A stretch of DNA of 64,000 nt from Candidatus Latescibacterota bacterium (GTDB taxonomy: Bacteria > Latescibacterota > UBA2968 > GCA-2709665): assembly GCA_963667175.2 (NCBI GenBank), contig CAXXXF010000014.1, positions 64,001 to 128,000 on the forward strand, in the 5' to 3' direction. Below the pieces are notes generated by a model that worked only from the letters and a program-made list of their open reading frames with translations, had not been told where the DNA came from and did not search any database. A program made the translations under genes and the position numbers. Each line of letters begins with the position of its first letter. Position 1 is the first letter of the stretch. Below, one piece after another: positions 1-64,000 of this stretch.

Positions 1-177
1 GTCCAGGCCGGACTTCGGGTCCGCGCCGGCCTTGTTGAGGACAAATTTCCGATGCAGCCGATCCACTTCCCGCCGGAGGCTTCCGGTTTCCTCTGGCGAG
101 AGGACGCCCTTGAGCAGGATGTACCCGTCGATCGCCCACTGCTGTCTCTGTTCTCGGGTCAGTTTTCGACGTTCCAT
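1..177 (-). CDS. Phytanoyl-CoA dioxygenase (PhyH)-family protein, N-terminal part (runs off the window)
   Basis: Manual translation MERRKLTREQRQQWAIDGYILLKGVLSPEE matches the typical PhyH N-terminus (LT.EQ....DGY.....VL); not in the ORF track. Confidence 0.65.
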   Translation of the reverse strand, partial: MERRKLTREQRQQWAIDGYILLKGVLSPEETGSLRREVDRLHRKFVLNKAGADPKSGLD

Positions 178-251
178 GGCGGCGCCTCCCGGGTTCGATT
201 CGGCGTTCTGCTTCGCCCGCCGTATTCCGGCGCTGGCTCGCAGCCCTTCAA

Positions 252-1076
252 TTACGCGATCGGCAATGCTGCCCGCTCCCGTTCCAGGTCGGCGCGAAGC
301 CCTTCGGCGGCTTGCCGGGCAGCGTCTGCAAAATCACGGCCGGACGAGGCGTAGAGCACGCTCCTGGATGCATTGACAAGCAACCCGCCTCCGTTTGCGT
401 CGGCGCCGAACCGGATCACCGCGCCGGCATCGCCCATCTGGGCGCCAACACCGGGGACCAGGATGGGAAGCTCGGGCGCGATACGACGGACCGTCGCGAG
501 TTCCCCCGGGTGAGTCGCCCCGACCACCAGCCCGCACGGCCCCGTAGCGGACCATTCAACCGCTTTCCTCGCGACGTGTTGGTAGAGAGGACCGTCCGGC
601 GTGGAAAGACGCTGGAAGTCCGTCGACCCGGGGTTGGAGGTCAGACAGAGCAGAAACGCGCATCGGTCGTCGTAGTCGAGGAATGGGCCCATGGCGTCGA
701 AGCCCATAAGCGGGTTTGTCGTGACCGCGTCGACGCCGAGCACGTCGTAGGCCATTTGCGCGTACCGGGCGGAGGAGTTGCCGATATCTCCGGCCTTGAA
801 GTCAAGCAGAACGGGCATCGTATCGGGAATGGCGCCGATAACGTCCCCGAGGCTCTGCCAGCCTGCCGGACCCATCGCGCCGAAGAAGGCGAAGTTGGGT
901 TTGTAGGCGCAGACAAGGTCCTCTGTGGCGGCGACGATTTCCCTGAGAAAGGCACTGACCGGATTCGCGGCGCCTTTGAGGTGGGCCGGCAGACGTTCAG
1001 GATCGGGATCCAGGCCCACGCACACCCGGCTGTTCCGGGTGTCGACGGCCTGATGGAATTTCTGAAGAAAGCTCAA
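252..1076 (-). CDS. pyrF: Orotidine-5'-phosphate decarboxylase
   Basis: VCVGLDP, AYKPN, LLDFKAGDIGNS, VVGAT, LVPGVGAQ and NASRS motifs; start trimmed to TTG 1076 because the longer ORF overlaps rnpB. Confidence 0.95.
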   Translation of the reverse strand: MSFLQKFHQAVDTRNSRVCVGLDPDPERLPAHLKGAANPVSAFLREIVAATEDLVCAYKPNFAFFGAMGPAGWQSLGDVIGAIPDTMPVLLDFKAGDIGNSSARYAQMAYDVLGVDAVTTNPLMGFDAMGPFLDYDDRCAFLLCLTSNPGSTDFQRLSTPDGPLYQHVARKAVEWSATGPCGLVVGATHPGELATVRRIAPELPILVPGVGAQMGDAGAVIRFGADANGGGLLVNASRSVLYASSGRDFADAARQAAEGLRADLERERAALPIA

Positions 1077-1105
1077 TCCCAACTCCACGACGGGGTGGAT
1101 ATTCA

Positions 1106-1483
1106 GGCAAGCGGGCCTGTAAGCCGAGTTCTGTCGTCCGGCGCGGCGCGCCGGACGGATGGCCATTTATCTGGGACGCCGGTTGCCCGGCGCCTCTGCG
1201 CAGCCTACCCGAGCGTTGTAACGAGACGGGCCGCCTCTCCGCTCCTATTTGGCCTTGCTCCGGATGGGGTTTACCATGCCGCTCCCGTCTCCGGGAGCGC
1301 GGTGGGCTCTTACCCCGCCGTTTCACCCTTGCCCGCAACGAAACCGTGGTCTCGCCCGCTGGCGGTCTGTTCTCTGTGGCACTTTCCTTCGAGTTGCCCC
1401 GACTGGGAGTTACCCAGCATCCTGCCCTCTGGAGCTCGGACTTTCCTCACCCTAAATGGGCGCGGCCATCCGGCCCGCTTGCC
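1106..1483 (-). ncRNA. rnpB: RNase P RNA (bacterial type A)
   Basis: Minus strand contains GAGGAAAGTCCGAGCTCC and ACAGAACTCGGCTTA; termini GGCAAGCGGGCC / GGCCCGCTTGCC pair as helix P1. Confidence 0.97.
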
Positions 1484-1514
1484 CGAATTGTGGACTCGTG
1501 AACCGCCCGCCGGC

Positions 1515-1937
1515 TCACGAATTGCTCTTCAATGCCTCCGATATTCCCTTATTGGCCAGGCGGTCGGCGTGCTGGTTTTCCGAACGTGAAACGTGACGGA
1601 TCGTAAATCCGTCCATCGAACCGGCAATATCAACGACGAATTCGTACAACGGCAACAGCTTCGAGTTCTTGACTTTATATTCTCCGTTCAACTGTCTGAC
1701 CATCAATTCGCTGTCCGATACGGCGTTGACACGCGTCACGCGCAGCCTTCGGACGATTTCCAGCCCGTAAATGAGCGCCTTGTACTCCGCGACGTTGTTG
1801 GTGGCTTCGCCAATGAATTCCGAATGTTCCGAAAGAACCACGCCCTTGAGTTCGACCCGGACCCCAATGCCCGCGGGACCGGGATTCCCCTTCGCCGCGC
1901 CGTCCACGTAGAGTGTTAGTGTCTCGTTGTCCGCCAT
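1515..1937 (-). CDS. rnhA: Ribonuclease HI family protein
   Basis: YVDGAAKGNPGPAG, TNNVAEY, SDSELMV and NQHADRLAN motifs. Confidence 0.92.
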   Translation of the reverse strand: MADNETLTLYVDGAAKGNPGPAGIGVRVELKGVVLSEHSEFIGEATNNVAEYKALIYGLEIVRRLRVTRVNAVSDSELMVRQLNGEYKVKNSKLLPLYEFVVDIAGSMDGFTIRHVSRSENQHADRLANKGISEALKSNS

Positions 1938-1938
1938 G

Positions 1939-2652
1939 TCAACCTTCTTCTCTCCACACCAGCATCCGGCCGCAGTTCTCGCAACGGATGATCCTGTCCT
2001 GGCGTCTGACTTCCACGTGAAGCTGTGGCGGCAGTTGTCTGAAGCAACCGCCGCAGGAACCTTTGCCGATCGGCACCACGGCAACGCCGTCCCTCACAAC
2101 GCTGCGGATCCGGTTGTAATTGGACAGCACCGGTTTGTCCACCGATTCTTCGGCAACCGATCGTTTTTTCCGCCATCCGCTGGCCTCGCCATCCACCAGG
2201 TCCAGGCGACCCTGGAGGTCCTTTATCTGGCCGAGATAATCGGCTTCAAGCGACTTGTATGCGCTCTCTTCTTCCTCGAGCATTGTCTTCAGGTCGTCGT
2301 GTTGTTCGATGCTCTCGAGGATCATGGTCTCACTCTCGTCAGCGCGGTTCCCCAGCACTTCGATCTCAATCTGGAGCGCATCGTATTCCCGGTTTGTCTT
2401 CACTTCCATCAGTCGATCCTGGTGTTTCTTCAGATCAGCCTGTATGGTCTCCAGCTCGCCCTCCAGATGACGGCGGTTTTTTTCCAGGTCGGCAGCCTGC
2501 TGCTTCTTGTCGTCCACCGCCTGTTTCGCGGTTTCCAGCTTTTCGCGAAGTTCCGCGATCGCTTCAGGGAAATCCGACTGCACCTTTTTGAGTTTGTCCA
2601 ATTCGCTATCGATGTGCTGCAGATTCAAAAGTTTAAGCAGGCTTTCTTTCAT
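1939..2652 (-). CDS. Coiled-coil protein with C4-type zinc ribbon (DUF164/CdsZ-like)
   Basis: Long coiled coil, KTNREYDAL, C-terminal CGGC...CENCGR. Confidence 0.9.
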   Translation of the reverse strand: MKESLLKLLNLQHIDSELDKLKKVQSDFPEAIAELREKLETAKQAVDDKKQQAADLEKNRRHLEGELETIQADLKKHQDRLMEVKTNREYDALQIEIEVLGNRADESETMILESIEQHDDLKTMLEEEESAYKSLEADYLGQIKDLQGRLDLVDGEASGWRKKRSVAEESVDKPVLSNYNRIRSVVRDGVAVVPIGKGSCGGCFRQLPPQLHVEVRRQDRIIRCENCGRMLVWREEG

Positions 2653-2763
2653 ACGCGGTCTCCAAAAAAACAGGGCGCATTCGTTTATTGAATGCACCCT
2701 GACGATTGCCGGCCGTCCCGATCCACCCGTGGACAGACCCGGGCCACCTCGCTTTTCGGATCA

Positions 2764-2840
2764 TGGTGGGCGATACTGGACTCGAACCAGTGACCTCTGG
2801 TATGTGAAACCAGCGCTCTAACCAGCTGAGCTAATCGCCC
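2764..2840 (-). tRNA. tRNA-Val(CAC)
   Basis: GGGCGATTAGCTCAG..., anticodon arm CTGGT-TTCACAT-ACCAG, GGTTCGAGTCC T-arm, encoded CCA. Confidence 0.97.
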
Positions 2841-3026
2841 ACCTGAAGACATCAGACGGTTCACTTGACGCTTGTTCCCTGTTGTCGGATCGCGTGAAAT
2901 CGTCGCTTCCATAGCGGAAAAGTGCCGAATTCAAGACCTTTGAATAAACAAAAACCAGCCGGAATTGTCAAGCGTATTCCAGTGAAGACAACCGCTTACC
3001 GATCCCCTGCGTTCGCGATGATTAAC

Positions 3027-3055
3027 TTGACAGCGAAAAGGGATTTCTATAGATT
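3027..3055 (+). promoter_or_regulatory. Sigma70-type promoter for tRNA-Glu
   Basis: TTGACA-N17-TAGATT just upstream of the tRNA. Confidence 0.75.
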
Positions 3056-3073
3056 TCGACCTTCGATTCGGGT

Positions 3074-3148
3074 GACCCCGTCGTTCAGTGGTTAGGACAC
3101 CGGGTTTTCAACCCGGCAACGGGGGTTCGACTCCCCTCGGGGTCACCA
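3074..3148 (+). tRNA. tRNA-Glu(TTC)
   Basis: Acceptor stem GACCCCG/CGGGGTC, anticodon arm CCGGG-TTTTCAA-CCCGG, GGTTCGA, encoded CCA. Confidence 0.97.
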
Positions 3149-3409
3149 GTTTTTTCGCGCATTCCGTTTATTATTAAAACGTTGCGTTCTCCACCAGCCT
3201 GCCCTTACCCTCTTCCTGTCTCCTTACTTCATCACCAGCTGAAACCAATCTGAAGTCGCTTCCAAGCTGACTCGACGTACCCGTACCGGAACCACGACCT
3301 TCGGGCCCGCCCGAGTTCGTCCCCAGGGGATCCAGGTACTGCAGCGCTAAATAGACTTCCGTTTCACAGATACTGGCGGAATCGTTCGCCGACACCGGAG
3401 AGCTTCGGT

Positions 3410-5278
3410 ATGGTTGATTCCAGCGCCGATCGCCGTGGAACCACTCGCCTGGCGCGGATTCGGATCAGATTCGAGGGCCTTGGATATCTGATCAGGTTGC
3501 TCAGGGGTCACGCCCTCCTCGAGGCGACGCTGCTCATTCTGGTAAGCCTGATATCCGGAGTCGCTACGCCGGTCGTTGTGTGGGGGATGAAAGGTCTTGT
3601 CGACGTGGTGAGCGACAGTCCGACTGTCGGGTGGCCAGACGTCGTTCCGTGGCTTGCAGCCTTCTCTGGTGCTCTGCTCATCCGGAACGTCAACGCGGAA
3701 TACTCCAGATATCTCGCTTCCGCGATTTATCAGCGGGTCGGTGGCGAAATGCAACGTGACGTCGTCAGCAAGTCGGTCTCGGTACCGCTGAACGCCTTTG
3801 ACGGCCGTGCGTACTATGACAAGCTGGAAACGGGCAAGCGGTCGATTGGCCCGGATTTCGTCGACATCATGAATGAGTTCGGTTCATTGATATCGATTGC
3901 GGTCGGCGCCACGGGCTTGCTAGTGCTTTTTGTTGACGCCCACTGGGCGCTGGCCGTTGTACTGGTTATGACGATGATCGTCAACACCGTCATCGGCGCG
4001 AGGCACGTGGCTCAGTTCATTGACGTCAACTACAAGAGCTCACCTCAACGGCAGGAAATCGACTATTGGGGGGCGCTTCTCTCAAGCCGCCGCGCTGCCG
4101 CCGAAATCCGGGCGTATCAGTTGGGCGAATATTTGCTGGGGTACTGGCGGCGTGCCTTTGAACGCTACGTCGCTGTCATTAAAAGTGCCCGCTTTCGGCT
4201 GGCCTTCGTTCAACTGTTAAATTCATGCGCACACGACGTCATTATATGGACAAACAGCCTGGCACTCGTGATCTTGGCTGCGCGGGGAACCATAAGTGTG
4301 GGAACCATGGTGGCTTTGCTCTACGGTATCGTTCGCTTTCGCGAATTGGCACAGTCGGCTTCATTTGGTGTTTCTCAACTGACTCAGCACCTCATCCAAC
4401 TGCGACACCTGCGCGAGTTTCTCGAATTGGCCGACGAGAGTACGAAACCTGGAAACAAACTGCAGCCACCGCGTTCCGTGCAACACAGTATCCGATTTCA
4501 CGGTGTGAGTTTTGCCTACCCGGGTTCGGTCCGCCCTGCGATCACCGATCTCAATTTGACACTATCGCCAGGAGAACGGGTAGCACTCGTAGGTGAAAAC
4601 GGTGCGGGCAAGAGCACGGTCGCCCGATTGCTTCTCGGATTGTACCTGCCGACACGGGGCCGGATTACAGTTGACGGTGTCGATCTCTCCGAAATGGATT
4701 TGTGGGCATGGCGTCTGATGGCGACTGCCGTGTTTCAGGATTTCGTGCGCTATGAACTTACGGTTTATGAAAACATCGGATTCGGGCGGAGTTCGTTGTT
4801 GAACGAGGGAGACCGGGGCGGGGCCGTATCTTCCGAGATCGTTAACGCAGCGCAGAGCAGTGGCGCCATTGACTTTGTAAACGAACTGCCTTTGACGTTC
4901 CGGTCCGTATTGAGCAAGGACTTCGACGGCGGGGTCGAACTTTCAGCAGGCCAATGGCAACGATTGGCGATGGCCAGGGCCTTCGTTCGAAAAAACTGCG
5001 AAGTCGTCGTCCTGGACGAGCCCACGTCGGCGTTGGACCCCAAGGCTGAGGTGCAAGTGTATCGGGTTTTCGGATCCGCAGTCAGCGGGCGATGTACCGT
5101 CTTCATTTCGCACCGATTGGGATCGGCCCGCCTCGCCAGCCGAATCCTCGTCCTGAAGGAAGGTCGCCTTGTGGAGGAGGGGTCACACCGGGCACTGCTC
5201 GAGGCTAACGGCGAATACGCTCGGATGTACCGCCTCCAGGCGGGCTGGTACGCCTGGGAAGATGGAGTTGACGTTTGA
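3410..5278 (+). CDS. ABC exporter, fused permease/ATPase
   Basis: N-terminal TM helices; GENGAGKST, LSAGQWQ, VVVLDEPT, ISHR. Confidence 0.92.
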   Translation: MVDSSADRRGTTRLARIRIRFEGLGYLIRLLRGHALLEATLLILVSLISGVATPVVVWGMKGLVDVVSDSPTVGWPDVVPWLAAFSGALLIRNVNAEYSRYLASAIYQRVGGEMQRDVVSKSVSVPLNAFDGRAYYDKLETGKRSIGPDFVDIMNEFGSLISIAVGATGLLVLFVDAHWALAVVLVMTMIVNTVIGARHVAQFIDVNYKSSPQRQEIDYWGALLSSRRAAAEIRAYQLGEYLLGYWRRAFERYVAVIKSARFRLAFVQLLNSCAHDVIIWTNSLALVILAARGTISVGTMVALLYGIVRFRELAQSASFGVSQLTQHLIQLRHLREFLELADESTKPGNKLQPPRSVQHSIRFHGVSFAYPGSVRPAITDLNLTLSPGERVALVGENGAGKSTVARLLLGLYLPTRGRITVDGVDLSEMDLWAWRLMATAVFQDFVRYELTVYENIGFGRSSLLNEGDRGGAVSSEIVNAAQSSGAIDFVNELPLTFRSVLSKDFDGGVELSAGQWQRLAMARAFVRKNCEVVVLDEPTSALDPKAEVQVYRVFGSAVSGRCTVFISHRLGSARLASRILVLKEGRLVEEGSHRALLEANGEYARMYRLQAGWYAWEDGVDV

Positions 5279-7080
5279 TGAAAGGGCGTGCAATCGGACT
5301 GGGAAGCTGGAATCAAGGACGTCTTTCTTCATTGCGACGCCTCGTTCGGACGATTTTCGCGTTCGATTGCAGTGTGGCGATAAGCCTGCTTGTGCTGAAC
5401 GGTTCACGGGGCCTGGTCTCCGCTGCTCAAGTAGTTCTCTTGTGTCGGTTCATCGATGCCGCGACGGCTGTAGTACGGAGCGAGATCCAATTTGCCGAGG
5501 CCATCCTGTGGGCGGTAGCACTTGTTGGGTTGAACCTGGTTGGATACGGAATAGGCCTGATCTCCGATACCACGGCCCACCACTTTCAAGAGGGTCTCCG
5601 CGGCCATATTGAGGAGCAATGCTATCGAAAGGCCCAAACACTTCCCCTGGCGCAACTGGAAACGGCGGCATTTCACGACCAACTGCAACGCGCGCGGCGC
5701 GGCATTGAGCGGCGGCTATTCAGCACACTGACTTTTATGTGGCGAAGCGTGAGCGACGTCGTAGCTCTTGTGTCCCTCCTGTCTTACCTGGCGAGTTTCC
5801 ACTGGGTGCTGCCACTTATCCTGATCATTGGAACGAGTCCCGGCGTATTCCTTCGCGAACGCGTCAACAGGGCGCGTTATCTTACCGTCCGAGACCTTAC
5901 GCCCGACGAGCGAAAATTTGAAATCTACCAAAGGATATTGTCGGGTCGCGAAGCAGCGGCCGAAGTCCGGATGTTCGCCTTCGGCGCCTGGCTCATCAAC
6001 CGTGCCGACGCGCTGTGGGAAAAGCTTTCCCGAAGGCGAATGCGCCTCGCGAAGAAAGAGGCGAAGCTCGGACTCGTATCGGATGGTCTGAACACTGTAA
6101 CCTATATCGCAGCGGTGACGTTCAGTCTCGGACTCCTCTTTGCAGGTCGCGCGACAATCGGAGCGTATGCCGCCTTCTTTTATGCGATCGAGCAACTTCA
6201 GAGCCACTACCGCAGTCTCGTCTGGGGCGCATCGATCATCTACAATGACCTGCGCTACGTCCAGGACTATTTCGAATTTGTTGATTGCTCAACTGAAGAA
6301 TCGCCAAAAACGCGTCGCTTGTCACGCGCGCTGCGTTCTGGAATAGTCTTGGAGGACGTCTCGTTTATTTACCCGGGAAACGATATTCCGGCGCTTTCCA
6401 ATCTCAATCTCACCATTCGTCCGGGCGAACGCATTGCCGTCGTCGGCGAGAACGGCGCCGGCAAGAGCACGCTGGTGAAGCTGATTCTGGGCCTGTTTGA
6501 CCCGACTGCCGGGCGGATTCTTGTCGACGGGGTCGATCTGCGGGAAGTCGCGCCAGACGAATGGCTCCGGCGCACGGGTGTTGTGTTTCAGGATTACAAC
6601 CGGTATGAACTCACAGCGCGGGAGAATATAGCCTGCGGTTGGATGGAGGCGGAAGCAGGCGCGGTTGAAGACGAGGCGGCGAAGAGCGGTGCTTATCAAG
6701 TGGTTGAAACCCTGCCTCATGGGTTGGATACCCCGCTCGGCAAGACCTATCGACGTGGCAGCGAACTCTCCATTGGCCAGTGGCAGAAGCTTGCAATAGC
6801 CCGTGCATATATGCGCCCGGCAGAAGTCCTGATTCTCGATGAGCCGGCCTCCGCACTCGACGCAAAGGCGGAGGCCGACGTATACACTCACTTTGCCCGG
6901 ATTGCTGAAAAACGCACCGTCATCCTGATCTCGCATCGCCTCGGATCCTGCAGACTCGCCGACCGGATCCTGCTGTTGGGAGACGGTAAAATCGTCGAAG
7001 AAGGCAGTCATCGGGAACTCCTGGCGATGAACGGCCAGTACGCTGAATTGTACCGGAATCAGGCTCGATGGTATCGGTAG
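5275..7080 (+). CDS. ABC exporter, fused permease/ATPase (probable heterodimer partner)
   Basis: GENGAGKST, LSIGQWQ, LILDEP, ISHR; start overlaps the upstream stop. Confidence 0.92.
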   Translation: MMKGRAIGLGSWNQGRLSSLRRLVRTIFAFDCSVAISLLVLNGSRGLVSAAQVVLLCRFIDAATAVVRSEIQFAEAILWAVALVGLNLVGYGIGLISDTTAHHFQEGLRGHIEEQCYRKAQTLPLAQLETAAFHDQLQRARRGIERRLFSTLTFMWRSVSDVVALVSLLSYLASFHWVLPLILIIGTSPGVFLRERVNRARYLTVRDLTPDERKFEIYQRILSGREAAAEVRMFAFGAWLINRADALWEKLSRRRMRLAKKEAKLGLVSDGLNTVTYIAAVTFSLGLLFAGRATIGAYAAFFYAIEQLQSHYRSLVWGASIIYNDLRYVQDYFEFVDCSTEESPKTRRLSRALRSGIVLEDVSFIYPGNDIPALSNLNLTIRPGERIAVVGENGAGKSTLVKLILGLFDPTAGRILVDGVDLREVAPDEWLRRTGVVFQDYNRYELTARENIACGWMEAEAGAVEDEAAKSGAYQVVETLPHGLDTPLGKTYRRGSELSIGQWQKLAIARAYMRPAEVLILDEPASALDAKAEADVYTHFARIAEKRTVILISHRLGSCRLADRILLLGDGKIVEEGSHRELLAMNGQYAELYRNQARWYR

Positions 7081-7300
7081 TCTGATCGAAGATCATTCCT
7101 TGAATTGTGTTGCCACCGTCCAGAGGCGCCCGGAATCGCAACGGCATTCAACTGACGTGAAACCAACACGAGCAGGGTTTTCGTAACTTACCTGAGTCAA
7201 AATCCACACGCAAAAGTCCGGATCCAAAGCCTTGAGACTGTCACATTTGAAGCTGGATTTGGAAAGCAGACTTGATCAGTGTACGTGGCCGGCGAGGAAT

Positions 7301-8972
7301 TCACGGCAAGAGGCGACAGATATCGCCGGACTCAGAATTGGCCTGGCCCGAGAGCGCAGCCAGACCGACGTGGAAAACTCCGTCCATCAATTCAAGGGAG
7401 TACGGGAGAGCGCCCACGTCGAACTGTGCCACCTTTGACCACTCCCTCAGGTCCCGAGACCGGTACACGCAGCCGTGGTAAACGGCTTCTTCTTTGCGAC
7501 ACGCGAGGACATAGCAAACATCATCTCGTACCAATATGTCCTGAACCCAGTCATGCAGGAATTGTTGAACTACAACTGCACCCTTCTTTAGATCCGACAG
7601 GAAATATAGCGGTTTCGGCGCCGGTTCTTCCTTCCATCGCATGTACGTATAAAGTACGCCATTCAGGAACGGCGTTACCCGATGAGGTATTTGTCGGTCT
7701 TTCTCCAGGCCTGGAAATTGAGGGATTACTAACCTATCAAGTTTAATATTATTAAAGAGATAGAGGTACTCTTGGCCAGGCGTCACGATCAGACCCTGTT
7801 CAAGTGCCGCCATCTCGATATAACGGCCATCGCTGAATTCATCAACATTGTCGTGACTGAATCGTCTCCATGTTTTTCCCCAATCACTCGATTCGTACAA
7901 CGCTGCCCCCAATTCGGTGTCAGCAGTAACATAAGAGCTTTTGGGCGAAGTAGGCTGCGTCAAACACGTGGACAGCATCTGGAATCGTCCGTTGCTTGCG
8001 CCATTTTCCATTTTCCTTAATGTAGATATTGCCGAAGTTCCAGGACTCAGTGGCGTCTATACCGGGCACGACGAGTCGTCCAGCGCACGTCCGGAAGCGA
8101 TCTACTGACTCGTCATCGACGGTGATTTCATGCTGGAATTGATATTTCGAACGGCTGATCCCCCCTGCAAACGACCATACAGATACCGGCCCCTGATTGT
8201 TAATCCAGTCACCACCGCCAACGTATATGCGTCCGGCGAAATGATGCAAATCCCAGACGCTGCGAGCGAAACTATGTAGCGTATCGTCCTTTGGATAACT
8301 GATACGGTTCGGATTACCGACAACTCGTAACCGGCTGAATCCGGGTCCTGTTGTATCAGCGACTGACTTCATGATATATTGGCGTCCTCGATGAATCCCG
8401 AGGAAAATAGTCGGCGCATACGGTTTCTCACCTTCTACCTCCGGCAAATACCAAATCTCGTGCATCGTCCCCTGAGGATCGATAATTCGTGGTCTCCCAA
8501 TGAGGACACCCTCGAGTCCGGTGACTGGAATAGTAAACTTCATCGAACTGATACGAAGAGGCATCTGGCTTGTGAAGACCAGGTCTTCTGACGGCGACCG
8601 ACGGAAAACGTCGAGACGTAGCGAGTAATTCGGCTGCTCTGAATCGCTGATCCCTGCCTGTTTCGACAAGACTGAGTCGATTTGTCCTGCCAATAGCGGA
8701 TCGAGTTCAGAAAATGGCCAAAAGCCTACGGTGACGTCCAGGGAATCAACGTCAAAGGCATGATGAGGATGGGCCTTGAGATAAACGAGCTCTTTGAATC
8801 CTTCCGTGAGTCTAATGCGACTCAATCCGCTAACGTGCGTTTTACTTTGTGTATTGCGTACCTCATCGGATGCAGGTAAATTCGCGGGTACGATTACCTG
8901 ATAACAAATTAGCACGTTCAGAGCCAGAATTTGTGATCGCATTTTCGCAAAACCCGGCATCTTATTAAACAA
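7301..8972 (-). pseudogene. Frameshifted secreted beta-propeller/Asp-box protein
   Basis: ORFs 7920-8972 and 7301-8011 join as ...AYFAQKL|YVTADTELGAALYESSDWGKTW if one T near 7935 is removed; Asp-box-like motifs. Confidence 0.7.
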
Positions 8973-9040
8973 ACCGCGGTTGTTAACGGGATTCGGATGC
9001 TACAACGAATATATATCGAAACGACACCCAGACCAAGGAC

Positions 9041-9442
9041 ATGACCATCGCAGACAACAGGTCGGCCATTGAATCGGAACTCGTCAGGGAGTTTGTCGCG
9101 TGCGCCCATGGCGACTTCGACCGCGTCAGGGAATTGCTCGGCAAGGAGCCTGCTCTGGTCAATGCGTGCTGGGATTGGGGCGGAGGCGACTGGGAGACGG
9201 GCCTTGGGGCGGCAGCTCATGTCGGCCACAAGGAAATCGCCGCGTATCTGCTGGACAGGGGCGCGCGGATCGACGTGTTTGCCGCCGCGATGCTGGGCAA
9301 ACTCGACGTCGTCCGGGCGGCGGTCGCGGACGATCCGGCGGTCGTAGACGTTAAGGGGCCGCACGGGATTCCACTGATCGTGCATGCCAGGAACGGAGGC
9401 GCGGAGGCGGTCGAGGTCGTGAAATATCTCGAGTCGATATGA
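9041..9442 (+). CDS. Ankyrin-repeat protein
   Basis: AHGDFDRVRELL, WETGLGAAAHVG, GPHGIPLIVHA. Confidence 0.85.
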   Translation: MTIADNRSAIESELVREFVACAHGDFDRVRELLGKEPALVNACWDWGGGDWETGLGAAAHVGHKEIAAYLLDRGARIDVFAAAMLGKLDVVRAAVADDPAVVDVKGPHGIPLIVHARNGGAEAVEVVKYLESI

Positions 9443-9541
9443 CAGAAAGCCGGGACAAGATACGGTCGGGCGCCAACTCGCTCCGCAGGACCTGACAATT
9501 CGAACGGTTTGTCTTCGACGCTTCAGAAAGGAGCACCCCGA

Positions 9542-10114
9542 ATGAAAAGAGTCACGTTCGCCCTGCCAATACTGCTCGCGATCGCCGCATTTTCGGTTTT
9601 TGCAGGTGACGACGGTGGTGCGCCCGAAGGAAAAGGCGACTCGCATGCCGCGCCAGCTGCCGGTTCGGCGGAGTTCGAGCGACTGAAAGCGCTGGTCGGA
9701 CGCTGGGAGTCCGAGATGCCGAAGCCCGGCGGCGGTTCCGAAGCCGGGAAGGGCGCGATGACTACGGTTGCAACGGAGTACCGGCTTGCGGCCAACGGCA
9801 GTGTCATCGTGGAGCGCAACTTCCCGGATACGCCGATGGAGATGATTTCCGTGTACCACGACCGGCGCGGCAAGCTGTGGATGACCCACTATTGCGCGAA
9901 GGGCAATCAGCCGCAGATGCGTCTGACGGGCTCAACCGACAGCGTGATCACGATGGCGCTGGTGGAGGGCTCCCTCGATTCGCCCGACGAGGCGCACATG
10001 CACTCCGTCTCGATTGCGTTTGACGGTGAGGACACGATGTCCCAGACCTGGACGATGGTTGAGGGCGGCAAGGAGACGATGGCTCACACCATGACCTACC
10101 GTCGCGTGCGATAG
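9542..10114 (+). CDS. Conserved secreted hypothetical protein
   Basis: Signal peptide; LKALVGRW and MTHYCAKGNQPQM; SD AAGGAG. Confidence 0.75.
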   Translation: MKRVTFALPILLAIAAFSVFAGDDGGAPEGKGDSHAAPAAGSAEFERLKALVGRWESEMPKPGGGSEAGKGAMTTVATEYRLAANGSVIVERNFPDTPMEMISVYHDRRGKLWMTHYCAKGNQPQMRLTGSTDSVITMALVEGSLDSPDEAHMHSVSIAFDGEDTMSQTWTMVEGGKETMAHTMTYRRVR

Positions 10115-10118
10115 GCAC

Positions 10119-11519
10119 TCAATCCACGAGGCCGCAGGCTGCCGCCGACAGGATGTCGTAATAGTGCACGTAAGTCAGCCCGTCGATGACGATGCGGTCG
10201 TTTGCGGGCAGTTCCTCTTCCCAGGTCATCGCTTCGCCCCAGTTGTGCGGCGGGACGTCGCTCTTGCCCCAGCGGCTACCGTTGTATCGTCGGAACAGCA
10301 CCGTGCGTCCCGCGCGGGTGATATATGCCACTACCAGGCAGTCTCGCTCAGTGGCGTTTTTCTCGAGGTCAAAGACCCGCAAACAGGTGAACTGACGCCC
10401 GCCGACGTGGACGTCGAACACGCCAGCGCCTGTGAAGGCGGGGGCATCCGGCCCTCTGACCCAGGTGCCATCGGCCCGTTCGGACAAACATCCGCAGTCC
10501 TCGACGATGCGCCTTGAGCCCCACCAGTCGTCGTGGAATCTGTCGTCCAGAAAAGTTTCCAGTTCTCTCACGCCGTCGGCCTCTTCCCTTTCCACGGCGA
10601 TCCACTCCACCTCGTCATCAGCCAAATGCCCCCATATCCTTTTGATGCGGCTCCTTTCCTTGAGTGGCTTCTTCCGGAAACTCATCTTCTCGACCTCCAC
10701 CTCCTCGACATCCACTTCGACACAGGGTCGTCCGTGGATCACCGCCGTCCGGCCCGCGGCCAGCCAGATCGTTTCGGTCAGACGCCAGGGCGCGTCGCTG
10801 TCCTTTCCGCCGTCATAATAACCACAGCCAACGCGATCGCCGATTTCCGGCTTTACGAACCACCATGCCATTTCCGTGAAATCGATCCGTATGGACTTCT
10901 CCGCGCTGGAGTGAATGCTAATCTCCGGGCGATGTCGCGGAAAGTCTTGTTGTCTTGCTTTCATGTCAATCTTCCTCTTCGTTGGGGTGATTCCCAATGC
11001 CCTCCGGATATGGTCGCGTCCGTGCGAAAGCCGGCGTTTGACCGTGCCATCGGGACTGCGGTGGCGGGCGGCGATTTCGGCGATGCTCAGACCGTCCAGA
11101 TAAAATGCCTTCAGGGCGGCGCGCTCGCGTTCAGGTACCTCGTCCATGGCTTCCAGGATAGCCGTGGCGGCCTCCCGCTCCCGTGACTGCGCAAGCCCGC
11201 TGCGGTTGACCAGCGGCGTCAGGATTTCGCTCCTGACGTACAGTTCGCGGCGTTGGGGCGATCTGAAGTAATCGCGGCAGCGGTTACGGGCCACCTGCAG
11301 CAGCCACGGACGCACGTCGCGCGGCGTCATCCGACGCAACCCCATCCAGGCGTGAACCAGGGTCTCCTGCAGCACGTCCTGAATGTGATCGCCGGACCCG
11401 GTCCGGGAGCGGATCAGGCCTGCGAGCACGCGCTCGTAGCGCCGGATCAGGGTAACGAAAGCGGCTTCGCTGCCCTGCTGAACCTGTTTCGCCAATAGTT
11501 GGTCGTATGGATCGGTCAT
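10119..11519 (-). CDS. ECF sigma factor with long C-terminal extension
   Basis: Sigma2 (DVLQET...WLLQVARNRCRD) and sigma4 (GLSIAEIA...GTVKRRL), then ~280 extra residues. Confidence 0.88.
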   Translation of the reverse strand: MTDPYDQLLAKQVQQGSEAAFVTLIRRYERVLAGLIRSRTGSGDHIQDVLQETLVHAWMGLRRMTPRDVRPWLLQVARNRCRDYFRSPQRRELYVRSEILTPLVNRSGLAQSREREAATAILEAMDEVPERERAALKAFYLDGLSIAEIAARHRSPDGTVKRRLSHGRDHIRRALGITPTKRKIDMKARQQDFPRHRPEISIHSSAEKSIRIDFTEMAWWFVKPEIGDRVGCGYYDGGKDSDAPWRLTETIWLAAGRTAVIHGRPCVEVDVEEVEVEKMSFRKKPLKERSRIKRIWGHLADDEVEWIAVEREEADGVRELETFLDDRFHDDWWGSRRIVEDCGCLSERADGTWVRGPDAPAFTGAGVFDVHVGGRQFTCLRVFDLEKNATERDCLVVAYITRAGRTVLFRRYNGSRWGKSDVPPHNWGEAMTWEEELPANDRIVIDGLTYVHYYDILSAAACGLVD

Positions 11520-11704
11520 TTGATCACGTGTCCTTTGCCCTACAAGGCGCGACGTAGCGGGCAAAGGTTCACTCTGGTCTGCTGTCCCGGAAACAGGATG
11601 ACTGATTTCCGCTGATCGGCGAGCCGTTTTTTCACCCTGCTCGACTGCTGGTCGCGCGTTCCGGTACGGACGCAGTTCGGCAGGAGAAAAATAAGAGGAG
11701 CGAA

Positions 11705-12415
11705 ATGAGAACCACGTTCAGGATGCAGAGGACGTCCGTCGCGGCTGCCGTGCTACTCTTCTCGAATTGCTCGGCGGACGTCGACGTTGCCAGAGATGGA
11801 ACTACCATGCCCCGGGACTTCGTGGTGGTCAACGACGAAATACCGTCCCTCGTCTTCGATATCCGGTATAATACGAAAGAGAATTTCCTGGGAACGAAGG
11901 TGCGAGGATACGAAAGCGCGAAATGCCTGCTCACACGGCCGGCTGCCGAAGCCCTCAGGAAAGTTCAGAAGGACGTGACCGCGGAGGGATACACGTTGAA
12001 GATATTCGACTGCTACCGCCCCCAGCAGGCCGTGGACCACTTTGTCGAGTGGGTCAACGATCCGAATGATCGCAGGATGAAAGCGCAGTACTTTCCCCAC
12101 GAAGACAAATCCCGACTCATAGAAAATGGATATATCGCGGACCGTTCGGGCCACAGCAGGGGCAGCACGCTGGATCTGACCCTGGTGGAGCGTAAGGGTT
12201 CAATGGAATTGGACATGGGCACGCCTTTCGATTACTTCGACACACTGTCCAATACCGCGGACCCCCGGATCACCGAAAAGCAGAAACGCAACCGGCAGCG
12301 ATTGCAGACGTTTATGGAAGCGCACGGTTTTGTGAATTACGACAAGGAATGGTGGCATTACACGCTTGAAAATGAACCCTTCCGGGACACGTACTTTGAT
12401 TTTCCGATCGAATAG
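11705..12415 (+). CDS. ddpX: D-alanyl-D-alanine dipeptidase (VanX/DdpX, M15D)
   Basis: DCYRPQ, SGHSRGSTLDLTL, EWWHY; lipoprotein-like N-terminus. Confidence 0.93.
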   Translation: MRTTFRMQRTSVAAAVLLFSNCSADVDVARDGTTMPRDFVVVNDEIPSLVFDIRYNTKENFLGTKVRGYESAKCLLTRPAAEALRKVQKDVTAEGYTLKIFDCYRPQQAVDHFVEWVNDPNDRRMKAQYFPHEDKSRLIENGYIADRSGHSRGSTLDLTLVERKGSMELDMGTPFDYFDTLSNTADPRITEKQKRNRQRLQTFMEAHGFVNYDKEWWHYTLENEPFRDTYFDFPIE

Positions 12416-12432
12416 CCGAAGGGAGAACTTCG

Positions 12433-12936
12433 ATGGAACACGTTGACGGAGCCGCTGCGACAGGTCAACCGGACGCGCCGAACCGGCGATCGTGGGACTA
12501 CTGGAAACTGCCGGTGTGGTTCGGCCTGGGATTCTGCATTCTCCAGATACTGATCGCGGTCATTCGCTTCGGTACGATGCCCGCCGCCAACCCGTATGGG
12601 CTGCTCTATGCGATCCCGAGCATCGTGTCCGGCTTGGTCCTCTTCTTCGTGGCCGGCCTGCTGATCGGACTGCTGGCACAGCGCCTGTTGAGGGGCATTG
12701 TCGGACGAGGGCGCGTGTGGCTGCTGGTCGGATTGGCGGTAGCGACACCGCTCGCGGTTCTGTTCAGCCTCGTTGGCGGACTGCTCGGCCCGCATATGGT
12801 GGTCGTCTACGCACTCGTTCCGTTTCTGGTCCTTGTGGGCATCCCGATGCTGATCCATGCGATCTGGCGCCGTTTTCGAAACTCCGGAACGACCGAATCG
12901 AATCAAACGCCTGGACCGGAAGAAGATGGCGCCTGA
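12433..12936 (+). CDS. Hypothetical membrane protein (about 4 TM helices)
   Basis: Hydrophobic segments; SD GGAG. Confidence 0.7.
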   Translation: MEHVDGAAATGQPDAPNRRSWDYWKLPVWFGLGFCILQILIAVIRFGTMPAANPYGLLYAIPSIVSGLVLFFVAGLLIGLLAQRLLRGIVGRGRVWLLVGLAVATPLAVLFSLVGGLLGPHMVVVYALVPFLVLVGIPMLIHAIWRRFRNSGTTESNQTPGPEEDGA

Positions 12937-13116
12937 CCTCCGTCAGGATAGAAAACAGGCATAGGGTCCGTTCGAAAGCGCGCTGACCGGCTCGCGCTGT
13001 GTACGGCGCTTTCGAAACACAAAACGCGCCGCCAGCCGGTTTTTCGGGAGCAGCGCGCCGTTTCTTTCAAGGTTAATCGGCAATTTGACGGAAATCGCCG
13101 GCCGGACGCCGGCCGA

Positions 13117-13572
13117 TCATTGTCCGGAATCGTCGTAGAAGCGCTTGAGGTTCACGTCGTGCTCCAGGCGCGCTTTCAGGCTCGCGAAGAAATGGGTCCA
13201 GCCCGAGCACTGATCGAAGGCGCTGTCGATGCCCGCCTGATCGGGTCGCCAACCGGACTCGCTCACCAAAATCCTCGTCCCGCCGTTCAGCGTTTCGAAG
13301 TCGAATACGAACCGCGTCCGGTAACCGACGTCGTTGGATGCCGGCCAGCTACAGACGATCTTCCGCGCCGGAATCACTTCCTCCACAACGACGTCCACCT
13401 CGACGTCGCCGAATCGCCAGAAGACCGTCTTCCCGGCTTCCAGCCCGGCGCTTGCGTCGTCGGTGAAGAATGTACTGATCGATGCCCGGTCGGTGATGGC
13501 CGTGAAGACCTCGTCAACGGGACGGTCGATGATACAGTGAAACGAAAACGACAGCTCTTGACGATTGTCCAT
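13117..13572 (-). CDS. SRPBCC/AHSA1-domain protein
   Basis: PVDEVFTAITD ... GWTHFFASLKARLE. Confidence 0.87.
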   Translation of the reverse strand: MDNRQELSFSFHCIIDRPVDEVFTAITDRASISTFFTDDASAGLEAGKTVFWRFGDVEVDVVVEEVIPARKIVCSWPASNDVGYRTRFVFDFETLNGGTRILVSESGWRPDQAGIDSAFDQCSGWTHFFASLKARLEHDVNLKRFYDDSGQ

Positions 13573-13657
13573 GCGCGGGCGATCCATACGAATTGTACTG
13601 TCGATTTACCTTCGTGACAGGGGGAACCGTGACCGATACGTTTGGGGACCGCGCGGT

Positions 13658-14053
13658 CTACTGCGTATCTCGTGGCTTCTCCGCCATCAGAGCCATGAGA
13701 TTCATCTCGGAGTCCCGAAAAAAGGCCATCCACAGCTCATGGTCTGGCATATCGGCAATCTTGTGGGGTCCGCTGTCGAACGAAATGCCTCGCGACCGAA
13801 ACGCGTCATGCGTGCCTTCAAGGTCGTCCACCTTGTAATAAATCACAGATGCGTTTACATCCGACGATTCATCCTCTGAAAGACCCAGCAACAGGCGAAC
13901 ACCCGTACAGTTGAAGAACGCCATCCCGGGAACGCGGAAGAGGAATTGCATTCCCAACTGATCGCGATAGAACTCGACCGCACGGTCGAGGTCCTGAACG
14001 GTCACCGATATCTGACCGATGACCGAAAGGGCTGAGCCGTTGTCCTGAGGCAT
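13658..14053 (-). CDS. VOC (glyoxalase/bleomycin-resistance) family protein
   Basis: VQDLDRAVEFYRDQLG, AFFRDSEMN; SD AGGAGG. Confidence 0.9.
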   Translation of the reverse strand: MPQDNGSALSVIGQISVTVQDLDRAVEFYRDQLGMQFLFRVPGMAFFNCTGVRLLLGLSEDESSDVNASVIYYKVDDLEGTHDAFRSRGISFDSGPHKIADMPDHELWMAFFRDSEMNLMALMAEKPRDTQ

Positions 14054-14252
14054 GGGGAAACCTCCTTTTTATAAGCCATTAGGCAATAAGCCTTCAGCAG
14101 TCAGCTAAAGGCGGTGAGAGGCTAGAGGTGAGACGGTAGAGGATGTGATTGCCCCGTCCGGTTTCATTTTGTGCCGGAGGCATAAAGGTAGAACCAACCA
14201 GGCAATGATGTCTTCTACCGTCTGCCGGCTCACGTCTCCCCGCTGCTTGGCG

Positions 14253-14522
14253 ACCTCTCCCCCCGGCCTGCCTGCGCCTGCCTTGTCGGCAGACAGGCCG
14301 AGTTCTGCTCGGCAGGCAGGCCCCCTCTCCCGGGGAGCGAGGGGGAGCAAAAGCAGGCGGCGACGTATGCCGAAACCGAAAATGAAATCACACGGAGACA
14401 CAAAGGCACAACGAAATACAAACGGTAATATCCGAAACAGCGGTCAGGCGGGCAACCACAAGGGTTGCCCCTACACAACCCGGCGAGGGCAGGACCTGCC
14501 TGCCGGCAGGCAGGTGCCCTCG
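14253..14522. repeat. Composite nested palindromic intergenic repeat
   Basis: acctctccccccggc..cccctctcccggggagcgaggggg element carrying a cctgcctgc..gcaggcagg insert; GTAG REP at 14450-14474; 39-bp palindromic unit at 14484-14522. Confidence 0.85.
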
Positions 14523-14550
14523 ATCCCGGGAACGTCTCACCCATATCCGA

Positions 14551-15297
14551 TCACAACCTCATCCGCAACGGGTTTCTCGCTGCCATTATCCTGATGAATG
14601 CCAGCGAGTCTGGGTTCGTTCTTTCGGTTTTCTCGGACTCAAGTTTGTCCCAGGCCGCGTCGTCTTCGACGAATTCGCGAAACCGACCGCCGGCGTTCCG
14701 GGTGATCGGGGATCCATGTCCGAAGCACATCTTATCGAATGAACATCCCGCCAACTTGCGAAGGGATTTTCGCGCCAGTGAGAGATCGGCGGCATATTCC
14801 GGGGCGTTGATCCAGATTTCACCGTCCGGAACGCCTCGGTCCCTTCTTCCGCCGCAGACGGCATCCCCCACGATCATCGTGTTCCCGTCTCCCCGCGCCA
14901 GAAACGCGACCTCATCGGGGAAGTAGACTTCCGGAACGTGGATGACTTCAATCCGGTCCCACAGGAGATCTCCGTGCTGAAACGTCTCGTCAATCGTCGC
15001 TTCGGGACATTTCGCTCCGTCGACATGAACAAGGATGTCGCAGCCCCAGCGATCCCTGAAGGCTTCCGATTCGCGCAGGTGGTACTCGCAGGTCAGAAGT
15101 ATATGCGTGGGCCTGCCCATGGCTTCGATCTCGCTCTCTTCTTCGGCGGAAAGTGGAAGCGGGTCGACGAGGACCAGGGCGTCACCGGGATTCGTCCGGA
15201 TGACAAAGCTGTTCCACGGATAGGGCTCGTTTCTGGCCGCGCCATGTATCTCGGACCAGCAGAAAACAGTTGATGAAACCTGCGTCAGCATGATCAT
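14551..15297 (-). CDS. MBL-fold metallo-hydrolase-like protein
   Basis: LVDP, HILLTCEYHLR, IVGDA, FGHG. Confidence 0.8.
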   Translation of the reverse strand: MIMLTQVSSTVFCWSEIHGAARNEPYPWNSFVIRTNPGDALVLVDPLPLSAEEESEIEAMGRPTHILLTCEYHLRESEAFRDRWGCDILVHVDGAKCPEATIDETFQHGDLLWDRIEVIHVPEVYFPDEVAFLARGDGNTMIVGDAVCGGRRDRGVPDGEIWINAPEYAADLSLARKSLRKLAGCSFDKMCFGHGSPITRNAGGRFREFVEDDAAWDKLESEKTERTNPDSLAFIRIMAARNPLRMRL

Positions 15298-15631
15298 CGG
15301 CTCCACAGAAGCGGTGAGACGGGAGACGGGAGAGGATAACCCCGCGTCGACACGATATCGATATGGCACGACGGTATCAATTCATCAATTGGCGAGGGCC
15401 TGTGTCTTTTAGGGGCGGTTCGCGAATCGCCCGATATGTGGTTCCGCGCCGAGCGGCGCCAGCGATCGCGTGTCAGTGGAAAGCCGGCGGCTACCTTGTT
15501 GTATCCGAAACAAAATGCAATGCTATCGCGTCGTACTTCTGCGTGTGCGCCGGACCTGAATACCTCAGGAACGCCCTTCGACGTCGTAAACACATCCGGG
15601 TCATTTCAATTTCATTATACGGAGGTCTCCC

Positions 15632-16495
15632 ATGACGGAAGATAGAAACGCCCCTCAGATGAATGGCTGGCTGATGCTGTTCGTAACGCTTGTGCTTCTC
15701 GCCGTGTCCGTGGTGGTGTTTATACATGGTGTGACGGGCGGCGGGGCCGTTCCCATCGTCTCGTCCATCCTGCTTCTCGTCATCGACATTATCCTCATGA
15801 CCGGGTTATTCGCGGTGGAGCCGAATCAGTGCGTTGTCCTGCTGCTCTTCGGCGAGTATAAGGGCACCGAGCCGACGCAGGGATTCCGATGGACCAACCC
15901 GTTCAAGAGCCGGACGAAAGTCTCCCTGCGCGTCAGGAATTTCGACAGCGAACGTCTGAAGGTCAACGACAGCCGGGGCAATCCCATCGAGATCTCCGCC
16001 GTCATCGTGTGGCGAGTGCGCGTCGCCGCTCAGGCCCTGTTCGACGTGGACAACTACGAACAATACGTCAAGGTCCAGTCGGAGTCGGCAATCAGGCATC
16101 TCGCAACGAGCTATCCGTACGATCAGGCGGAGGGCGAAGAGATCAGCCTCAGGTCCTCGATCACCGAGGTCTCCGAATTCCTGGGGAAAGAGATTCAGGA
16201 CCGGGCCCAGGAAGCCGGCGTCGAGATCGAGGAGGCGCGGATCAACCACCTGGCCTACGCGCCGGAAATCGCCAACGCCATGCTCCAGCGCCAGCAGGCC
16301 GAGGCGGTCATTTCGGCACGCGCGAAGATCGTGGACGGCGCCGTCGGGATGGTGGAAATGGCTTTGAGGCGACTGACGGACGACGACGTGATCAAGCTGA
16401 ACGAGGAACAACGTGCGAATATGGTGAGTAACCTGCTGGTCGTCCTCTGCTCTCATGAATCGACGCAGCCCGTGGTCAGCGCCGGACCGCAATAG
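15632..16495 (+). CDS. SPFH/band-7 domain protein
   Basis: Two TM helices; [30 protein letters not shown]. Confidence 0.93.
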
Positions 16496-16618
16496 TGGCG
16501 GACGGTTATCCGGAAGTTATGGGTTTTGACTTTGATCCTGGTTAATTTATATTCTACCTGACAGTGAACGTGGCACTCTTAAGACACGAAGACGTGCGAA
16601 TTATCGTCCGCGGGGAGA

Positions 16619-16849
16619 ATGACTATGGTAACAACGAATTTGAGAGTCGAGCTTCCGTCCGGACTGTCTCTAGAGGAAGCGAAGATACTCCTTGCCATCA
16701 AACTCTATGAGACGGGTAAAGTGTCACTTGGACAGGCGGCTAGAACCACCGCTCAGACCAAGCGCGACTTCATCGGGCTACTTGGCCAACAACAGGCACC
16801 TATCTTTAATTATTCTCCTGAGGAGTTGCGGGAGGAGACCAGCGAGTGA
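16619..16849 (+). CDS. UPF0175-family antitoxin (orphan)
   Basis: LAIKLYETGKVSLGQAAR...FNYSPEEL. Confidence 0.85.
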   Translation: MTMVTTNLRVELPSGLSLEEAKILLAIKLYETGKVSLGQAARTTAQTKRDFIGLLGQQQAPIFNYSPEELREETSE

Positions 16850-16864
16850 GCGAGCGCATTCTCG

Positions 16865-17608
16865 TCAGGATTCGCCCGGCACGAACGCCATCAGGATCGT
16901 GTCCGCGAAGAGCCGCCACACGACGGCGACGTCGTCCAACCCCGCCTCCGTCATCGCGTGGATGAGGTCCTCCGCGCGATGTTCGTATTCATTGTCTTTC
17001 CCCGCCGCCTTCATCATTCGTTTGTATTCCCGCCTGGCGTCGATTTCCTCCCGCGTCACCAATCCTGCGTCGATCGCGCGCTGGACGTGACGTTCGCGGT
17101 ATCGGGTCGATTGCTGCCGCACCGCCGCCGTCCAACCGGGGCCGACCGACATTGTGTCGAACAGGATGAAGCAACCGCCCGGCCGAAGCGCGCCCGCGAT
17201 CCGTGCAAACAGCGCGGGCAGATTGTCGGGATGTAAATGGTGGAAGGTCTTCGCCGAAAACACCACGTCGCACGACCGGAGCGCGCAACGGGTGATGTCC
17301 GCTTCCCGTACTTCGATCCTGGCCGCGTACGGCGTCAGTTTGCGCTGCGCGATCCGCAGCATCTCCGGTTCACTGTCGATACAGATCCCCTCGGCCCGTT
17401 GAAAGCGATCCAGCACCCTCGCCGTCGGCTCGGCCGTGCCGCACCCGAGATCCACGAACTCGAACGGTTCGTCCGAGCCGAAGGGAATCAGATCGACGAT
17501 CATCTCGATACCGGTTGCGTAAGGAGGGCTCAGGACCGGCTGGATCCGATCGTACGAATCCGCGATTTCCGCGAAATAGTTGAAACCTTTGAGCGATCCG
17601 TCGCTCAT
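16865..17608 (-). CDS. Class I SAM-dependent methyltransferase
   Basis: VDLGCGT, DSEPEML, LRPGGCF. Confidence 0.88.
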   Translation of the reverse strand: MSDGSLKGFNYFAEIADSYDRIQPVLSPPYATGIEMIVDLIPFGSDEPFEFVDLGCGTAEPTARVLDRFQRAEGICIDSEPEMLRIAQRKLTPYAARIEVREADITRCALRSCDVVFSAKTFHHLHPDNLPALFARIAGALRPGGCFILFDTMSVGPGWTAAVRQQSTRYRERHVQRAIDAGLVTREEIDARREYKRMMKAAGKDNEYEHRAEDLIHAMTEAGLDDVAVVWRLFADTILMAFVPGES

Positions 17609-17719
17609 GTTGGATCTCCGGCTGGATTCATCGCTGTAACCCGTCAAGATGAGCGCTCTTTCGGCGTTCGGACTCCATCCTGTCTATCGAACTAAGTTCC
17701 TGTTTTTAAATTGGAAAGG

Positions 17720-18169
17720 TTACCCCTCTACAACCGGAATCCCCCTGGCTCCGGCGACGGGGACGAGTTTCAATTCAAACTCGCTTCTTATCGTCTGATT
17801 CGCGGCATGACTCATTCCGCCGAAGTTCACGGTCGTGCCTTTTCCTCCGCTTACCCGGATCTCCATTCCCGTCGCCGCCAGACGAATCTCGGAAATTGAA
17901 TCCCAGGCTATCCTGCGGCCTCTGAAGAGGCCCCTGCTGATTTTCAGATGTCCCTCATGAATCTCGACGGCGTGCCTGTTGATCCGGTCGTAGAATAGAC
18001 CCCACGACAGCCACGACGGACCGAGGACCAGATTCAGGATGCCGAAAAAGCCGTGTCCGGTGCTGAGAAAAAGAGCGCCGCCAATGACGTGAACGATGCC
18101 GAGTATAACCAGAAGAACTCTTAATTGAGGGGGTATCGGGACGGTGAGATCAATTGTCCTGTCTTTCAT
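17720..18169 (-). CDS. Hypothetical membrane protein (PH-like C-terminus)
   Basis: Two TM helices then IAWDSISEI. Confidence 0.65.
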   Translation of the reverse strand: MKDRTIDLTVPIPPQLRVLLVILGIVHVIGGALFLSTGHGFFGILNLVLGPSWLSWGLFYDRINRHAVEIHEGHLKISRGLFRGRRIAWDSISEIRLAATGMEIRVSGGKGTTVNFGGMSHAANQTIRSEFELKLVPVAGARGIPVVEG

Positions 18170-18213
18170 GTCTATCGTCGTCCTCTCTCAAACCTGCCGT
18201 GACTTCGGGATGC

Positions 18214-18651
18214 TCAGTCCCAGCCGAAGCTGTCGTAGAACCTGCCGTTCAGGTAATTCTCGATCGCACGCCTGACGTACGGCACCATATTTTCGGGGAG
18301 ATCGCGGACCGAATGCCAGGAAAGGTCGTCACAAAGCTCGGGCTCGGCGTTGACAACGTTGCCGCGCCACCTGGAGGCGACAAGAAAGAACGACACCCGT
18401 TCGCCGTCGCTCTTGCGGTGCATGACGCCCACGACCTCGACGTCCGATAACCGGATATGGATTCCCGCCTCCTCCCGCGCTTCCCGGATTGCCGCCGCCC
18501 GGACCTCCTCGTTCCCGTCGATATGCCCTGCGACCACGCTGTACTTCCCGTCCTCGTATCCCGTATTGAAGCGCCTTAACAACAACACTTCACCGCGTCC
18601 GTTTATCAGAAAGACATGCGCTTCAGGAATCAGTTTGAATTTTTCGGCCAT
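18214..18651 (-). CDS. NUDIX hydrolase
   Basis: Nudix box GHIDGNEEVRAAAIREAREEAGI. Confidence 0.92.
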   Translation of the reverse strand: MAEKFKLIPEAHVFLINGRGEVLLLRRFNTGYEDGKYSVVAGHIDGNEEVRAAAIREAREEAGIHIRLSDVEVVGVMHRKSDGERVSFFLVASRWRGNVVNAEPELCDDLSWHSVRDLPENMVPYVRRAIENYLNGRFYDSFGWD

Positions 18652-18667
18652 GGATTGCCCCCGGGCC

Positions 18668-18850
18668 ACCTCTCCCCCCGGCCGTCGAGAGGCAGCGATC
18701 AGCGGTCAGCATTCAGCCGTCAGCTTGAGTCAAAACCAACCCATTGACCTCAGTGCCATGAAATCACAGGACCAAAAGGTGGTGTTTCGAGGGCAGGACC
18801 TGCCTGCCGGCAGGCAGGTGCCCTCGCTCCCGTGGCCCCTCTCCCGGGGT
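18668..18850. repeat. Composite intergenic repeat
   Basis: Same acctctccccccggcc..cccctctcccgggg frame as 14253; 39-mer at 18788-18826 identical to 14484-14522; cagcggt/cagcatt heptamer run. Confidence 0.85.
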
Positions 18851-18857
18851 GAAACCC

Positions 18858-20690
18858 TCACCTGTAGTGTTCCGCCTGCGTGTTGAACATGTCGGCGTAC
18901 AATCCACCCGTACCCATCAATTCTTCGTGGGAACCCTCTTCAACCAGTTGACCGTCCCGCAGTATAAGTATGTGCCGCGCCATTCGGACTGTCGAAAAAC
19001 GATGGGAGATAAAGATCGTCATCTTTCCGGTTGTCAGTTCCGCGAACTGCCGGTGCAACTCGTACTCGGCATAGGCATCCAGGGCTGCGGTCGGCTCGTC
19101 CAGAATCAATATCTGAGCCCGGCGCATGAACGCCCGGCTCAGCGCCACTTTCTGCCACTCCCCGCCGGACAGGTCCACCCCTTCGTCGAGCGTTCTTCCC
19201 AGAATCGTATCGAATCCACGGGGTAGTTTCGTCACAACCTCGGTGGCGCCGCCCTTTCGCGCCGCGTCAGCGATCTCGTCCTCAACTTGGAGTCGATCCA
19301 CCTGGCCAAAGCCGATGTTCTCCCGTGCTGAAAGGTCGTAGCGGACGAAGTCCTGGAAAATGACGCCAATATGCCGGTGAAGATCTTTCGGGTCGTAATC
19401 GCGAAGATCCTTTCCGTCCAGCAAGATGACGCCTTCAGTCGGATCATAGAACCGGGCAAGAAGCTTCACAAGCGTCGTCTTTCCCGCGCCATTTTCACCC
19501 ACGATCGCGGCGGACTCACCAGCCGTGATTGTAAATGAGAGATCCTTCAGAACAAAACGATCGGTACCCGGATATCGGAACGATACGTTGTGAAATTCGA
19601 TTCCCCTATCGATTCTCTTCGGCACCGGTGCGGGCGAGTCCGGTATCGGTGCGAGGGCCCCGTCAACCGACGACCGTTCGAGATCCAGAAACTTGAAGAG
19701 AATGCCGGCGAATATCGAATGTTCGTAGAAATAACCCAGATCCGTGAACAGAGATACCAGGCCCGACCTGCTCCGTTCAGCCGCCTGGAAGGCAAGTGCC
19801 ACGTCACCCACCGTGATCTGTCTGCCAGCCGCCCTCACTACGGCATATCCCCAAATCGCCGCCGTTCCCGCCATCGAGAGCGCTCCGAACAGAAACCCGA
19901 GCTTCTCCTGGCGGAACTTCAGCCGGGTCGATTGCTTGACGTAGGTGTTCCAGTAACCGGTGAAGCGTTTCAACAGTTCCTGGTGCAGGCCGAAGATCCG
20001 GATCTCCTTCACCGCTTCACGGGATCCCAATAGCCGCGAGAGGTAATCACTGATTCTCCTGTTCCTGGTGACCGCGCCTTCCAGCGCAAACCTCCTGCCG
20101 GCAAAATAGCCCGCCACAACCACCTGTGGCAGGGTGGTCGCGACAAGAATCAGAACCGCGGCCCAATGCAAATGCAACAACAGGGCCAGCATCGCGATCG
20201 TAGAAACGGATGACGATACGATGCTCACGGACAAGACAGCCAGATTGTTCGCACGGTAGCCTTCACCCCTCGCTTTCTCCATTTCGTCGAAGAACTCGGA
20301 GTTTTCGAAGAAGGCCATATCCATTTCGGATGCCTTTCGGAAAATCAGTGCCTGCGAGTAGTTCCTGACCTGCTGGCCCAATTGCTCAGACAACATTCGC
20401 GAAGCGGACTGGCAGACTCCCCCAGCCATCCAGACCGCGAGAATGGCGCCGATCGGCGACAATAATTCGAGCCAGTCGATGGCATGGGTACCCGAATTGT
20501 CGCCCAGGGAATCCACGACGGTGTCGATAGCCACCTTCGAAATCCAAACCTGCGCAACCGGAACTACCGAGTTGAGAATGCTCAAGCCGAACGCGCAGAT
20601 TGCAACCCACCGTCCTGCCTGCCAGACGAGCTTCAGACACCTGGGGTAAACCTTCACGATCTGGCGGACGGCATTCAGGAAATCGGGCAT
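18858..20690 (-). CDS. ABC exporter, fused permease/ATPase
   Basis: GENGAGKTT, LSGGEWQ, LILDEPT, ISHRFST. Confidence 0.93.
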   Translation of the reverse strand: MPDFLNAVRQIVKVYPRCLKLVWQAGRWVAICAFGLSILNSVVPVAQVWISKVAIDTVVDSLGDNSGTHAIDWLELLSPIGAILAVWMAGGVCQSASRMLSEQLGQQVRNYSQALIFRKASEMDMAFFENSEFFDEMEKARGEGYRANNLAVLSVSIVSSSVSTIAMLALLLHLHWAAVLILVATTLPQVVVAGYFAGRRFALEGAVTRNRRISDYLSRLLGSREAVKEIRIFGLHQELLKRFTGYWNTYVKQSTRLKFRQEKLGFLFGALSMAGTAAIWGYAVVRAAGRQITVGDVALAFQAAERSRSGLVSLFTDLGYFYEHSIFAGILFKFLDLERSSVDGALAPIPDSPAPVPKRIDRGIEFHNVSFRYPGTDRFVLKDLSFTITAGESAAIVGENGAGKTTLVKLLARFYDPTEGVILLDGKDLRDYDPKDLHRHIGVIFQDFVRYDLSARENIGFGQVDRLQVEDEIADAARKGGATEVVTKLPRGFDTILGRTLDEGVDLSGGEWQKVALSRAFMRRAQILILDEPTAALDAYAEYELHRQFAELTTGKMTIFISHRFSTVRMARHILILRDGQLVEEGSHEELMGTGGLYADMFNTQAEHYR

Positions 20691-20844
20691 CGCTTTACCG
20701 GTAGAGACCTTGCCCAGCTCAAAATGGATACTGGCCGTTCACGACGAACCAAACATACCGTCGTTTACTCGCCAAAGCAAATCTCGTGCGGCATGGACTC
20801 CTGGCATGATTCTGCGGCGCTTCGTCCTATACATATAATTAGTA

Positions 20845-20875
20845 TTGACTTATATGTATAAAATATACATATTAT
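20845..20875 (+). promoter_or_regulatory. vapBC promoter with palindromic operator
   Basis: TTGACT then ATATGTATA-aaa-TATACATAT palindrome (20852-20872); ATG immediately downstream with no SD (leaderless-like). Confidence 0.7.
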
Positions 20876-20880
20876 AGCAT

Positions 20881-21090
20881 ATGCGAACGACACTGAATAT
20901 AGACGATACCCTGCTGAGCCGCGCATCCAGGTTAACCGGAATCAAACAGAAGACCGCCCTGGTCAGGCTGGGCCTCGAAGCCCTGATCGCCCGCGAAAGC
21001 AGCAAACGCCTCGCGGAACTCGAAGGCTCTGAGGAAAGCCTGCTGCCGGTCCCGAGGCGGCGACCGGAAAAACCGGCGCCATGGTCCTAG
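20881..21090 (+). CDS. vapB: VapB-family antitoxin
   Basis: MRTTLNIDD..KTALVRLGLEALI. Confidence 0.92.
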   Translation: MRTTLNIDDTLLSRASRLTGIKQKTALVRLGLEALIARESSKRLAELEGSEESLLPVPRRRPEKPAPWS

Positions 21091-21443
21091 TCGATACGCC
21101 GATATGGGTCTCGTTCCTTCGCTCAGGGAATAAGCGACTGGGGACGCTCCTTCGTGAAGCCAGGGTTGCCAGCCATCCGCTGATCGTCGGAGAACTCGCC
21201 TGCGGGACGCTGGACAACAGAACGGAATTCCTCGCGCTGATCCAGACGCTTCCGCAGGCATCCGCGGCCAGCCAGCTGGAAGTCCTGCATTTCATCGATC
21301 ACCACCGGTTGTCGGCCGCGGGGGTGGGCTATATCGACGCGCACCTGATGGCTTCCGCCCGCTTGTCGGACCTGTTGCTGTGGACTACCGAGGGCAATCT
21401 GCGGTCGGCTGCGGTTCGCTTGGGAATCGCCTACGGGTATTGA
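21081..21443 (+). CDS. vapC: VapC PIN-domain toxin
   Basis: MVLVDTPIW, IVGELACG, IDAHL; overlaps vapB. Confidence 0.92.
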   Translation: MVLVDTPIWVSFLRSGNKRLGTLLREARVASHPLIVGELACGTLDNRTEFLALIQTLPQASAASQLEVLHFIDHHRLSAAGVGYIDAHLMASARLSDLLLWTTEGNLRSAAVRLGIAYGY

Positions 21444-21492
21444 GGGCGGAGTCCCGATCCCGTCATTTCAATCACGAAAGGAGAGCGAGTTC

Positions 21493-21993
21493 ATGTTTCG
21501 ATTTCTCGTACCGGCACTGACGATGTTCTGCCTGCTGGGCGCCGTCGCTACGGATACCCGTGCCCAGATTGCCTTCCGCGCCGGCGGCGGTCTGTACGTC
21601 GAAGAGAAAGAACCCGGCTGGCATGGATCCATCATCCTGCCGTTCGGCAGCAAACCGGCCGGGATCATGCTGGCCGGCGAATACTACACGAAAGACGGCG
21701 GTATCACCGTGCCGATATCTATCCGGGGCCTCTACAAGATCGGTCTCGGAGACAGGCTACACGTTTACGGCGGCTTCGGAAGCGGCGTGATCTATACCAG
21801 ACAGGAATCGGATGCCGCACTGATCGACGGATCGTCCACGAAAGTGCTCGTTTCCGCCGTGGCGGGGCTGAATATCAAATGGCTGGGGCCGGTGCGCATC
21901 TTCGTCGAAACCACTCTGGACCGGGGCGTGGGCGGTAACACGGAGGACAAATACGGCGCGAAGGTGGGCATCTCGCTCACCATCACCGACTGA
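21493..21993 (+). CDS. Putative outer-membrane beta-barrel protein
   Basis: Signal peptide; amphipathic strands, VYGGFGSG. Confidence 0.65.
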   Translation: MFRFLVPALTMFCLLGAVATDTRAQIAFRAGGGLYVEEKEPGWHGSIILPFGSKPAGIMLAGEYYTKDGGITVPISIRGLYKIGLGDRLHVYGGFGSGVIYTRQESDAALIDGSSTKVLVSAVAGLNIKWLGPVRIFVETTLDRGVGGNTEDKYGAKVGISLTITD

Positions 21994-22268
21994 GAGACCC
22001 TGAAAGCGCAGGAAAAACACCGCGTATTCAGGAAACACGGTGCGACAATTGCAGACGAAGACGTCTTGTCAGACCCTTTCTGTCACCCGGTTGGCCCCCC
22101 CTGCGTCAACGACGCCACATCCGCCGATAGATTGATTTCTTTCAATAAATAAGTAACTAATTACGTTAAAAAAAATATATTTTATCTTTTTAACCATCTG
22201 TATTACTTTTTTCCGGCGGATCATTGTCGCCACCCGTCACCCCGAAAACCGAGCCGCAGACTCGTCCT

Positions 22269-22529
22269 ATGCTGAAATTCCAACTCCATATCCTTATGGC
22301 TGAAAAAGGGCCGGACCGTCCGTACAGGATCTCGGAAATCGCCGGGCGGACGGGTCTTCAGGCCAACACCGTCTCTGCCATTTTCAATAACCGGGCGAAG
22401 CGGATCGATCTGGCCACGATCGAAACGCTCTGCCAGGCGCTGGATTGTACGCCCGGCGACCTCTTCCTATACAATCCCGAATCAGACCCAACGCCCGAGG
22501 CCCCAAGCAAAGGAGACCCGCCACCATGA
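22269..22529 (+). CDS. Cro/C1-type HTH regulator (YozG-like)
   Basis: RIDLATIETLCQALDCTPGDLF. Confidence 0.88.
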   Translation: MLKFQLHILMAEKGPDRPYRISEIAGRTGLQANTVSAIFNNRAKRIDLATIETLCQALDCTPGDLFLYNPESDPTPEAPSKGDPPP

Positions 22530-23668
22530 AAATCACTGCGATAAAGACCTTTCTCGTCACCTACAGCAACCGTCCCAGGGCGCTGATCAAGGTCGAAACC
22601 GACGAGGGCCTTTACGGATGGGGCGAAGCCTATTCCATCGGGCCGGACCTCTCCGTCGAGCCGATCGTAGATTATATCGCCACGTGGTTCGTGGGCGAAG
22701 ACCCCCGCCGTATCGAATACCTGATGATGAAGACCCATCAGCAGTTCCGATTTCCACCGGGGGGTACCGGCCTGGCCGCCATTTCAGGGATCGAACACGC
22801 GCTGTGGGATATCAGCGGCAAAGCGGCAAACGTACCGGTATACATGCTTCTCGGCGGCAACCTGCGAGACCGAGTGAGAGTCTACCAGAGCTGCGGCGGG
22901 CCAACCGGCGCGGTTGCGGCCGAAGGGGCGCAGCGATTGAACGACAAATGGGGATTCACCGCGTTCAAGACCAGCCCGTTCCTGTTGAGTCCCGACGCGA
23001 ACCGCTGGGGACGGGTCTGTGACGCCGCGGCGACGTATTTCGAAGAGCTCCGCGATTGTACTCCCGACGACTGGGAATTCGCGTTCGATCCACACGCGAA
23101 GATCTTCGAACCCGTCAGGGCCCTGCAACTGGCCAATGCGCTGGCGCCGTATGATCCCCTGTTTTACGAAGAGCCCCTTCGGCCGGAACACATCCCTGCC
23201 TGGCAACAGTTGCGCAGCCAGATGCAGGTACCGCTGGCAACCGGCGAAAGTCTCTACGCGCGGTTCGAATTCCTGAATCTCATCGCCGCCAGGGCCGCCG
23301 ACATCATACAGCCCGACGTCTGCGTCTGCGGAGGCCTGCTCGAAATGCGGAAGATCGCTGCCATCGCCGAGGCCCATTACGTCACCATCGCGCCGCACAA
23401 CCCGATGGGACCGATCGCAACGGCGGTCAACGTGCACTTCGCCGCCGCAACGCATAACTTCAAGATCCTGGAATACGTCATCCCGGTGGGATCGAGATGG
23501 ATGGAGTACGTCCCGGATCCCTACCTGCCGGTGGACGGATACCTGGAACTCAGAGACCGTCCCGGGCTGGGCATCGACGTAAACGAGGACGCGCTTACCG
23601 ATGAAGACGTCCCCCACTGGCAGCGCACGGCCCCCGTCCGCCCGGATGGGTCGACGGGATACATTTAG
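22526..23668 (+). CDS. Mandelate racemase/galactonate dehydratase-family enzyme
   Basis: KVETDEGLYGWGE, ALWDISGK, YEEP, LATGE, IIQPD, APHN. Confidence 0.92.
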   Translation: MKITAIKTFLVTYSNRPRALIKVETDEGLYGWGEAYSIGPDLSVEPIVDYIATWFVGEDPRRIEYLMMKTHQQFRFPPGGTGLAAISGIEHALWDISGKAANVPVYMLLGGNLRDRVRVYQSCGGPTGAVAAEGAQRLNDKWGFTAFKTSPFLLSPDANRWGRVCDAAATYFEELRDCTPDDWEFAFDPHAKIFEPVRALQLANALAPYDPLFYEEPLRPEHIPAWQQLRSQMQVPLATGESLYARFEFLNLIAARAADIIQPDVCVCGGLLEMRKIAAIAEAHYVTIAPHNPMGPIATAVNVHFAAATHNFKILEYVIPVGSRWMEYVPDPYLPVDGYLELRDRPGLGIDVNEDALTDEDVPHWQRTAPVRPDGSTGYI

Positions 23669-23816
23669 AGCGGTGAGACGGGAGAGGATGTCTGCCCCCG
23701 ATATCCCTTGCAATCCCCAACAATAGATGGTACCATCAACGTCGCACGCTGCGCGACGGGAAGAACGCGATTGGCCGACGGTCCGGCGCCAACGCAACCC
23801 ATCCGGAGATACCCGA

Positions 23817-24998
23817 TTGTCAAACCCGCACACCACGCTCTGGTCCTACCCGTGGGACCTCGCCGACGGCGGGCCCGAAGCCATCGCAAATCGGCTTCGT
23901 AACGAGATCGGCCTGGATGCCATCAGCCTGGCCTCGGCGTACCACACCTTCGAGATGCTGCGCCCGCATTCGCCGACGCAGGTGCTCCTCCAGATTCCTC
24001 AGGCCGCCGTCTATTTTCAGCCCGATCCGAACCTGTATGCCGACACACCCATACAACCTCACGTCAGCCCGCTCATGGGCGGCGAGAACTGGTACGCGGA
24101 CGCCGCCGGGGCCGCGGCGGGCGCCGGTCTGGAACTCATCGCGTGGACGGTATTTCTTCACAACTCGTACCAGGCCGGCCGCCATCCTGAATGCGCTGAA
24201 GTCACCTGTACCGGCGACGTCAGCACCTCCTGGCTCTGCCCGGCCAACCCGGGGGTCCGCGCGTTTGCCGCGGCGCTGGCCAGAGACCTCGCCGAAAACT
24301 ACGGAATCGCCCTCCTGGAGTGCGAGTCCCTCTCCTACGGCGGGTTCGGACACACGCATTATCACGTCAAACACGGCGTCGACCTCGGACCCGGCGGCCG
24401 CTTTCTCCTCTCCCTCTGCTTCTGCGACGCCTGTCGGTCGAGGGCAATAGAAAAAGGCGTGGATCCAAACGCCCTTTCGCGGGCCGTGGAATCCAGGCTG
24501 CGCCAGACCCTGGCATCCGGCGTCCCGCCCGCCGGGTCCCGAGAGGAACTCATCGCCTCGGTGCCGCAACTCGAGGCATTCATCCGGATGCGCGACGAGG
24601 TCGTCGCGAGCCTGCTGGAAGAGGTCAAAGCCGCCGCCGGGGTTCCCGTCTCGTTCATCTTCATGGGCGACCGGTTTCACGCGGCGGTCGACCGCTCGCG
24701 CCTGGCGAACATCGCCGATTACGCGGAGACCCTCGCCTACACACCGGACGCCGACCGAATTCAAGGGGCGATCTCCGAAATTGTGCCCGACCTGAAGAAC
24801 CCGCAGCAACTCGTCGTGGGTCTGCAGGCATACCATCCCGCGTCTCCGGACGCCCGGACACTCAGCGCGAGCGTCGAACGCGCGCTGGGCCTGGGCATCC
24901 GCCGGTTTTCGTTCTACAATTACGGCATTATGCCGAAAGCCAACCTGGCCTGGATCCGGCAGTGCATCGGCGACGCCGGCCGCCCCTGTGACACGTGA
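23817..24998 (+). CDS. Hypothetical TIM-barrel/glycoside-hydrolase-like protein
   Basis: YPWD, AYH, AWTVFLHN, LCPANP, CFCDAC, FYNYG; TTG start after SD GGAG. Confidence 0.65.
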   Translation: MSNPHTTLWSYPWDLADGGPEAIANRLRNEIGLDAISLASAYHTFEMLRPHSPTQVLLQIPQAAVYFQPDPNLYADTPIQPHVSPLMGGENWYADAAGAAAGAGLELIAWTVFLHNSYQAGRHPECAEVTCTGDVSTSWLCPANPGVRAFAAALARDLAENYGIALLECESLSYGGFGHTHYHVKHGVDLGPGGRFLLSLCFCDACRSRAIEKGVDPNALSRAVESRLRQTLASGVPPAGSREELIASVPQLEAFIRMRDEVVASLLEEVKAAAGVPVSFIFMGDRFHAAVDRSRLANIADYAETLAYTPDADRIQGAISEIVPDLKNPQQLVVGLQAYHPASPDARTLSASVERALGLGIRRFSFYNYGIMPKANLAWIRQCIGDAGRPCDT

Positions 24999-26095
24999 CG
25001 GCACCGATGGAAGCGCTGGCATTCGTCTCATCTCTCCTCTGCCTGGTCTACGTCGTCGTCGCGGGCGCGATCCATAGAGGTCTGAGTCGCCTGTCGGCCG
25101 GCAGCAACGCCGATACCCCCGACGTCACGGTCGTCATTCCCGCCCGCAATGAAGCCCATCGTATCGACCGGTGTCTCTCGGCCCTCGCCGAACAGACCTA
25201 TCCTCCGGAACGCACCCGGGTCATCGTCGTCGACGACCATTCCACGGATGACACCGCGCGCGTCGCGATGGCGTGGACCGACCGCATTCCCGGCCTCAGG
25301 GTCGTCCAGGCAACCGACGGCCCGCACGCCTGCCCGAAGAAAAATGCCCTGGACACGGGCATCCGCGCCGGCGCCGGGGAAATTATCCTCGCCACGGACG
25401 CCGACTGCATCCCCTCTTCGGACTGGATCGTTTCCACGGTCCGCGCTTTCGATCCCGACGTCGGCATGGTTGCAGGATATGCGCCCCTGATCCCGGAGCG
25501 CGGGGTCCTGTCCGGACTGCTTTCCCTGCAGGGACTCGTGGTGTCCACCCTGACCGCCGGCAGCATCGGTCTGGGTTTTCCGCTGACGTGTTCCGGACGG
25601 AATCTCGCCTATCGCAAGTCGGCCTTCCACGATGCGGGAGGATTCGATTCCATCGGTCATATCCGCGGTGGAGACGACGTCCTGCTGATGAGGCGCATCG
25701 CCTCGAAAACGGCCTGGCGCATCCGATTCAACCCGAACGCGAGCGTGCGTTCATCCCCGCATACCGACGGCCTGTACCGACGCCAGGTCCGCTACCAGTC
25801 AAAGGCGGTCCATTACGGATTTTCGGTCTTGCCTGTCGCGTTGAGTCTCTATATATTCCACGTGGTCCTCGCCGCGGCGCCTTTCCTCGCCTGGCTGCAT
25901 CCCGCGCTCCGATTCCCCTTCGGCATGATAGGCGCGGCAAAAATACTCGCCGACTGGCTGCTGCTGTCCGGCGCCGCCCGCCGTTTCAATGCGCGGAGAG
26001 TCCTCCGGCTGTTTCCGCTCCTTGAACTGATTTCCGTACCGTACGTCGTCGTCATCTGCGCCGCCGGCGCACTGGCGCCCTCCCGCTGGAAATAG
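24995..26095 (+). CDS. Glycosyltransferase family 2 (membrane-bound)
   Basis: VVIPARNE, VDDHSTD, TDADC, GDD. Confidence 0.9.
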   Translation: MTAPMEALAFVSSLLCLVYVVVAGAIHRGLSRLSAGSNADTPDVTVVIPARNEAHRIDRCLSALAEQTYPPERTRVIVVDDHSTDDTARVAMAWTDRIPGLRVVQATDGPHACPKKNALDTGIRAGAGEIILATDADCIPSSDWIVSTVRAFDPDVGMVAGYAPLIPERGVLSGLLSLQGLVVSTLTAGSIGLGFPLTCSGRNLAYRKSAFHDAGGFDSIGHIRGGDDVLLMRRIASKTAWRIRFNPNASVRSSPHTDGLYRRQVRYQSKAVHYGFSVLPVALSLYIFHVVLAAAPFLAWLHPALRFPFGMIGAAKILADWLLLSGAARRFNARRVLRLFPLLELISVPYVVVICAAGALAPSRWK

Positions 26096-26097
26096 AT

Positions 26098-27156
26098 ATG
26101 CTCTCACTCAGACTGTTGCCCGGGACCGTTGCTCGCTACCATCGGACGCTGACGGTCCGGCGCGTCTGGAACGCCGTCAAGGTGGTTGTCTCCTACGTCC
26201 TCTCGCGCATGGCCGGACGGGATATCCGAATGGGGCGGCCCTTCATCCTGATGCTGGAGCCCACAAACCTCTGCAATCTCAAGTGTCCGCTCTGCCCATC
26301 CGGCAACGGGGGACTCACAAGGCCCCGAGGCACGATGGAATTCGAAGCCTTCAAGCGGATCTTCGAGGAGCAGGCGAAAGACCTCGTGCTCCTGATGCTG
26401 TGGAACCAGGGCGAGCCCTTCATCAACAAGCGGCTGACCGACATGGTCCGTCTGGCCAAAGCCCACAACGTACCCACCATCACCAGCACCAATGTCCACT
26501 ACATCCGAAGCCGAAGCGACGCCGAAGATATCGTCTCCTCCGGGCTGGACGAAATCGTGGTCTCCCTGGACGGAGTGACCCCGGAATCCTACGTCAAGTA
26601 CCGCGTCGGAGGCAACTTCGACCGGGTCCTGGACGGGATTCGCCTCCTCAGCGCGGCAAAGAAGACGATGAACGCGGACCATCCCGTCATCCACCTGCAG
26701 TTCATCATCTTCAAACACAACGAGACCGAGATCGAAGCCGCCCGGAGCCTCGCGCGGGAACTCGGCGTGGACCGGCTGTCGCTGAAAACCGCCCAGGTCT
26801 ATACGGACGCCGAAGCGGAACAGTACCTTCCCGAAGACGAATCTCTCAGCCGCTATCGCTACGACACGGACAAGCTGACAATGAACGGCAGGATAACCAA
26901 TTCCTGCAGACACCTCTGGTACAGTACCGTCGTCAACTGGGACGGGGCCGTTTCGCCGTGCTGTTTTGACAAAGACGTCCACTACGGCCTGGGCAATGCG
27001 CTGGAAAACCCGGACTTCGAAGACACCTGGTCCGGCGAGGCGTACACCGGCTTCAGAAACGCCATCCTCAAGGACCGTTCCGCCGTGCCCATCTGCAACA
27101 ACTGTTCAGAAGGCATCAAGGGGCTATTCTACGACATCGAAGTGGTGAAGCATTAG
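26098..27156 (+). CDS. Radical SAM protein with SPASM/twitch domain
   Basis: CNLKCPLC; CRHLW..NWDGAVSPCCFD..CNNC. Confidence 0.92.
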   Translation: MLSLRLLPGTVARYHRTLTVRRVWNAVKVVVSYVLSRMAGRDIRMGRPFILMLEPTNLCNLKCPLCPSGNGGLTRPRGTMEFEAFKRIFEEQAKDLVLLMLWNQGEPFINKRLTDMVRLAKAHNVPTITSTNVHYIRSRSDAEDIVSSGLDEIVVSLDGVTPESYVKYRVGGNFDRVLDGIRLLSAAKKTMNADHPVIHLQFIIFKHNETEIEAARSLARELGVDRLSLKTAQVYTDAEAEQYLPEDESLSRYRYDTDKLTMNGRITNSCRHLWYSTVVNWDGAVSPCCFDKDVHYGLGNALENPDFEDTWSGEAYTGFRNAILKDRSAVPICNNCSEGIKGLFYDIEVVKH

Positions 27157-27234
27157 CAGCCCGGAGCGGGGACCCGCGTTCCTGCTCTTTCATTCACACA
27201 CGCCGATTTCAACCCGTTCCCAGCCGGGATACCC

Positions 27235-28413
27235 GTGTCAACCACCCTGATCCATGCGATCCTGATGGTCTCGACGGCTGTGTACGCGGCCGCCGCCCTG
27301 GCGTTTCTGGTCGGCCTGCGGCGACGGATCCGGCGCGCTGACGCCCGCTCCTTTCCGTTCGTATCGGTGGTGATTGCCGCAAGGGACGAAGCGGATCAGA
27401 TCGCCGATTGCCTCACGGGACTGATCGGACAGACGTACCCGGCCGACCGGTACGAAGTCCTCGTCGTCGACGACGGCTCCACGGACGATACCGCTGATAT
27501 CTCGGCCGAATTCGCCGCCAGGCACCCCCGGGTCCGGAGCATTGAAGTCACGGACGCGTTCCGGCATATGGCGGCAAAGAAACGGCCTCTCTCCGAGGGC
27601 ATCCGGGCCGCGCGCGGGAGCATCATCCTGACCACCGACGCGGATTGCGACGTCCCGCCCACCTGGATTTCAGGGATGGTCTCGCATTTCGACGCCGGCG
27701 CGGATGCGGTCATCGGGTTCTCACAGGTAAAAAACACCGGGGACCGGCTGACCCTGGCGGAGCGCATCCAGGCGTTCGACTTTCTCGCGCTCATGTCCGC
27801 TTCCGCCGGCGCCGCCAACCTCGGCGTGCCGCTGGCCGCATCGGGGCAGAATTTCGCCTACCGGAAATCGCTTTTCGAGCGGGTCGCCGGATTCGAGGAC
27901 ATCGCGCAACGTCCGTCCGGCGATGACGTCCTTCTGCTTCAGTTGTTCCGCCGGGCCGGCGCAAAGATCGTCTTTGCAGACGACCCTCACACCTTCGTCA
28001 GCACCCGTCGCGCCGAAACCATGGCGGGATTCTGGACCCAACGGCGCCGATGGGCGTCGAACGCGCGGTGCATGCCGGCGCTCAATCCCCTATTCTTCGC
28101 TTATCTCGCGAACGTGTTTACGCTCAACCTGTTCTTTCCCGTTGCATTGATTTCCGGGATTGCCGGAACCGGCGTCGGTCTGCCGCTGGCCTGTTTCGCG
28201 GCCAGGACCCTGGCGGACCTGGCTGTGGTTTGCAAAGGCGCACGGAGGTTCGGACGGACGGACCTCCTGTCAGTGCTGCCGGTCTGGGAATTCCTGCAGA
28301 TTCCCTACACGGTTCTGGTGGGGCTTTCCGGATCGTTCGGCAGTTTCGTCTGGAAGGGAAGGGTCCACAGGCCGCGCGACACGGGGAAAGCGAGCGTTCC
28401 GGCCCTGAAATAG
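27235..28413 (+). CDS. Glycosyltransferase family 2 (membrane-bound)
   Basis: VDDGSTD, TDADC, SGDD, QRRRW. Confidence 0.9.
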   Translation: MSTTLIHAILMVSTAVYAAAALAFLVGLRRRIRRADARSFPFVSVVIAARDEADQIADCLTGLIGQTYPADRYEVLVVDDGSTDDTADISAEFAARHPRVRSIEVTDAFRHMAAKKRPLSEGIRAARGSIILTTDADCDVPPTWISGMVSHFDAGADAVIGFSQVKNTGDRLTLAERIQAFDFLALMSASAGAANLGVPLAASGQNFAYRKSLFERVAGFEDIAQRPSGDDVLLLQLFRRAGAKIVFADDPHTFVSTRRAETMAGFWTQRRRWASNARCMPALNPLFFAYLANVFTLNLFFPVALISGIAGTGVGLPLACFAARTLADLAVVCKGARRFGRTDLLSVLPVWEFLQIPYTVLVGLSGSFGSFVWKGRVHRPRDTGKASVPALK

Positions 28414-28516
28414 ATTGCCGGAATTCGGCCGTCGGAAATACCCACCACCTAGACACGAAAACCAGCTCACACAGAGACACAAAGACACAAAGGGAACCCT
28501 GAAACACCCGAATGGC

Positions 28517-28541
28517 GGGCAACCACAAGGGTTGCCCCTAC
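28517..28541 (-). repeat. GTAG-type REP palindrome
   Basis: Reverse complement of GTAGGGGCAACCCTTGTGGTTGCCC; identical to 14450-14474 and 46233-46257. Confidence 0.9.
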
Positions 28542-28624
28542 AATTTCAACATCGGCGCAGACCTCTCCCCCTGCCCTACGTACTCCCTGTGATGGCGTTG
28601 AACTCCAAATTCGAGCCTTATTTC

Positions 28625-29773
28625 ATGTTTTTTCGTCCACACTTGTGCAAATGGGGACTCGCCGTCCTCATCCTCGCGCTCGGTTCAGACGCCCGGGGCG
28701 CCGAACGCCCGCGCGCCAGAGGCCTGGGTATCCGAATCGGCGTTCTTCCGCCCGGTCCCCATAACGCCATCACCGATGTATCAGGCGTCATGGTCGGACA
28801 CGTCACCCTCATCAGCGGCGAAGGGGAACTGGTTGTCGGAAAGGGGCCCGTCCGTACCGGTGTGACCGCGGTGGTGCCCCACCCCGACGACGTCTACCTG
28901 AACCAGGTGTACGCCGCTGCCGAAGTGATCAACGGAAACGGCGAGATGACGGGCATGGCGTGGGTCAACGAACGGGGTCTGCTGGAGGTTCCGGTGGTCC
29001 TCACCAACACGTTGAGCGTCGGCGAGGCGTACAGCGGCGTCGTTGCCTATATGCTCCGGCAGGGCCAGGGGCGCGTTCCCCTGCCCGTCGTGGCCGAATG
29101 TTACGATGGCGGCCTCAACGACGTCGCGGGCCGCCATGTAAAGGAGGAACACGTCATCCTTGCGATCGAATCCGCGGCGGATGGACCGGTCGCCGAGGGA
29201 TCGGTAGGCGCGGGTACGGGGATGAGGGCGTACGGATTCAAGGCCGGCATCGGAACGGCGTCGCGTGTACTCACAAAGGCCCAGGGCGCCTATACCCTGG
29301 GCGTGCTGGTCGTGGCAAACTGCGGCCGTCGTCCCAATCTGGTCATCGACGGGGTCCCCGTGGGGCGGCGCCTGCCGGCTACGCGTCCGCCGGACCGGGA
29401 CGGTTCCATCGTCATCCTGATCGCCACCGACGCGCCGCTGATTCCCCTACAACTCCAGCGGCTCTGCAAACGGTCCGCACTCGGCATGAGCCGCACCGGA
29501 ACCTTCTCTCGCACAAGCAGTGGCGACCTTGCTCTCGCGTTTTCCACCGCCCACCGCGTCCCCCGGGACGCGGCGACTGCGGATACCGTCAAGACCCTCC
29601 GGGACCGCCGCCTCAACCCGCTTCTTCAGGCCACCGTTGAGGCCACCGAGGAAGCCATCGTCAACGCGCTCTGCGCCGCGGACACGATGACGGGACGGGA
29701 CAACAGGACGATACCCGGCCTCCCGCTGGACCGACTCGTCGACATCATGAAGCAACACAACCGGATCAAGTGA
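28625..29773 (+). CDS. DmpA/P1-family aminopeptidase (S58)
   Basis: NAITDV, EGSVGAGTGM, FKAGIGTASR, DG|SI autoprocessing site, SGD. Confidence 0.9.
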   Translation: MFFRPHLCKWGLAVLILALGSDARGAERPRARGLGIRIGVLPPGPHNAITDVSGVMVGHVTLISGEGELVVGKGPVRTGVTAVVPHPDDVYLNQVYAAAEVINGNGEMTGMAWVNERGLLEVPVVLTNTLSVGEAYSGVVAYMLRQGQGRVPLPVVAECYDGGLNDVAGRHVKEEHVILAIESAADGPVAEGSVGAGTGMRAYGFKAGIGTASRVLTKAQGAYTLGVLVVANCGRRPNLVIDGVPVGRRLPATRPPDRDGSIVILIATDAPLIPLQLQRLCKRSALGMSRTGTFSRTSSGDLALAFSTAHRVPRDAATADTVKTLRDRRLNPLLQATVEATEEAIVNALCAADTMTGRDNRTIPGLPLDRLVDIMKQHNRIK

Positions 29774-29831
29774 TCGGGAACCCGGCGGCTGCGCCGTCGC
29801 CCGATTCCGGATTCTGCATCCAGGTCACGAT

Positions 29832-31286
29832 ATGCCCAATCTGACGATCATCCTCGGCCTCGCGGCCTATATCCTGGTGACGCTTGCGGTCGGTCTCTAC
29901 GCGGGCCGGCGCGTCAAGGGCTCCGCCGACTTCATCGTCGCCGGCCGGAGGCTGGGAATCTGGCTGGCCACCGGGACTCTCGCGGCCACGTGGTTCGGGG
30001 GCGGGATCGTAATCGGGGCCGCCAGCGAGGCCTACAAGAAGGGATTTATGGGCGTCATCGCCGATCCGTTCGGCGCGGCACTCTGTCTGTTTCTCGCGGG
30101 CTTGTTCTACGTCAGGATCATGCGGAGGATGGGCCTGACCACCATCGCGGGTTTCTTCGAAAGCCGCTTCGGGCGCACGGCGGGCGCGGTGGCTGCGCTG
30201 TGCACCATCCCGGCGTACCTGGGATGGGTGGCGTCCCTGATGGTCGCCTTCGGCAGGGTCATCCAGTCGCTCACCGGAATCGACCCGACACTGGGCATCT
30301 GCATCGGCGCGGCGATCGTCCTCGTGTACACGACGGCGGGAGGCATGTGGGCCGTCACGCTGACGGACTTCATCCAGGTGGCCGTTCTATCCGTGGGGCT
30401 CCTGGTGATCACGCCGCTGCTGCTGAACGATATGGGTGGGTGGTCGGCCATCAGCGCCCGGATTCCCGAAGACCGGTTCTATCTCTACCCCCGGAACGCC
30501 GGTGCGCCCGGCTGGTTCGCCTACGCCAGGGACTGGCTGGTCATCGGACTGGGCAATCTGGCGGGGCAGGACCTCATCCAGCGGAGTCTTTCAAGCAGGA
30601 GTGAGTCCGTCGCCCAGAACAGCGCCTATCTTGCCGGCGCGCTCTATCTTACGGTGGGGCTGCTGCCGGTGTTTCTCGGCATTGCCGGGACCCTCATCTT
30701 TCCCGATATCGCCGATCCGGATATGATCATGATGCAGCTGGGCATGAAATATCTCTCGCCTCTCGCGATGGCGGTCTTTCTGGGCGCGCTCGTCTCCGCC
30801 CTGATGAGCAGCGCGGACAGCGCCCTGCTCGCCCCCGCCAGCGTTATCGGATGGGACCTGGTCCGCTACGTCCGCCCGGACGCCGACGAACGGCTGGTCC
30901 TCAGGATCTGCCGCATCAGCGTTCCGGTCCTCGGCCTGATTGCCCTCTACCTCGCGCTGGCGCACAATACCGTCTATACGCTGATGGTAGATTCATGGTC
31001 GATCCTGCTGGCCACCCTGTTCGTGCCGCTCACCGCCGGCATCTGGTGGTCCCGGGCCAACCTGCCCGGCGCGCTCGCAGCCATGGTCGCCGGATTCGCC
31101 GCCTGGATCTGTTTCATCTACCTCACGCCGGACCTGCCGGCGGACCTGCTGGCCGTCCCGGTCGCGCTGGTCTGTCTGGTCGTTCTCAGCCTGAAGACAA
31201 AGAGCTCTTTCCCGGCGCGACCGCTCTCGGATACCGCCGGCCGCCCCGTTTCCCTCCAGCACCGCCTCGGACTTCGACGCCGGTAG
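29832..31286 (+). CDS. Sodium:solute symporter
   Basis: DFIVAGR, GGMWAVTLTD, ALMSSADS; many TM helices. Confidence 0.92.
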   Translation: MPNLTIILGLAAYILVTLAVGLYAGRRVKGSADFIVAGRRLGIWLATGTLAATWFGGGIVIGAASEAYKKGFMGVIADPFGAALCLFLAGLFYVRIMRRMGLTTIAGFFESRFGRTAGAVAALCTIPAYLGWVASLMVAFGRVIQSLTGIDPTLGICIGAAIVLVYTTAGGMWAVTLTDFIQVAVLSVGLLVITPLLLNDMGGWSAISARIPEDRFYLYPRNAGAPGWFAYARDWLVIGLGNLAGQDLIQRSLSSRSESVAQNSAYLAGALYLTVGLLPVFLGIAGTLIFPDIADPDMIMMQLGMKYLSPLAMAVFLGALVSALMSSADSALLAPASVIGWDLVRYVRPDADERLVLRICRISVPVLGLIALYLALAHNTVYTLMVDSWSILLATLFVPLTAGIWWSRANLPGALAAMVAGFAAWICFIYLTPDLPADLLAVPVALVCLVVLSLKTKSSFPARPLSDTAGRPVSLQHRLGLRRR

Positions 31287-31289
31287 CGG

Positions 31290-32066
31290 TTACGACTCTT
31301 GCCTTGATCGGTCCTGCGTCCGCGTGACGAGACTCGCGAAGAAGCCCGCGCCGAATCCATTGTCGATATTCACCACCGCCACGCCCGGCGCGCAGGAATT
31401 CAACGTCCCAAGCAGCGCGGCCAATCCACCGAAACTGGCGCCGTAGCCAACGCTGGTCGGCACCGCAATCACCGGCACATCCACGAGCCCGCCCACCACG
31501 GAAGGCAGCGCGCCCTCCATCCCCGCCGCCACCACGATCGCGGTGGCCCGGTCAATCTGCTCGCGGTGAGCGAAAAGCCGGTGAATCCCCGCCACGCCAA
31601 CGTCGTACATCCTGTTCACGCGGCTGCCCATCGCCTCCGCCGTCACGAATGCCTCCTCGGCGACCGGAATATCCGACGTTCCAGCCGAAATGACCAGCAC
31701 CTCCCCCGCCGCCTCCGCGTGGCCGGCGTCGTCCCCGCGAATCGTCAGCGTTCGGGCCAACGGGTTGTAGTCCGCTTCCGGCAAGGCCGAACGCACGGCA
31801 TCCGCCTGTTCCCGGTCGGCCCGGGTCGCCAGAAGCGCGGACCCCGCCTCCGAGATCCGGCGCGCGATTTCAACCACGTGCTCCGTGGTCTTGCCCTGGC
31901 AGAAGATCACCTCCGGAAATCCCTGGCGCATTGCCCGGTGATGGTCCACGTGTGCGAACCCCAGATCTTCAAACGGCAGCTTCTTCAGCCGATCCATCGC
32001 GCCGTCGACGTCCAGTTGGTTTTCGCGCACCGCTTCGAGTACCTGCCGGACCTGTTCAGGAGTCAC
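31290..32066 (-). CDS. larB: Nickel-pincer cofactor biosynthesis protein LarB
   Basis: AGTSDIPVAEEA, DVGVAGIHRL, AGMEGALPSV, NIDNGFGAG. Confidence 0.93.
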   Translation of the reverse strand: MTPEQVRQVLEAVRENQLDVDGAMDRLKKLPFEDLGFAHVDHHRAMRQGFPEVIFCQGKTTEHVVEIARRISEAGSALLATRADREQADAVRSALPEADYNPLARTLTIRGDDAGHAEAAGEVLVISAGTSDIPVAEEAFVTAEAMGSRVNRMYDVGVAGIHRLFAHREQIDRATAIVVAAGMEGALPSVVGGLVDVPVIAVPTSVGYGASFGGLAALLGTLNSCAPGVAVVNIDNGFGAGFFASLVTRTQDRSRQES

Positions 32067-33039
32067 CCGATCCCTCCTCCGCCCTCCGGCGTACGGCCTC
32101 CAGAATGGTTACGACGCCTTCCGGATCATCCTTCGTCATCAACTGGCGCCGGAACGCGGCAGCCCCGTCGATGCCCTTGATGTATGCGGCAAAATGCCTT
32201 CTCATCTCACGGACCCCGGTGGGCAGCCCCTTGTGTTCCACCGAGAGGCGCAGGTGCCGGATGGCCATTTCTACCCGTTCGCGGGCGGACGGCGCCCCCA
32301 TCAGCGTGCCGGTGGCCAGAAAGTGCTCGATGCGCCCGAACAGCCACGGGTCGCCGATCGCCCACCGCCCCACCATCACCATGTCGCACCCCGTATGTTC
32401 CATCATCTCCCTGGCGGCCAGGGGATCCCTGACGTCGCCATTGCCGATGACGGGAATCGAAACGGCGTCGGCAACGTCGCGGATCACGTCCCAGTCCGCC
32501 GTTCCCGTAAATCCGGCCTTCCGCGTCCGGCCGTGTACGGCGACCGCCGCCGCGCCCATATCTTCGGCCAGACGGGCAACCTCCGAAGCCTTCGTGTCGT
32601 CGTCCCACCCGCTGCGGATCTTCAGGGTGACGGGAATCGAAACCGCCTTTGCCATTGCCGAGACGATTCTTCCCAGCCGCGACGGATCCTTCAGCAGGGC
32701 CGCGCCCGCGCGACGGTTCACGATCTTCTTCACAGGACACCCGCAGTTGATGTCCAGAAGGTCGGGCTTCCGTTCGGCCGCCACCCGCGCGCCCTCGGCC
32801 ATTTCGTCGGGCTCCGACCCGAATATCTGCACGGAGATTGGATGCTCGTCCGCCTCGAAATCGAGGTACCGGCTGGACCGCTCGCTGCCGTCGGCCAGTC
32901 CGCGGGCGCTCACCATCTCCGTCACGGCCAGACCGGCGCCCTGTTCCCGGCACAGCAGCCGGAAGGACCGATCCGTCACGCCGGCCAACGGCGCCAGTAC
33001 GGTCGAGCCGGGAATTGCCGTCTTTCCAACGTGGACCAT
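32056..33039 (-). CDS. dusB: tRNA-dihydrouridine synthase DusB
   Basis: LAPLAG, DINCGCP, VHGRT, IGNGD. Confidence 0.92.
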   Translation of the reverse strand: MVHVGKTAIPGSTVLAPLAGVTDRSFRLLCREQGAGLAVTEMVSARGLADGSERSSRYLDFEADEHPISVQIFGSEPDEMAEGARVAAERKPDLLDINCGCPVKKIVNRRAGAALLKDPSRLGRIVSAMAKAVSIPVTLKIRSGWDDDTKASEVARLAEDMGAAAVAVHGRTRKAGFTGTADWDVIRDVADAVSIPVIGNGDVRDPLAAREMMEHTGCDMVMVGRWAIGDPWLFGRIEHFLATGTLMGAPSARERVEMAIRHLRLSVEHKGLPTGVREMRRHFAAYIKGIDGAAAFRRQLMTKDDPEGVVTILEAVRRRAEEGSGDS

Positions 33040-33062
33040 TTCGGGACTCCGTGCCCGGGCAG

Positions 33063-33887
33063 CTATGCCGCGGACTCGATCAGTCGCCTTACCTTGTCGG
33101 CGCCGATGCGCGCCACTTCTCTAGGGTCCTCCCGCCAGAGGTCCTCGTTGAACAACTCCAGGGATACCGGACCCGAGAACCCCTGAGACGCCAGCATCGC
33201 CAGCATCCCCTGCAGGTTCAGGATTCCATCGCCCGGATAGACGCGGTCCCCGTCAGCCAGCGCCTCGCGTTCGCGGTCCGTTTTCGGCGCATCGTCAATG
33301 TGGAAAATGTACACCTGCGCCCCCGGAACCTTCAGGATATCCTCGTCCTTCCCGCCGCCGCGATAAATGTGGAATGCATCCATCACGACCGTGGTCCGGG
33401 GATGGTCCGCCATGGTTACGACGTCCATCAGCGTATCCACGTTATTGACGTGGTCCACGAAACCCAGGAATTCGAGCGCGGGCAGGCAACCCACCTCGAG
33501 GCCGAGATCCATAAGGCGGCAGAAGCGGTCCGCCGCCCGGTTCAGGTCCACCCGACCTCGCGCCGGTCCCGCGATGACGCGCGGCGCGCCGATGGCAACA
33601 CCCTGCTCCATCAGCCGCCGGGCCTCGGCGAGGCGTTCCGTTTCGAAAGCCGAATCGGTCGCGTCCATCCATCCCGAAAAATGCACCAAGTCGGGCACCG
33701 CGAGATTGTAGTCATCGAGCAACTTTCTGAGCTCGGACAGCTTTCCGCCGGACCGTTCCCAACCCGTCAGATCCTCGCACCACAGTTCGATCGCGCCGTA
33801 TCCCGCCTCACCCGCCGCCCGGATCTTCTCTTCGATCGAAGCGGGCTGAATCGTGCTGGTATTGAAACACAACTCAAACCTGGCCAT
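33063..33887 (-). CDS. Sugar phosphate isomerase/epimerase (xylose-isomerase-like TIM barrel)
   Basis: ALEFLG, DAFH, HIDD, RVYPGDG, SLELF. Confidence 0.88.
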   Translation of the reverse strand: MARFELCFNTSTIQPASIEEKIRAAGEAGYGAIELWCEDLTGWERSGGKLSELRKLLDDYNLAVPDLVHFSGWMDATDSAFETERLAEARRLMEQGVAIGAPRVIAGPARGRVDLNRAADRFCRLMDLGLEVGCLPALEFLGFVDHVNNVDTLMDVVTMADHPRTTVVMDAFHIYRGGGKDEDILKVPGAQVYIFHIDDAPKTDREREALADGDRVYPGDGILNLQGMLAMLASQGFSGPVSLELFNEDLWREDPREVARIGADKVRRLIESAA

Positions 33888-34548
33888 CGCTTCCTCCCGT
33901 TTCGCACAATGAGTTCAACACGCACTGTCCACACCTGGGCGCCGGCACACACGTGTTCTTGCCCAGCGCGACGATCAACGCATGATATTCGTTGTAGACT
34001 CCCACGTCCTCCGGCAATGCCGCTTCAAACCTGCGCTTGACTTCATGGTATTCGAGCGACCGGTCGATCGCTCCCAGCCTTCCGAAAATCCGCCGCGTAT
34101 ACCCGTCCACCACAAAACTCGGTTTCTCGAGCGCATAGAGCAGGATGCAATCGGCCGTCTCGGGTCCGATCCCCGAAACCGCCAGCAACTCCCCGCGCAG
34201 ACGACCGGCGGGCGCATTCCTCATCCGGGCTACGTCGGCGCCGTACCTGCCGGCGAAGAACGCCAGAAATGCCTTCAGCCTCCTGGTTTTTACGCGAAAC
34301 GTCCCGGCGGACCGGATCAGGGTTTCCAGCTGGCCGTCGGGCATCTCCAGCATGGTCCGGGCGTCGAGCGCCCCGGCCTCCTTCAGCCTTCCTATTGCCC
34401 GTTCCACGTTCGCCCACGCTGTATTCTGCGTGAGTATGGCCCCGACCATCGTATCGAACGGGGTTTCCGACGGCCACCAGCCCTGCGGCCCGAACGCGTC
34501 CATCAACCGGTCGTAAACCGCGCGAATGCTGTTCTGTCCGGAGGCCAT
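33874..34548 (-). CDS. HhH-GPD endonuclease III-domain protein
   Basis: GPQGWWP, GAILTQNT, GIGPETAD, Cys cluster C..PRCGQC..C. Confidence 0.9.
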   Translation of the reverse strand: MASGQNSIRAVYDRLMDAFGPQGWWPSETPFDTMVGAILTQNTAWANVERAIGRLKEAGALDARTMLEMPDGQLETLIRSAGTFRVKTRRLKAFLAFFAGRYGADVARMRNAPAGRLRGELLAVSGIGPETADCILLYALEKPSFVVDGYTRRIFGRLGAIDRSLEYHEVKRRFEAALPEDVGVYNEYHALIVALGKNTCVPAPRCGQCVLNSLCETGGSDGQV

Positions 34549-34550
34549 AA

Positions 34551-34729
34551 CAGTCCGTTGAAAAAGTCGCTTCGTAGGCGAGGCCGAGTCATTGTGGCCG
34601 AAGACAAGGCGCGCGACCGACGCGCATCCCTGGATTCGGGGAGGGAGCGCCTGCCTGCTGCAGGCAGGCAATGCCGTATTTCGGCCACAAGGGCCGGACG
34701 TAGCCTGGATGGACTTTTCCAACGGGCTG
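34551..34729. mobile_element. MITE with IS1182/IS5-like terminal inverted repeats
   Basis: TIRs CAGTCCGTTGAAAAAGTC / GACTTTTCCAACGGGCTG; ATAA duplicated on both sides; first 15 bp identical to the IS end at 47233. Confidence 0.85.
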
Positions 34730-34850
34730 ATAATGGGCGGAAATCTAACGAATCGTCGGTTGGAGAGCAAATCCTATTCAATTCGAAGCGAGGTACCCGC
34801 GCCTGCATACGGCGAATCCCGCAGGCCAACTGCCGGCGGTTTCGAATAAG

Positions 34851-34884
34851 AAAAACGGCGCCCGGACCGTCCCGCCCGAGCGCC
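34851..34884 (-). terminator. Intrinsic terminator after the small ORF
   Basis: GGCGCTCGGGC..GTCCGGGCGCC stem followed by GTTTTT on the minus strand. Confidence 0.6.
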
Positions 34885-34908
34885 ATTCCGCCATTCGGTT
34901 CATCGCCG

Positions 34909-35037
34909 TCAATTCGGATGGACGTAGAGTTTCTTCCAGACCTGAATGACCCTCAACTGGTGCCGTACCCAGGTGTAGCGCTTCAGGATCTCGATCACTT
35001 TCAGGCGTAACGCGAATTCACGCAGATCGGTGGACAC
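34909..35037 (-). CDS. Putative 42-aa small protein
   Basis: MSTDLREFALRLKVIEILKRYTWVRHQLRVIQVWKKLYVHPN; AAGGAGG 5 nt before GTG; own promoter and terminator. Confidence 0.7.
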   Translation of the reverse strand: MSTDLREFALRLKVIEILKRYTWVRHQLRVIQVWKKLYVHPN

Positions 35038-35072
35038 TCCGGCCTCCTTCCCGTTGCGAACCTCATATTCCA

Positions 35073-35101
35073 TATATACGGATGCGGCGTTCGAATGTCA
35101 A
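35073..35101 (-). promoter_or_regulatory. Sigma70-type promoter for the small ORF
   Basis: TTGACA-N17-TATATA. Confidence 0.7.
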
Positions 35102-35205
35102 GCCGGTTCGGCGTCGGGCCTTTGCGCTTTACACGCCAATGGCCGCAACCTATATTGCGCGACGCTACGGTTTCATCGATCAGGACCACACCACGGAGAC
35201 GCGCA

Positions 35206-35967
35206 ATGTCTGAAACCAGCCTGAAGGCCAAGCTGAAATCGGGCGAGGTCGTCCTCGGCCCGTTCGTTAACCTCGCATCCGGCGCGCTCATCGAAATCGC
35301 CGCGTACGCCGGCTTCGACTTCGTCATCCTGGATACCGAACACGGCCCCCTGGACGTCGAGACCACCGAGAACCTGTGCCGCGTGGCGAAGGGCGCGGGC
35401 ATTTCTTCGATCGTCCGCGTGAGGGAGAACGACCCGCCCCAGGTGCTCCGCGCCCTGGACGTCGGCCCGGAGGGCGTCCAGGTCCCCCAGATACGCACCC
35501 GATCCGACGCCGAGTCCCTCGTCCAGGCGGCAAAATACGCGCCGCTCGGGATGCGCGGCGTGTCGCCCTATACTCGCGCGGCCCGGTACTTCTCTGAGGG
35601 AGGCCAGATCTTCGAGCGGCTCAACAGGGAGTCCATGGTCCTCATCCACGTTGAAGGCGTGGAGGGCCTGGAGAATCTCGACGCCATCATCGCCGTTCAC
35701 GGCCTGGACGTCGTGTTCCTCGGACCGTACGACCTGTCCCAGTCTCTCGGCATTCCCGGCCAGGTGCACGATCCCCGGGTGGTGGAGCGGATGCGGGAGG
35801 CAGCCGCGCAGATCAACCAGGCCGGTCTCACCGCGGGCACGTTCGCGGACAGCCCCGACGCGGCAAAACGCTGGATCGACGCCGGCGTGCGCTACATCGC
35901 CCTGTCCGTCGATACGGGCATCTACCTGCACGGCTGCCGCGATATGGTCCATGCCGTGAGAGGATGA
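35206..35967 (+). CDS. HpcH/HpaI-family aldolase
   Basis: GFDFVILDTEHG, GMRG, FLGPYDLSQSLG. Confidence 0.92.
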   Translation: MSETSLKAKLKSGEVVLGPFVNLASGALIEIAAYAGFDFVILDTEHGPLDVETTENLCRVAKGAGISSIVRVRENDPPQVLRALDVGPEGVQVPQIRTRSDAESLVQAAKYAPLGMRGVSPYTRAARYFSEGGQIFERLNRESMVLIHVEGVEGLENLDAIIAVHGLDVVFLGPYDLSQSLGIPGQVHDPRVVERMREAAAQINQAGLTAGTFADSPDAAKRWIDAGVRYIALSVDTGIYLHGCRDMVHAVRG

Positions 35968-36075
35968 GAAACAGGCGGAAAAAGGCAGACGGCGCCGGCT
36001 CGCAGAAACCGAACCGATGATCCGATCAAGGCAAAAGGGGCGAATTCAGCGGCGTCCGAAAAAAGGGGCATTGAC

Positions 36076-39000
36076 ATGCAAGGGAACCTGCGGTTGATGA
36101 GAATCGCGCGGACTATGCTCTTCCATTCCGTCATCCCGACGGTCGTCCTGATGACCGGTTGCGCGCGCGACCCGGACAAGGGTCAACGGCAAACCGTCTC
36201 GCGAGAACTCGCTCAGATTGTCAGTCAGGTAACGCGGGGAACCGTGGCGTCCCGCGAAGCGATTCACGTCAGGTTCGTCGAACCGGCCATCGATACCGGT
36301 CTCGTTGGCCACGCCTTGAAAAAGCGGGTGTTCACGTTTACGCCGCACGTCGACGGCATGACCCTGTGGGAGACCACCCGGGAACTCGTCTTTCGTCCGA
36401 ATCGGCCGCTGCCCCTGCGACAGTCCTACCAGGCACAACTGAACCTAGCGGCTCTCCAGGCCGCATTCTCCCACCTGCAACCCCTGCACTTCAGTTTCGA
36501 AGTCGCCGGTCGCGAAATCCTTTCCCTCGACGGTGATTTCGAACTGAGGGTCGCCGATGATCCACGCTATCTGATCTACAGGGGTCGCCTCGAGCTTACT
36601 GAAAAAACAGACGTGGAGAGGGTACGCGAGGCCACAACGTTACGTTTGGGAGAGACCCGATTTCCGCTGACCTGGCAGGCGGACGCCACCGGCAGGGGCT
36701 TCGCCTTCAGCAGTTCCGTCGTCGAAAGGGACAAGAACCGGAAGAAGTACACGCTGACCGTGGACGACGGGAAACTGGATCTTTCCCAACCGTACAAGAA
36801 GGAGATTCCCCTTGAGCCGCTTCAGGATATGGCCCTGGTGGACGTAAAAAGAGACGAAGGAGGCGAAAAACCGAGTCTGACTCTGGTTTTCTCTGACGAA
36901 CTGGACGTTCGCCAGACGCTCGAGGGATTGATTCAGATACATCCGAATACGCGGATTCGCCTGAAGGCGTCGGGCAAACACCTCTACGTGGATGGGGATT
37001 TTTCCCATGGGGAGTCCTACCGGCTGGACCTCCATCCGGGCATTCGCAGCAGCTGGGGCACGCGCACCGAGAAAATCGTGCGCAGGACGGTTCAATTCGG
37101 CGACCGCAAGCCGCAGATACGCTTTGCCCGCGACGGGGTCTTCCTGCCGTCGTCCGGAGACAAACGGATTCGCTTTGCCACCCTCAATCTGCAACGGGTC
37201 GGCATTGAGGTGACAGAGGTCTTCGCGTCCAATCTGGGACAGTTCTTGCAGACCGAGCAACTGGAAAGCGGCGGGGAGCGACGCAATTCCTTCTCGCACC
37301 ACAACGTGCGGCGCGTGGGTGTGCAGGTTGCCGGCGAGACGCTGGAGATATCCAGCCGCCGAAACGTCTGGATTGAGCATGAACTCGACCTGCGGTCGTT
37401 GATCACCGGCGATGAGCGGGGTCTTTTCCTCATCAAACTGGGTTTTGAGCGAGAGGACATGCTCTACCGCCCCTCCCCCAACGGAGACAGCGGGCGCGAT
37501 TCCTATTATTCAAATCCGAAATACTCCGGCTATATCCGCGCCCACGGCCGGGCCTATAAGGCCTTGATCATCAGTGACGTCGGTCTGACCTACAAACGCG
37601 GTCACGACCAGCACCTCGTGTACGCCACCCACATTGAGGATGCGCGGCCTCTGTCCGGCGTCAGGGTGAACTTGCGCACGTACCAGAACCAGATCGCGGC
37701 CAGCCGCACGACCGACGCTCAGGGGCTGGCGCGTTTTAAAGAGGTAAAACAGCAAATCTATTACGTCGAAGCCGAACACCGGGGACAGCGCAGCGTGGTC
37801 AGGCCCAACAAGATGGCCTGGAATATGTCGAGCTTCGATATTGGCGGCGTGAAAGCGCGTCCCGGCGGCACGCGGGCTTTCATCTACACCGAACGCGGCG
37901 TGTACCGCCCCGGAGACGAGATCAATCTCTCGGTCATCGCCCGTCATCAGGACTACACCTTCCCCGACGACCATCCCGCCACGTGCAGCATATTCAATCC
38001 CAGAGATCAGCTGATCTTCGAACACGTGCAACTGGAAAGCCGTGAGGGAATGTACACGTTTGCCTTCGCCACGCGCCCTGAAGATCCCACCGGAAACTGG
38101 CGCGCCCGAATCCGTATCGGCGACAGCACCTTCGACCACGTGCTCAAAGTCGAGACGGTCGTGCCGTATCGCCTGAAAACGAGGATCACGCCTGCCCGTG
38201 AGCGCCTGGGACCGGAGGACGAGTTCCTGACCGCGGATTTGCGCAGCGCGTACCTGTTTGGCACTCCTGCCGCTGATCTGGAAACCGAGCTGACCGTCTC
38301 CATCCAGAGCGCGCCCAGGTCGTTCCCGCAATACCCGGCGTTCAGTTTCAACAATGCGCTGATTGACTACAAGCCCTTGCAGGCCGTGATCTTCAAGGGC
38401 CGTCTGGACGCCGAGGGCCGCGCGCGCGTCGAATGGCCCCTCCCCGCTCTGGTCAATGCGCCCTCGGCCCTCCAGGCCGTGATCACGGCCAGAGTGCTGG
38501 AGAAAGGAGGCCGCCCCAACGTCCGGCGGCGCCTCCTTCCCGTTGACCCGTACGATCACTACGTGGGTCTGAAACAACCCGAGTTCGACTACGGCTATAC
38601 CCGGGTCGGCGCGCCGGTGCGCATCCCCGCGATCGTGACCGACGTGACGGGCAACCCCGTGGACGGACGCAGTTTGAATTACCGTGTTTACCGGGGAACA
38701 ACCTACTGGTGGTGGGAATACGAAAATCGCGAAGCCTTCCGCCGGCGCTTCAAGAGCGACCGCCGCACCGAGCTCGTCTCGGAGGAGCGGGTCGTCTCTG
38801 CGCCGAAACCCATTGATCTGATGTTTAATCCTGCGGATCGGGGAGAATACCTCATCGAAGTCACGGACGGCGACGAAGGCCATACCGCGTCCTGTTTCGT
38901 GCGAGCCTTTCCCTGGGGGCACGCGCAGACGGGCGAGGGAAGCGAGGGGACGCTGGTATTGAAATCCGACCGGAAGCGCTACCGCGTCGGAGAAAAGGCC

Positions 39001-41592
39001 GGTATCCGCTTTCCCGCGCCGAAGACCGGCTCGGTCCTTTTCTCCATCGAACAGGGCGACCGGGTTCTGGATTCCCGCTGGCTTTTCCTGGACGGCCCCG
39101 GGGAGGAAGCCGATATTTCCTTCGAAGTGACCGCGGGGATGATTCCCACGGCCTACGCGACCGTTTCCCTGATCCAGCCCCACGGACAGTCCGGTAACGA
39201 CCGGCCCATACGACTGTTTGGAACCCTGCCCATCGAGGTCTACGATCCGGCCACGCGCCTCGATTTCGATATCTTCATGCCCGAGCAGTTGCGTCCGGGA
39301 GAGCCCTTCCAGGTAGCGGTCCGGAGCAGCATCGCCGATTCGGTCGAGTTCACCATTGCCGTTGTCGACGAGGGTCTGCTGGCCCTCACCGATTTCCGAA
39401 CGCCGGACCCCTGGGCGTACTTTTTTCAGAAACGAAGTTTGGGCGTGCGCACGTCCGACCTGTTCGCCCACGTCATCGGCGTGGCCAAAGGCGACCCGTT
39501 CAAGACTTTTTCCATCGGCGGCGGTTTTGCCGACGAGCAACCGGCCCCCGACCGGAAACGGCGGCGATTCCCGGCGGTGTCCATCTTCGCCGGTCCGCAA
39601 AGCACCGACGCCTCGGGCCGGGCGCGGGTGGAATTCACCATGCCCAACTACGTGGGCGCCGTGAGGACCATGGTGGTGGGCGCCCGGGACAGGAGCTTCG
39701 GCCACGCGGAGACGACAACCGAGGTCAAGAGCGACCTGATGGTGGTCTCGACCCTGCCCCGGGTGATGGGTCCGGGAGACCGGATTCACGTGCCGGTCAC
39801 CGCGTTTGCCACAGCAGATCGTATCGGTATCGTCGACGTGTCCATCAACGTTCAGGGACCGCTCGCGATCGTGGGCGAACCGGGCAGGCAGATCGAATTT
39901 GCAGGCGTGGGGGAACAGGACGTAATCTTCGAGCTGCTGGCGGACGAGGCGGTGGGACCGGCGACCATCGTGGTTGACGCGGTAGCGGCGGGGGCAAGCG
40001 CATCGCGGCGGACGGACCTCGAGGTGCGACCCTCGGCGGCGGCCCTCTACGAAAGTGTGGAACGCGAGATCGTCCCCGGGGAGACGGTGTCGTTCACCTT
40101 GCCGGACAGGGGCCTGCCCGGCACCAACCGGGCGCGGATCAACGTGCGCCGCCGGCCTGATTTCAACTTCGACAACCAGATGCTGCGCCTGGTCCGCTAC
40201 CCGTATGGCTGCGTAGAGCAGACTGTGTCTGCCGTCTTTCCCCAACTCTACCTCAAGGACCTGCTGGACCTTGAACCTGATAAGCGCGACGTCGTCGCCG
40301 CCGATATTGACGAGCGAATCAACGCAGCCATCCGTCGGCTGCGGCGCTTTCGACTGTCCGATGGTTCCTTCAGCCTGTGGCCGGGCCAACGCCGCACCTC
40401 CGTATGGGGCAGCCTCTACGCCGGCCACTTTCTGATCGAAGCACGCCGATTGGGTTACCACGTCCCCCAGGATATGTACCAGGGATGGCTTCGCGACCAG
40501 CAGTCCCGGAGCGCCACAACCCGTGATCCGCTGAAGGTGCGGGCGTACCGGGCGTATCTGCTGGCGCTGGCCGGCCATCCGTCGCACGGGGCGATGAACC
40601 TGCTCAAAGAGAACGATCTGCACAGGATGAAAGACTCGGATCGGTGGCTGTTGGCCACCGCCTATCTGCACGCGGGGATGGAACCCACAGCCAACGACGT
40701 CGCGCGAAGCACCGGCGTCACTGTGGAGGAATACCGGGAGTTCGCCGACACCTACGGGTCGGACCTGCGTGACAGGGCCCTCATCCTGGATAATCTGGTG
40801 GCCTTCCAACGATGGGGCATGGCCGACTCGCTGGCCAAAGTGGTCGCCAGAAGCATAAAGACGGGCTGGCACGCCACCCAGACGACCAGCGTGTCGCTGC
40901 TGGCCCTGGGCAAGTACGTGCTCGCCCTGCAACACGGGAACCGCGCGGTTGCTCCGCTCACCGGCCGCATCCGTCTTCCCGGCGGCGGGTCGGCGCCCTT
41001 CAACGTGGAGGGACTGGGCTTTCAGCGGGAGATCGCCAGTGGATTTGGCGACGAGGTGGAGGTGCGGCTGGATCCTTCCAATACCGTGGCGCGGGCCTTC
41101 GTCTCCCTCGACTGGGAAGGCGTTCCCCTGCGGGACGAGGGAAGAGACGAGGAGGCCCAACTCATCCTCGACGTGGAATGGCTCGACGAAGACGGGGCGC
41201 GTATTGATCCGGGCACACTGGCACAGGGTACCACTTTCTGGGGCCATATCCGCGTTGAGAACGACGCAGGGGAATTCCGTCTGGAAGAGGTGGCCCTCAC
41301 TCAATTGTTACCCGCGGGCTGGGAGATCGAGAACATCCGGCTGGTCAAGTCGGCCCTGCCCGGATGGATGAACGATTGGCGTCTCAACGCTGAAGAATAC
41401 CTCGACGTCCGCGACGACCGCGTCAACTGGTTCTTCGACCTGCCTCGCGGAGGCAGACCGCTCGACTTCGCCGTCAAGCTCAACGCGGTGACCCAGGGGA
41501 CGTTCACCTTGCCTGCGACGCAGGTCGAAGCCATGTACGACCGCGACTACCGCGCCCGCAAGGCGGGGGGGATGGTCGCGGTGGGACCGTAG
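36076..41592 (+). CDS. Bacterial alpha-2-macroglobulin (lipoprotein)
   Basis: Lipobox LMTGC, TERGVYRPG, AVVDEG, thioester motif YPYGCVEQ, C-terminal VEAMY. Confidence 0.95.
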   Translation: MQGNLRLMRIARTMLFHSVIPTVVLMTGCARDPDKGQRQTVSRELAQIVSQVTRGTVASREAIHVRFVEPAIDTGLVGHALKKRVFTFTPHVDGMTLWETTRELVFRPNRPLPLRQSYQAQLNLAALQAAFSHLQPLHFSFEVAGREILSLDGDFELRVADDPRYLIYRGRLELTEKTDVERVREATTLRLGETRFPLTWQADATGRGFAFSSSVVERDKNRKKYTLTVDDGKLDLSQPYKKEIPLEPLQDMALVDVKRDEGGEKPSLTLVFSDELDVRQTLEGLIQIHPNTRIRLKASGKHLYVDGDFSHGESYRLDLHPGIRSSWGTRTEKIVRRTVQFGDRKPQIRFARDGVFLPSSGDKRIRFATLNLQRVGIEVTEVFASNLGQFLQTEQLESGGERRNSFSHHNVRRVGVQVAGETLEISSRRNVWIEHELDLRSLITGDERGLFLIKLGFEREDMLYRPSPNGDSGRDSYYSNPKYSGYIRAHGRAYKALIISDVGLTYKRGHDQHLVYATHIEDARPLSGVRVNLRTYQNQIAASRTTDAQGLARFKEVKQQIYYVEAEHRGQRSVVRPNKMAWNMSSFDIGGVKARPGGTRAFIYTERGVYRPGDEINLSVIARHQDYTFPDDHPATCSIFNPRDQLIFEHVQLESREGMYTFAFATRPEDPTGNWRARIRIGDSTFDHVLKVETVVPYRLKTRITPARERLGPEDEFLTADLRSAYLFGTPAADLETELTVSIQSAPRSFPQYPAFSFNNALIDYKPLQAVIFKGRLDAEGRARVEWPLPALVNAPSALQAVITARVLEKGGRPNVRRRLLPVDPYDHYVGLKQPEFDYGYTRVGAPVRIPAIVTDVTGNPVDGRSLNYRVYRGTTYWWWEYENREAFRRRFKSDRRTELVSEERVVSAPKPIDLMFNPADRGEYLIEVTDGDEGHTASCFVRAFPWGHAQTGEGSEGTLVLKSDRKRYRVGEKAGIRFPAPKTGSVLFSIEQGDRVLDSRWLFLDGPGEEADISFEVTAGMIPTAYATVSLIQPHGQSGNDRPIRLFGTLPIEVYDPATRLDFDIFMPEQLRPGEPFQVAVRSSIADSVEFTIAVVDEGLLALTDFRTPDPWAYFFQKRSLGVRTSDLFAHVIGVAKGDPFKTFSIGGGFADEQPAPDRKRRRFPAVSIFAGPQSTDASGRARVEFTMPNYVGAVRTMVVGARDRSFGHAETTTEVKSDLMVVSTLPRVMGPGDRIHVPVTAFATADRIGIVDVSINVQGPLAIVGEPGRQIEFAGVGEQDVIFELLADEAVGPATIVVDAVAAGASASRRTDLEVRPSAAALYESVEREIVPGETVSFTLPDRGLPGTNRARINVRRRPDFNFDNQMLRLVRYPYGCVEQTVSAVFPQLYLKDLLDLEPDKRDVVAADIDERINAAIRRLRRFRLSDGSFSLWPGQRRTSVWGSLYAGHFLIEARRLGYHVPQDMYQGWLRDQQSRSATTRDPLKVRAYRAYLLALAGHPSHGAMNLLKENDLHRMKDSDRWLLATAYLHAGMEPTANDVARSTGVTVEEYREFADTYGSDLRDRALILDNLVAFQRWGMADSLAKVVARSIKTGWHATQTTSVSLLALGKYVLALQHGNRAVAPLTGRIRLPGGGSAPFNVEGLGFQREIASGFGDEVEVRLDPSNTVARAFVSLDWEGVPLRDEGRDEEAQLILDVEWLDEDGARIDPGTLAQGTTFWGHIRVENDAGEFRLEEVALTQLLPAGWEIENIRLVKSALPGWMNDWRLNAEEYLDVRDDRVNWFFDLPRGGRPLDFAVKLNAVTQGTFTLPATQVEAMYDRDYRARKAGGMVAVGP

Positions 41593-41616
41593 CATCTGCC
41601 GTCGCGCAGGATCGTC

Positions 41617-43926
41617 ATGCCCATCAAAAGGTACGTTTTCTATTTCATCTCCGCCGCAGTTGCGAGTGCGGTCGTGTATTTCCTGATCCCTCTGCCCCGA
41701 CCGTTATTCACGCCGGATTACAGCACGCTGGTCGTGGACCGGAACGGCCGGCTTCTGCGTGCCTTTCTCAACGACGGCCAGCAATGGTGTTTCCCACCCG
41801 ATTCCAGCCTGGCAACGCCCGACAAACTGCGGGCGGCCGTCCTTCACTTCGAAGACAGGCGCTTCTACGGCCACCCGGGCGTCGACCCGTTCGCGCTTGC
41901 CCGCGCCCTGTATCAGAACGCAGCGGCCCTGTCCGTGAAAAGCGGCGCAAGTACGCTCACCATGCAGGTAGCGCGGCTGATGCGTCCAAAGCCGCGCACC
42001 TATTTCAACAAAACGCTTGAAATGCTGCTGGCGCTGAAAATCGAGCTGTACCATACCAAGAACGAAATCCTGCGTATGTACCTGGATCACGCGCCTTACG
42101 GCCGCAACATCGTGGGCTACCAGGCCGCGACCCTCAGGTACTTCCGCAAGTTGCCCCATAAACTGACCTGGAGCGAGGCCGCGACCCTTGCGGTACTGCC
42201 CAACGCACCCGGGCTCGTCTTCCCCAACGCCGACCCCCGCCGGCTGCTGCAGAAGCGCAATCGACTGCTCGCCGGTCTGCACCGTACCGGCCATTTCGAC
42301 GCCGAAACCCTGCGCCTGGCCCGCGGCGAACCCGTGCCAATGCAAGTCTTTGCGTTTCCGGTGCTGGCGCCGCACCTGTCTCGTTTTATCAAGGGAAACC
42401 GCGGCGGCGGTCGCGTCAGAACCACCATCGACGCGGATTTTCAACGGAAACTGGAAGCCACCGTCGCGCGACACCTGGACTACCTCGATCACCGGGGCAT
42501 TGGCAATGGCGCAGCGCTGCTGGTGGACACCGGCAGCGGCGACGTCCGGGCCTACGTCGGCTCTCGGGATTTCTTTATGGCAGACCACCAGGGTCAGGTG
42601 GACGGCGTGATCGCGCCGCGTTCTTCAGGATCGCTGCTCAAGCCCTTTCTGTACGCACTGAGCATCGATCAGGGCCTTATCCTGCCCGAGACCATGGTCA
42701 AGGACGTACCCACCTTCTATAGGGGGTTCTCACCACGCAACGCCGATAAGAGCTACGACGGTCTGGTACGGGCCGAAGAGGCCCTGGTGAGATCCCTCAA
42801 TGTGCCGGCCGTGCGTCTCCTGCGGCGCTATGGCGTGTTCAATTTTCACCGCTTTCTCCGCGACGCCGGCGTCTCGACCCTGGTACGCTCCGCCGATGAC
42901 TACGGCCTGCCGCTGATACTCGGCGGCGCCGAAGTTACCCTATGGGATATGGCGCGGCTCTACCGCTGCCTTGGCCGTGGGGGACGGATCGAATCCCTGC
43001 GCTACCTGTACGGGCAGAAGGAACACAGACTGCCAGCGCCCCTCATCAGTGAGGGGGCGGCCCATCTCGTCCTGGAGGCGTTGCGCGACGTGCGGCGGCC
43101 CGGAGTCGAGTATTACTGGCGCCAGTACGAGGACCAGTGGCCCCTCGCCTGGAAGACCGGCACCAGCTATGGCCGGCGCGACGCCTGGGCGATAGGCGTG
43201 AGTCTCGAATGGACCATTGCCGTGTGGATCGGCAACTTCACGGGCGAAGGCAACCCCGACATGAGCGGCGCGCGAACGGCCGGTCCGTTGCTCTTTGACA
43301 TTTTCAACGGCGTCCCCAGGAGCCTCGATCAGGCGTGGTTTCCACGGCCCGACGCCGACCTGGAAGCCGCGACGTTGTGTGTGGAAAGCGGCCGACCCGT
43401 CAACCCCCATTGCCCACGTACTACCCGGACCCTGGCGCCCCGTTATAGGCGCCCCATGGACCGCTGCGCCTACCATCGGAGCGCCGTCCTCAATGGAGCG
43501 GGCACCCGTCAGGTGTGTTCTCTGTGCTGGCAGCCGGGCGACCACAAATTGGCGTCGCAAACGGTCTATCCGCCCGACGTCGTGCAATATCTCCGGGATC
43601 GGGGGCAGGCGCTCCACGATCCGCCGCCTCACAGGGCGGAATGCCCCGCGCAACCCGAAGCCAGGCCCCTGCAGGTGCTCTATCCGACGCCGGAAGCCCG
43701 CCTGCAGGTTGGCCGGGATCTGGACGGCGCCCGGCAGAAAATTATCCTCAGGGCGGCTCACAGCCACCGGGAGCGCGCATTGTTCTGGTACGTGAATCGC
43801 CGGTACCTGGGCAGTACCGTAAACCGCCACCGATTGGCGGTGTCCCTTGCGCCGGGCACACAGGCTCTGGAAATCGTCGATGCCCACGGCTTTCGCGACC
43901 GCGTTCGGTTTTACGTCGTACGTTGA
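41617..43926 (+). CDS. pbpC: Penicillin-binding protein 1C
   Basis: FEDRRFY, GASTLTMQ, SLLKP, SLN, KTGT; canonical partner of A2M. Confidence 0.95.
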   Translation: MPIKRYVFYFISAAVASAVVYFLIPLPRPLFTPDYSTLVVDRNGRLLRAFLNDGQQWCFPPDSSLATPDKLRAAVLHFEDRRFYGHPGVDPFALARALYQNAAALSVKSGASTLTMQVARLMRPKPRTYFNKTLEMLLALKIELYHTKNEILRMYLDHAPYGRNIVGYQAATLRYFRKLPHKLTWSEAATLAVLPNAPGLVFPNADPRRLLQKRNRLLAGLHRTGHFDAETLRLARGEPVPMQVFAFPVLAPHLSRFIKGNRGGGRVRTTIDADFQRKLEATVARHLDYLDHRGIGNGAALLVDTGSGDVRAYVGSRDFFMADHQGQVDGVIAPRSSGSLLKPFLYALSIDQGLILPETMVKDVPTFYRGFSPRNADKSYDGLVRAEEALVRSLNVPAVRLLRRYGVFNFHRFLRDAGVSTLVRSADDYGLPLILGGAEVTLWDMARLYRCLGRGGRIESLRYLYGQKEHRLPAPLISEGAAHLVLEALRDVRRPGVEYYWRQYEDQWPLAWKTGTSYGRRDAWAIGVSLEWTIAVWIGNFTGEGNPDMSGARTAGPLLFDIFNGVPRSLDQAWFPRPDADLEAATLCVESGRPVNPHCPRTTRTLAPRYRRPMDRCAYHRSAVLNGAGTRQVCSLCWQPGDHKLASQTVYPPDVVQYLRDRGQALHDPPPHRAECPAQPEARPLQVLYPTPEARLQVGRDLDGARQKIILRAAHSHRERALFWYVNRRYLGSTVNRHRLAVSLAPGTQALEIVDAHGFRDRVRFYVVR

Positions 43927-43963
43927 GGAGTTGGGCATTGAGCCGCGTTCAATCGGTGCGGTT

Positions 43964-44122
43964 CAGATCAACCAGGCCGGCCTCACCGTGGGCACCTTCG
44001 CGGACAGCCCCGACGCGGCAAAACGCTGGATCGACGCCGGCGTGCGATACATCGCGCTCTCGGTCGATACGGGCATCTATCTCCACGGCTGCCGCGATAT
44101 GGTCAACAGCGTGAGGAAGTGA
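43964..44122 (+). repeat. Diverged duplicate of the aldolase 3' end (35809-35967)
   Basis: 159 bp, ungapped, 17 mismatches by manual count, mostly third-codon positions. Confidence 0.92.
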
Positions 44123-44207
44123 GCACGGAACCACGTTGCAAGAGCATCACCAGGATATCAGCAACGTACTGCGCTGGATTCGTCGGAAATCTGGACAAAG
44201 ACGCAAC

Positions 44208-44247
44208 AGCAAGTAGGGCGACTCTTCTCCGAGTCGCCCTACTTGCT
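44208..44247. repeat. Perfect 17-bp stem-loop (REP-like or terminator)
   Basis: AGCAAGTAGGGCGACTC-ttctcc-GAGTCGCCCTACTTGCT. Confidence 0.75.
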
Positions 44248-44437
44248 TGCAAACCAGACTATCACATCGTACGTGTGCTAAACTCGTCTCCGATTCGGAT
44301 CCCATCTACGATCTCTCTAACGTCGTATTGGTACGTAGGGTGTCGGTCAAGGCTGGGATCTATACAATGGGAACGATTTACAATGTTTGCCAGCAGACAC
44401 ATCATCAAACATGGCACAAGGCAGGTCGGCCACCCAC

Positions 44438-44923
44438 TCAAGAACTCAACAGTCTATCCCGCAATACAACGGCCAACACTCGCTTAACATCATCCAGTTC
44501 AATCCCCCGCATATATGCGCACCCCCGTAGATCCTCATCCTTGATCTCATCGAATTCGAACGTACCAACATATTCAAAACAATATTGTTGTATATCATAA
44601 GGACCCTTGCCCTTAACTTTTTTGGTCAAACGTGTGACAATTCCCTCTGCCCACTTCTCAGCTTCGATTTCTTCAGCGATTTCCTTTCCAAAATCCGTCA
44701 ACTGCAACGGGCTGGCCGGAGTTACAACCCTGCGAGATGGAAGTCGTTCCAGGACTTCTTCGATCTTCTTCTCGATTCTATCCATGAATTCCTTAAACGC
44801 TTTCCTGTCGGAGTCAACTTCTCCCTTCCACTTCCCGCTCTTGAAGACGAGACCGGCCGCGGTAATCAATAAACCGAAAACGGCAACAGAGGCGCCTATG
44901 GCAAGGAATATGTGTTTTTCCAT
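44438..44923 (-). CDS. Hypothetical membrane-anchored protein
   Basis: N-terminal TM helix, coiled segment, SPLQLTDFG motif; SD GAGGG. Confidence 0.75.
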   Translation of the reverse strand: MEKHIFLAIGASVAVFGLLITAAGLVFKSGKWKGEVDSDRKAFKEFMDRIEKKIEEVLERLPSRRVVTPASPLQLTDFGKEIAEEIEAEKWAEGIVTRLTKKVKGKGPYDIQQYCFEYVGTFEFDEIKDEDLRGCAYMRGIELDDVKRVLAVVLRDRLLSS

Positions 44924-45119
44924 CGTCAATTCCCTCAAGATCGCTTATCCGTTCGATCCGTCTCTTCAAACTCTACCGGACGGTTCGCCGCCGGCACAAC
45001 GTCATCGAAAGACTGTCATTCATACCGCTTCGGCAACTTTATCGCTTATCCCCCTTGGACTTTGTAGGGCTGTATACCGATTCTACAACCATAATCTACC
45101 ACTTCATCGCATTCCCCCG

Positions 45120-45299
45120 TTATCGCCTCCTGGACCTCTTGCCCCATTTCCTCTTCAGTTTGTCAAAGACCCGATCCGTCTCCTCCTCCGTCAACATCCT
45201 GCTCTTGCCTGTCCGCAATTCTCCGCAAGTCCGCAAGGCCCTGGCTACCTCCGCGTTAGCATCACTTTCATCCTCCCGCATCACGTCACCAGCACCCAT
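45120..45299 (-). CDS. Putative 59-aa small protein
   Basis: MGAGDVMREDES...EETDRVFDKLKRKWGKRSRRR; AAGGGG upstream; below the ORF-track cutoff. Confidence 0.45.
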   Translation of the reverse strand: MGAGDVMREDESDANAEVARALRTCGELRTGKSRMLTEEETDRVFDKLKRKWGKRSRRR

Positions 45300-45813
45300 T
45301 TTTTCCCCTTAATCAATTACCCCTTGTTTATACATCCACACTTCTCGTTCTCGTGCTGCAAACCGGTATGTGTATAAACATCACTCTTCAGCCTAACGCA
45401 TCAACCGCAGAGAAGAATCCTGTCTGAATCAGGCGTTTTGAGATGGTATCGAATTTCGCCATGCGAGAAGTCGTGGGGCCTGTGTGGAGATCGGGACGGC
45501 TCCGTGTAAACAAGATACGGGATCAAGGCAGAAAGTCAATTGCATCCTGAAAAATACACTACAATTACGACCGAAACAAAAGGGGCGACCACCCTTGGAG
45601 TCGCCCCTTGTTCGTGCGCAATCCACACAATGCCAATTCCTCATCGCCAATCGCAGCACACGTCGGATACCACCATCATGCGGGGGCCGGCCAGTCCCGT
45701 CGGCAGACCTCTTGCCGCATGTGTTCTGGGATGGACCCCCGTGCGGTACGGCTCTTGCGAGTAAACCAGTCTTACATGGACCGGCTACCGCAATGCCATG
45801 CGGCAGAATCCGA

Positions 45814-46071
45814 TCAAGCGACGTCGTGCCGTTTGATCCAGTCGCGCAGGGCGTTGTCGATCCGTGTCTGCCAGCCGCGCCCTCCGGCGCGAAAATGATC
45901 GACGACCTCCTGGGACAACCGGATAGTGGTCGATACTTTCGGTCGCGCCTTCGGGGGACGGCCCCGACGCACGGGCGCTCTGGCGAGCTTCTCCGGCCAG
46001 CCGCCCTTCGAGAGATCGGGTGCGGTGTCGGGGTCAAAACCTCGGGCCGTAGAGCCGTCGTTCTCGTTCAT
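45814..46071 (-). CDS. BrnA-family antitoxin
   Basis: RGRPPKARPKVSTTIRLSQEVVDHFRAGGRGWQTRIDNALR. Confidence 0.9.
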   Translation of the reverse strand: MNENDGSTARGFDPDTAPDLSKGGWPEKLARAPVRRGRPPKARPKVSTTIRLSQEVVDHFRAGGRGWQTRIDNALRDWIKRHDVA

Positions 46072-46128
46072 TTGTCCTCCTCATGCTAATGATCCTGTGG
46101 GCGTCGCCTCGTCGAACTCGATCCGCAC
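46034..46128 (-). pseudogene. Internally deleted BrnT toxin
   Basis: GTG-RIEFDEA N-terminus fused out of frame to RGDAHRIISMRRTNERERRLY C-terminus. Confidence 0.8.
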
Positions 46129-46232
46129 AATTAATGTTACTACAGAAAATCAGGCTGACAACGACATTTCCAAGCCACCGAGTATCTCGTGACCGAAGAC
46201 CGGATCGTTCGGGTGGATCGGATCCCTGCACT

Positions 46233-46257
46233 GTAGGGGCAACCCTTGTGGTTGCCC
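46233..46257 (+). repeat. GTAG-type REP palindrome
   Basis: GTAGGGGCAACCCTTGTGGTTGCCC. Confidence 0.9.
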
Positions 46258-46277
46258 TCGTTTGCACGATGGCGCAC

Positions 46278-47180
46278 CTAATATTCACCGTAGGTTGTAC
46301 GATTGTTGATAAATTTCCTAATCTCCTCGCCGTACCGCACAAAATTCCAACGCTTTGCGCTCCCCTTTTCATTTCTCTCACCGTCGATTTTCTCGCCGGC
46401 TTGGTGATAAAAGCCCCCATAGTAGCTTGGATGGTACGACTTCAGCCAAAACACTGAATGGTCATCTCCTGCTTGTGCGTCACGATCGAGCCTTAAATGT
46501 GCAATATTGGCGACGTTTCGCTGGGGATCGATACCATCGATATCCGACACCCGATTGACCATTTGGAACGCATTTTCTACTGCGACTCCGTGAGCATATT
46601 TGCCCTGAGTAATGATCACGTCAGGCTTAAGGATCTGCAATTCTTTAGATAAATACTCTCTGCAATTCTCGTAAACTCTCGGAGGCTCCTGGCGCTTTCC
46701 ATTTGCGTTAGAGCAACACTTCGCCGCTCTCACGTGAACAAAGAGGTCATGAATCACCGCTAATTTTTCTCTCTCATCCCAGTATCTTACTGGTTCAGGA
46801 AAACATTCCTCCCCAATGAAGGGATGGAGGATGCTCCGCACTATCCCCAAGGTTTCTCGCCAGTGAGGGTTCAGATGCCCTTGCGGACAATCGGGTTTCA
46901 CGTTCCTCTTCGGTTGGGGCGGGGACAGCGAAAGAACCAGGATACGGGGGATTGAGTAGCCGTGGAAGTCTCTATCCTCGTAGTATCGGCTAACGCAAAC
47001 ACCGTCTGTCGGAGGCGAAAAGTCTGCATCTTTCTTTTTCTGTCTGCAGGCTGCACGACATTCACATTTCTTTGAACAACCAAACGCTTCGAACCTATCT
47101 TCGAAACAAAGGTCGCTATCCACAGGCGCGATGCCACTGCACTCGTAATATTGGTTAAGGCGTTTTTGCGTCTCATTCAT
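46278..47180 (-). CDS. Divergent uracil-DNA-glycosylase-superfamily protein
   Basis: AAKCC, NCREYLSKELQILKPDVIITQG, YHPSY; Cys-rich N-terminus. Confidence 0.72.
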   Translation of the reverse strand: MNETQKRLNQYYECSGIAPVDSDLCFEDRFEAFGCSKKCECRAACRQKKKDADFSPPTDGVCVSRYYEDRDFHGYSIPRILVLSLSPPQPKRNVKPDCPQGHLNPHWRETLGIVRSILHPFIGEECFPEPVRYWDEREKLAVIHDLFVHVRAAKCCSNANGKRQEPPRVYENCREYLSKELQILKPDVIITQGKYAHGVAVENAFQMVNRVSDIDGIDPQRNVANIAHLRLDRDAQAGDDHSVFWLKSYHPSYYGGFYHQAGEKIDGERNEKGSAKRWNFVRYGEEIRKFINNRTTYGEY

Positions 47181-47232
47181 CGCTAAGTGCCTCTCAATGC
47201 GGTTTCAAATCTTCCTTCCACGGATGCCTTAG

Positions 47233-48784
47233 CAGTCCGTTGAAAAAACGGGATTTCAGCGAAGAATCGTGGAAAAGAGGGTAGGGTATGTTTGATGTGT
47301 GTTGCGTGTCGGCAATGGGCACTAAGTTTTCAAATAGGGAAAGAATGCGGAAAGACGCCGTGAAATTGTTTTACGGGCCTCGAGAGCGCGTTTGAGGCGA
47401 TGAACAAAGGTGCCGAATGCCGATAGCAACCCATGCAACGCCCTCGGGGTGCCCTTGCCGGTGATCTGTCGCATCACGAGGGAGAGATTGAAAGCGCCGC
47501 CGTGTATACACAGCCGTTTGTAGATGTTGGTGTGGCCGCGCAGGTGCGTGCGACGCATCCCCCCGGTTTCATAGGTGTGCGCAAAACTGCGTTCTGCCAC
47601 CTCGGCGCGCTGCCGCTGCAGGGCGCGCCCACGGACGCCTCGTATGCGCCGGCGATTTGCATACACCGCCATCTTGGCCGCCGCATCCTTTTTCCAGTTT
47701 CGCCGTCCGCGATCCGGTTCCGAGACGTAGCTGCGGATCTTTGCCGTCTTCAAGGTCTTCATGGTGTGATTGCTGTGATATCCCTTATCCGCCACCACTT
47801 CGCGAAGTGCCGTCTTGTCATCGATGTCCCCGACCGCTTGCAGATTCCGGTCGGCTTGGTCCAAACTCCCGCCCAGCGACTCGGTGTCCCCTTTATCGGC
47901 GCCACATACCGTTATGGCCACCAGCGCCTGAGTGTCCAGATCGACCGTATGCTCGGCCTTGTGAGCCAAATGCGTGCGTCCGTCCTTCATCTTGGTAACG
48001 CGGGCATCCGCATCATGGGGATGTTCCCAGTCCTTGTTGGAAGCCTTATTCGTGCGCTTCTTGTCGAGCCGGGCCAGGTCCTGCTTCGTCGGGGTTGGGA
48101 TGCCTTCGGCCCGGGCCAGCCCTTCCAGGTACTCGTGGTAGGCTTTGCCCGTGTCCCGGCGCACGATGCTTTTCATCGCCGCGTTGGCTTCCAGCGTGGT
48201 GGCGTCCACCGCCACCGTCTTGCCCTTGAGCAGGTCGTGGCCGACCAACACCTTCAGCACAAACGTGAAGACCGCTTCGTGCACCTCCACCGGCAAGCGC
48301 TGCCTTATGCGCGACAGACTCGAGTGATCCGGCGGCGATTCGCTCAAGGGAATACCCAGAAAGCGGCGCAGACAAAGCGAATCGGCAACACGCCAGGCGA
48401 TGCCCCGCTCCGAGCTCAAACCCTCGAAATAGCCGATCATCAGCATGCGGAAATACACCCCGGGAACGATACTGGGACGCCCCAACGTCTCCGCGTAATA
48501 CGGCGCGCACTGCCCTTCCACAAAGGGATCGAAACCACCCTCGGACAGCAGCCTGTTCAGGCGCGTGTAAAACGGATGCCCAGGACCCTCGGACAGCGTG
48601 CTGGAAGGCACCCACATTTCCTCCTGATGACTTTCTTGACGCCTGCTCATCGACATCACCGACCTCCTTCAACACTCGACTTCTCTGCTTACTGCACGTT
48701 TCCTCTATCTTACCAACAAACACATGACACAAACAATACTTTTTTGACCATGACTTCGAAAATTCATACTTTTTCAACAGGCTG
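47233..48784 (-). mobile_element. IS1182/IS5-like insertion sequence
   Basis: TIRs CAGTCCGTTGAAAAA / TTTTTCAACAGGCTG enclosing a transposase; flanks TTAG / TTAA. Confidence 0.88.
47322..48659 (-). CDS. DDE transposase (DUF772 N-terminus, IS1182/IS5-like)
   Basis: GRPSI, SERGI, PDHSSLSR, VDAT, ADKGY, ERSF. Confidence 0.92.
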   Translation of the reverse strand: MMSMSRRQESHQEEMWVPSSTLSEGPGHPFYTRLNRLLSEGGFDPFVEGQCAPYYAETLGRPSIVPGVYFRMLMIGYFEGLSSERGIAWRVADSLCLRRFLGIPLSESPPDHSSLSRIRQRLPVEVHEAVFTFVLKVLVGHDLLKGKTVAVDATTLEANAAMKSIVRRDTGKAYHEYLEGLARAEGIPTPTKQDLARLDKKRTNKASNKDWEHPHDADARVTKMKDGRTHLAHKAEHTVDLDTQALVAITVCGADKGDTESLGGSLDQADRNLQAVGDIDDKTALREVVADKGYHSNHTMKTLKTAKIRSYVSEPDRGRRNWKKDAAAKMAVYANRRRIRGVRGRALQRQRAEVAERSFAHTYETGGMRRTHLRGHTNIYKRLCIHGGAFNLSLVMRQITGKGTPRALHGLLSAFGTFVHRLKRALEARKTISRRLSAFFPYLKT

Positions 48785-49331
48785 TTAAAGCTCGGATCTT
48801 GACTATCACAACCGATGGGTATCCGCGCCGATCGGATTGTTTGATGAGACTTGGGCCAACACACAACCTGCACCTGACGAGTCTAACGAGGGCGGACGCG
48901 AGCGGTGTCGCGGAACGCCTGTTCAAGGTCCGAAAAATTGTATGTGATTGTAGCGTCCTGGGCGAGTGTCCTTTGCTGCAAATCCGTAAAAGTCGGACGT
49001 GTCCATTGCGGGATTCATTGAAATTTCCTTAGATGTCGGAAATTATCCGGAATTTCAGCCATCTCTGGCGTCATGCGATTCTCCTCCTTCCTTAAGATCC
49101 AGTTTGGCAAGTTCCTGACGTATAATATACTTAGAGCAAATCCGCAAAGCACGGCCCAGACGCAGATTGCCCCTCACGTCGCTCCAGTCACCCCTGCAGA
49201 CGTCCCTGAACACGCGCGCCGAAAGGTGTTCCATTCTGGTTATATGACGATCCCCGTAGTGTCGTCCTGGTTTGGTTTCCAGATTGACGTCGACCCACCG
49301 GTAATAACTATCTTTCTGGCGCTGCCGTCGG

Positions 49332-50756
49332 GGGAATGTACCTATCTTAGTTGAAATAGAAGAGGCTCCGATGTAAATTGGATACAGTAGTCCCGAGTAG
49401 AATACTGTATCCTCATACGAAAGGAGCCTGTAATGAGCAAGGTATCATCGAAGTCTCGTGAAGTCAAGTTGAACACGGAAGGTGTTGTGAGTTCCAGGGC
49501 GGTCTCCGCAGGTATGCTGGAGGATGTTGACGTCCGTGTGGCCTTGATCCAGTCGCTGATCCCTCTGGGTCTGGCCGCCGTGGAAGAAATCTTGCAGAAT
49601 GAGGTCGCCGCGTTGACGGGCAAGAGATACAGTCGTAAAGCAGACAAGGCCCCGAATCGCCGGTGGGGCGTGCAACGTGGATCGGTGTATCTATCGGACC
49701 AGAAAGTGCCCGTGGCGGTACCGAGGGTGCGCGACGTGGAAGCCAATGAGGAGGTGCCTCTACAGGCGTATCGCCGCTTGCAGCGCCCCAGAGACATGGA
49801 CGAAGGGTTGCTGCTTCGCGTTCTGGGCGGCCTTGCCACGCGTTCTTACGCCAGTTGCGCAGAGGCGGTACCCGAGGCGTTTGGCTTGTCTTCGTCGACG
49901 GTCTCGAAGCGGTTCATAAAGACATCAGCGGCCAAGCTGAGGCAGTTTCAAGAACGGTCGCTTGCCGGCTATGACCTGGTGGGGCTGTTTATGGATGGCA
50001 AGACCTTTGCCGATCAGCAAATGATCATCGCCCTTGGCGTGACAATCGACGGGGACAAGGTCCCGCTGGGGTTCGTGCAGGCCGCCAGTGAAAATGAGCG
50101 CGTGTGCCGGCAGTTTGTCAATTCGCTCATCGATCGCGGACTGCAGTATCACCAGGGGCTGCTGTGCCTCATCGACGGCTCGAAGGGGTTGCGGACCGCG
50201 CTGACCAAGGCCCTATCCGGATACGTCGCCATTCAACGCTGCCAGTGGCACAAACGGGAAAACGTGATCGCCTATCTGCCAAAATCACAGCAGGATGAGG
50301 TCAGAAAGGCCCTCCACGATGCGTACGACAAGGAGACCTACAACGAAGCCAAAGCCGCGCTACAGGCCCTCAAACCCTCCCTGGCGCTGAGGAACGCATC
50401 GGCACTGAACAGCCTCGAGGAAGGGCTCGAAGAAACCCTCACCCTCCATCGGCTGGGGCTCATGCCACAGCTCAAACAATCGTTCCGCACCACCAACTGT
50501 ATCGAATCCCTCAACGCCATGGTCGCTCAGCGCACACGAAATGTAAAACGATGGAACAACTCCGATCAGCGATATCGGTGGTTGGCAGCCGCGCTGTTAG
50601 ACATCGAGCCACGACTGCGGAGAATCAAAGGATACCGCTTTCTTCCTATACTCAGACTTGCCCTACAAAAACACCTCAACCTCGATCACGACGCGCAAGA
50701 GGCTTTCGCCGCCGACTAAACGCCTCTCCCGTTTCAACTAAAAATAGTACTTGCCC
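49332..50756 (+). mobile_element. IS256-family insertion sequence
   Basis: Imperfect ~35-bp TIRs (GGGAATGTAC..TTAGTTGAAA / TTTCAACTAA..GTACTTGCCC); 8-bp target duplication GCCGTCGG at 49324-49331 and 50757-50764. Confidence 0.95.
49433..50719 (+). CDS. IS256-family transposase
   Basis: VPRVR, FMDG, IDGSKGL, QRCQWHK, TTNCIESLN. Confidence 0.95.
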   Translation: MSKVSSKSREVKLNTEGVVSSRAVSAGMLEDVDVRVALIQSLIPLGLAAVEEILQNEVAALTGKRYSRKADKAPNRRWGVQRGSVYLSDQKVPVAVPRVRDVEANEEVPLQAYRRLQRPRDMDEGLLLRVLGGLATRSYASCAEAVPEAFGLSSSTVSKRFIKTSAAKLRQFQERSLAGYDLVGLFMDGKTFADQQMIIALGVTIDGDKVPLGFVQAASENERVCRQFVNSLIDRGLQYHQGLLCLIDGSKGLRTALTKALSGYVAIQRCQWHKRENVIAYLPKSQQDEVRKALHDAYDKETYNEAKAALQALKPSLALRNASALNSLEEGLEETLTLHRLGLMPQLKQSFRTTNCIESLNAMVAQRTRNVKRWNNSDQRYRWLAAALLDIEPRLRRIKGYRFLPILRLALQKHLNLDHDAQEAFAAD

Positions 50757-50920
50757 GCCGTCGGTATGTTCTGCTCATACAGAATCACTCCCAATATTCC
50801 CTGTATGGCCCAGGCAGATGTTACCGCGCATTACGTAGCAGTGGTCACGGTTTCAATTCTCTTCCTTCCAGCGTCTTACCTCGTGTTCGTAACCCTTGGA
50901 CGAGGAGCAAGATCCGTCGG

Positions 50921-51757
50921 CTATTCACCTACCTTCTTCACGTTTGCAGATGTTTCTTTCACGTGATCATCGAAACGCTTGAGACCAATTAGATTGATAG
51001 TCGATACTACTGTTTCTTCGTTTGTCAAAAACCACTCCTTTTTGCTGCCCGGAATTCCATGACCTATTATCCTGCGTAGGTGATGCTTGATTTTGGATTC
51101 TAACCGATGTAACTGTTCGTCGTCATCGACGACCCAGATTTCAAGTATCTTTGGCGGTTCCGGCATTCCCGTAGTCTGGTCTCGAATACGCTTGTGCGCA
51201 TTCTTCTTGGACAAACCGATTTTCATATATGTCCTCATTGCGGAATCATCATTCGACGGTTTTATCGGCGCGCTCAAATAACGAGGATACGTATAAAGAT
51301 ATATCCCCGGTACGTTTGCCTTTTCGAATTCTCCAATTCGTCTTATGGTTTCACTCTCAAGATCTGCATTCTCCCTTTCCACTCCCTTGGGATCGTTTGC
51401 ATATCTTTCACATTCTTTCTCTCGTTCCTCAATCTTCCGTTTAGTGGTTTCGCTTAGAACTCCACCATGCCGAGTCCGAAAATTCCGCAACGCGCTTTCA
51501 GTCTGTTTGGCAAGGGTTGGTTTGTCAGGTATTTCTCCATTTATAATTGCGCCGAGGTAACGCCTATAATTGTAGACAAAACCCCTTGTAGCTTTGTCCA
51601 GTTCCTTTTTAATCTCGTCAGGTGTCTTTTTTTCGGGGTAGGTAAGTTTCCAGACGTCTCCGAGTAGCTGATCGTCACTATCAAGTGCCTTTCTTACTTC
51701 CTGCATGTATTTTTCGCCGCCCACTTTACGCCTCCTTCGAGTCTTTATTATATCCAC
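50921..51757 (-). CDS. GIY-YIG (T5orf172-like) nuclease-domain protein
   Basis: GIYLYTYP...MKIGLS...RIRDQ...LESKI...KEWF; helical N-terminal region. Confidence 0.82.
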   Translation of the reverse strand: MDIIKTRRRRKVGGEKYMQEVRKALDSDDQLLGDVWKLTYPEKKTPDEIKKELDKATRGFVYNYRRYLGAIINGEIPDKPTLAKQTESALRNFRTRHGGVLSETTKRKIEEREKECERYANDPKGVERENADLESETIRRIGEFEKANVPGIYLYTYPRYLSAPIKPSNDDSAMRTYMKIGLSKKNAHKRIRDQTTGMPEPPKILEIWVVDDDEQLHRLESKIKHHLRRIIGHGIPGSKKEWFLTNEETVVSTINLIGLKRFDDHVKETSANVKKVGE

Positions 51758-52106
51758 TTACGAGATTTACGGACGATCTTTCAGATCGTCCGGCTTCACG
51801 CATTTTCCTTCTCTCACCTGTTACGCCACATCCGCATCGGAAACCCGCTCGGGCAGTCGCAATACATGCCGTTCGACACCGGTATCGGGCAAGTGATATT
51901 TTTATCGGTATCCTTTGATCCTCTTTGCCTGCAGCAGGCAGGCCGATATGGCTGATGGGAGTTGCTCCATCGCTTTACATTACGGGTACGCTGTGGGTCC
52001 TGCCATGATTCTGGACTTGGAGAGGAATTGCATTGCCATGGTTCAGTTACTCTATCAACTTGGTCAATTCAAGTCAAGGTCAGGCTTGACAAGCCCCAGC
52101 GATCTG

Positions 52107-52979
52107 TTAGATTTCTACTGTATCACAGCTACCTGCAAGTAGCCAATATGAGTATATCCAATGAATGCAAGTAACGGTAAATTCTGGAGCGCCGAAACCA
52201 CCAGAATCATCGTGGCCGTCCTGGCGTTGGCAACATCCAATTTCATCGCTACCTTTGGAATTGTGTATTATATGACAAGCGATCTGGAACGGCGTATGGA
52301 TAGGCGATTCGACAGAATCGAAGTTCGCCTGGACAGAATTGACTCTCGATTGGATTCCTTCGGTGAACGCATCGCCGCGAACGAAGCGAGGCTGAACGCC
52401 AAAGATTAAGAATCCGCCGCACCACGACATTTCGTCAACAGCCCGCCTGCCAGTATGCCAATTGGCAGGCTTTGTTATGCTGACCCCCTTGTGCCAACAT
52501 TCAGTGAGAACACGCACCCTCCGAGTCCAATGTAAAATATCACGGTGGCTTGGCCCCCGGTTCTGGGTCCAGGGTGTTTTCGTGCCGCCCTGCGAGGTCG
52601 ATTTCTCCTCCTGCTCCATCTCCCATAGATCGTCCGCTTTGTCCAGCCCGTCCAGGGAATCCATCATCGCAGCGTTCGCTTCCTCCTCGAAATGCTCTGC
52701 TCGTTCTCGATCACCGGCCTTCCATTTCTCTGCCGCGGCCTCCCAGGCTTTGGCTGCTCCTTTCGCCGCAATACATCCCCTCGCAAGGGCGCCCTGAGCC
52801 TCCGACTCTGCAGACCGCCTGGTGAAATTGCCTTCCCGCTTCGAATAATCGACGGCCGCCTTCTCGGCAATCTCCCGCCACGTGGCCGCTTCCGCCCTTG
52901 CCTTCTTCGCCGCCGCATCGTTAACTGCCACACGTCTCCGGCCCTGTTCGTTACGGGGTTTGTTTTTCTTGTCCGCCAT
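52107..52979 (-). CDS. Ala/Glu-rich helical hypothetical protein (3' end uncertain)
   Basis: SD GGAG; first ~130 aa look coding, the rest overlaps the antisense gene and looks non-coding. Confidence 0.45.
   Translation of the reverse strand: MADKKNKPRNEQGRRRVAVNDAAAKKARAEAATWREIAEKAAVDYSKREGNFTRRSAESEAQGALARGCIAAKGAAKAWEAAAEKWKAGDRERAEHFEEEANAAMMDSLDGLDKADDLWEMEQEEKSTSQGGTKTPWTQNRGPSHRDILHWTRRVRVLTECWHKGVSITKPANWHTGRRAVDEMSWCGGFLIFGVQPRFVRGDAFTEGIQSRVNSVQANFDSVESPIHTPFQIACHIIHNSKGSDEIGCCQRQDGHDDSGGFGAPEFTVTCIHWIYSYWLLAGSCDTVEI
52161..52409 (+). CDS. Small TM plus coiled-coil protein
   Basis: One TM helix then heptads RFDRIEVRLDRIDSRLD; TTGACA-N16-TAGATT at 52086-52113. Confidence 0.7.
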   Translation: MNASNGKFWSAETTRIIVAVLALATSNFIATFGIVYYMTSDLERRMDRRFDRIEVRLDRIDSRLDSFGERIAANEARLNAKD

Positions 52980-53064
52980 GACGCGTCTCCACGTGTTTAG
53001 AACGCTCGGTCCCGGTCTGTTTATCTGTAGTGGATAGAGCAGTGATCGCTCCATACAATATGAA

Positions 53065-53718
53065 TCAATCCATTTCAAGCGAGGAATGGAAAGTAACGTC
53101 CCCAAGGAGCGACTCCCATGTTTTCTCTCCGACTTCCTTGCCCCCGACGACGGCGCTTGATTGGCCCACCCGAAATGCGCGGTTGAGCTTTCCTGTCGGT
53201 CACCCATCCTTGTTGAATGTCAGGGCAAAATCAGGACTGTAGTTTATGACATAACCGTTTGGCTTTCCTAAAAAGGGAACCACACGCGGTAGGGCTTCTC
53301 GTGCCTGTTTCTCGTACGATTCAGGAGTCGACCCGTCCTTGAACGTAATAATCCGATGACGGGATCCGCCGGTCATCGCGTAAAACGTGATCTGACTCGG
53401 TGCGTTTTGCTCCGTCAGAATCACCGCGTGAGGCTTGAAGGTTGCACGATAGGCCTGATCTTCGGCTTCATTCAGTTCCGCGCGGGTGACCTCAATTGAC
53501 TCGTCAATCACGTTGACTTCCACCTCAAGCCACTCTGCAAGCTCGACCCGGAGGTTCTCCGCGAATTCAACCCGACCACCATAGATCTGGTCGATTCGAC
53601 GACAACCTTTTGCGAGATTGGCATATCCCATTCGCCGGACAAGCTTACCGCGGGCGATACCGAGATCCTGCATCCGTTGGCGGATTAAACGCGCTATTGA
53701 AAAATCCCTTCGAGTCAT
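53065..53718 (-). pseudogene. HTH-like hypothetical protein with in-frame TGA at 53200-53202
   Basis: SD GGAGG; XRE-like N-terminus; frame stays open for 44 plausible codons after the TGA. Confidence 0.6.
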
Positions 53719-53895
53719 CTTTCCTCCCGGACCGATTCTGCGGAGAAAGTCGAGCCGCAGACGCCCTTTTCCTGAGTCTTCCTCTAATCTTCCTTCTTTA
53801 TAATATACTGTTAATTATATTTTTATTTCGATACGTACATTGTTCGGCTCAAATGCTTAAACGCTGTCACCGGATGAGTCAGTCGCAACCAGCCA

Positions 53896-56676
53896 TCAGA
53901 AGCCAAGGGGTGCGACGCCGGGTTTGTGGCGGCATTCCTCGGCGAGTGCGCGGCCGATGCGCACCGGGTCATTGAGAAAATTCATGATCTTCGCACGCTC
54001 GCGGACGTTCGCGAAGTCCGCGGGCGTGAGTTTTTCGAGTGCGAGTGCCTCCAGGGGCGTTTCACAACCGAAAAAGAGCCTGAACGCCCGTTCGACGCGT
54101 TCCCGGTCCATGTAGAAAAACTCGACCCTGAACATGAAGCGGCGGGCGGCCGCCGGATCGAGCGCTTCCCGCCGATTCGTCGTGCAGGCGAAGGGAAGCG
54201 GGTGCCGCTCCATCTGGCTGAGCATTTCGTTGACCATGCTGGTTTCCCACGACCGCACGGCGTGCTCCCGGTCCATCAGGAGGGAGTCGGCCTCGTCGAA
54301 CACAAGGAATGAACCAGTCTCTACGGCTTCCGTAAAGGCCGCTGCCATCTGCTGTTCGGTTTCCCCCACCCACTTGCTCAACAGATCCGAAGCTCGTTTC
54401 GGCAACAGTTCCATCCCCATTCGTTCGGCAATGTGGCGCACAAAGGCCGTCTTCCCGGTTCCGGGCGGGCCGTACAGACAGAGCGCGAAACGCTTCGCGC
54501 CGATTTCAACCATCCGTGCGGTCAATGCTTCCAGACTCGTATCCGCGTTGACCAGTGTCGGATCGTAATTCCAAATAGGTTCGCCTTTGGAAGGACGGAC
54601 GCCGTAACGCAGTTTCACTTTCTGTTCAACATTCCGCCGGATGACATCCGCGTTCCCCGCGATCATAGCCGCCTGATGCGTGGCCAGATCCAGGTGCCTG
54701 GGGGTCACTTTGTCGTCGTGCGCCAGTTCCGTCGCAAGTCGCCGCGCTTCCGGATCAGTCACCTGTGCATTGGTGAGGATACCGGAGAACACACGCTTCC
54801 TCGCGCCGACGGACATGCGGCGGAATTCGATCGCGTGCATCATCCGGTCGATGAAGAACGGCTGAATCATCCGGTAGAAGCCAATCGAGTTGCACGCCCA
54901 GATGATGGGCACCGGATTTTCTTCGACGATGCGATTCAGCCAGTGTTTCTCCACGCTGTCGAAGTCCTCCATTTCATCGAAGAAAATCACCGAGTCGGGC
55001 TCGTCGGCCAGCGATTCGAGCGCATAATCGAGTGTTTTTGTGCGTGAAACTGAAAGACGCTCCCGGGATCCGACCTCATTGTTGCCGATCGCGTACATCC
55101 GTGCGCCCGCCTCGCCGCAGAGCGTGCGCGCAAATTCGGTTTTTCCGGTTCCTGGGGGTCCGTACAGGAGCATATTGATGCCCTTTTTCTTTGCATCCAT
55201 CGCCGCCGCGAGGGTCTGTCTTACGTCTTCGGCGACCGGCCCCAGATGCGCAAAAGCCGTCCACGGCAGGGCAGCCCGTACCGGCGCCCCCAGTCGTGGG
55301 CGCGCTCTATTGGCGGCGATTGTGAGCTCGGACCGTTCGCAGAGATTGTAAAGGTCCGATTCCGTTCCGCCCACAAGGCAGGTCGTTTCAATGGCCTTCG
55401 CCAGGATGCCCGGCGGACATTCGAGACGATCCACAAGTCGTCTGGCACATTTGGTAGCGTCGATACCCTCGATGCCGCTTTCGGCCAGCATTCGTCCTAG
55501 AATAGCAGCCTGACGCGTCGGGCCGTGGGCAGTGAACCTGACAACCATCGTGAAGCGTCGGAGCATGCTCTCGTCCAGATCTTTCAGACTGTTCGCGGTG
55601 TATATCACCGGAACGGGATTCTCCTCCATCAGCCGGTGGTTGGCGAGGCGGGAGCCGCTGGTGGATTCCAGCGCGTCCTCTGCCTCGTCACACAGAATCG
55701 CGGCTTCGGGCATGGTCTGAAGCAGTGTTTGCGCCATGCGCAGTTCATTGCGCCGGTCGGCGCGCCTGTCGTTATCGGTATCACAGGATTCCTCGTATCC
55801 ACGTCGCAATTCGCCAACCGGGAAAAGTGTCATACCCGAGGCGGCTGCGACAGTTTTGGCAAATTCCGTTTTTCCCGTTCCGGCCCTGCCCCAAAGCAGG
55901 ATGTTGACGCCCTGCGCATCTAAACCCTCGGTACGGTAATTCTTCGTTGCACGCAGAAACCGGAGAGTGTCGTCGCGTTCGCCCACGTGCGCAAAGTCGT
56001 CCAGACACAATGTGGCTTGCAATGGGTCACCGACCAAACGCGCCGTCAACTCGCCCATTTCGCGCACCGGCGGCTGCCAGACTTCCCACATGAAGTCGTT
56101 GATCAGGTCATCGGGGTCGTGGTGGCCGCGCACCCGGGTGGCGACTTCCCAATCGGCGATGCCCACGTCCGCCAGTTCCCGTAGGCCGCGCTCGATCTCG
56201 AGTCGAGGGCGCCTCGGGATAAGCGTCATTGTCTCGACGGGATTGTTACACGAGCGAGCGATGCCATCCCAAATGTCTTTGGCCAGAGTACAGTGGGTGT
56301 AACAGTGTGCGAGTTCAAGCAGCGCGGCGGCCGCCGGCCCCAGCGAGAAGCGATCGACGACAAGACGGGTTGCGGTTGCGTCGCGGCTGAATTCGGGAGG
56401 GCGGCTTGTCTTTTGCTCGAGGACTTGAAATGCTATTTTCAGGTTGACTTTGAGACTCTCCGATGGCACGTCTGCAAATTGCGGGTCGTCCAACAACTCT
56501 TGAAACAGTTCCGAATTATCGATCCAGGATTCGAAATCAGACCGAATGCGTCGACTGAACTGAGCTGCGTGCAATACATTCACCATGTATCTGCGCGCAA
56601 GATACAACGTGTACTCTCCGAACACCGGAGGATGTTTGCTTTCCGAAAACAGATCGTCGATATTTCGTTTGCCCAT
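53896..56676 (-). CDS. AAA+ ATPase with three tandem AAA modules
   Basis: Walker A GRAGTGKT, GPPGTGKT, GPPGTGKT; Walker B ILCDE, IFFDE, LVFDE; SKWVGE pore loop in module 3. Confidence 0.92.
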   Translation of the reverse strand: MGKRNIDDLFSESKHPPVFGEYTLYLARRYMVNVLHAAQFSRRIRSDFESWIDNSELFQELLDDPQFADVPSESLKVNLKIAFQVLEQKTSRPPEFSRDATATRLVVDRFSLGPAAAALLELAHCYTHCTLAKDIWDGIARSCNNPVETMTLIPRRPRLEIERGLRELADVGIADWEVATRVRGHHDPDDLINDFMWEVWQPPVREMGELTARLVGDPLQATLCLDDFAHVGERDDTLRFLRATKNYRTEGLDAQGVNILLWGRAGTGKTEFAKTVAAASGMTLFPVGELRRGYEESCDTDNDRRADRRNELRMAQTLLQTMPEAAILCDEAEDALESTSGSRLANHRLMEENPVPVIYTANSLKDLDESMLRRFTMVVRFTAHGPTRQAAILGRMLAESGIEGIDATKCARRLVDRLECPPGILAKAIETTCLVGGTESDLYNLCERSELTIAANRARPRLGAPVRAALPWTAFAHLGPVAEDVRQTLAAAMDAKKKGINMLLYGPPGTGKTEFARTLCGEAGARMYAIGNNEVGSRERLSVSRTKTLDYALESLADEPDSVIFFDEMEDFDSVEKHWLNRIVEENPVPIIWACNSIGFYRMIQPFFIDRMMHAIEFRRMSVGARKRVFSGILTNAQVTDPEARRLATELAHDDKVTPRHLDLATHQAAMIAGNADVIRRNVEQKVKLRYGVRPSKGEPIWNYDPTLVNADTSLEALTARMVEIGAKRFALCLYGPPGTGKTAFVRHIAERMGMELLPKRASDLLSKWVGETEQQMAAAFTEAVETGSFLVFDEADSLLMDREHAVRSWETSMVNEMLSQMERHPLPFACTTNRREALDPAAARRFMFRVEFFYMDRERVERAFRLFFGCETPLEALALEKLTPADFANVRERAKIMNFLNDPVRIGRALAEECRHKPGVAPLGF

Positions 56677-56791
56677 AGCCGGCACTCCCTTCCGCTACTC
56701 GCATTTTCGCCCGCGGCGTTCACCGGATTCGCCGTTCCATTTCCGATGGCCGAAACACAAAAAGAGGCGCGTTCGCGATTGAACACGCCTC

Positions 56792-56826
56792 AAGCTAAAC
56801 AGGATATGCGACGAACCGCGTCGTAT
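56792..56826 (-). promoter_or_regulatory. Putative WYL-activator box plus -10 element
   Basis: Minus strand ATACGAC-N7-GTCGCAT (56826-56806) followed 8 nt later by TAGCTT. Confidence 0.7.
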
Positions 56827-56830
56827 GTCG

Positions 56831-57793
56831 TCAGGTTTTTTTGTAAAATCCCAGATTTTTTTCAAGTTCCTCCGAGATTTCCGCACGAAGCGAGGCCGGT
56901 TTCAGAACTTCGGCGCTGGCGCCGTGGCTCAGAATCCACGCCTTGATCTCATAGAGGCCACCTGCGCGAAAGTGAAGAATGATTCCTTCGTCTTCCAATT
57001 CCTCGATCTCCTGCGACGGGTGCCAGATCCGTTGTCTGATATACGGCGCCTGGGATGCCGAGAAGCGGACGCTAACGTCGATCGGCGCTTCAAGAACGAC
57101 ACCGAATGCCTGATTGAGCTGTTCCTCGATTCCTGAATCTTCGGACGCGTCGAACGACCGGGACGTAATCCGGATATCCTGAATCCGCTCCGCGGCGAGG
57201 GTCAGCAGATTTCCGTATTTCGGATTGCAGCATAGCAGATACACGCCATCGTAATGGTACAGAAACCTGAACGGCAGCACAGGATAGGTCTTGCTTTCAC
57301 CGGTACTCATAGCGCGGTAGGTCACGTTGCAGACTATTCGCTCCGTGATTGCTTCTTGCGCGATTTGAAATACCTGAGGGGTAACTTGAGCCTTCTGTCC
57401 GCGAATATGTGGATGATAGGCCGCCTGTTCCAGGAATGCGCGCATTTTCTCCGGCAGCGTTGTCCGGATCCTGTTCAGGCTTTTCTGATATTCGGTCTTA
57501 AAGGGCGATTCCTCGAGGATTCCAGTGATGTAGGTCAGAGCGATCAGCTCTCCGACCGGGAAATTCAGAGGCGAAACGCTGCTATCGCCCAGGAGTTTCC
57601 AGGTGTTCTGGCGGCCCCGTTTTTCCGTAGTCAGTGGAAATCCGGCGTCGTCAAGGTCGCGCAGGTCGCGCTCAATCGTCCTCCGCGATACCTCGAAATG
57701 CTTCTCAAGATCGTGGATCGTCGCGCCAAATCTGCGCGATGCGAGTTCTCGCAGCATATCCAGCTGACGAACGATCTGTCTCTTGTCTGCCAT
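56831..57793 (-). CDS. WYL-domain transcriptional regulator (wHTH-WYL-WCX)
   Basis: VSRRTIERDLRDL HTH; YPVLPFRFLY..VYL..AERI; WHPSQ; WILSHG..EVLKPASLR. Confidence 0.93.
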   Translation of the reverse strand: MADKRQIVRQLDMLRELASRRFGATIHDLEKHFEVSRRTIERDLRDLDDAGFPLTTEKRGRQNTWKLLGDSSVSPLNFPVGELIALTYITGILEESPFKTEYQKSLNRIRTTLPEKMRAFLEQAAYHPHIRGQKAQVTPQVFQIAQEAITERIVCNVTYRAMSTGESKTYPVLPFRFLYHYDGVYLLCCNPKYGNLLTLAAERIQDIRITSRSFDASEDSGIEEQLNQAFGVVLEAPIDVSVRFSASQAPYIRQRIWHPSQEIEELEDEGIILHFRAGGLYEIKAWILSHGASAEVLKPASLRAEISEELEKNLGFYKKT

Positions 57794-57902
57794 CGTTTCA
57801 CCGGATTCCCGATGCGACTCTGGTTTGAACCGAAAGCCGTCTCGTATCTTCTCACCAATTGCCGTGACGTGATTCCTGGACGCACGCGTCCGGACCCGCC
57901 AC

Positions 57903-57932
57903 AAAAAAAGGCGATCCCGCTCAGAATCGCCT
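57903..57932 (-). terminator. Intrinsic terminator after dksA
   Basis: AGGCGATT..GATCGCCT stem followed by a T-run on the minus strand. Confidence 0.75.
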
Positions 57933-57956
57933 CTCTTGCTCCCATCTCGCTCCACC

Positions 57957-58391
57957 TCAGGTATCTTCGTCTCCGCTCATCGGCAGGTCTTCAGCCGAGA
58001 TGACTCGCCGCCTCGGGCGGTCGACATTCTGAGGATTTCGCTCTCGCTCCTGCTGGACCTGCATGGTATAACGGGCCGTGGGAATCGCTTCCAGCCTGAG
58101 CTCGCCGATCATCTCCCCCGACACTTCGCAGATGCCGTAGGTTTCGTTTTCGATCTTGCCCAGCGCATGGTCGATCTCGGCCAGCTCGCGCCGTTCGTTG
58201 TTGCCCAGGGTCGCCATCAACTCCAGGGAAATCGCGTTCCCGGCCATGTCGAACGGATCCGCGGAACGGTCCTTTCTGAGTTCGTCAATGTCGGCATCTT
58301 CCAGGCTGGTTTGTTTCAACAGGTCTTTCTTCCGATCCAGCAGCAACTTCTGGTAAAACGCCAGCTTTTCAGGTGTCAGTTTCTCGGGCAT
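57957..58391 (-). CDS. dksA: TraR/DksA-family transcription factor
   Basis: DPFDMA tip, TYGICEVSGEMI..RLEAIPTARY (reduced-Cys variant). Confidence 0.88.
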   Translation of the reverse strand: MPEKLTPEKLAFYQKLLLDRKKDLLKQTSLEDADIDELRKDRSADPFDMAGNAISLELMATLGNNERRELAEIDHALGKIENETYGICEVSGEMIGELRLEAIPTARYTMQVQQERERNPQNVDRPRRRVISAEDLPMSGDEDT

Positions 58392-58556
58392 ATCACCTTC
58401 GACCTCCGCGGCGCCAGACCCTTCTCATGGAACCTGCATCCCCATCGACACCGCGCAAAGATGTCGATAGATTTCTCCCGAAAATGTTCAGATCTCTACT
58501 GGCGCCGGACCCCGATCCCGCTACCGGAGCGTGCCTCATCGGAATTTTCGGACGAA

Positions 58557-58585
58557 AATTTATCGTTCCGAATATCGAAAGTCAA
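58557..58585 (-). promoter_or_regulatory. Sigma70-type promoter for dksA
   Basis: TTGACT-N17-TAAATT. Confidence 0.6.
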
Positions 58586-58702
58586 GCCCCAAATTTGAAA
58601 AAAAACACCCTCATTTCCTGCCAGTGGGAAAAACGCCGGCCGATACTTCCCGTGGAGTCGGAATCCGTTGCAATGAGCGGCGGTATCACACAGAGGAAGT
58701 CG

Positions 58703-59359
58703 TCAGGCCCGGCCCTGTGACGGGCACAACGCGCCCACACCGCATGCGTCGCAATCCGGCGACCGGGCGCTGCAGATCGCCCGTCCGTGATGAATAAACA
58801 GATGCGGCAGATCCACCCAGTCTTTCTTTGGGACCAGCCCGATCAGGTCCTGTTCGATTTTGACAGGGTCCTGCCTGCGGGTAAGGCCCAGACGATTGGA
58901 AATCCGGCGCACGTGCGTATCCACCACCACGCCTTCTGCAATACCGAATGCGTTGCCGAGAACGACGTTGGCGGTCTTTCTTCCAACGCCGTCGAGAGCC
59001 ACCAGTTCATCCAGAGTCCGTGGCACCTCGCCGCCGTGGTTTTCCAGCAGCGCCCGGCAGCACCCCTGGATGTTGCGCGCCTTGTTGCGAAAAAAACCCG
59101 TCGAGCGGATGAGATCCTCCAATTCTTCAAGGGGCGCATCGGCATAATCCGCGGCCGTCGGACACCGCTCGAAGAGACCGGGCGTCACCCTATTGACGCG
59201 TTCGTCGGTACACTGTGCCGAGAGCATCGTGGCGATCAGCAACTGGAGCGGATTCTCGTAAGACAGCGAACACTCGGCGTCAGGATAGACGCCCCTTAAC
59301 TTTCCGATGATCGCCCGCGTCCTCGACCGCCTCGCAACCAGATCTTCGTCCGGCTCCAT
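58703..59359 (-). CDS. nth: Endonuclease III
   Basis: LSAQCTD, GVGRKTAN, VDTHV, C-X6-C-X2-C-X5-C. Confidence 0.95.
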   Translation of the reverse strand: MEPDEDLVARRSRTRAIIGKLRGVYPDAECSLSYENPLQLLIATMLSAQCTDERVNRVTPGLFERCPTAADYADAPLEELEDLIRSTGFFRNKARNIQGCCRALLENHGGEVPRTLDELVALDGVGRKTANVVLGNAFGIAEGVVVDTHVRRISNRLGLTRRQDPVKIEQDLIGLVPKKDWVDLPHLFIHHGRAICSARSPDCDACGVGALCPSQGRA

Positions 59360-59388
59360 CGTATCGGAATTCCTCATCTGCTCCGCGG

Positions 59389-60177
59389 CTACCACGGCCG
59401 CACCGCGGGGACTGGCTGTTCGAGGCCGTCCGCGCGAACGTTCTCGCCATTCACCCAGCGGGCGCGGTCCGACGCCAGAAACACGACCACGTCGGCGACG
59501 TCTTCCGGAGATCCGAGGCCGCCCATGGGAAATCCGTCTCTCTCGTAAGCGGCGAACACTTCCGGTTTTTCCTGACGCAACCCGTCCCACCCGCCGCCTT
59601 CGAAAATGATCGACCCCGGCGATACCACGTTTACGCGGATGCGGTCGTGCACCAGCTCGAGCGCCATGGGTTCGGCCATGAAAATCTGGGCGGCTTTGGA
59701 CGCGCCGTACTGAACCGCGCCGCTCAGCTGCGGTATCCATCCCGAGATGGACGAAATGAACACCACCGAACCGCCGCCTCGCGCTCGCATGTGAGGGACC
59801 ACGAGCCGGGTCAGCCGCACGCCGTGGAACACGTTTTTGTCGAAGGTCTCCACCCAATCCTCGTCGGTCGAATCCATCAGCCTGTCGCCGGACCGGCCGC
59901 CCACGTTATTGATGAGGACGTCGATTCCGCCAAGCCGTGCAGCGGATTCCTCCACAAACCGCTCAGCGTCGTCAGGGTCCTGCACGTCCGCCTGGATGGC
60001 GGAAACGCGAACGCCCAGCGCTTCGATTTTCGCCGCTGCCTCTTCCAACGTCTCCTCCCGCCGCGCGCAGATCGCGACGTCGCATCCCTCCGTCGCCAGT
60101 CCCATCGCCGTCGCGAGACCGATCCCGCGGTTCCCACCCGTCACCAGCGCGACTTTTCCCTTCAGATTCATATCCAT
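59389..60177 (-). CDS. SDR-family oxidoreductase
   Basis: TGGNRGIG, NNVG, YGASK; SD GGAGG. Confidence 0.93.
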   Translation of the reverse strand: MDMNLKGKVALVTGGNRGIGLATAMGLATEGCDVAICARREETLEEAAAKIEALGVRVSAIQADVQDPDDAERFVEESAARLGGIDVLINNVGGRSGDRLMDSTDEDWVETFDKNVFHGVRLTRLVVPHMRARGGGSVVFISSISGWIPQLSGAVQYGASKAAQIFMAEPMALELVHDRIRVNVVSPGSIIFEGGGWDGLRQEKPEVFAAYERDGFPMGGLGSPEDVADVVVFLASDRARWVNGENVRADGLEQPVPAVRPW

Positions 60178-60474
60178 GAAGACCTCCATTCAATTATCTA
60201 TTTTACCGTAGACTCTTCCCCACCCCACAAAATCCCGTATTCCCTTTCAAGAGGCGGTGAGACGGGAAAGAGAAGAAGGAATACGGGTTGGTCATCCTGC
60301 GGCTTATCCATTGTGTCCTGACAGGTCGCCTGTCGGCGGACAACCCACTCAAAATTGCTTTCGTGCAGGAGACAGGCCTTCGCGAATTGACGAATTGACA
60401 AAGCCAGACAATATGGATATCCAGTGGACACCGGGTGATCGTCTCCCCTCTCCCGTCTTACGTTTCACCACTCT

Positions 60475-60624
60475 CCCGGGAGCGAGGGCACCTGCCTGCG
60501 CCTGCCTGTCCCGTTGGAGCGGCAGACAGGCCGAGACCTGCTCGGCAGGCAGGTCCTGCCCTCGCAGCACGGCCGTGGTAGTTGTAGGGGCGACTCTCAG
60601 AGTCGCCCACATATTGGTGCGGAT
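60475..60624. repeat. 150-bp composite direct repeat, copy 1
   Basis: Ungapped match to 63763-63912 (about 82% by manual count); nested palindrome plus GTAG REP at 60584-60608. Confidence 0.9.
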
Positions 60625-60654
60625 ATCGCCAATTGACGTCGCAATACCGTCGCG

Positions 60655-61764
60655 CTAATCGGTTTTGGCAGGATGCTGAGCGCTGTCTGTTTTGAGTTTG
60701 TCTACGAAGCATCGGACGAACGCAGCGACTTCAGATAATTCCTCAGTGTAGCAAAAGCGTTCTTTTAGAGGGACCTTATATCCGTCCTCAAAATCGATCC
60801 CAAGCTCTTGTAGCAGCGTCTTTAATTTCTCCAGCTTGGAGTTATCGGGGGGCTCGGGTTCGATTCTTAGAAATACCTCAAAACGCCAACCTTTTGGGTC
60901 AATTGCGGTGTTGAACCCGATGATTTCGGAAAACGAAGAGTGCTTGAGATTATAGCAGAGAACATCATAGAGCTTGTGCGGCTCTCTCCACTTGAGCTGG
61001 CTTTCACAAATCTTGCCGACAGACTCTTCCAACTCCTTCTCGAGATCCAAAACTCTCCTGCGGAGTTCGTTCTTGAACTTATCAATTCTCTTGAAGAAAT
61101 CCGTGGCCTTTGTGAGATTGTCATCATTTTCCAGGAAACGGGCTAATTCTTCGTTCATTATCCTGCCCTCCCGCAGACCGTCAACTGTATTCAGGAAATC
61201 AAGCATGAACGTGAGATAACGGGTATTCGCTCTTGAGACTTTGTACCCGAGCTGCGATCTGACTTCGTTGAACAACTGCTCGTACGTGATATTCTTGAAC
61301 GGTTCGACGTCGCCGCCTGGTTTGAGGCTCAGAATAAACAGGTGTTTCTTGAGATGCACGTAATGCGTTTCTACGTGCTTTATATAGTCTTCAAATGGGT
61401 TGCTGATTTCGTGAAAAATCTTGTTCTCGATCACGATGGCATGGCTTTCAGACTGAATCAAGAGGTCGATCCGACTCCCCTTCCGGGTGGTTTCTTCGCG
61501 GCGGATCTGTATATCGCCACCGATCTCCCTTCCCTGTTCTCCGATGCAGCCAGCCCGCACAAGAGCATCCAGAAACAGCGTTCCGAGTCCATGCGGGTTG
61601 CCGGGATCAAGGAAGAAGGCGAGAATGTTGCTGCACACATTCTCGTAGTGAGGATAGCCTGAAATTTCCATCAACGTCGGCGGGCGCTCGGGACGCGGCG
61701 GAACCTGTTTGCTAAATTCGTCCAGGAGAGTCTGGGCAGCATCCACGTCCCATCCATCGTTCAT
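60655..61764 (-). CDS. PD-(D/E)XK nuclease-family protein
   Basis: HYENVCSNILAFFLDP..HGLG, RIDLLI, IVIENKI. Confidence 0.88.
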   Translation of the reverse strand: MNDGWDVDAAQTLLDEFSKQVPPRPERPPTLMEISGYPHYENVCSNILAFFLDPGNPHGLGTLFLDALVRAGCIGEQGREIGGDIQIRREETTRKGSRIDLLIQSESHAIVIENKIFHEISNPFEDYIKHVETHYVHLKKHLFILSLKPGGDVEPFKNITYEQLFNEVRSQLGYKVSRANTRYLTFMLDFLNTVDGLREGRIMNEELARFLENDDNLTKATDFFKRIDKFKNELRRRVLDLEKELEESVGKICESQLKWREPHKLYDVLCYNLKHSSFSEIIGFNTAIDPKGWRFEVFLRIEPEPPDNSKLEKLKTLLQELGIDFEDGYKVPLKERFCYTEELSEVAAFVRCFVDKLKTDSAQHPAKTD

Positions 61765-61824
61765 TGAGGATTCTCCTCGCCGCCTATTTTACGACATCAA
61801 ACTCGCCGGTGAAGCTGTCTCACT

Positions 61825-62331
61825 CTATATTAGCACGTAGGGAGAATTCGCCAAGACAAACCGAGCTTTTTCACGGCGTAACATTTCAAACGGCGTCAGA
61901 CACTTGATACCGAGACCTATACAGACGCTGGGGATCTTTATCCTGTTCATAGATGGTGACGGGATCTCGTGTGTAACAACGTCATAACCACCTGCAAGCG
62001 CGTGGGCGATCAGGTAACAGTCAGCCACTTGCAGAAAAGTGTCGATGGCTGCAGCCTGGTAACCGTGGCCTCTTATCCAATCACCGACTGTTCCAAGCGC
62101 TACAAGCACCTCCATGGTCGGTTTAAGAAAAAAGGCATCGCCACGACAGTCTGCCCAAATCGCAAGGTCGTCTTCGCCGGCTGCGACTTCGTCGGCGACT
62201 TTTTCAATGCTGAAAACGATTCCCCGTTCGTTCGCCGTGACCAGCCAATTCCAGAACCCAGGACATATTTCGAAGCCGTAATGCAAGTTCTTGGCACGGA
62301 TAAAAGCGTCTGCATCAAGCAAATATGCCAT
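61825..62331 (-). CDS. DUF4411-family PIN-like protein
   Basis: YLLDADAFI, CPGFW, ADCYLIAHA, VVTHE, IKIP. Confidence 0.9.
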   Translation of the reverse strand: MAYLLDADAFIRAKNLHYGFEICPGFWNWLVTANERGIVFSIEKVADEVAAGEDDLAIWADCRGDAFFLKPTMEVLVALGTVGDWIRGHGYQAAAIDTFLQVADCYLIAHALAGGYDVVTHEIPSPSMNRIKIPSVCIGLGIKCLTPFEMLRREKARFVLANSPYVLI

Positions 62332-63495
62332 CTACGATCCCACTTTCAGACTCGTGGCAAATGCCCGTAACGTCGATACCTTCTTGATTCCGAGAAGACG
62401 GAAGGACTCGGAAAACGAAGTCCTCCCACCCAGTGTGCTGGTCACAATGGCGCCGCCAAACCGCCCACCCACACGCGCCTTGAGCGTGGGATGGAAGCTA
62501 CCACCGCTCGTCTTTTCAATGTTCCCTATTCGATCCAGTTCTCGGCCGTAGGCGGACCCAAGCGCATCACGGTCGAGCACGCCGCCATCGTGGAGCCGAC
62601 GCAGTACGACCAAGGTGCTGACTTTGAATTGGCGAGCAAGGCGGTTCAGCTGGATTGGAAGTTCCTCCCTCTTACGGTAACTCTCAAGTAAGGACCTGAG
62701 TGGTACGAGAAGCTCGGCGGCGACACGGTTGCACCAACCCTCTATTTCGTGGGCAGGCACGGAAACCACGTCAGCATCGGAAAGCGCAGATTCGCCAAGC
62801 CAGATGTGCCCGAGTTCATGTGCCAGCGTAAACATCTGTGCCGCTTTGGTGTCGGCGCCGTTAATAAAGACAAGCGGTGCAAGATCGTCGCTCAGGGCGA
62901 AGCCCCGAAACTCTTCGGGGTCCAGCCTGCGGCGGGTGTTGTTGCCAACGATCCCGCTTGTCATCACCAATACGCCCAGTGCATCGGCCTGCTGAATAAA
63001 GCGTCTTAGCGCCTCGGTCCAGGTACGTAGATCGTTCCTCTCCTCGACGTCGAAACCCAGTTCGGCTCTAATCTCTTCCGCAGTGGTCTCAACGTCGCTG
63101 CCAGTTGTAGTGGAACCCACGAACGCCAGCGGATCTTCTCCCTCAATGCGTGCATAGTCACGGTACCAATCCTGGCGCCGTAAGCAGAGATAAACAGTTT
63201 CCAAAAGTTCGACGCTGGGCCGTCCGACGAACTCATTGCCTATCGTTCGCATGTCAGGTATAGGGACCGGTTCATCAAGTGGCGCAGAGAGAAAGAACGA
63301 ACCGATCGGCGCATAGGTGACCCGGGCAAGCTTCTCCAGTTGCTTGAGCGTCGGCTGTTTCTCACCGCTTTCCCACTCAGGATACCTGGGAAATCGCTTA
63401 ACGAGAGCGTCGACGTGAATGCCCGCCCGCTCGCGCGCCCAGCGAAACATCTCCGGTTTGACATCAACGCGCAGTGTCATTGGCGACTCCTCCAT
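62332..63495 (-). CDS. XRE-HTH plus ImmA/IrrE metallopeptidase
   Basis: WESGEKQPTLKQL HTH; FTLAHELGH; E.WCNRVAAELL. Confidence 0.93.
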   Translation of the reverse strand: MEESPMTLRVDVKPEMFRWARERAGIHVDALVKRFPRYPEWESGEKQPTLKQLEKLARVTYAPIGSFFLSAPLDEPVPIPDMRTIGNEFVGRPSVELLETVYLCLRRQDWYRDYARIEGEDPLAFVGSTTTGSDVETTAEEIRAELGFDVEERNDLRTWTEALRRFIQQADALGVLVMTSGIVGNNTRRRLDPEEFRGFALSDDLAPLVFINGADTKAAQMFTLAHELGHIWLGESALSDADVVSVPAHEIEGWCNRVAAELLVPLRSLLESYRKREELPIQLNRLARQFKVSTLVVLRRLHDGGVLDRDALGSAYGRELDRIGNIEKTSGGSFHPTLKARVGGRFGGAIVTSTLGGRTSFSESFRLLGIKKVSTLRAFATSLKVGS

Positions 63496-63762
63496 GTCCG
63501 AAAATGGCGTAGCGCTGCATCAAACCGCGCTTGATTTTCCCAATCTTCGTGAAAAGTCTCGAAGATGTGGATGAACTGCGACTCGCTTACGCCATATAGT
63601 TGCGCGATTACGGAATCTAAATTGCAAATCATAGCTTATTGTTTTTTATTTGTTTAGGCCCAGTATTTTTCTCGCTAAGGGAAAAGGGAGAAAAAAAGCC
63701 GCCGCTCGGCGCCGACAGGCCGTGCCGTTTACCGCTGCAAACTGAAACCTGCAGTTGCGACA

Positions 63763-63912
63763 CCCGGAAGCGAGAACACCTGCCTGCGCCTACCTGTCCC
63801 GTTGGAACGGCAGACAGGCCCAGTTCTGCTCAGAAGGCAGGTTTTGACCTCGATGCGCCGATGTTGGATTTGTAGGGGCAACTTTCAAAGTTGCCCGCAT
63901 ATTGGTGCGGAT
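63763..63912. repeat. 150-bp composite direct repeat, copy 2
   Basis: See 60475-60624; GTAG REP at 63872-63896. Confidence 0.9.
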
Positions 63913-64000
63913 GAATTTGCGTCGCGCGGCGCTGACAACCGGTACCGCTTTAACGAATGCGGAATTTATGCAAAGTCGCCAGTTGATGCAAGCGGAGACC

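Follow-up and report, generated by a model that had tools for sequence, protein, structure and literature searches.

A predicted DriD-type WYL switch upstream of a triple-AAA ATPase gene: a candidate DNA-damage-type inducible unit

Which signal is sensed, and which job is switched on, by a locus in which a WYL regulator gene, a palindromic box and the gene of a three-module ATPase follow one another? This arrangement is found within the 64-kb stretch of DNA analyzed here (the window). The initial annotation had described a wHTH-WYL-WCX gene followed on the same strand by a palindrome and a 926-aa ATPase with three AAA modules. This layout was confirmed, with all elements on the minus strand in the order regulator gene, box and ATPase gene. 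We consider it reasonably probable that the locus is a two-gene inducible unit of the DNA-damage type, in which a DriD-type WYL switch controls a Cdc48-like unfoldase as effector. If true, it would represent a hitherto unexplored branch of the response to DNA damage or to phages, equipped with an unstudied three-module protein-unfolding motor. The reading as an inducible unit given in the initial annotation is supported, as the computable tests capable of refuting it all came out in its favor.

The description of the surroundings had to be corrected in part. A DksA-like gene (58391..57957) is located upstream and possesses a hairpin with a T7 run, in line with the dksA terminator named before, although this hairpin was not flagged by the consensus terminator scan. 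Calling the adjacent region IS-rich was an overstatement: the low-GC stretch from 44 to 53.9 kb contains one recognizable transposase (Mutator family, 49433-50719); it also encodes a T5orf172 protein, and its remaining ORFs gave no family match. Downstream of the ATPase gene, the window continues with an AT-rich break followed by an unrelated ORF.

Regulator and palindromic box

The regulator gene (56831..57793, minus strand; ATG at 57793, stop at 56831) encodes a 320-aa protein composed of a wHTH, a helical linker region, a WYL domain and a WCX dimerization domain, with Pfam matches to HTH_11 (1.2e-9), WYL (1.9e-8) and WCX (3.3e-20). The methionine at 57793 is the start in 17 of 17 aligned homologues. 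A PDB sequence search returned DriD as best solved match (E 3.6e-12, 49.6 bits, residues 7-311), the WYL activator of a DNA-damage response that Caulobacter crescentus mounts independently of SOS. PafBC of Actinobacteria, which binds the -26 region of promoters lacking a -35 element, reached an E of only 2e-3; the Pup-proteasome locus on its side includes an AAA unfoldase gene. BrxR and CapW, for both of which solved structures exist, were not among the six PDB matches at E<=0.01. The DriD structures comprise 7TZV and 7U02, named in PMC9186387, which also places the gene of PafBC, a WYL regulator of DNA-damage genes, near the proteasome locus, and the complexes 9PFQ, 9PFV and 9PGA (PMC13004042).

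On the level of individual residues, the recognition helix S-R37-R38-T39-I40-E41-R42 shares the RRTxER pattern with DriD. In the pairwise alignment R38, E41 and R42 fall onto DriD Arg37, Glu40 and Arg41, the residues assigned to base reading in excerpts of PMC10853764, and R38, T39 and R42 (DriD Arg37, Thr38 and Arg41) are invariant across 17 regulator homologues. The same alignment retains three of the seven residues by which DriD contacts ssDNA (Y168, S172 and Y192), while R178, K202, R204 and W206 are not kept; the ligand of the regulator may thus differ from that of DriD.

The 21-bp box ATACGACGCGGTTCGTCGCAT (56826..56806; predicted operator at 56806..56826, without strand assignment) reads ATACGAC-GCGGTTC-GTCGCAT on the minus strand, begins 5 nt past the stop codon of the WYL gene and ends 129 nt before the start codon of the ATPase gene. 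It agrees in 13 of 14 positions with the Caulobacter DriD operator ATACGAC(X)7GTCGTAT, with a 7-nt spacer in both and a perfect CGXC(X)7GXCG core. No second site with at most one mismatch to the DriD consensus was found in the 64 kb and none in 50 shuffles, demonstrating that the palindrome noted initially is real and not a product of chance; as judged by sequence comparison, it is a DriD-type site. Damage-induced activators using sites of the CGAC-N7-GTCG type are DriD and DdaA. The spacer GCGGTTC is GC-rich, a property that according to excerpts of PMC10853764 is not shared by most DriD sites and reduced DriD binding 20-fold.

The 13/14 box match, DriD as best solved match and the conserved base-reading residues consequently classify the regulator as DriD/DdaA-type, which sharpens the general WYL assignment of regulator and box made before. 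In terms of this comparison, the regulatory half is of a known kind, a putatively ssDNA-sensing WYL activator. As for DriD, whose neighbor in Caulobacter is the divergent CCNA_03891/CCNA_01149 operon, the target gene lies beside the regulator gene. Differences are the distant relationship, the four changed contact residues, the GC-rich spacer and the region upstream of the regulator gene itself, which contains no DriD-type core site. A further difference is the target, here an AAA ATPase; the terms "ATPase" and "AAA" do not occur in the main text of PMC9186387, nor does "ATPase" in that of PMC13004042.

Promoter and terminator between box and ATPase gene

The -10 element of the initial annotation turned out to be ambiguous. 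The hexamer proposed there, TATCCT (56806..56801), abuts the box, whereas the geometry of the didA promoter, in which the 20-bp DriD site ends at -36, points to TTCAAT (56783..56778, minus strand), situated 22 nt past the box. A/T-rich hexamers are present 20-23 nt past the box in several relatives. A sigma-70 consensus scan called no promoter between box and ATPase gene, TTCAAT included, and position 2 of this hexamer is not the conserved A; no convincing -10 element was found in this region, and TTCAAT is to be taken as a candidate.

The same region accommodates an intrinsic-terminator-like hairpin with T run (56754..56791, minus strand), consisting of GAGGCGTGTTC-AATCGC-GAACGCGCCTC followed by TTTTTGTGTT. 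The terminator scan defined an 11-bp stem (56791..56764; 7 of 11 pairs G-C) with the T run behind it, and the RNA fold of 56835..56745 yielded -30.6 kcal/mol (z -2.07), the box region forming a small hairpin of its own. This strong hairpin between box and ATPase start, not mentioned in the initial annotation, probably ends the WYL transcript.

How could both elements operate in so little space? We propose that the regulator would act as a homodimeric DriD/DdaA-type activator, rather than as a repressor, whose WYL/WCX region binds a nucleic acid, most likely ssDNA arising from DNA damage or from phage or plasmid replication. Ligand binding would free the winged-helix domains for binding to the box 3' of the regulator gene, where the dimer, as at DriD promoters, would occupy the would-be -35 position and recruit RNA polymerase to a weak promoter. 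Its -10 element, probably TTCAAT, and the start site would be positioned inside the terminator hairpin of the regulator transcript, the predicted start at ~56771 falling within the 3' arm. An ATPase mRNA initiated there would be devoid of the 5' arm of the hairpin and is therefore proposed to escape termination.

Three AAA modules and a possible unfoldase

The ATPase gene (53896..56676, minus strand; ATG at 56676, stop codon 53896-53898) encodes three stretches covered by PF00004, and when the modules are scanned one by one, the match of each extends over the entire AAA profile. The residues of Walker A, Walker B, sensor-1 and Arg finger are invariant in all three modules across 15 sequences of 43-70% identity. 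Module D1 (residues 246-465, 55282..55941; E 2e-8) carries Walker A GRAGTGKT, Walker B ILCDE, sensor-1 N362 and the arginine pair R373-R374, and lacks an aromatic pore loop. D2 (residues 466-700, 54577..55281; E 3.8e-12), with GPPGTGKT, FFDE, N596 and R611, has a degenerate pore loop (E-V-G). According to their alignment (26% identity over 215 aa, E 4e-19) D1 is a duplicate of D2, which itself aligns to the first module of two-module relatives. D3 (residues 701-926, 53899..54576; E 8e-26) is a classical AAA module with GPPGTGKT, VFDE, N834, R845-R846 and the pore loop K-W-V-G. The aromatic pore loop is confined to D3, its aromatic-hydrophobic-Gly pattern being kept in 14 of 15 homologues.

All three modules are preceded by an N-terminal helical domain (residues 1-245, 55942..56676, minus strand; pLDDT 80), which has no Pfam family above cut-off and is probably disordered in residues 1-18. 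Residues ~145-200 form a winged-helix-like stretch, the Atlas likewise giving a winged-helix lead only, and Foldseek against the PDB found no match at E<=0.001. All 18 representatives obtained for this domain by phmmer belong to the triple-AAA family or are fragments thereof, a family carrying generic names only.

The AlphaFold2 model (mean pLDDT 78.8) has Cdc48, p97, Rix7 and AFG2 as best structural matches, and the best PDB sequence matches of D3 are VAT, Cdc48 and p97 (E down to 5.7e-29). With these type II classical AAA unfoldases the ATPase shares Walker A/B, sensor 1, Arg fingers and the aromatic pore loop. In contrast to their two modules it possesses three, D1 and D2 without aromatic pore loops, and its helical N-domain does not match theirs. 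By sequence and fold comparison, the induced protein would thus resemble a Cdc48/p97-like ring, in which D3 may thread or unfold a protein substrate. D1 and D2 would bind and probably hydrolyze ATP and, in view of their missing pore loops, would serve as assembly or regulatory tiers, with the family-specific N-domain choosing the substrate, or perhaps DNA. The ATPase would most likely serve to remove or recycle proteins at damaged or foreign DNA.

Relatives, gene linkage and alternative readings

Relatives with two modules (640-812 aa), named "ATP-binding protein" or "AAA family ATPase" in RefSeq and represented by phrog_10401, are more widespread than triple-AAA proteins. They lack D1, are colinear with D2-D3 (31-39% identity, E 1e-57 to 7e-94), occur on proteobacterial plasmids and chromosomes, and are likewise linked to WYL genes and DriD-type boxes. 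The predicted association with WYL genes was borne out: 16 of the 28 loci of relatives contain a WYL gene, which is absent nearby in the other 12, compared with 2 of 67 control loci around unrelated AAA genes. Among 15 plasmid loci, 10 carry a WYL gene within the examined stretch. For 18 of 61 ATPase clusters (P0003-P0063, 55-100% identity) the longest contig equals that of a WYL homologue in size, and in seven of these cases the contig measures 4.4-17.3 kb. Conservation of the box was found as well. With at most 4/14 mismatches and no more than 300 nt upstream of the ATPase or of the operon to which this belongs, it is present in 12 of 23 loci and missing in 11, against a background of 5.3% of 20000 random windows (binomial tail 4e-10, with loci that are not phylogenetically independent). 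On this comparative basis, the box and the WYL gene show a conserved linkage to the ATPase, and related WYL-ATPase pairs recur in distant bacteria.

Of the other triple-AAA loci, only one was available as DNA (L001, 46% identity). A box upstream of the ATPase was not found there (best 6 mismatches); the WYL gene lies 3.5 kb from the ATPase and has a box upstream of itself instead. This boxless ATPase, the GC-rich spacer, the 4 of 7 changed ssDNA contacts, the strong terminator, the want of a convincing -10 element and the relatives without box (11 of 23 loci) or without WYL gene (12 of 28) speak against our favored reading. Several of these points would also fit a rather improbable alternative, in which the palindrome belongs to a two-hairpin structure at the end of the WYL transcript, or serves as autoregulatory or roadblock site, with the ATPase on an unrelated promoter and a loosely functional neighborhood. 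The position directly behind the stop codon and ahead of the terminator, the small hairpin of the box and the failure to call a sigma-70-like promoter are in line with it. Against this stand the 13/14 match to a published protein-binding consensus beside a regulator with matching reading residues, and the location of the box 35-95 nt upstream of the ATPase start in many relatives, even without a WYL gene nearby (L083 and L095). L086 shares the layout of the window, WYL stop, box and ATPase, leaving no room for a terminator.

The two genes are found next to each other in differing arrangements, the WYL gene preceding the ATPase gene, following it or being divergent from it. This, together with the winged-helix-like stretch of the N-domain, would suit an ATPase acting on the regulator or its nucleoprotein complex, e.g., by stripping the dimer or its ssDNA-bound form off DNA to reset the response, so that adjacency would reflect a physical partnership beyond regulator and target. 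We regard this as highly unlikely, since a box conserved ahead of the ATPase gene already accounts for the linkage, and in some loci the box is present with no WYL gene beside it.

Among the neighbors in relatives are both defense-type genes (Sir2, HEPN, toxin-antitoxin pairs and BREX) and genes of the repair type. The two-module ATPases often have a partner of the effector type, whose gene overlaps with theirs or directly adjoins it, namely a PD-(D/E)XK nuclease (L083), Sir2 (L086) or DUF2779 (L088, L005), with HEPN, ADP-ribosylglycohydrolase, macro, toxin-antitoxin and BrxD genes nearby. This gives rise to a tentative alternative, an anti-phage, possibly abortive-infection module, in which the WYL protein would keep a toxic or phage-directed AAA+ effector with interchangeable partners (PD-(D/E)XK, Sir2) silent or poised until infection-derived nucleic acid turns it on. 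Precedents are BrxR and CapW, WYL repressors of BREX and CBASS encoded beside the system that they control. A PDC-S26 candidate (E 6.5e-87) is encoded in the window as well, together with a pair of DUF4411 and M78-peptidase genes at a distance of 3-6 kb, and D2-D3 have a match among phage proteins, the family phrog_10401 "ATPase" (E 7.9e-69). However, a partner effector gene is absent from the window, BREX, CBASS and IetS genes were not among the nine neighbors scanned, and BrxR and CapW were missing from the six PDB matches of the regulator at E<=0.01. Close relatives have contigs that repeat the dksA-WYL-ATPase order, in agreement with a stable chromosomal locus, and among the 45 matching phage records only one covers two modules. 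Congruent with the earlier statement that this is not a named system, matches of PADLOC 2.0.0 were confined to the generic AAA core, the best being IetA of IetAS (124-266 of 374 profile positions), a defense AAA ATPase matching D3.

Both the DNA-damage-type unit favored here and a role in defense find a counterpart in DdaA of Acinetobacter/Moraxellaceae, a DriD-like WYL activator of DNA-damage and defense genes using CGWCA-N5-TGWCG / CGAC-N7-GTCG-type sites that, according to excerpts of PMC12392091, has CRISPR-Cas and restriction-modification genes under its control as well. The homologues retrieved here did not include DdaA, and its regulon is centered on recA, uvrA, ssb and aciT. Compared by name alone, its predicted regulon in basal lineages includes an "ftsH", the reference protein of which is annotated only as "ATP-binding protein", the generic RefSeq name also borne by the two-module relatives.

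The regulator, its box and the predicted promoter

The initial annotation described a WYL regulator, a palindromic box and an ATPase with three AAA modules arranged in series, and this arrangement was confirmed by Pfam, by the PF00004 profile run on each module and by a box scan. On the minus strand, the regulator gene (57793..56831, 320 aa) encodes HTH_11 (residues 9-59), WYL (141-209) and WCX (237-312) domains, with its start codon fixed through 17 aligned homologues. The stop codon of the regulator gene is followed, at a distance of five nucleotides, by a 21-bp palindrome, ATACGAC-GCGGTTC-GTCGCAT (56826..56806, minus-strand reading). The ATPase gene (926 aa) starts with an ATG at 56676, 129 nt past the box, and ends at 53896. 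The regulator is preceded by a DksA-like gene (58391..57957, minus strand; zf-dskA_traR 3.3e-9, NCBIfam DksA_like under the cut-off), which is followed by a hairpin and a run of seven T.

The regulator aligns over its full length to DriD, the WYL activator of Caulobacter crescentus. DriD entries are its best solved relatives (E 3.6e-12, residues 7-311) vs 2e-3 for PafBC, with the DriD identity of the PDB entries taken from the data-availability statements of the DriD papers. It also shares the domain plan of DriD and of DdaA, the corresponding activator of Acinetobacter and other Moraxellaceae, i.e., a wHTH, a helical linker, WYL and a WCX dimer domain within about 320-330 aa. The published DriD site reads ATACGAC(X)7GTCGTAT with the core CGXC(X)7GXCG (PMC13004042, PMC10853764). 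The box agrees with it at 13 of the 14 specified positions, at equal spacer length and with a perfect core, and it is the sole site within one mismatch of the consensus in the 64-kb window (0 in 50 shuffles). Bases are read in DriD by Arg37, Glu40 and Arg41 (PMC10853764); R38, E41 and R42 of the regulator align with these positions, and R38, T39 and R42 are invariant in the 17 homologues. Based on the similarity to DriD, the box match and the base-reading residues, the regulatory half can be assigned to the DriD/DdaA kind.

Some departures from DriD were recognized. The spacer of the box is GC-rich, a property described to lower DriD affinity 20-fold (PMC10853764). Among the residues reported to contact ssDNA in DriD (Y168, S172, R178, Y192, K202, R204, and W206; PMC9186387), three of seven (Y, S, Y) are kept in the regulator and the other four differ according to a single pairwise HMMER alignment; DdaA, too, departs at one Arg among these contacts (PMC12392091). 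Within the 197 nt 5' of the WYL start, no perfect core site was detected, the best candidate having one core mismatch 74 nt upstream. A site in the own promoter is listed for 68 of 69 alphaproteobacterial DriD homologues (PMC10853764), but DriD does not regulate itself (PMC13004042), so the mechanism of the family does not require an own-promoter site.

The geometry of known DriD promoters allows a model of how the ATPase gene may be transcribed. At didA, a DriD target promoter, the 20-bp site ends at -36 (PMC9186387), and the spacing between DriD sites, which overlap the -35 position, and the -10 element is constant (PMC13004042). By this geometry, the expected -10 place is occupied by TTCAAT (56783..56778), a weak hexamer 22 nt past the box at which the promoter scan called no promoter; several relatives have A/T-rich hexamers 20-23 nt past the box. 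An intrinsic-terminator-like hairpin (56791..56764, minus strand; 11 pairs and a T run) is located between the box and the ATPase gene, and the ATPase transcript would start near 56771, within the 3' arm of this hairpin. Transcripts coming from the regulator gene would thus be expected to stop at the hairpin, while transcripts started in dependence on the box would not include the 5' arm of the hairpin and could read on into the ATPase gene. A terminator overlapping with an activator-dependent promoter, as predicted here, would be a neat regulatory design. A further candidate for a shared upstream element was the 12-mer GAATCCGGTGAA (minus strand), with exact copies at 56719-56730 and 57797-57808, i.e., 43 nt 5' of the ATPase ATG and 4 nt 5' of the WYL ATG. 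It was rejected as not significant, with at least two matches in 14 of 100 shuffles.

Architecture and relatives of the ATPase

Each of the three AAA modules, D1 (residues 246-465), D2 (466-700), and D3 (701-926), alone matches the entire PF00004 profile, with E-values of 2e-8, 3.8e-12, and 8e-26, respectively. Walker A and B, the sensor-1 Asn and the paired Arg fingers of the second region of homology are invariant in all three modules across 15 homologues of 43-70% identity, so all three ATP sites are probably active. An aromatic-hydrophobic-Gly pore loop 1 is present in D3 only, as K-W-V-G, and 14 of the 15 homologues have W, Y, or F at its aromatic position; D1 and D2 have no aromatic pore loop. 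D3 is also the portion resembling VAT, Cdc48, and p97 (E down to 5.7e-29), and the best folds for the AlphaFold2 model of the ATPase (mean pLDDT 78.8) were Cdc48, p97, Rix7, and AFG2. The Walker motifs, sensor 1, Arg fingers and D3 pore loop are thus classical AAA features in common with Cdc48/p97. In contrast to the two AAA tiers and the Cdc48-type N-domain of those proteins, the ATPase of the window comprises three modules and an N-domain without known family or fold.

This N-domain (residues 1-245) is helical, has no Pfam family match and gave no Foldseek match in the PDB at E<=0.001. A winged-helix lead came from the Atlas only, and a conserved LGxSRxxVExALRxLxEVGIAD-like stretch was recognized. 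Searching the sequences of 1.84 billion representatives with the N-domain retrieved 18 proteins, 11 of them short (177-434 aa) and six of 636-981 aa. Four of these six longer matches (clusters P0026, P0042, P0100, and P0119) were also found with the whole ATPase; the weakest match of the search, an 810-aa protein aligned in eight short stretches (E 4e-5), is doubtful.

There are numerous full-length relatives (905-1043 aa), which carry generic names only (“AAA family ATPase”, “SpoVK/Ycf46/Vps4 family”); the named ones belong to Gemmatimonadota, Acidobacteriota, and Rhodospirillales. For the proteins of the window, named homologues reach 65-72% identity in Gemmatimonadota and 55-70% in Latescibacteria. 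More widespread are two-module relatives of 640-812 aa, found on proteobacterial plasmids and chromosomes and corresponding to phrog_10401 “ATPase”; their alignment to D2-D3 is colinear, with 31-39% identity (E 1e-57 to 7e-94). Considering this distribution and colinearity, the triple-AAA form is a derived variant, D1 having been gained by duplication. D1 is closest to D2 (26% identity over 215 aa, E 4e-19). Such a natural three-module variant of the classical AAA machine would be of use to structural study. On a Leisingera plasmid (L084, 4422-6425), one ATPase relative appears in the annotation as a pair of genes, a 633-nt “hypothetical protein” followed by an “AAA family ATPase”, representing either a split or a frameshifted two-module protein.

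Comparative linkage of regulator and ATPase

Three lines of comparison point to the ATPase as the target of the WYL regulator. A generic Walker-A pattern scan of genome contigs provided 80 loci, i.e., one full-length orthologue (L001), 12 two-module relatives and 67 unrelated AAA genes serving as controls. A WYL gene was found in 16 of 28 loci of relatives vs two of the 67 control loci; the WYL profile had included some of the positives, but Pfam or RefSeq annotation likewise identifies those as WYL. Ten of 15 plasmid loci host a WYL gene inside the stretch fetched, and its position varies: it is located 3' or 5' of the ATPase gene, is divergent from it or is separated from it by one gene.

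For the clade of the window itself, contig sizes were compared for the ATPase clusters P0003-P0063 (55-100% identity). In 18 of these 61 clusters, the longest contig is equal in length to that of a WYL homologue, including contigs of 4412, 6813, 9226, 9323, 12789, 15235, and 17329 nt; since only one contig is reported per cluster, non-matching clusters are uninformative on WYL linkage. In the clade of 42-49% identity, no equal-size contigs were seen.

The published DriD consensus was searched in the 300 nt 5' of the ATPase or its operon in 23 loci. An upstream box with at most four of 14 mismatches was detected in 12 loci and one with at most three in six loci, compared with 5.3% and 0.86%, respectively, in a background of 20000 windows drawn at random from the control loci (binomial tails 4e-10 and 3.5e-8, ignoring the relatedness of the loci). 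Six loci (L002, L004, L008, L010, L011, and L013) with undetermined ATPase start were kept outside this count, and nowhere in them does a site with at most three mismatches occur. Locus L086 has the layout of the window, i.e., WYL stop, box, ATPase, and two further loci (L083 and L095) have the box though without a nearby WYL gene. Together, the WYL linkage and the recurrence of the box support the initial proposal of a WYL-controlled inducible unit.

Speaking against the ATPase as target, L001, a Marinacidobacterium locus (46% identity) and the only other triple-AAA locus compared as DNA, has no box 5' of the ATPase (best site with six mismatches) and, by tblastx, no neighbour in common with the window besides the ATPase. 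Its 18.5 kb contain three DriD-type boxes with two to three mismatches (4398-4418, 12672-12692, and 14085-14105), suggesting a local cluster of box-controlled genes. One of them lies ~95 nt 5' of a DriD-like WYL gene that probably starts with TTG at 14202 and is 3.5 kb away from the ATPase. A second DriD-type box was also observed on two Rhodobacterales plasmids (L081, 7441-7461; L084, 7430-7450), between the WYL gene and a gene set of ADP-ribosylglycohydrolase (-HEPN)-PD-(D/E)XK composition, which the same WYL regulator probably drives as well.

Functional readings and genomic surroundings

Beside LexA/RecA, a second great system by which bacteria sense DNA damage is emerging in the WYL activators DriD, DdaA, PafBC, and SiwR, and most of the targets known for them are familiar repair genes. 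The regulator and operator of the window are of the known DriD/DdaA type; the novelty would lie in their conserved coupling to an uncharacterised AAA+ family, which here comprises three modules. This tie of a putative AAA+ unfoldase family to DriD-type regulators and boxes spans Alpha-, Beta-, and Gammaproteobacteria as well as the lineage of the window (best named matches in Gemmatimonadota and Latescibacteria). Neither the ATPase nor the pair is described among the matches listed for literature on WYL, the DriD regulon, DUF2779, and Cdc48, and no bacterial case of this kind appears among those listed for three, triple, or tandem AAA proteins. The terms “ATPase” and “AAA” do not occur in the main texts of PMC9186387, PMC12392091, and PMC13010146, nor does “ATPase” in that of PMC13004042. 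Supplementary Table 9 of the DdaA paper (PMC12392091) contains an “ftsH” entry, WP_228257230.1 (“ATP-binding protein”), which can be followed as a lead to a candidate member of the family.

DriD and DdaA are described as ssDNA- or damage-activated activators (PMC9186387, PMC12392091, PMC13010146), and DdaA regulates both repair-type and defence-type genes (PMC12392091). The ATPase neighbours in relatives show the same mixture, with repair-type genes (PD-(D/E)XK nucleases, DUF2779, MmcB-like, UvrD-type helicase, SbcCD, and Pol II) and defence-type genes (Sir2, HEPN, ADP-ribosylglycohydrolase, macro, toxin-antitoxin pairs, and BrxD). The defence-type neighbours and the regulatory scope of DdaA would suit the main rival reading, in which the ATPase acts as a WYL-controlled anti-phage effector. 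PADLOC-DB 2.0.0 gave only partial AAA-core matches for the ATPase (IetA, 124-266 of 374; TRIP13), and no IetS, BREX, or CBASS protein was found among nine neighbours scanned with PADLOC. A full-length match to a protein of the described anti-phage systems, including IetAS, CBASS-TRIP13, BREX/BrxR, and CBASS/CapW, with the partner genes close by was not obtained. With no PADLOC model reaching beyond the AAA core, the pair corresponds to none of the systems in this database; in the initial annotation, too, it was not recognized as a named system. In a phage collection, 45 records match the ATPase, only one of them covering two modules, and the order dksA-WYL-ATPase recurs on contigs of close relatives. 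Weighing the activator precedents, the neighbour mix, the PADLOC result, the phage records and the recurring order, we favour the ATPase as a putative ssDNA-induced Cdc48-like unfoldase in the DNA-damage response. In either case, it represents a concrete candidate for protein remodelling within a bacterial DNA-damage or anti-phage response.

The favoured unfoldase reading can be extended to a far-reaching scenario, which we consider improbable. Therein, the AAA+ family, with two modules as well as with three, would serve the ssDNA-sensing response of the WYL/DriD type as a conserved core effector in several phyla and would correspond, in bacteria, to the eukaryotic Cdc48/p97 acting at damaged chromatin. 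Induced by ssDNA and targeted via its family-specific winged-helix-like N-domain, it would extract or unfold DNA-trapped proteins such as crosslinked or stalled complexes or phage replication proteins; in relatives, the DNA would be passed to partner PD-(D/E)XK nucleases. The triple-AAA form would be either a dimeric pseudo-hexamer or an architecture of three tiers that is new for a classical AAA machine.

Downstream of the ATPase, an AT-rich turn and a drop in GC begin right at its stop codon, and a terminator scan found none immediately 3' of the gene. The following ORFs, 53718..53200 (172 aa) and 53207..52107 (366 aa, non-coding by appearance), were rejected as operon partners because they have no family match in Pfam, NCBIfam, PADLOC, and PHROGs and are preceded by an AT-rich break and a promoter-like site. 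They belong to a low-GC stretch (46-57%; 44000-53900), in which most ORFs lack a family match. This stretch encodes a single transposase, of the Mutator family (49433-50719), and an endonuclease-like protein of the T5orf172/MUG113 type (50921-51757). The first 44 kb of the window contain ordinary chromosomal genes, e.g., glycosyltransferases and the usual gene pair of alpha-2-macroglobulin (1838 aa) followed by a PbpC-type penicillin-binding protein (36076-43926, plus strand).

Past the DksA-like gene follow nth, a short-chain dehydrogenase, a PDC-S26 candidate defence gene and a DUF4411/M78-peptidase pair. The endonuclease III (nth) ORF (58703-59857, minus strand) is listed with 384 aa and matches Nth only at residues 179-369; because its long N-terminal part overlaps the dehydrogenase ORF (59389-60189), the true start is probably near 59320. 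The PDC-S26 gene (60655-61764, minus strand), at 3 kb from the WYL gene, encodes a PD-(D/E)XK_4 protein with a full-length match (E 6.5e-87) to this PADLOC candidate system and is likely a single-gene defence candidate. The gene for a DUF4411 protein (61825-62331, minus strand; E 6.3e-48) abuts the 3' side of that for an M78/IrrE-type peptidase (62332-63495, minus strand) with RmrA/CapP-like PADLOC matches (1e-13), and the two look like a protease-controlled toxin-antitoxin or defence pair.
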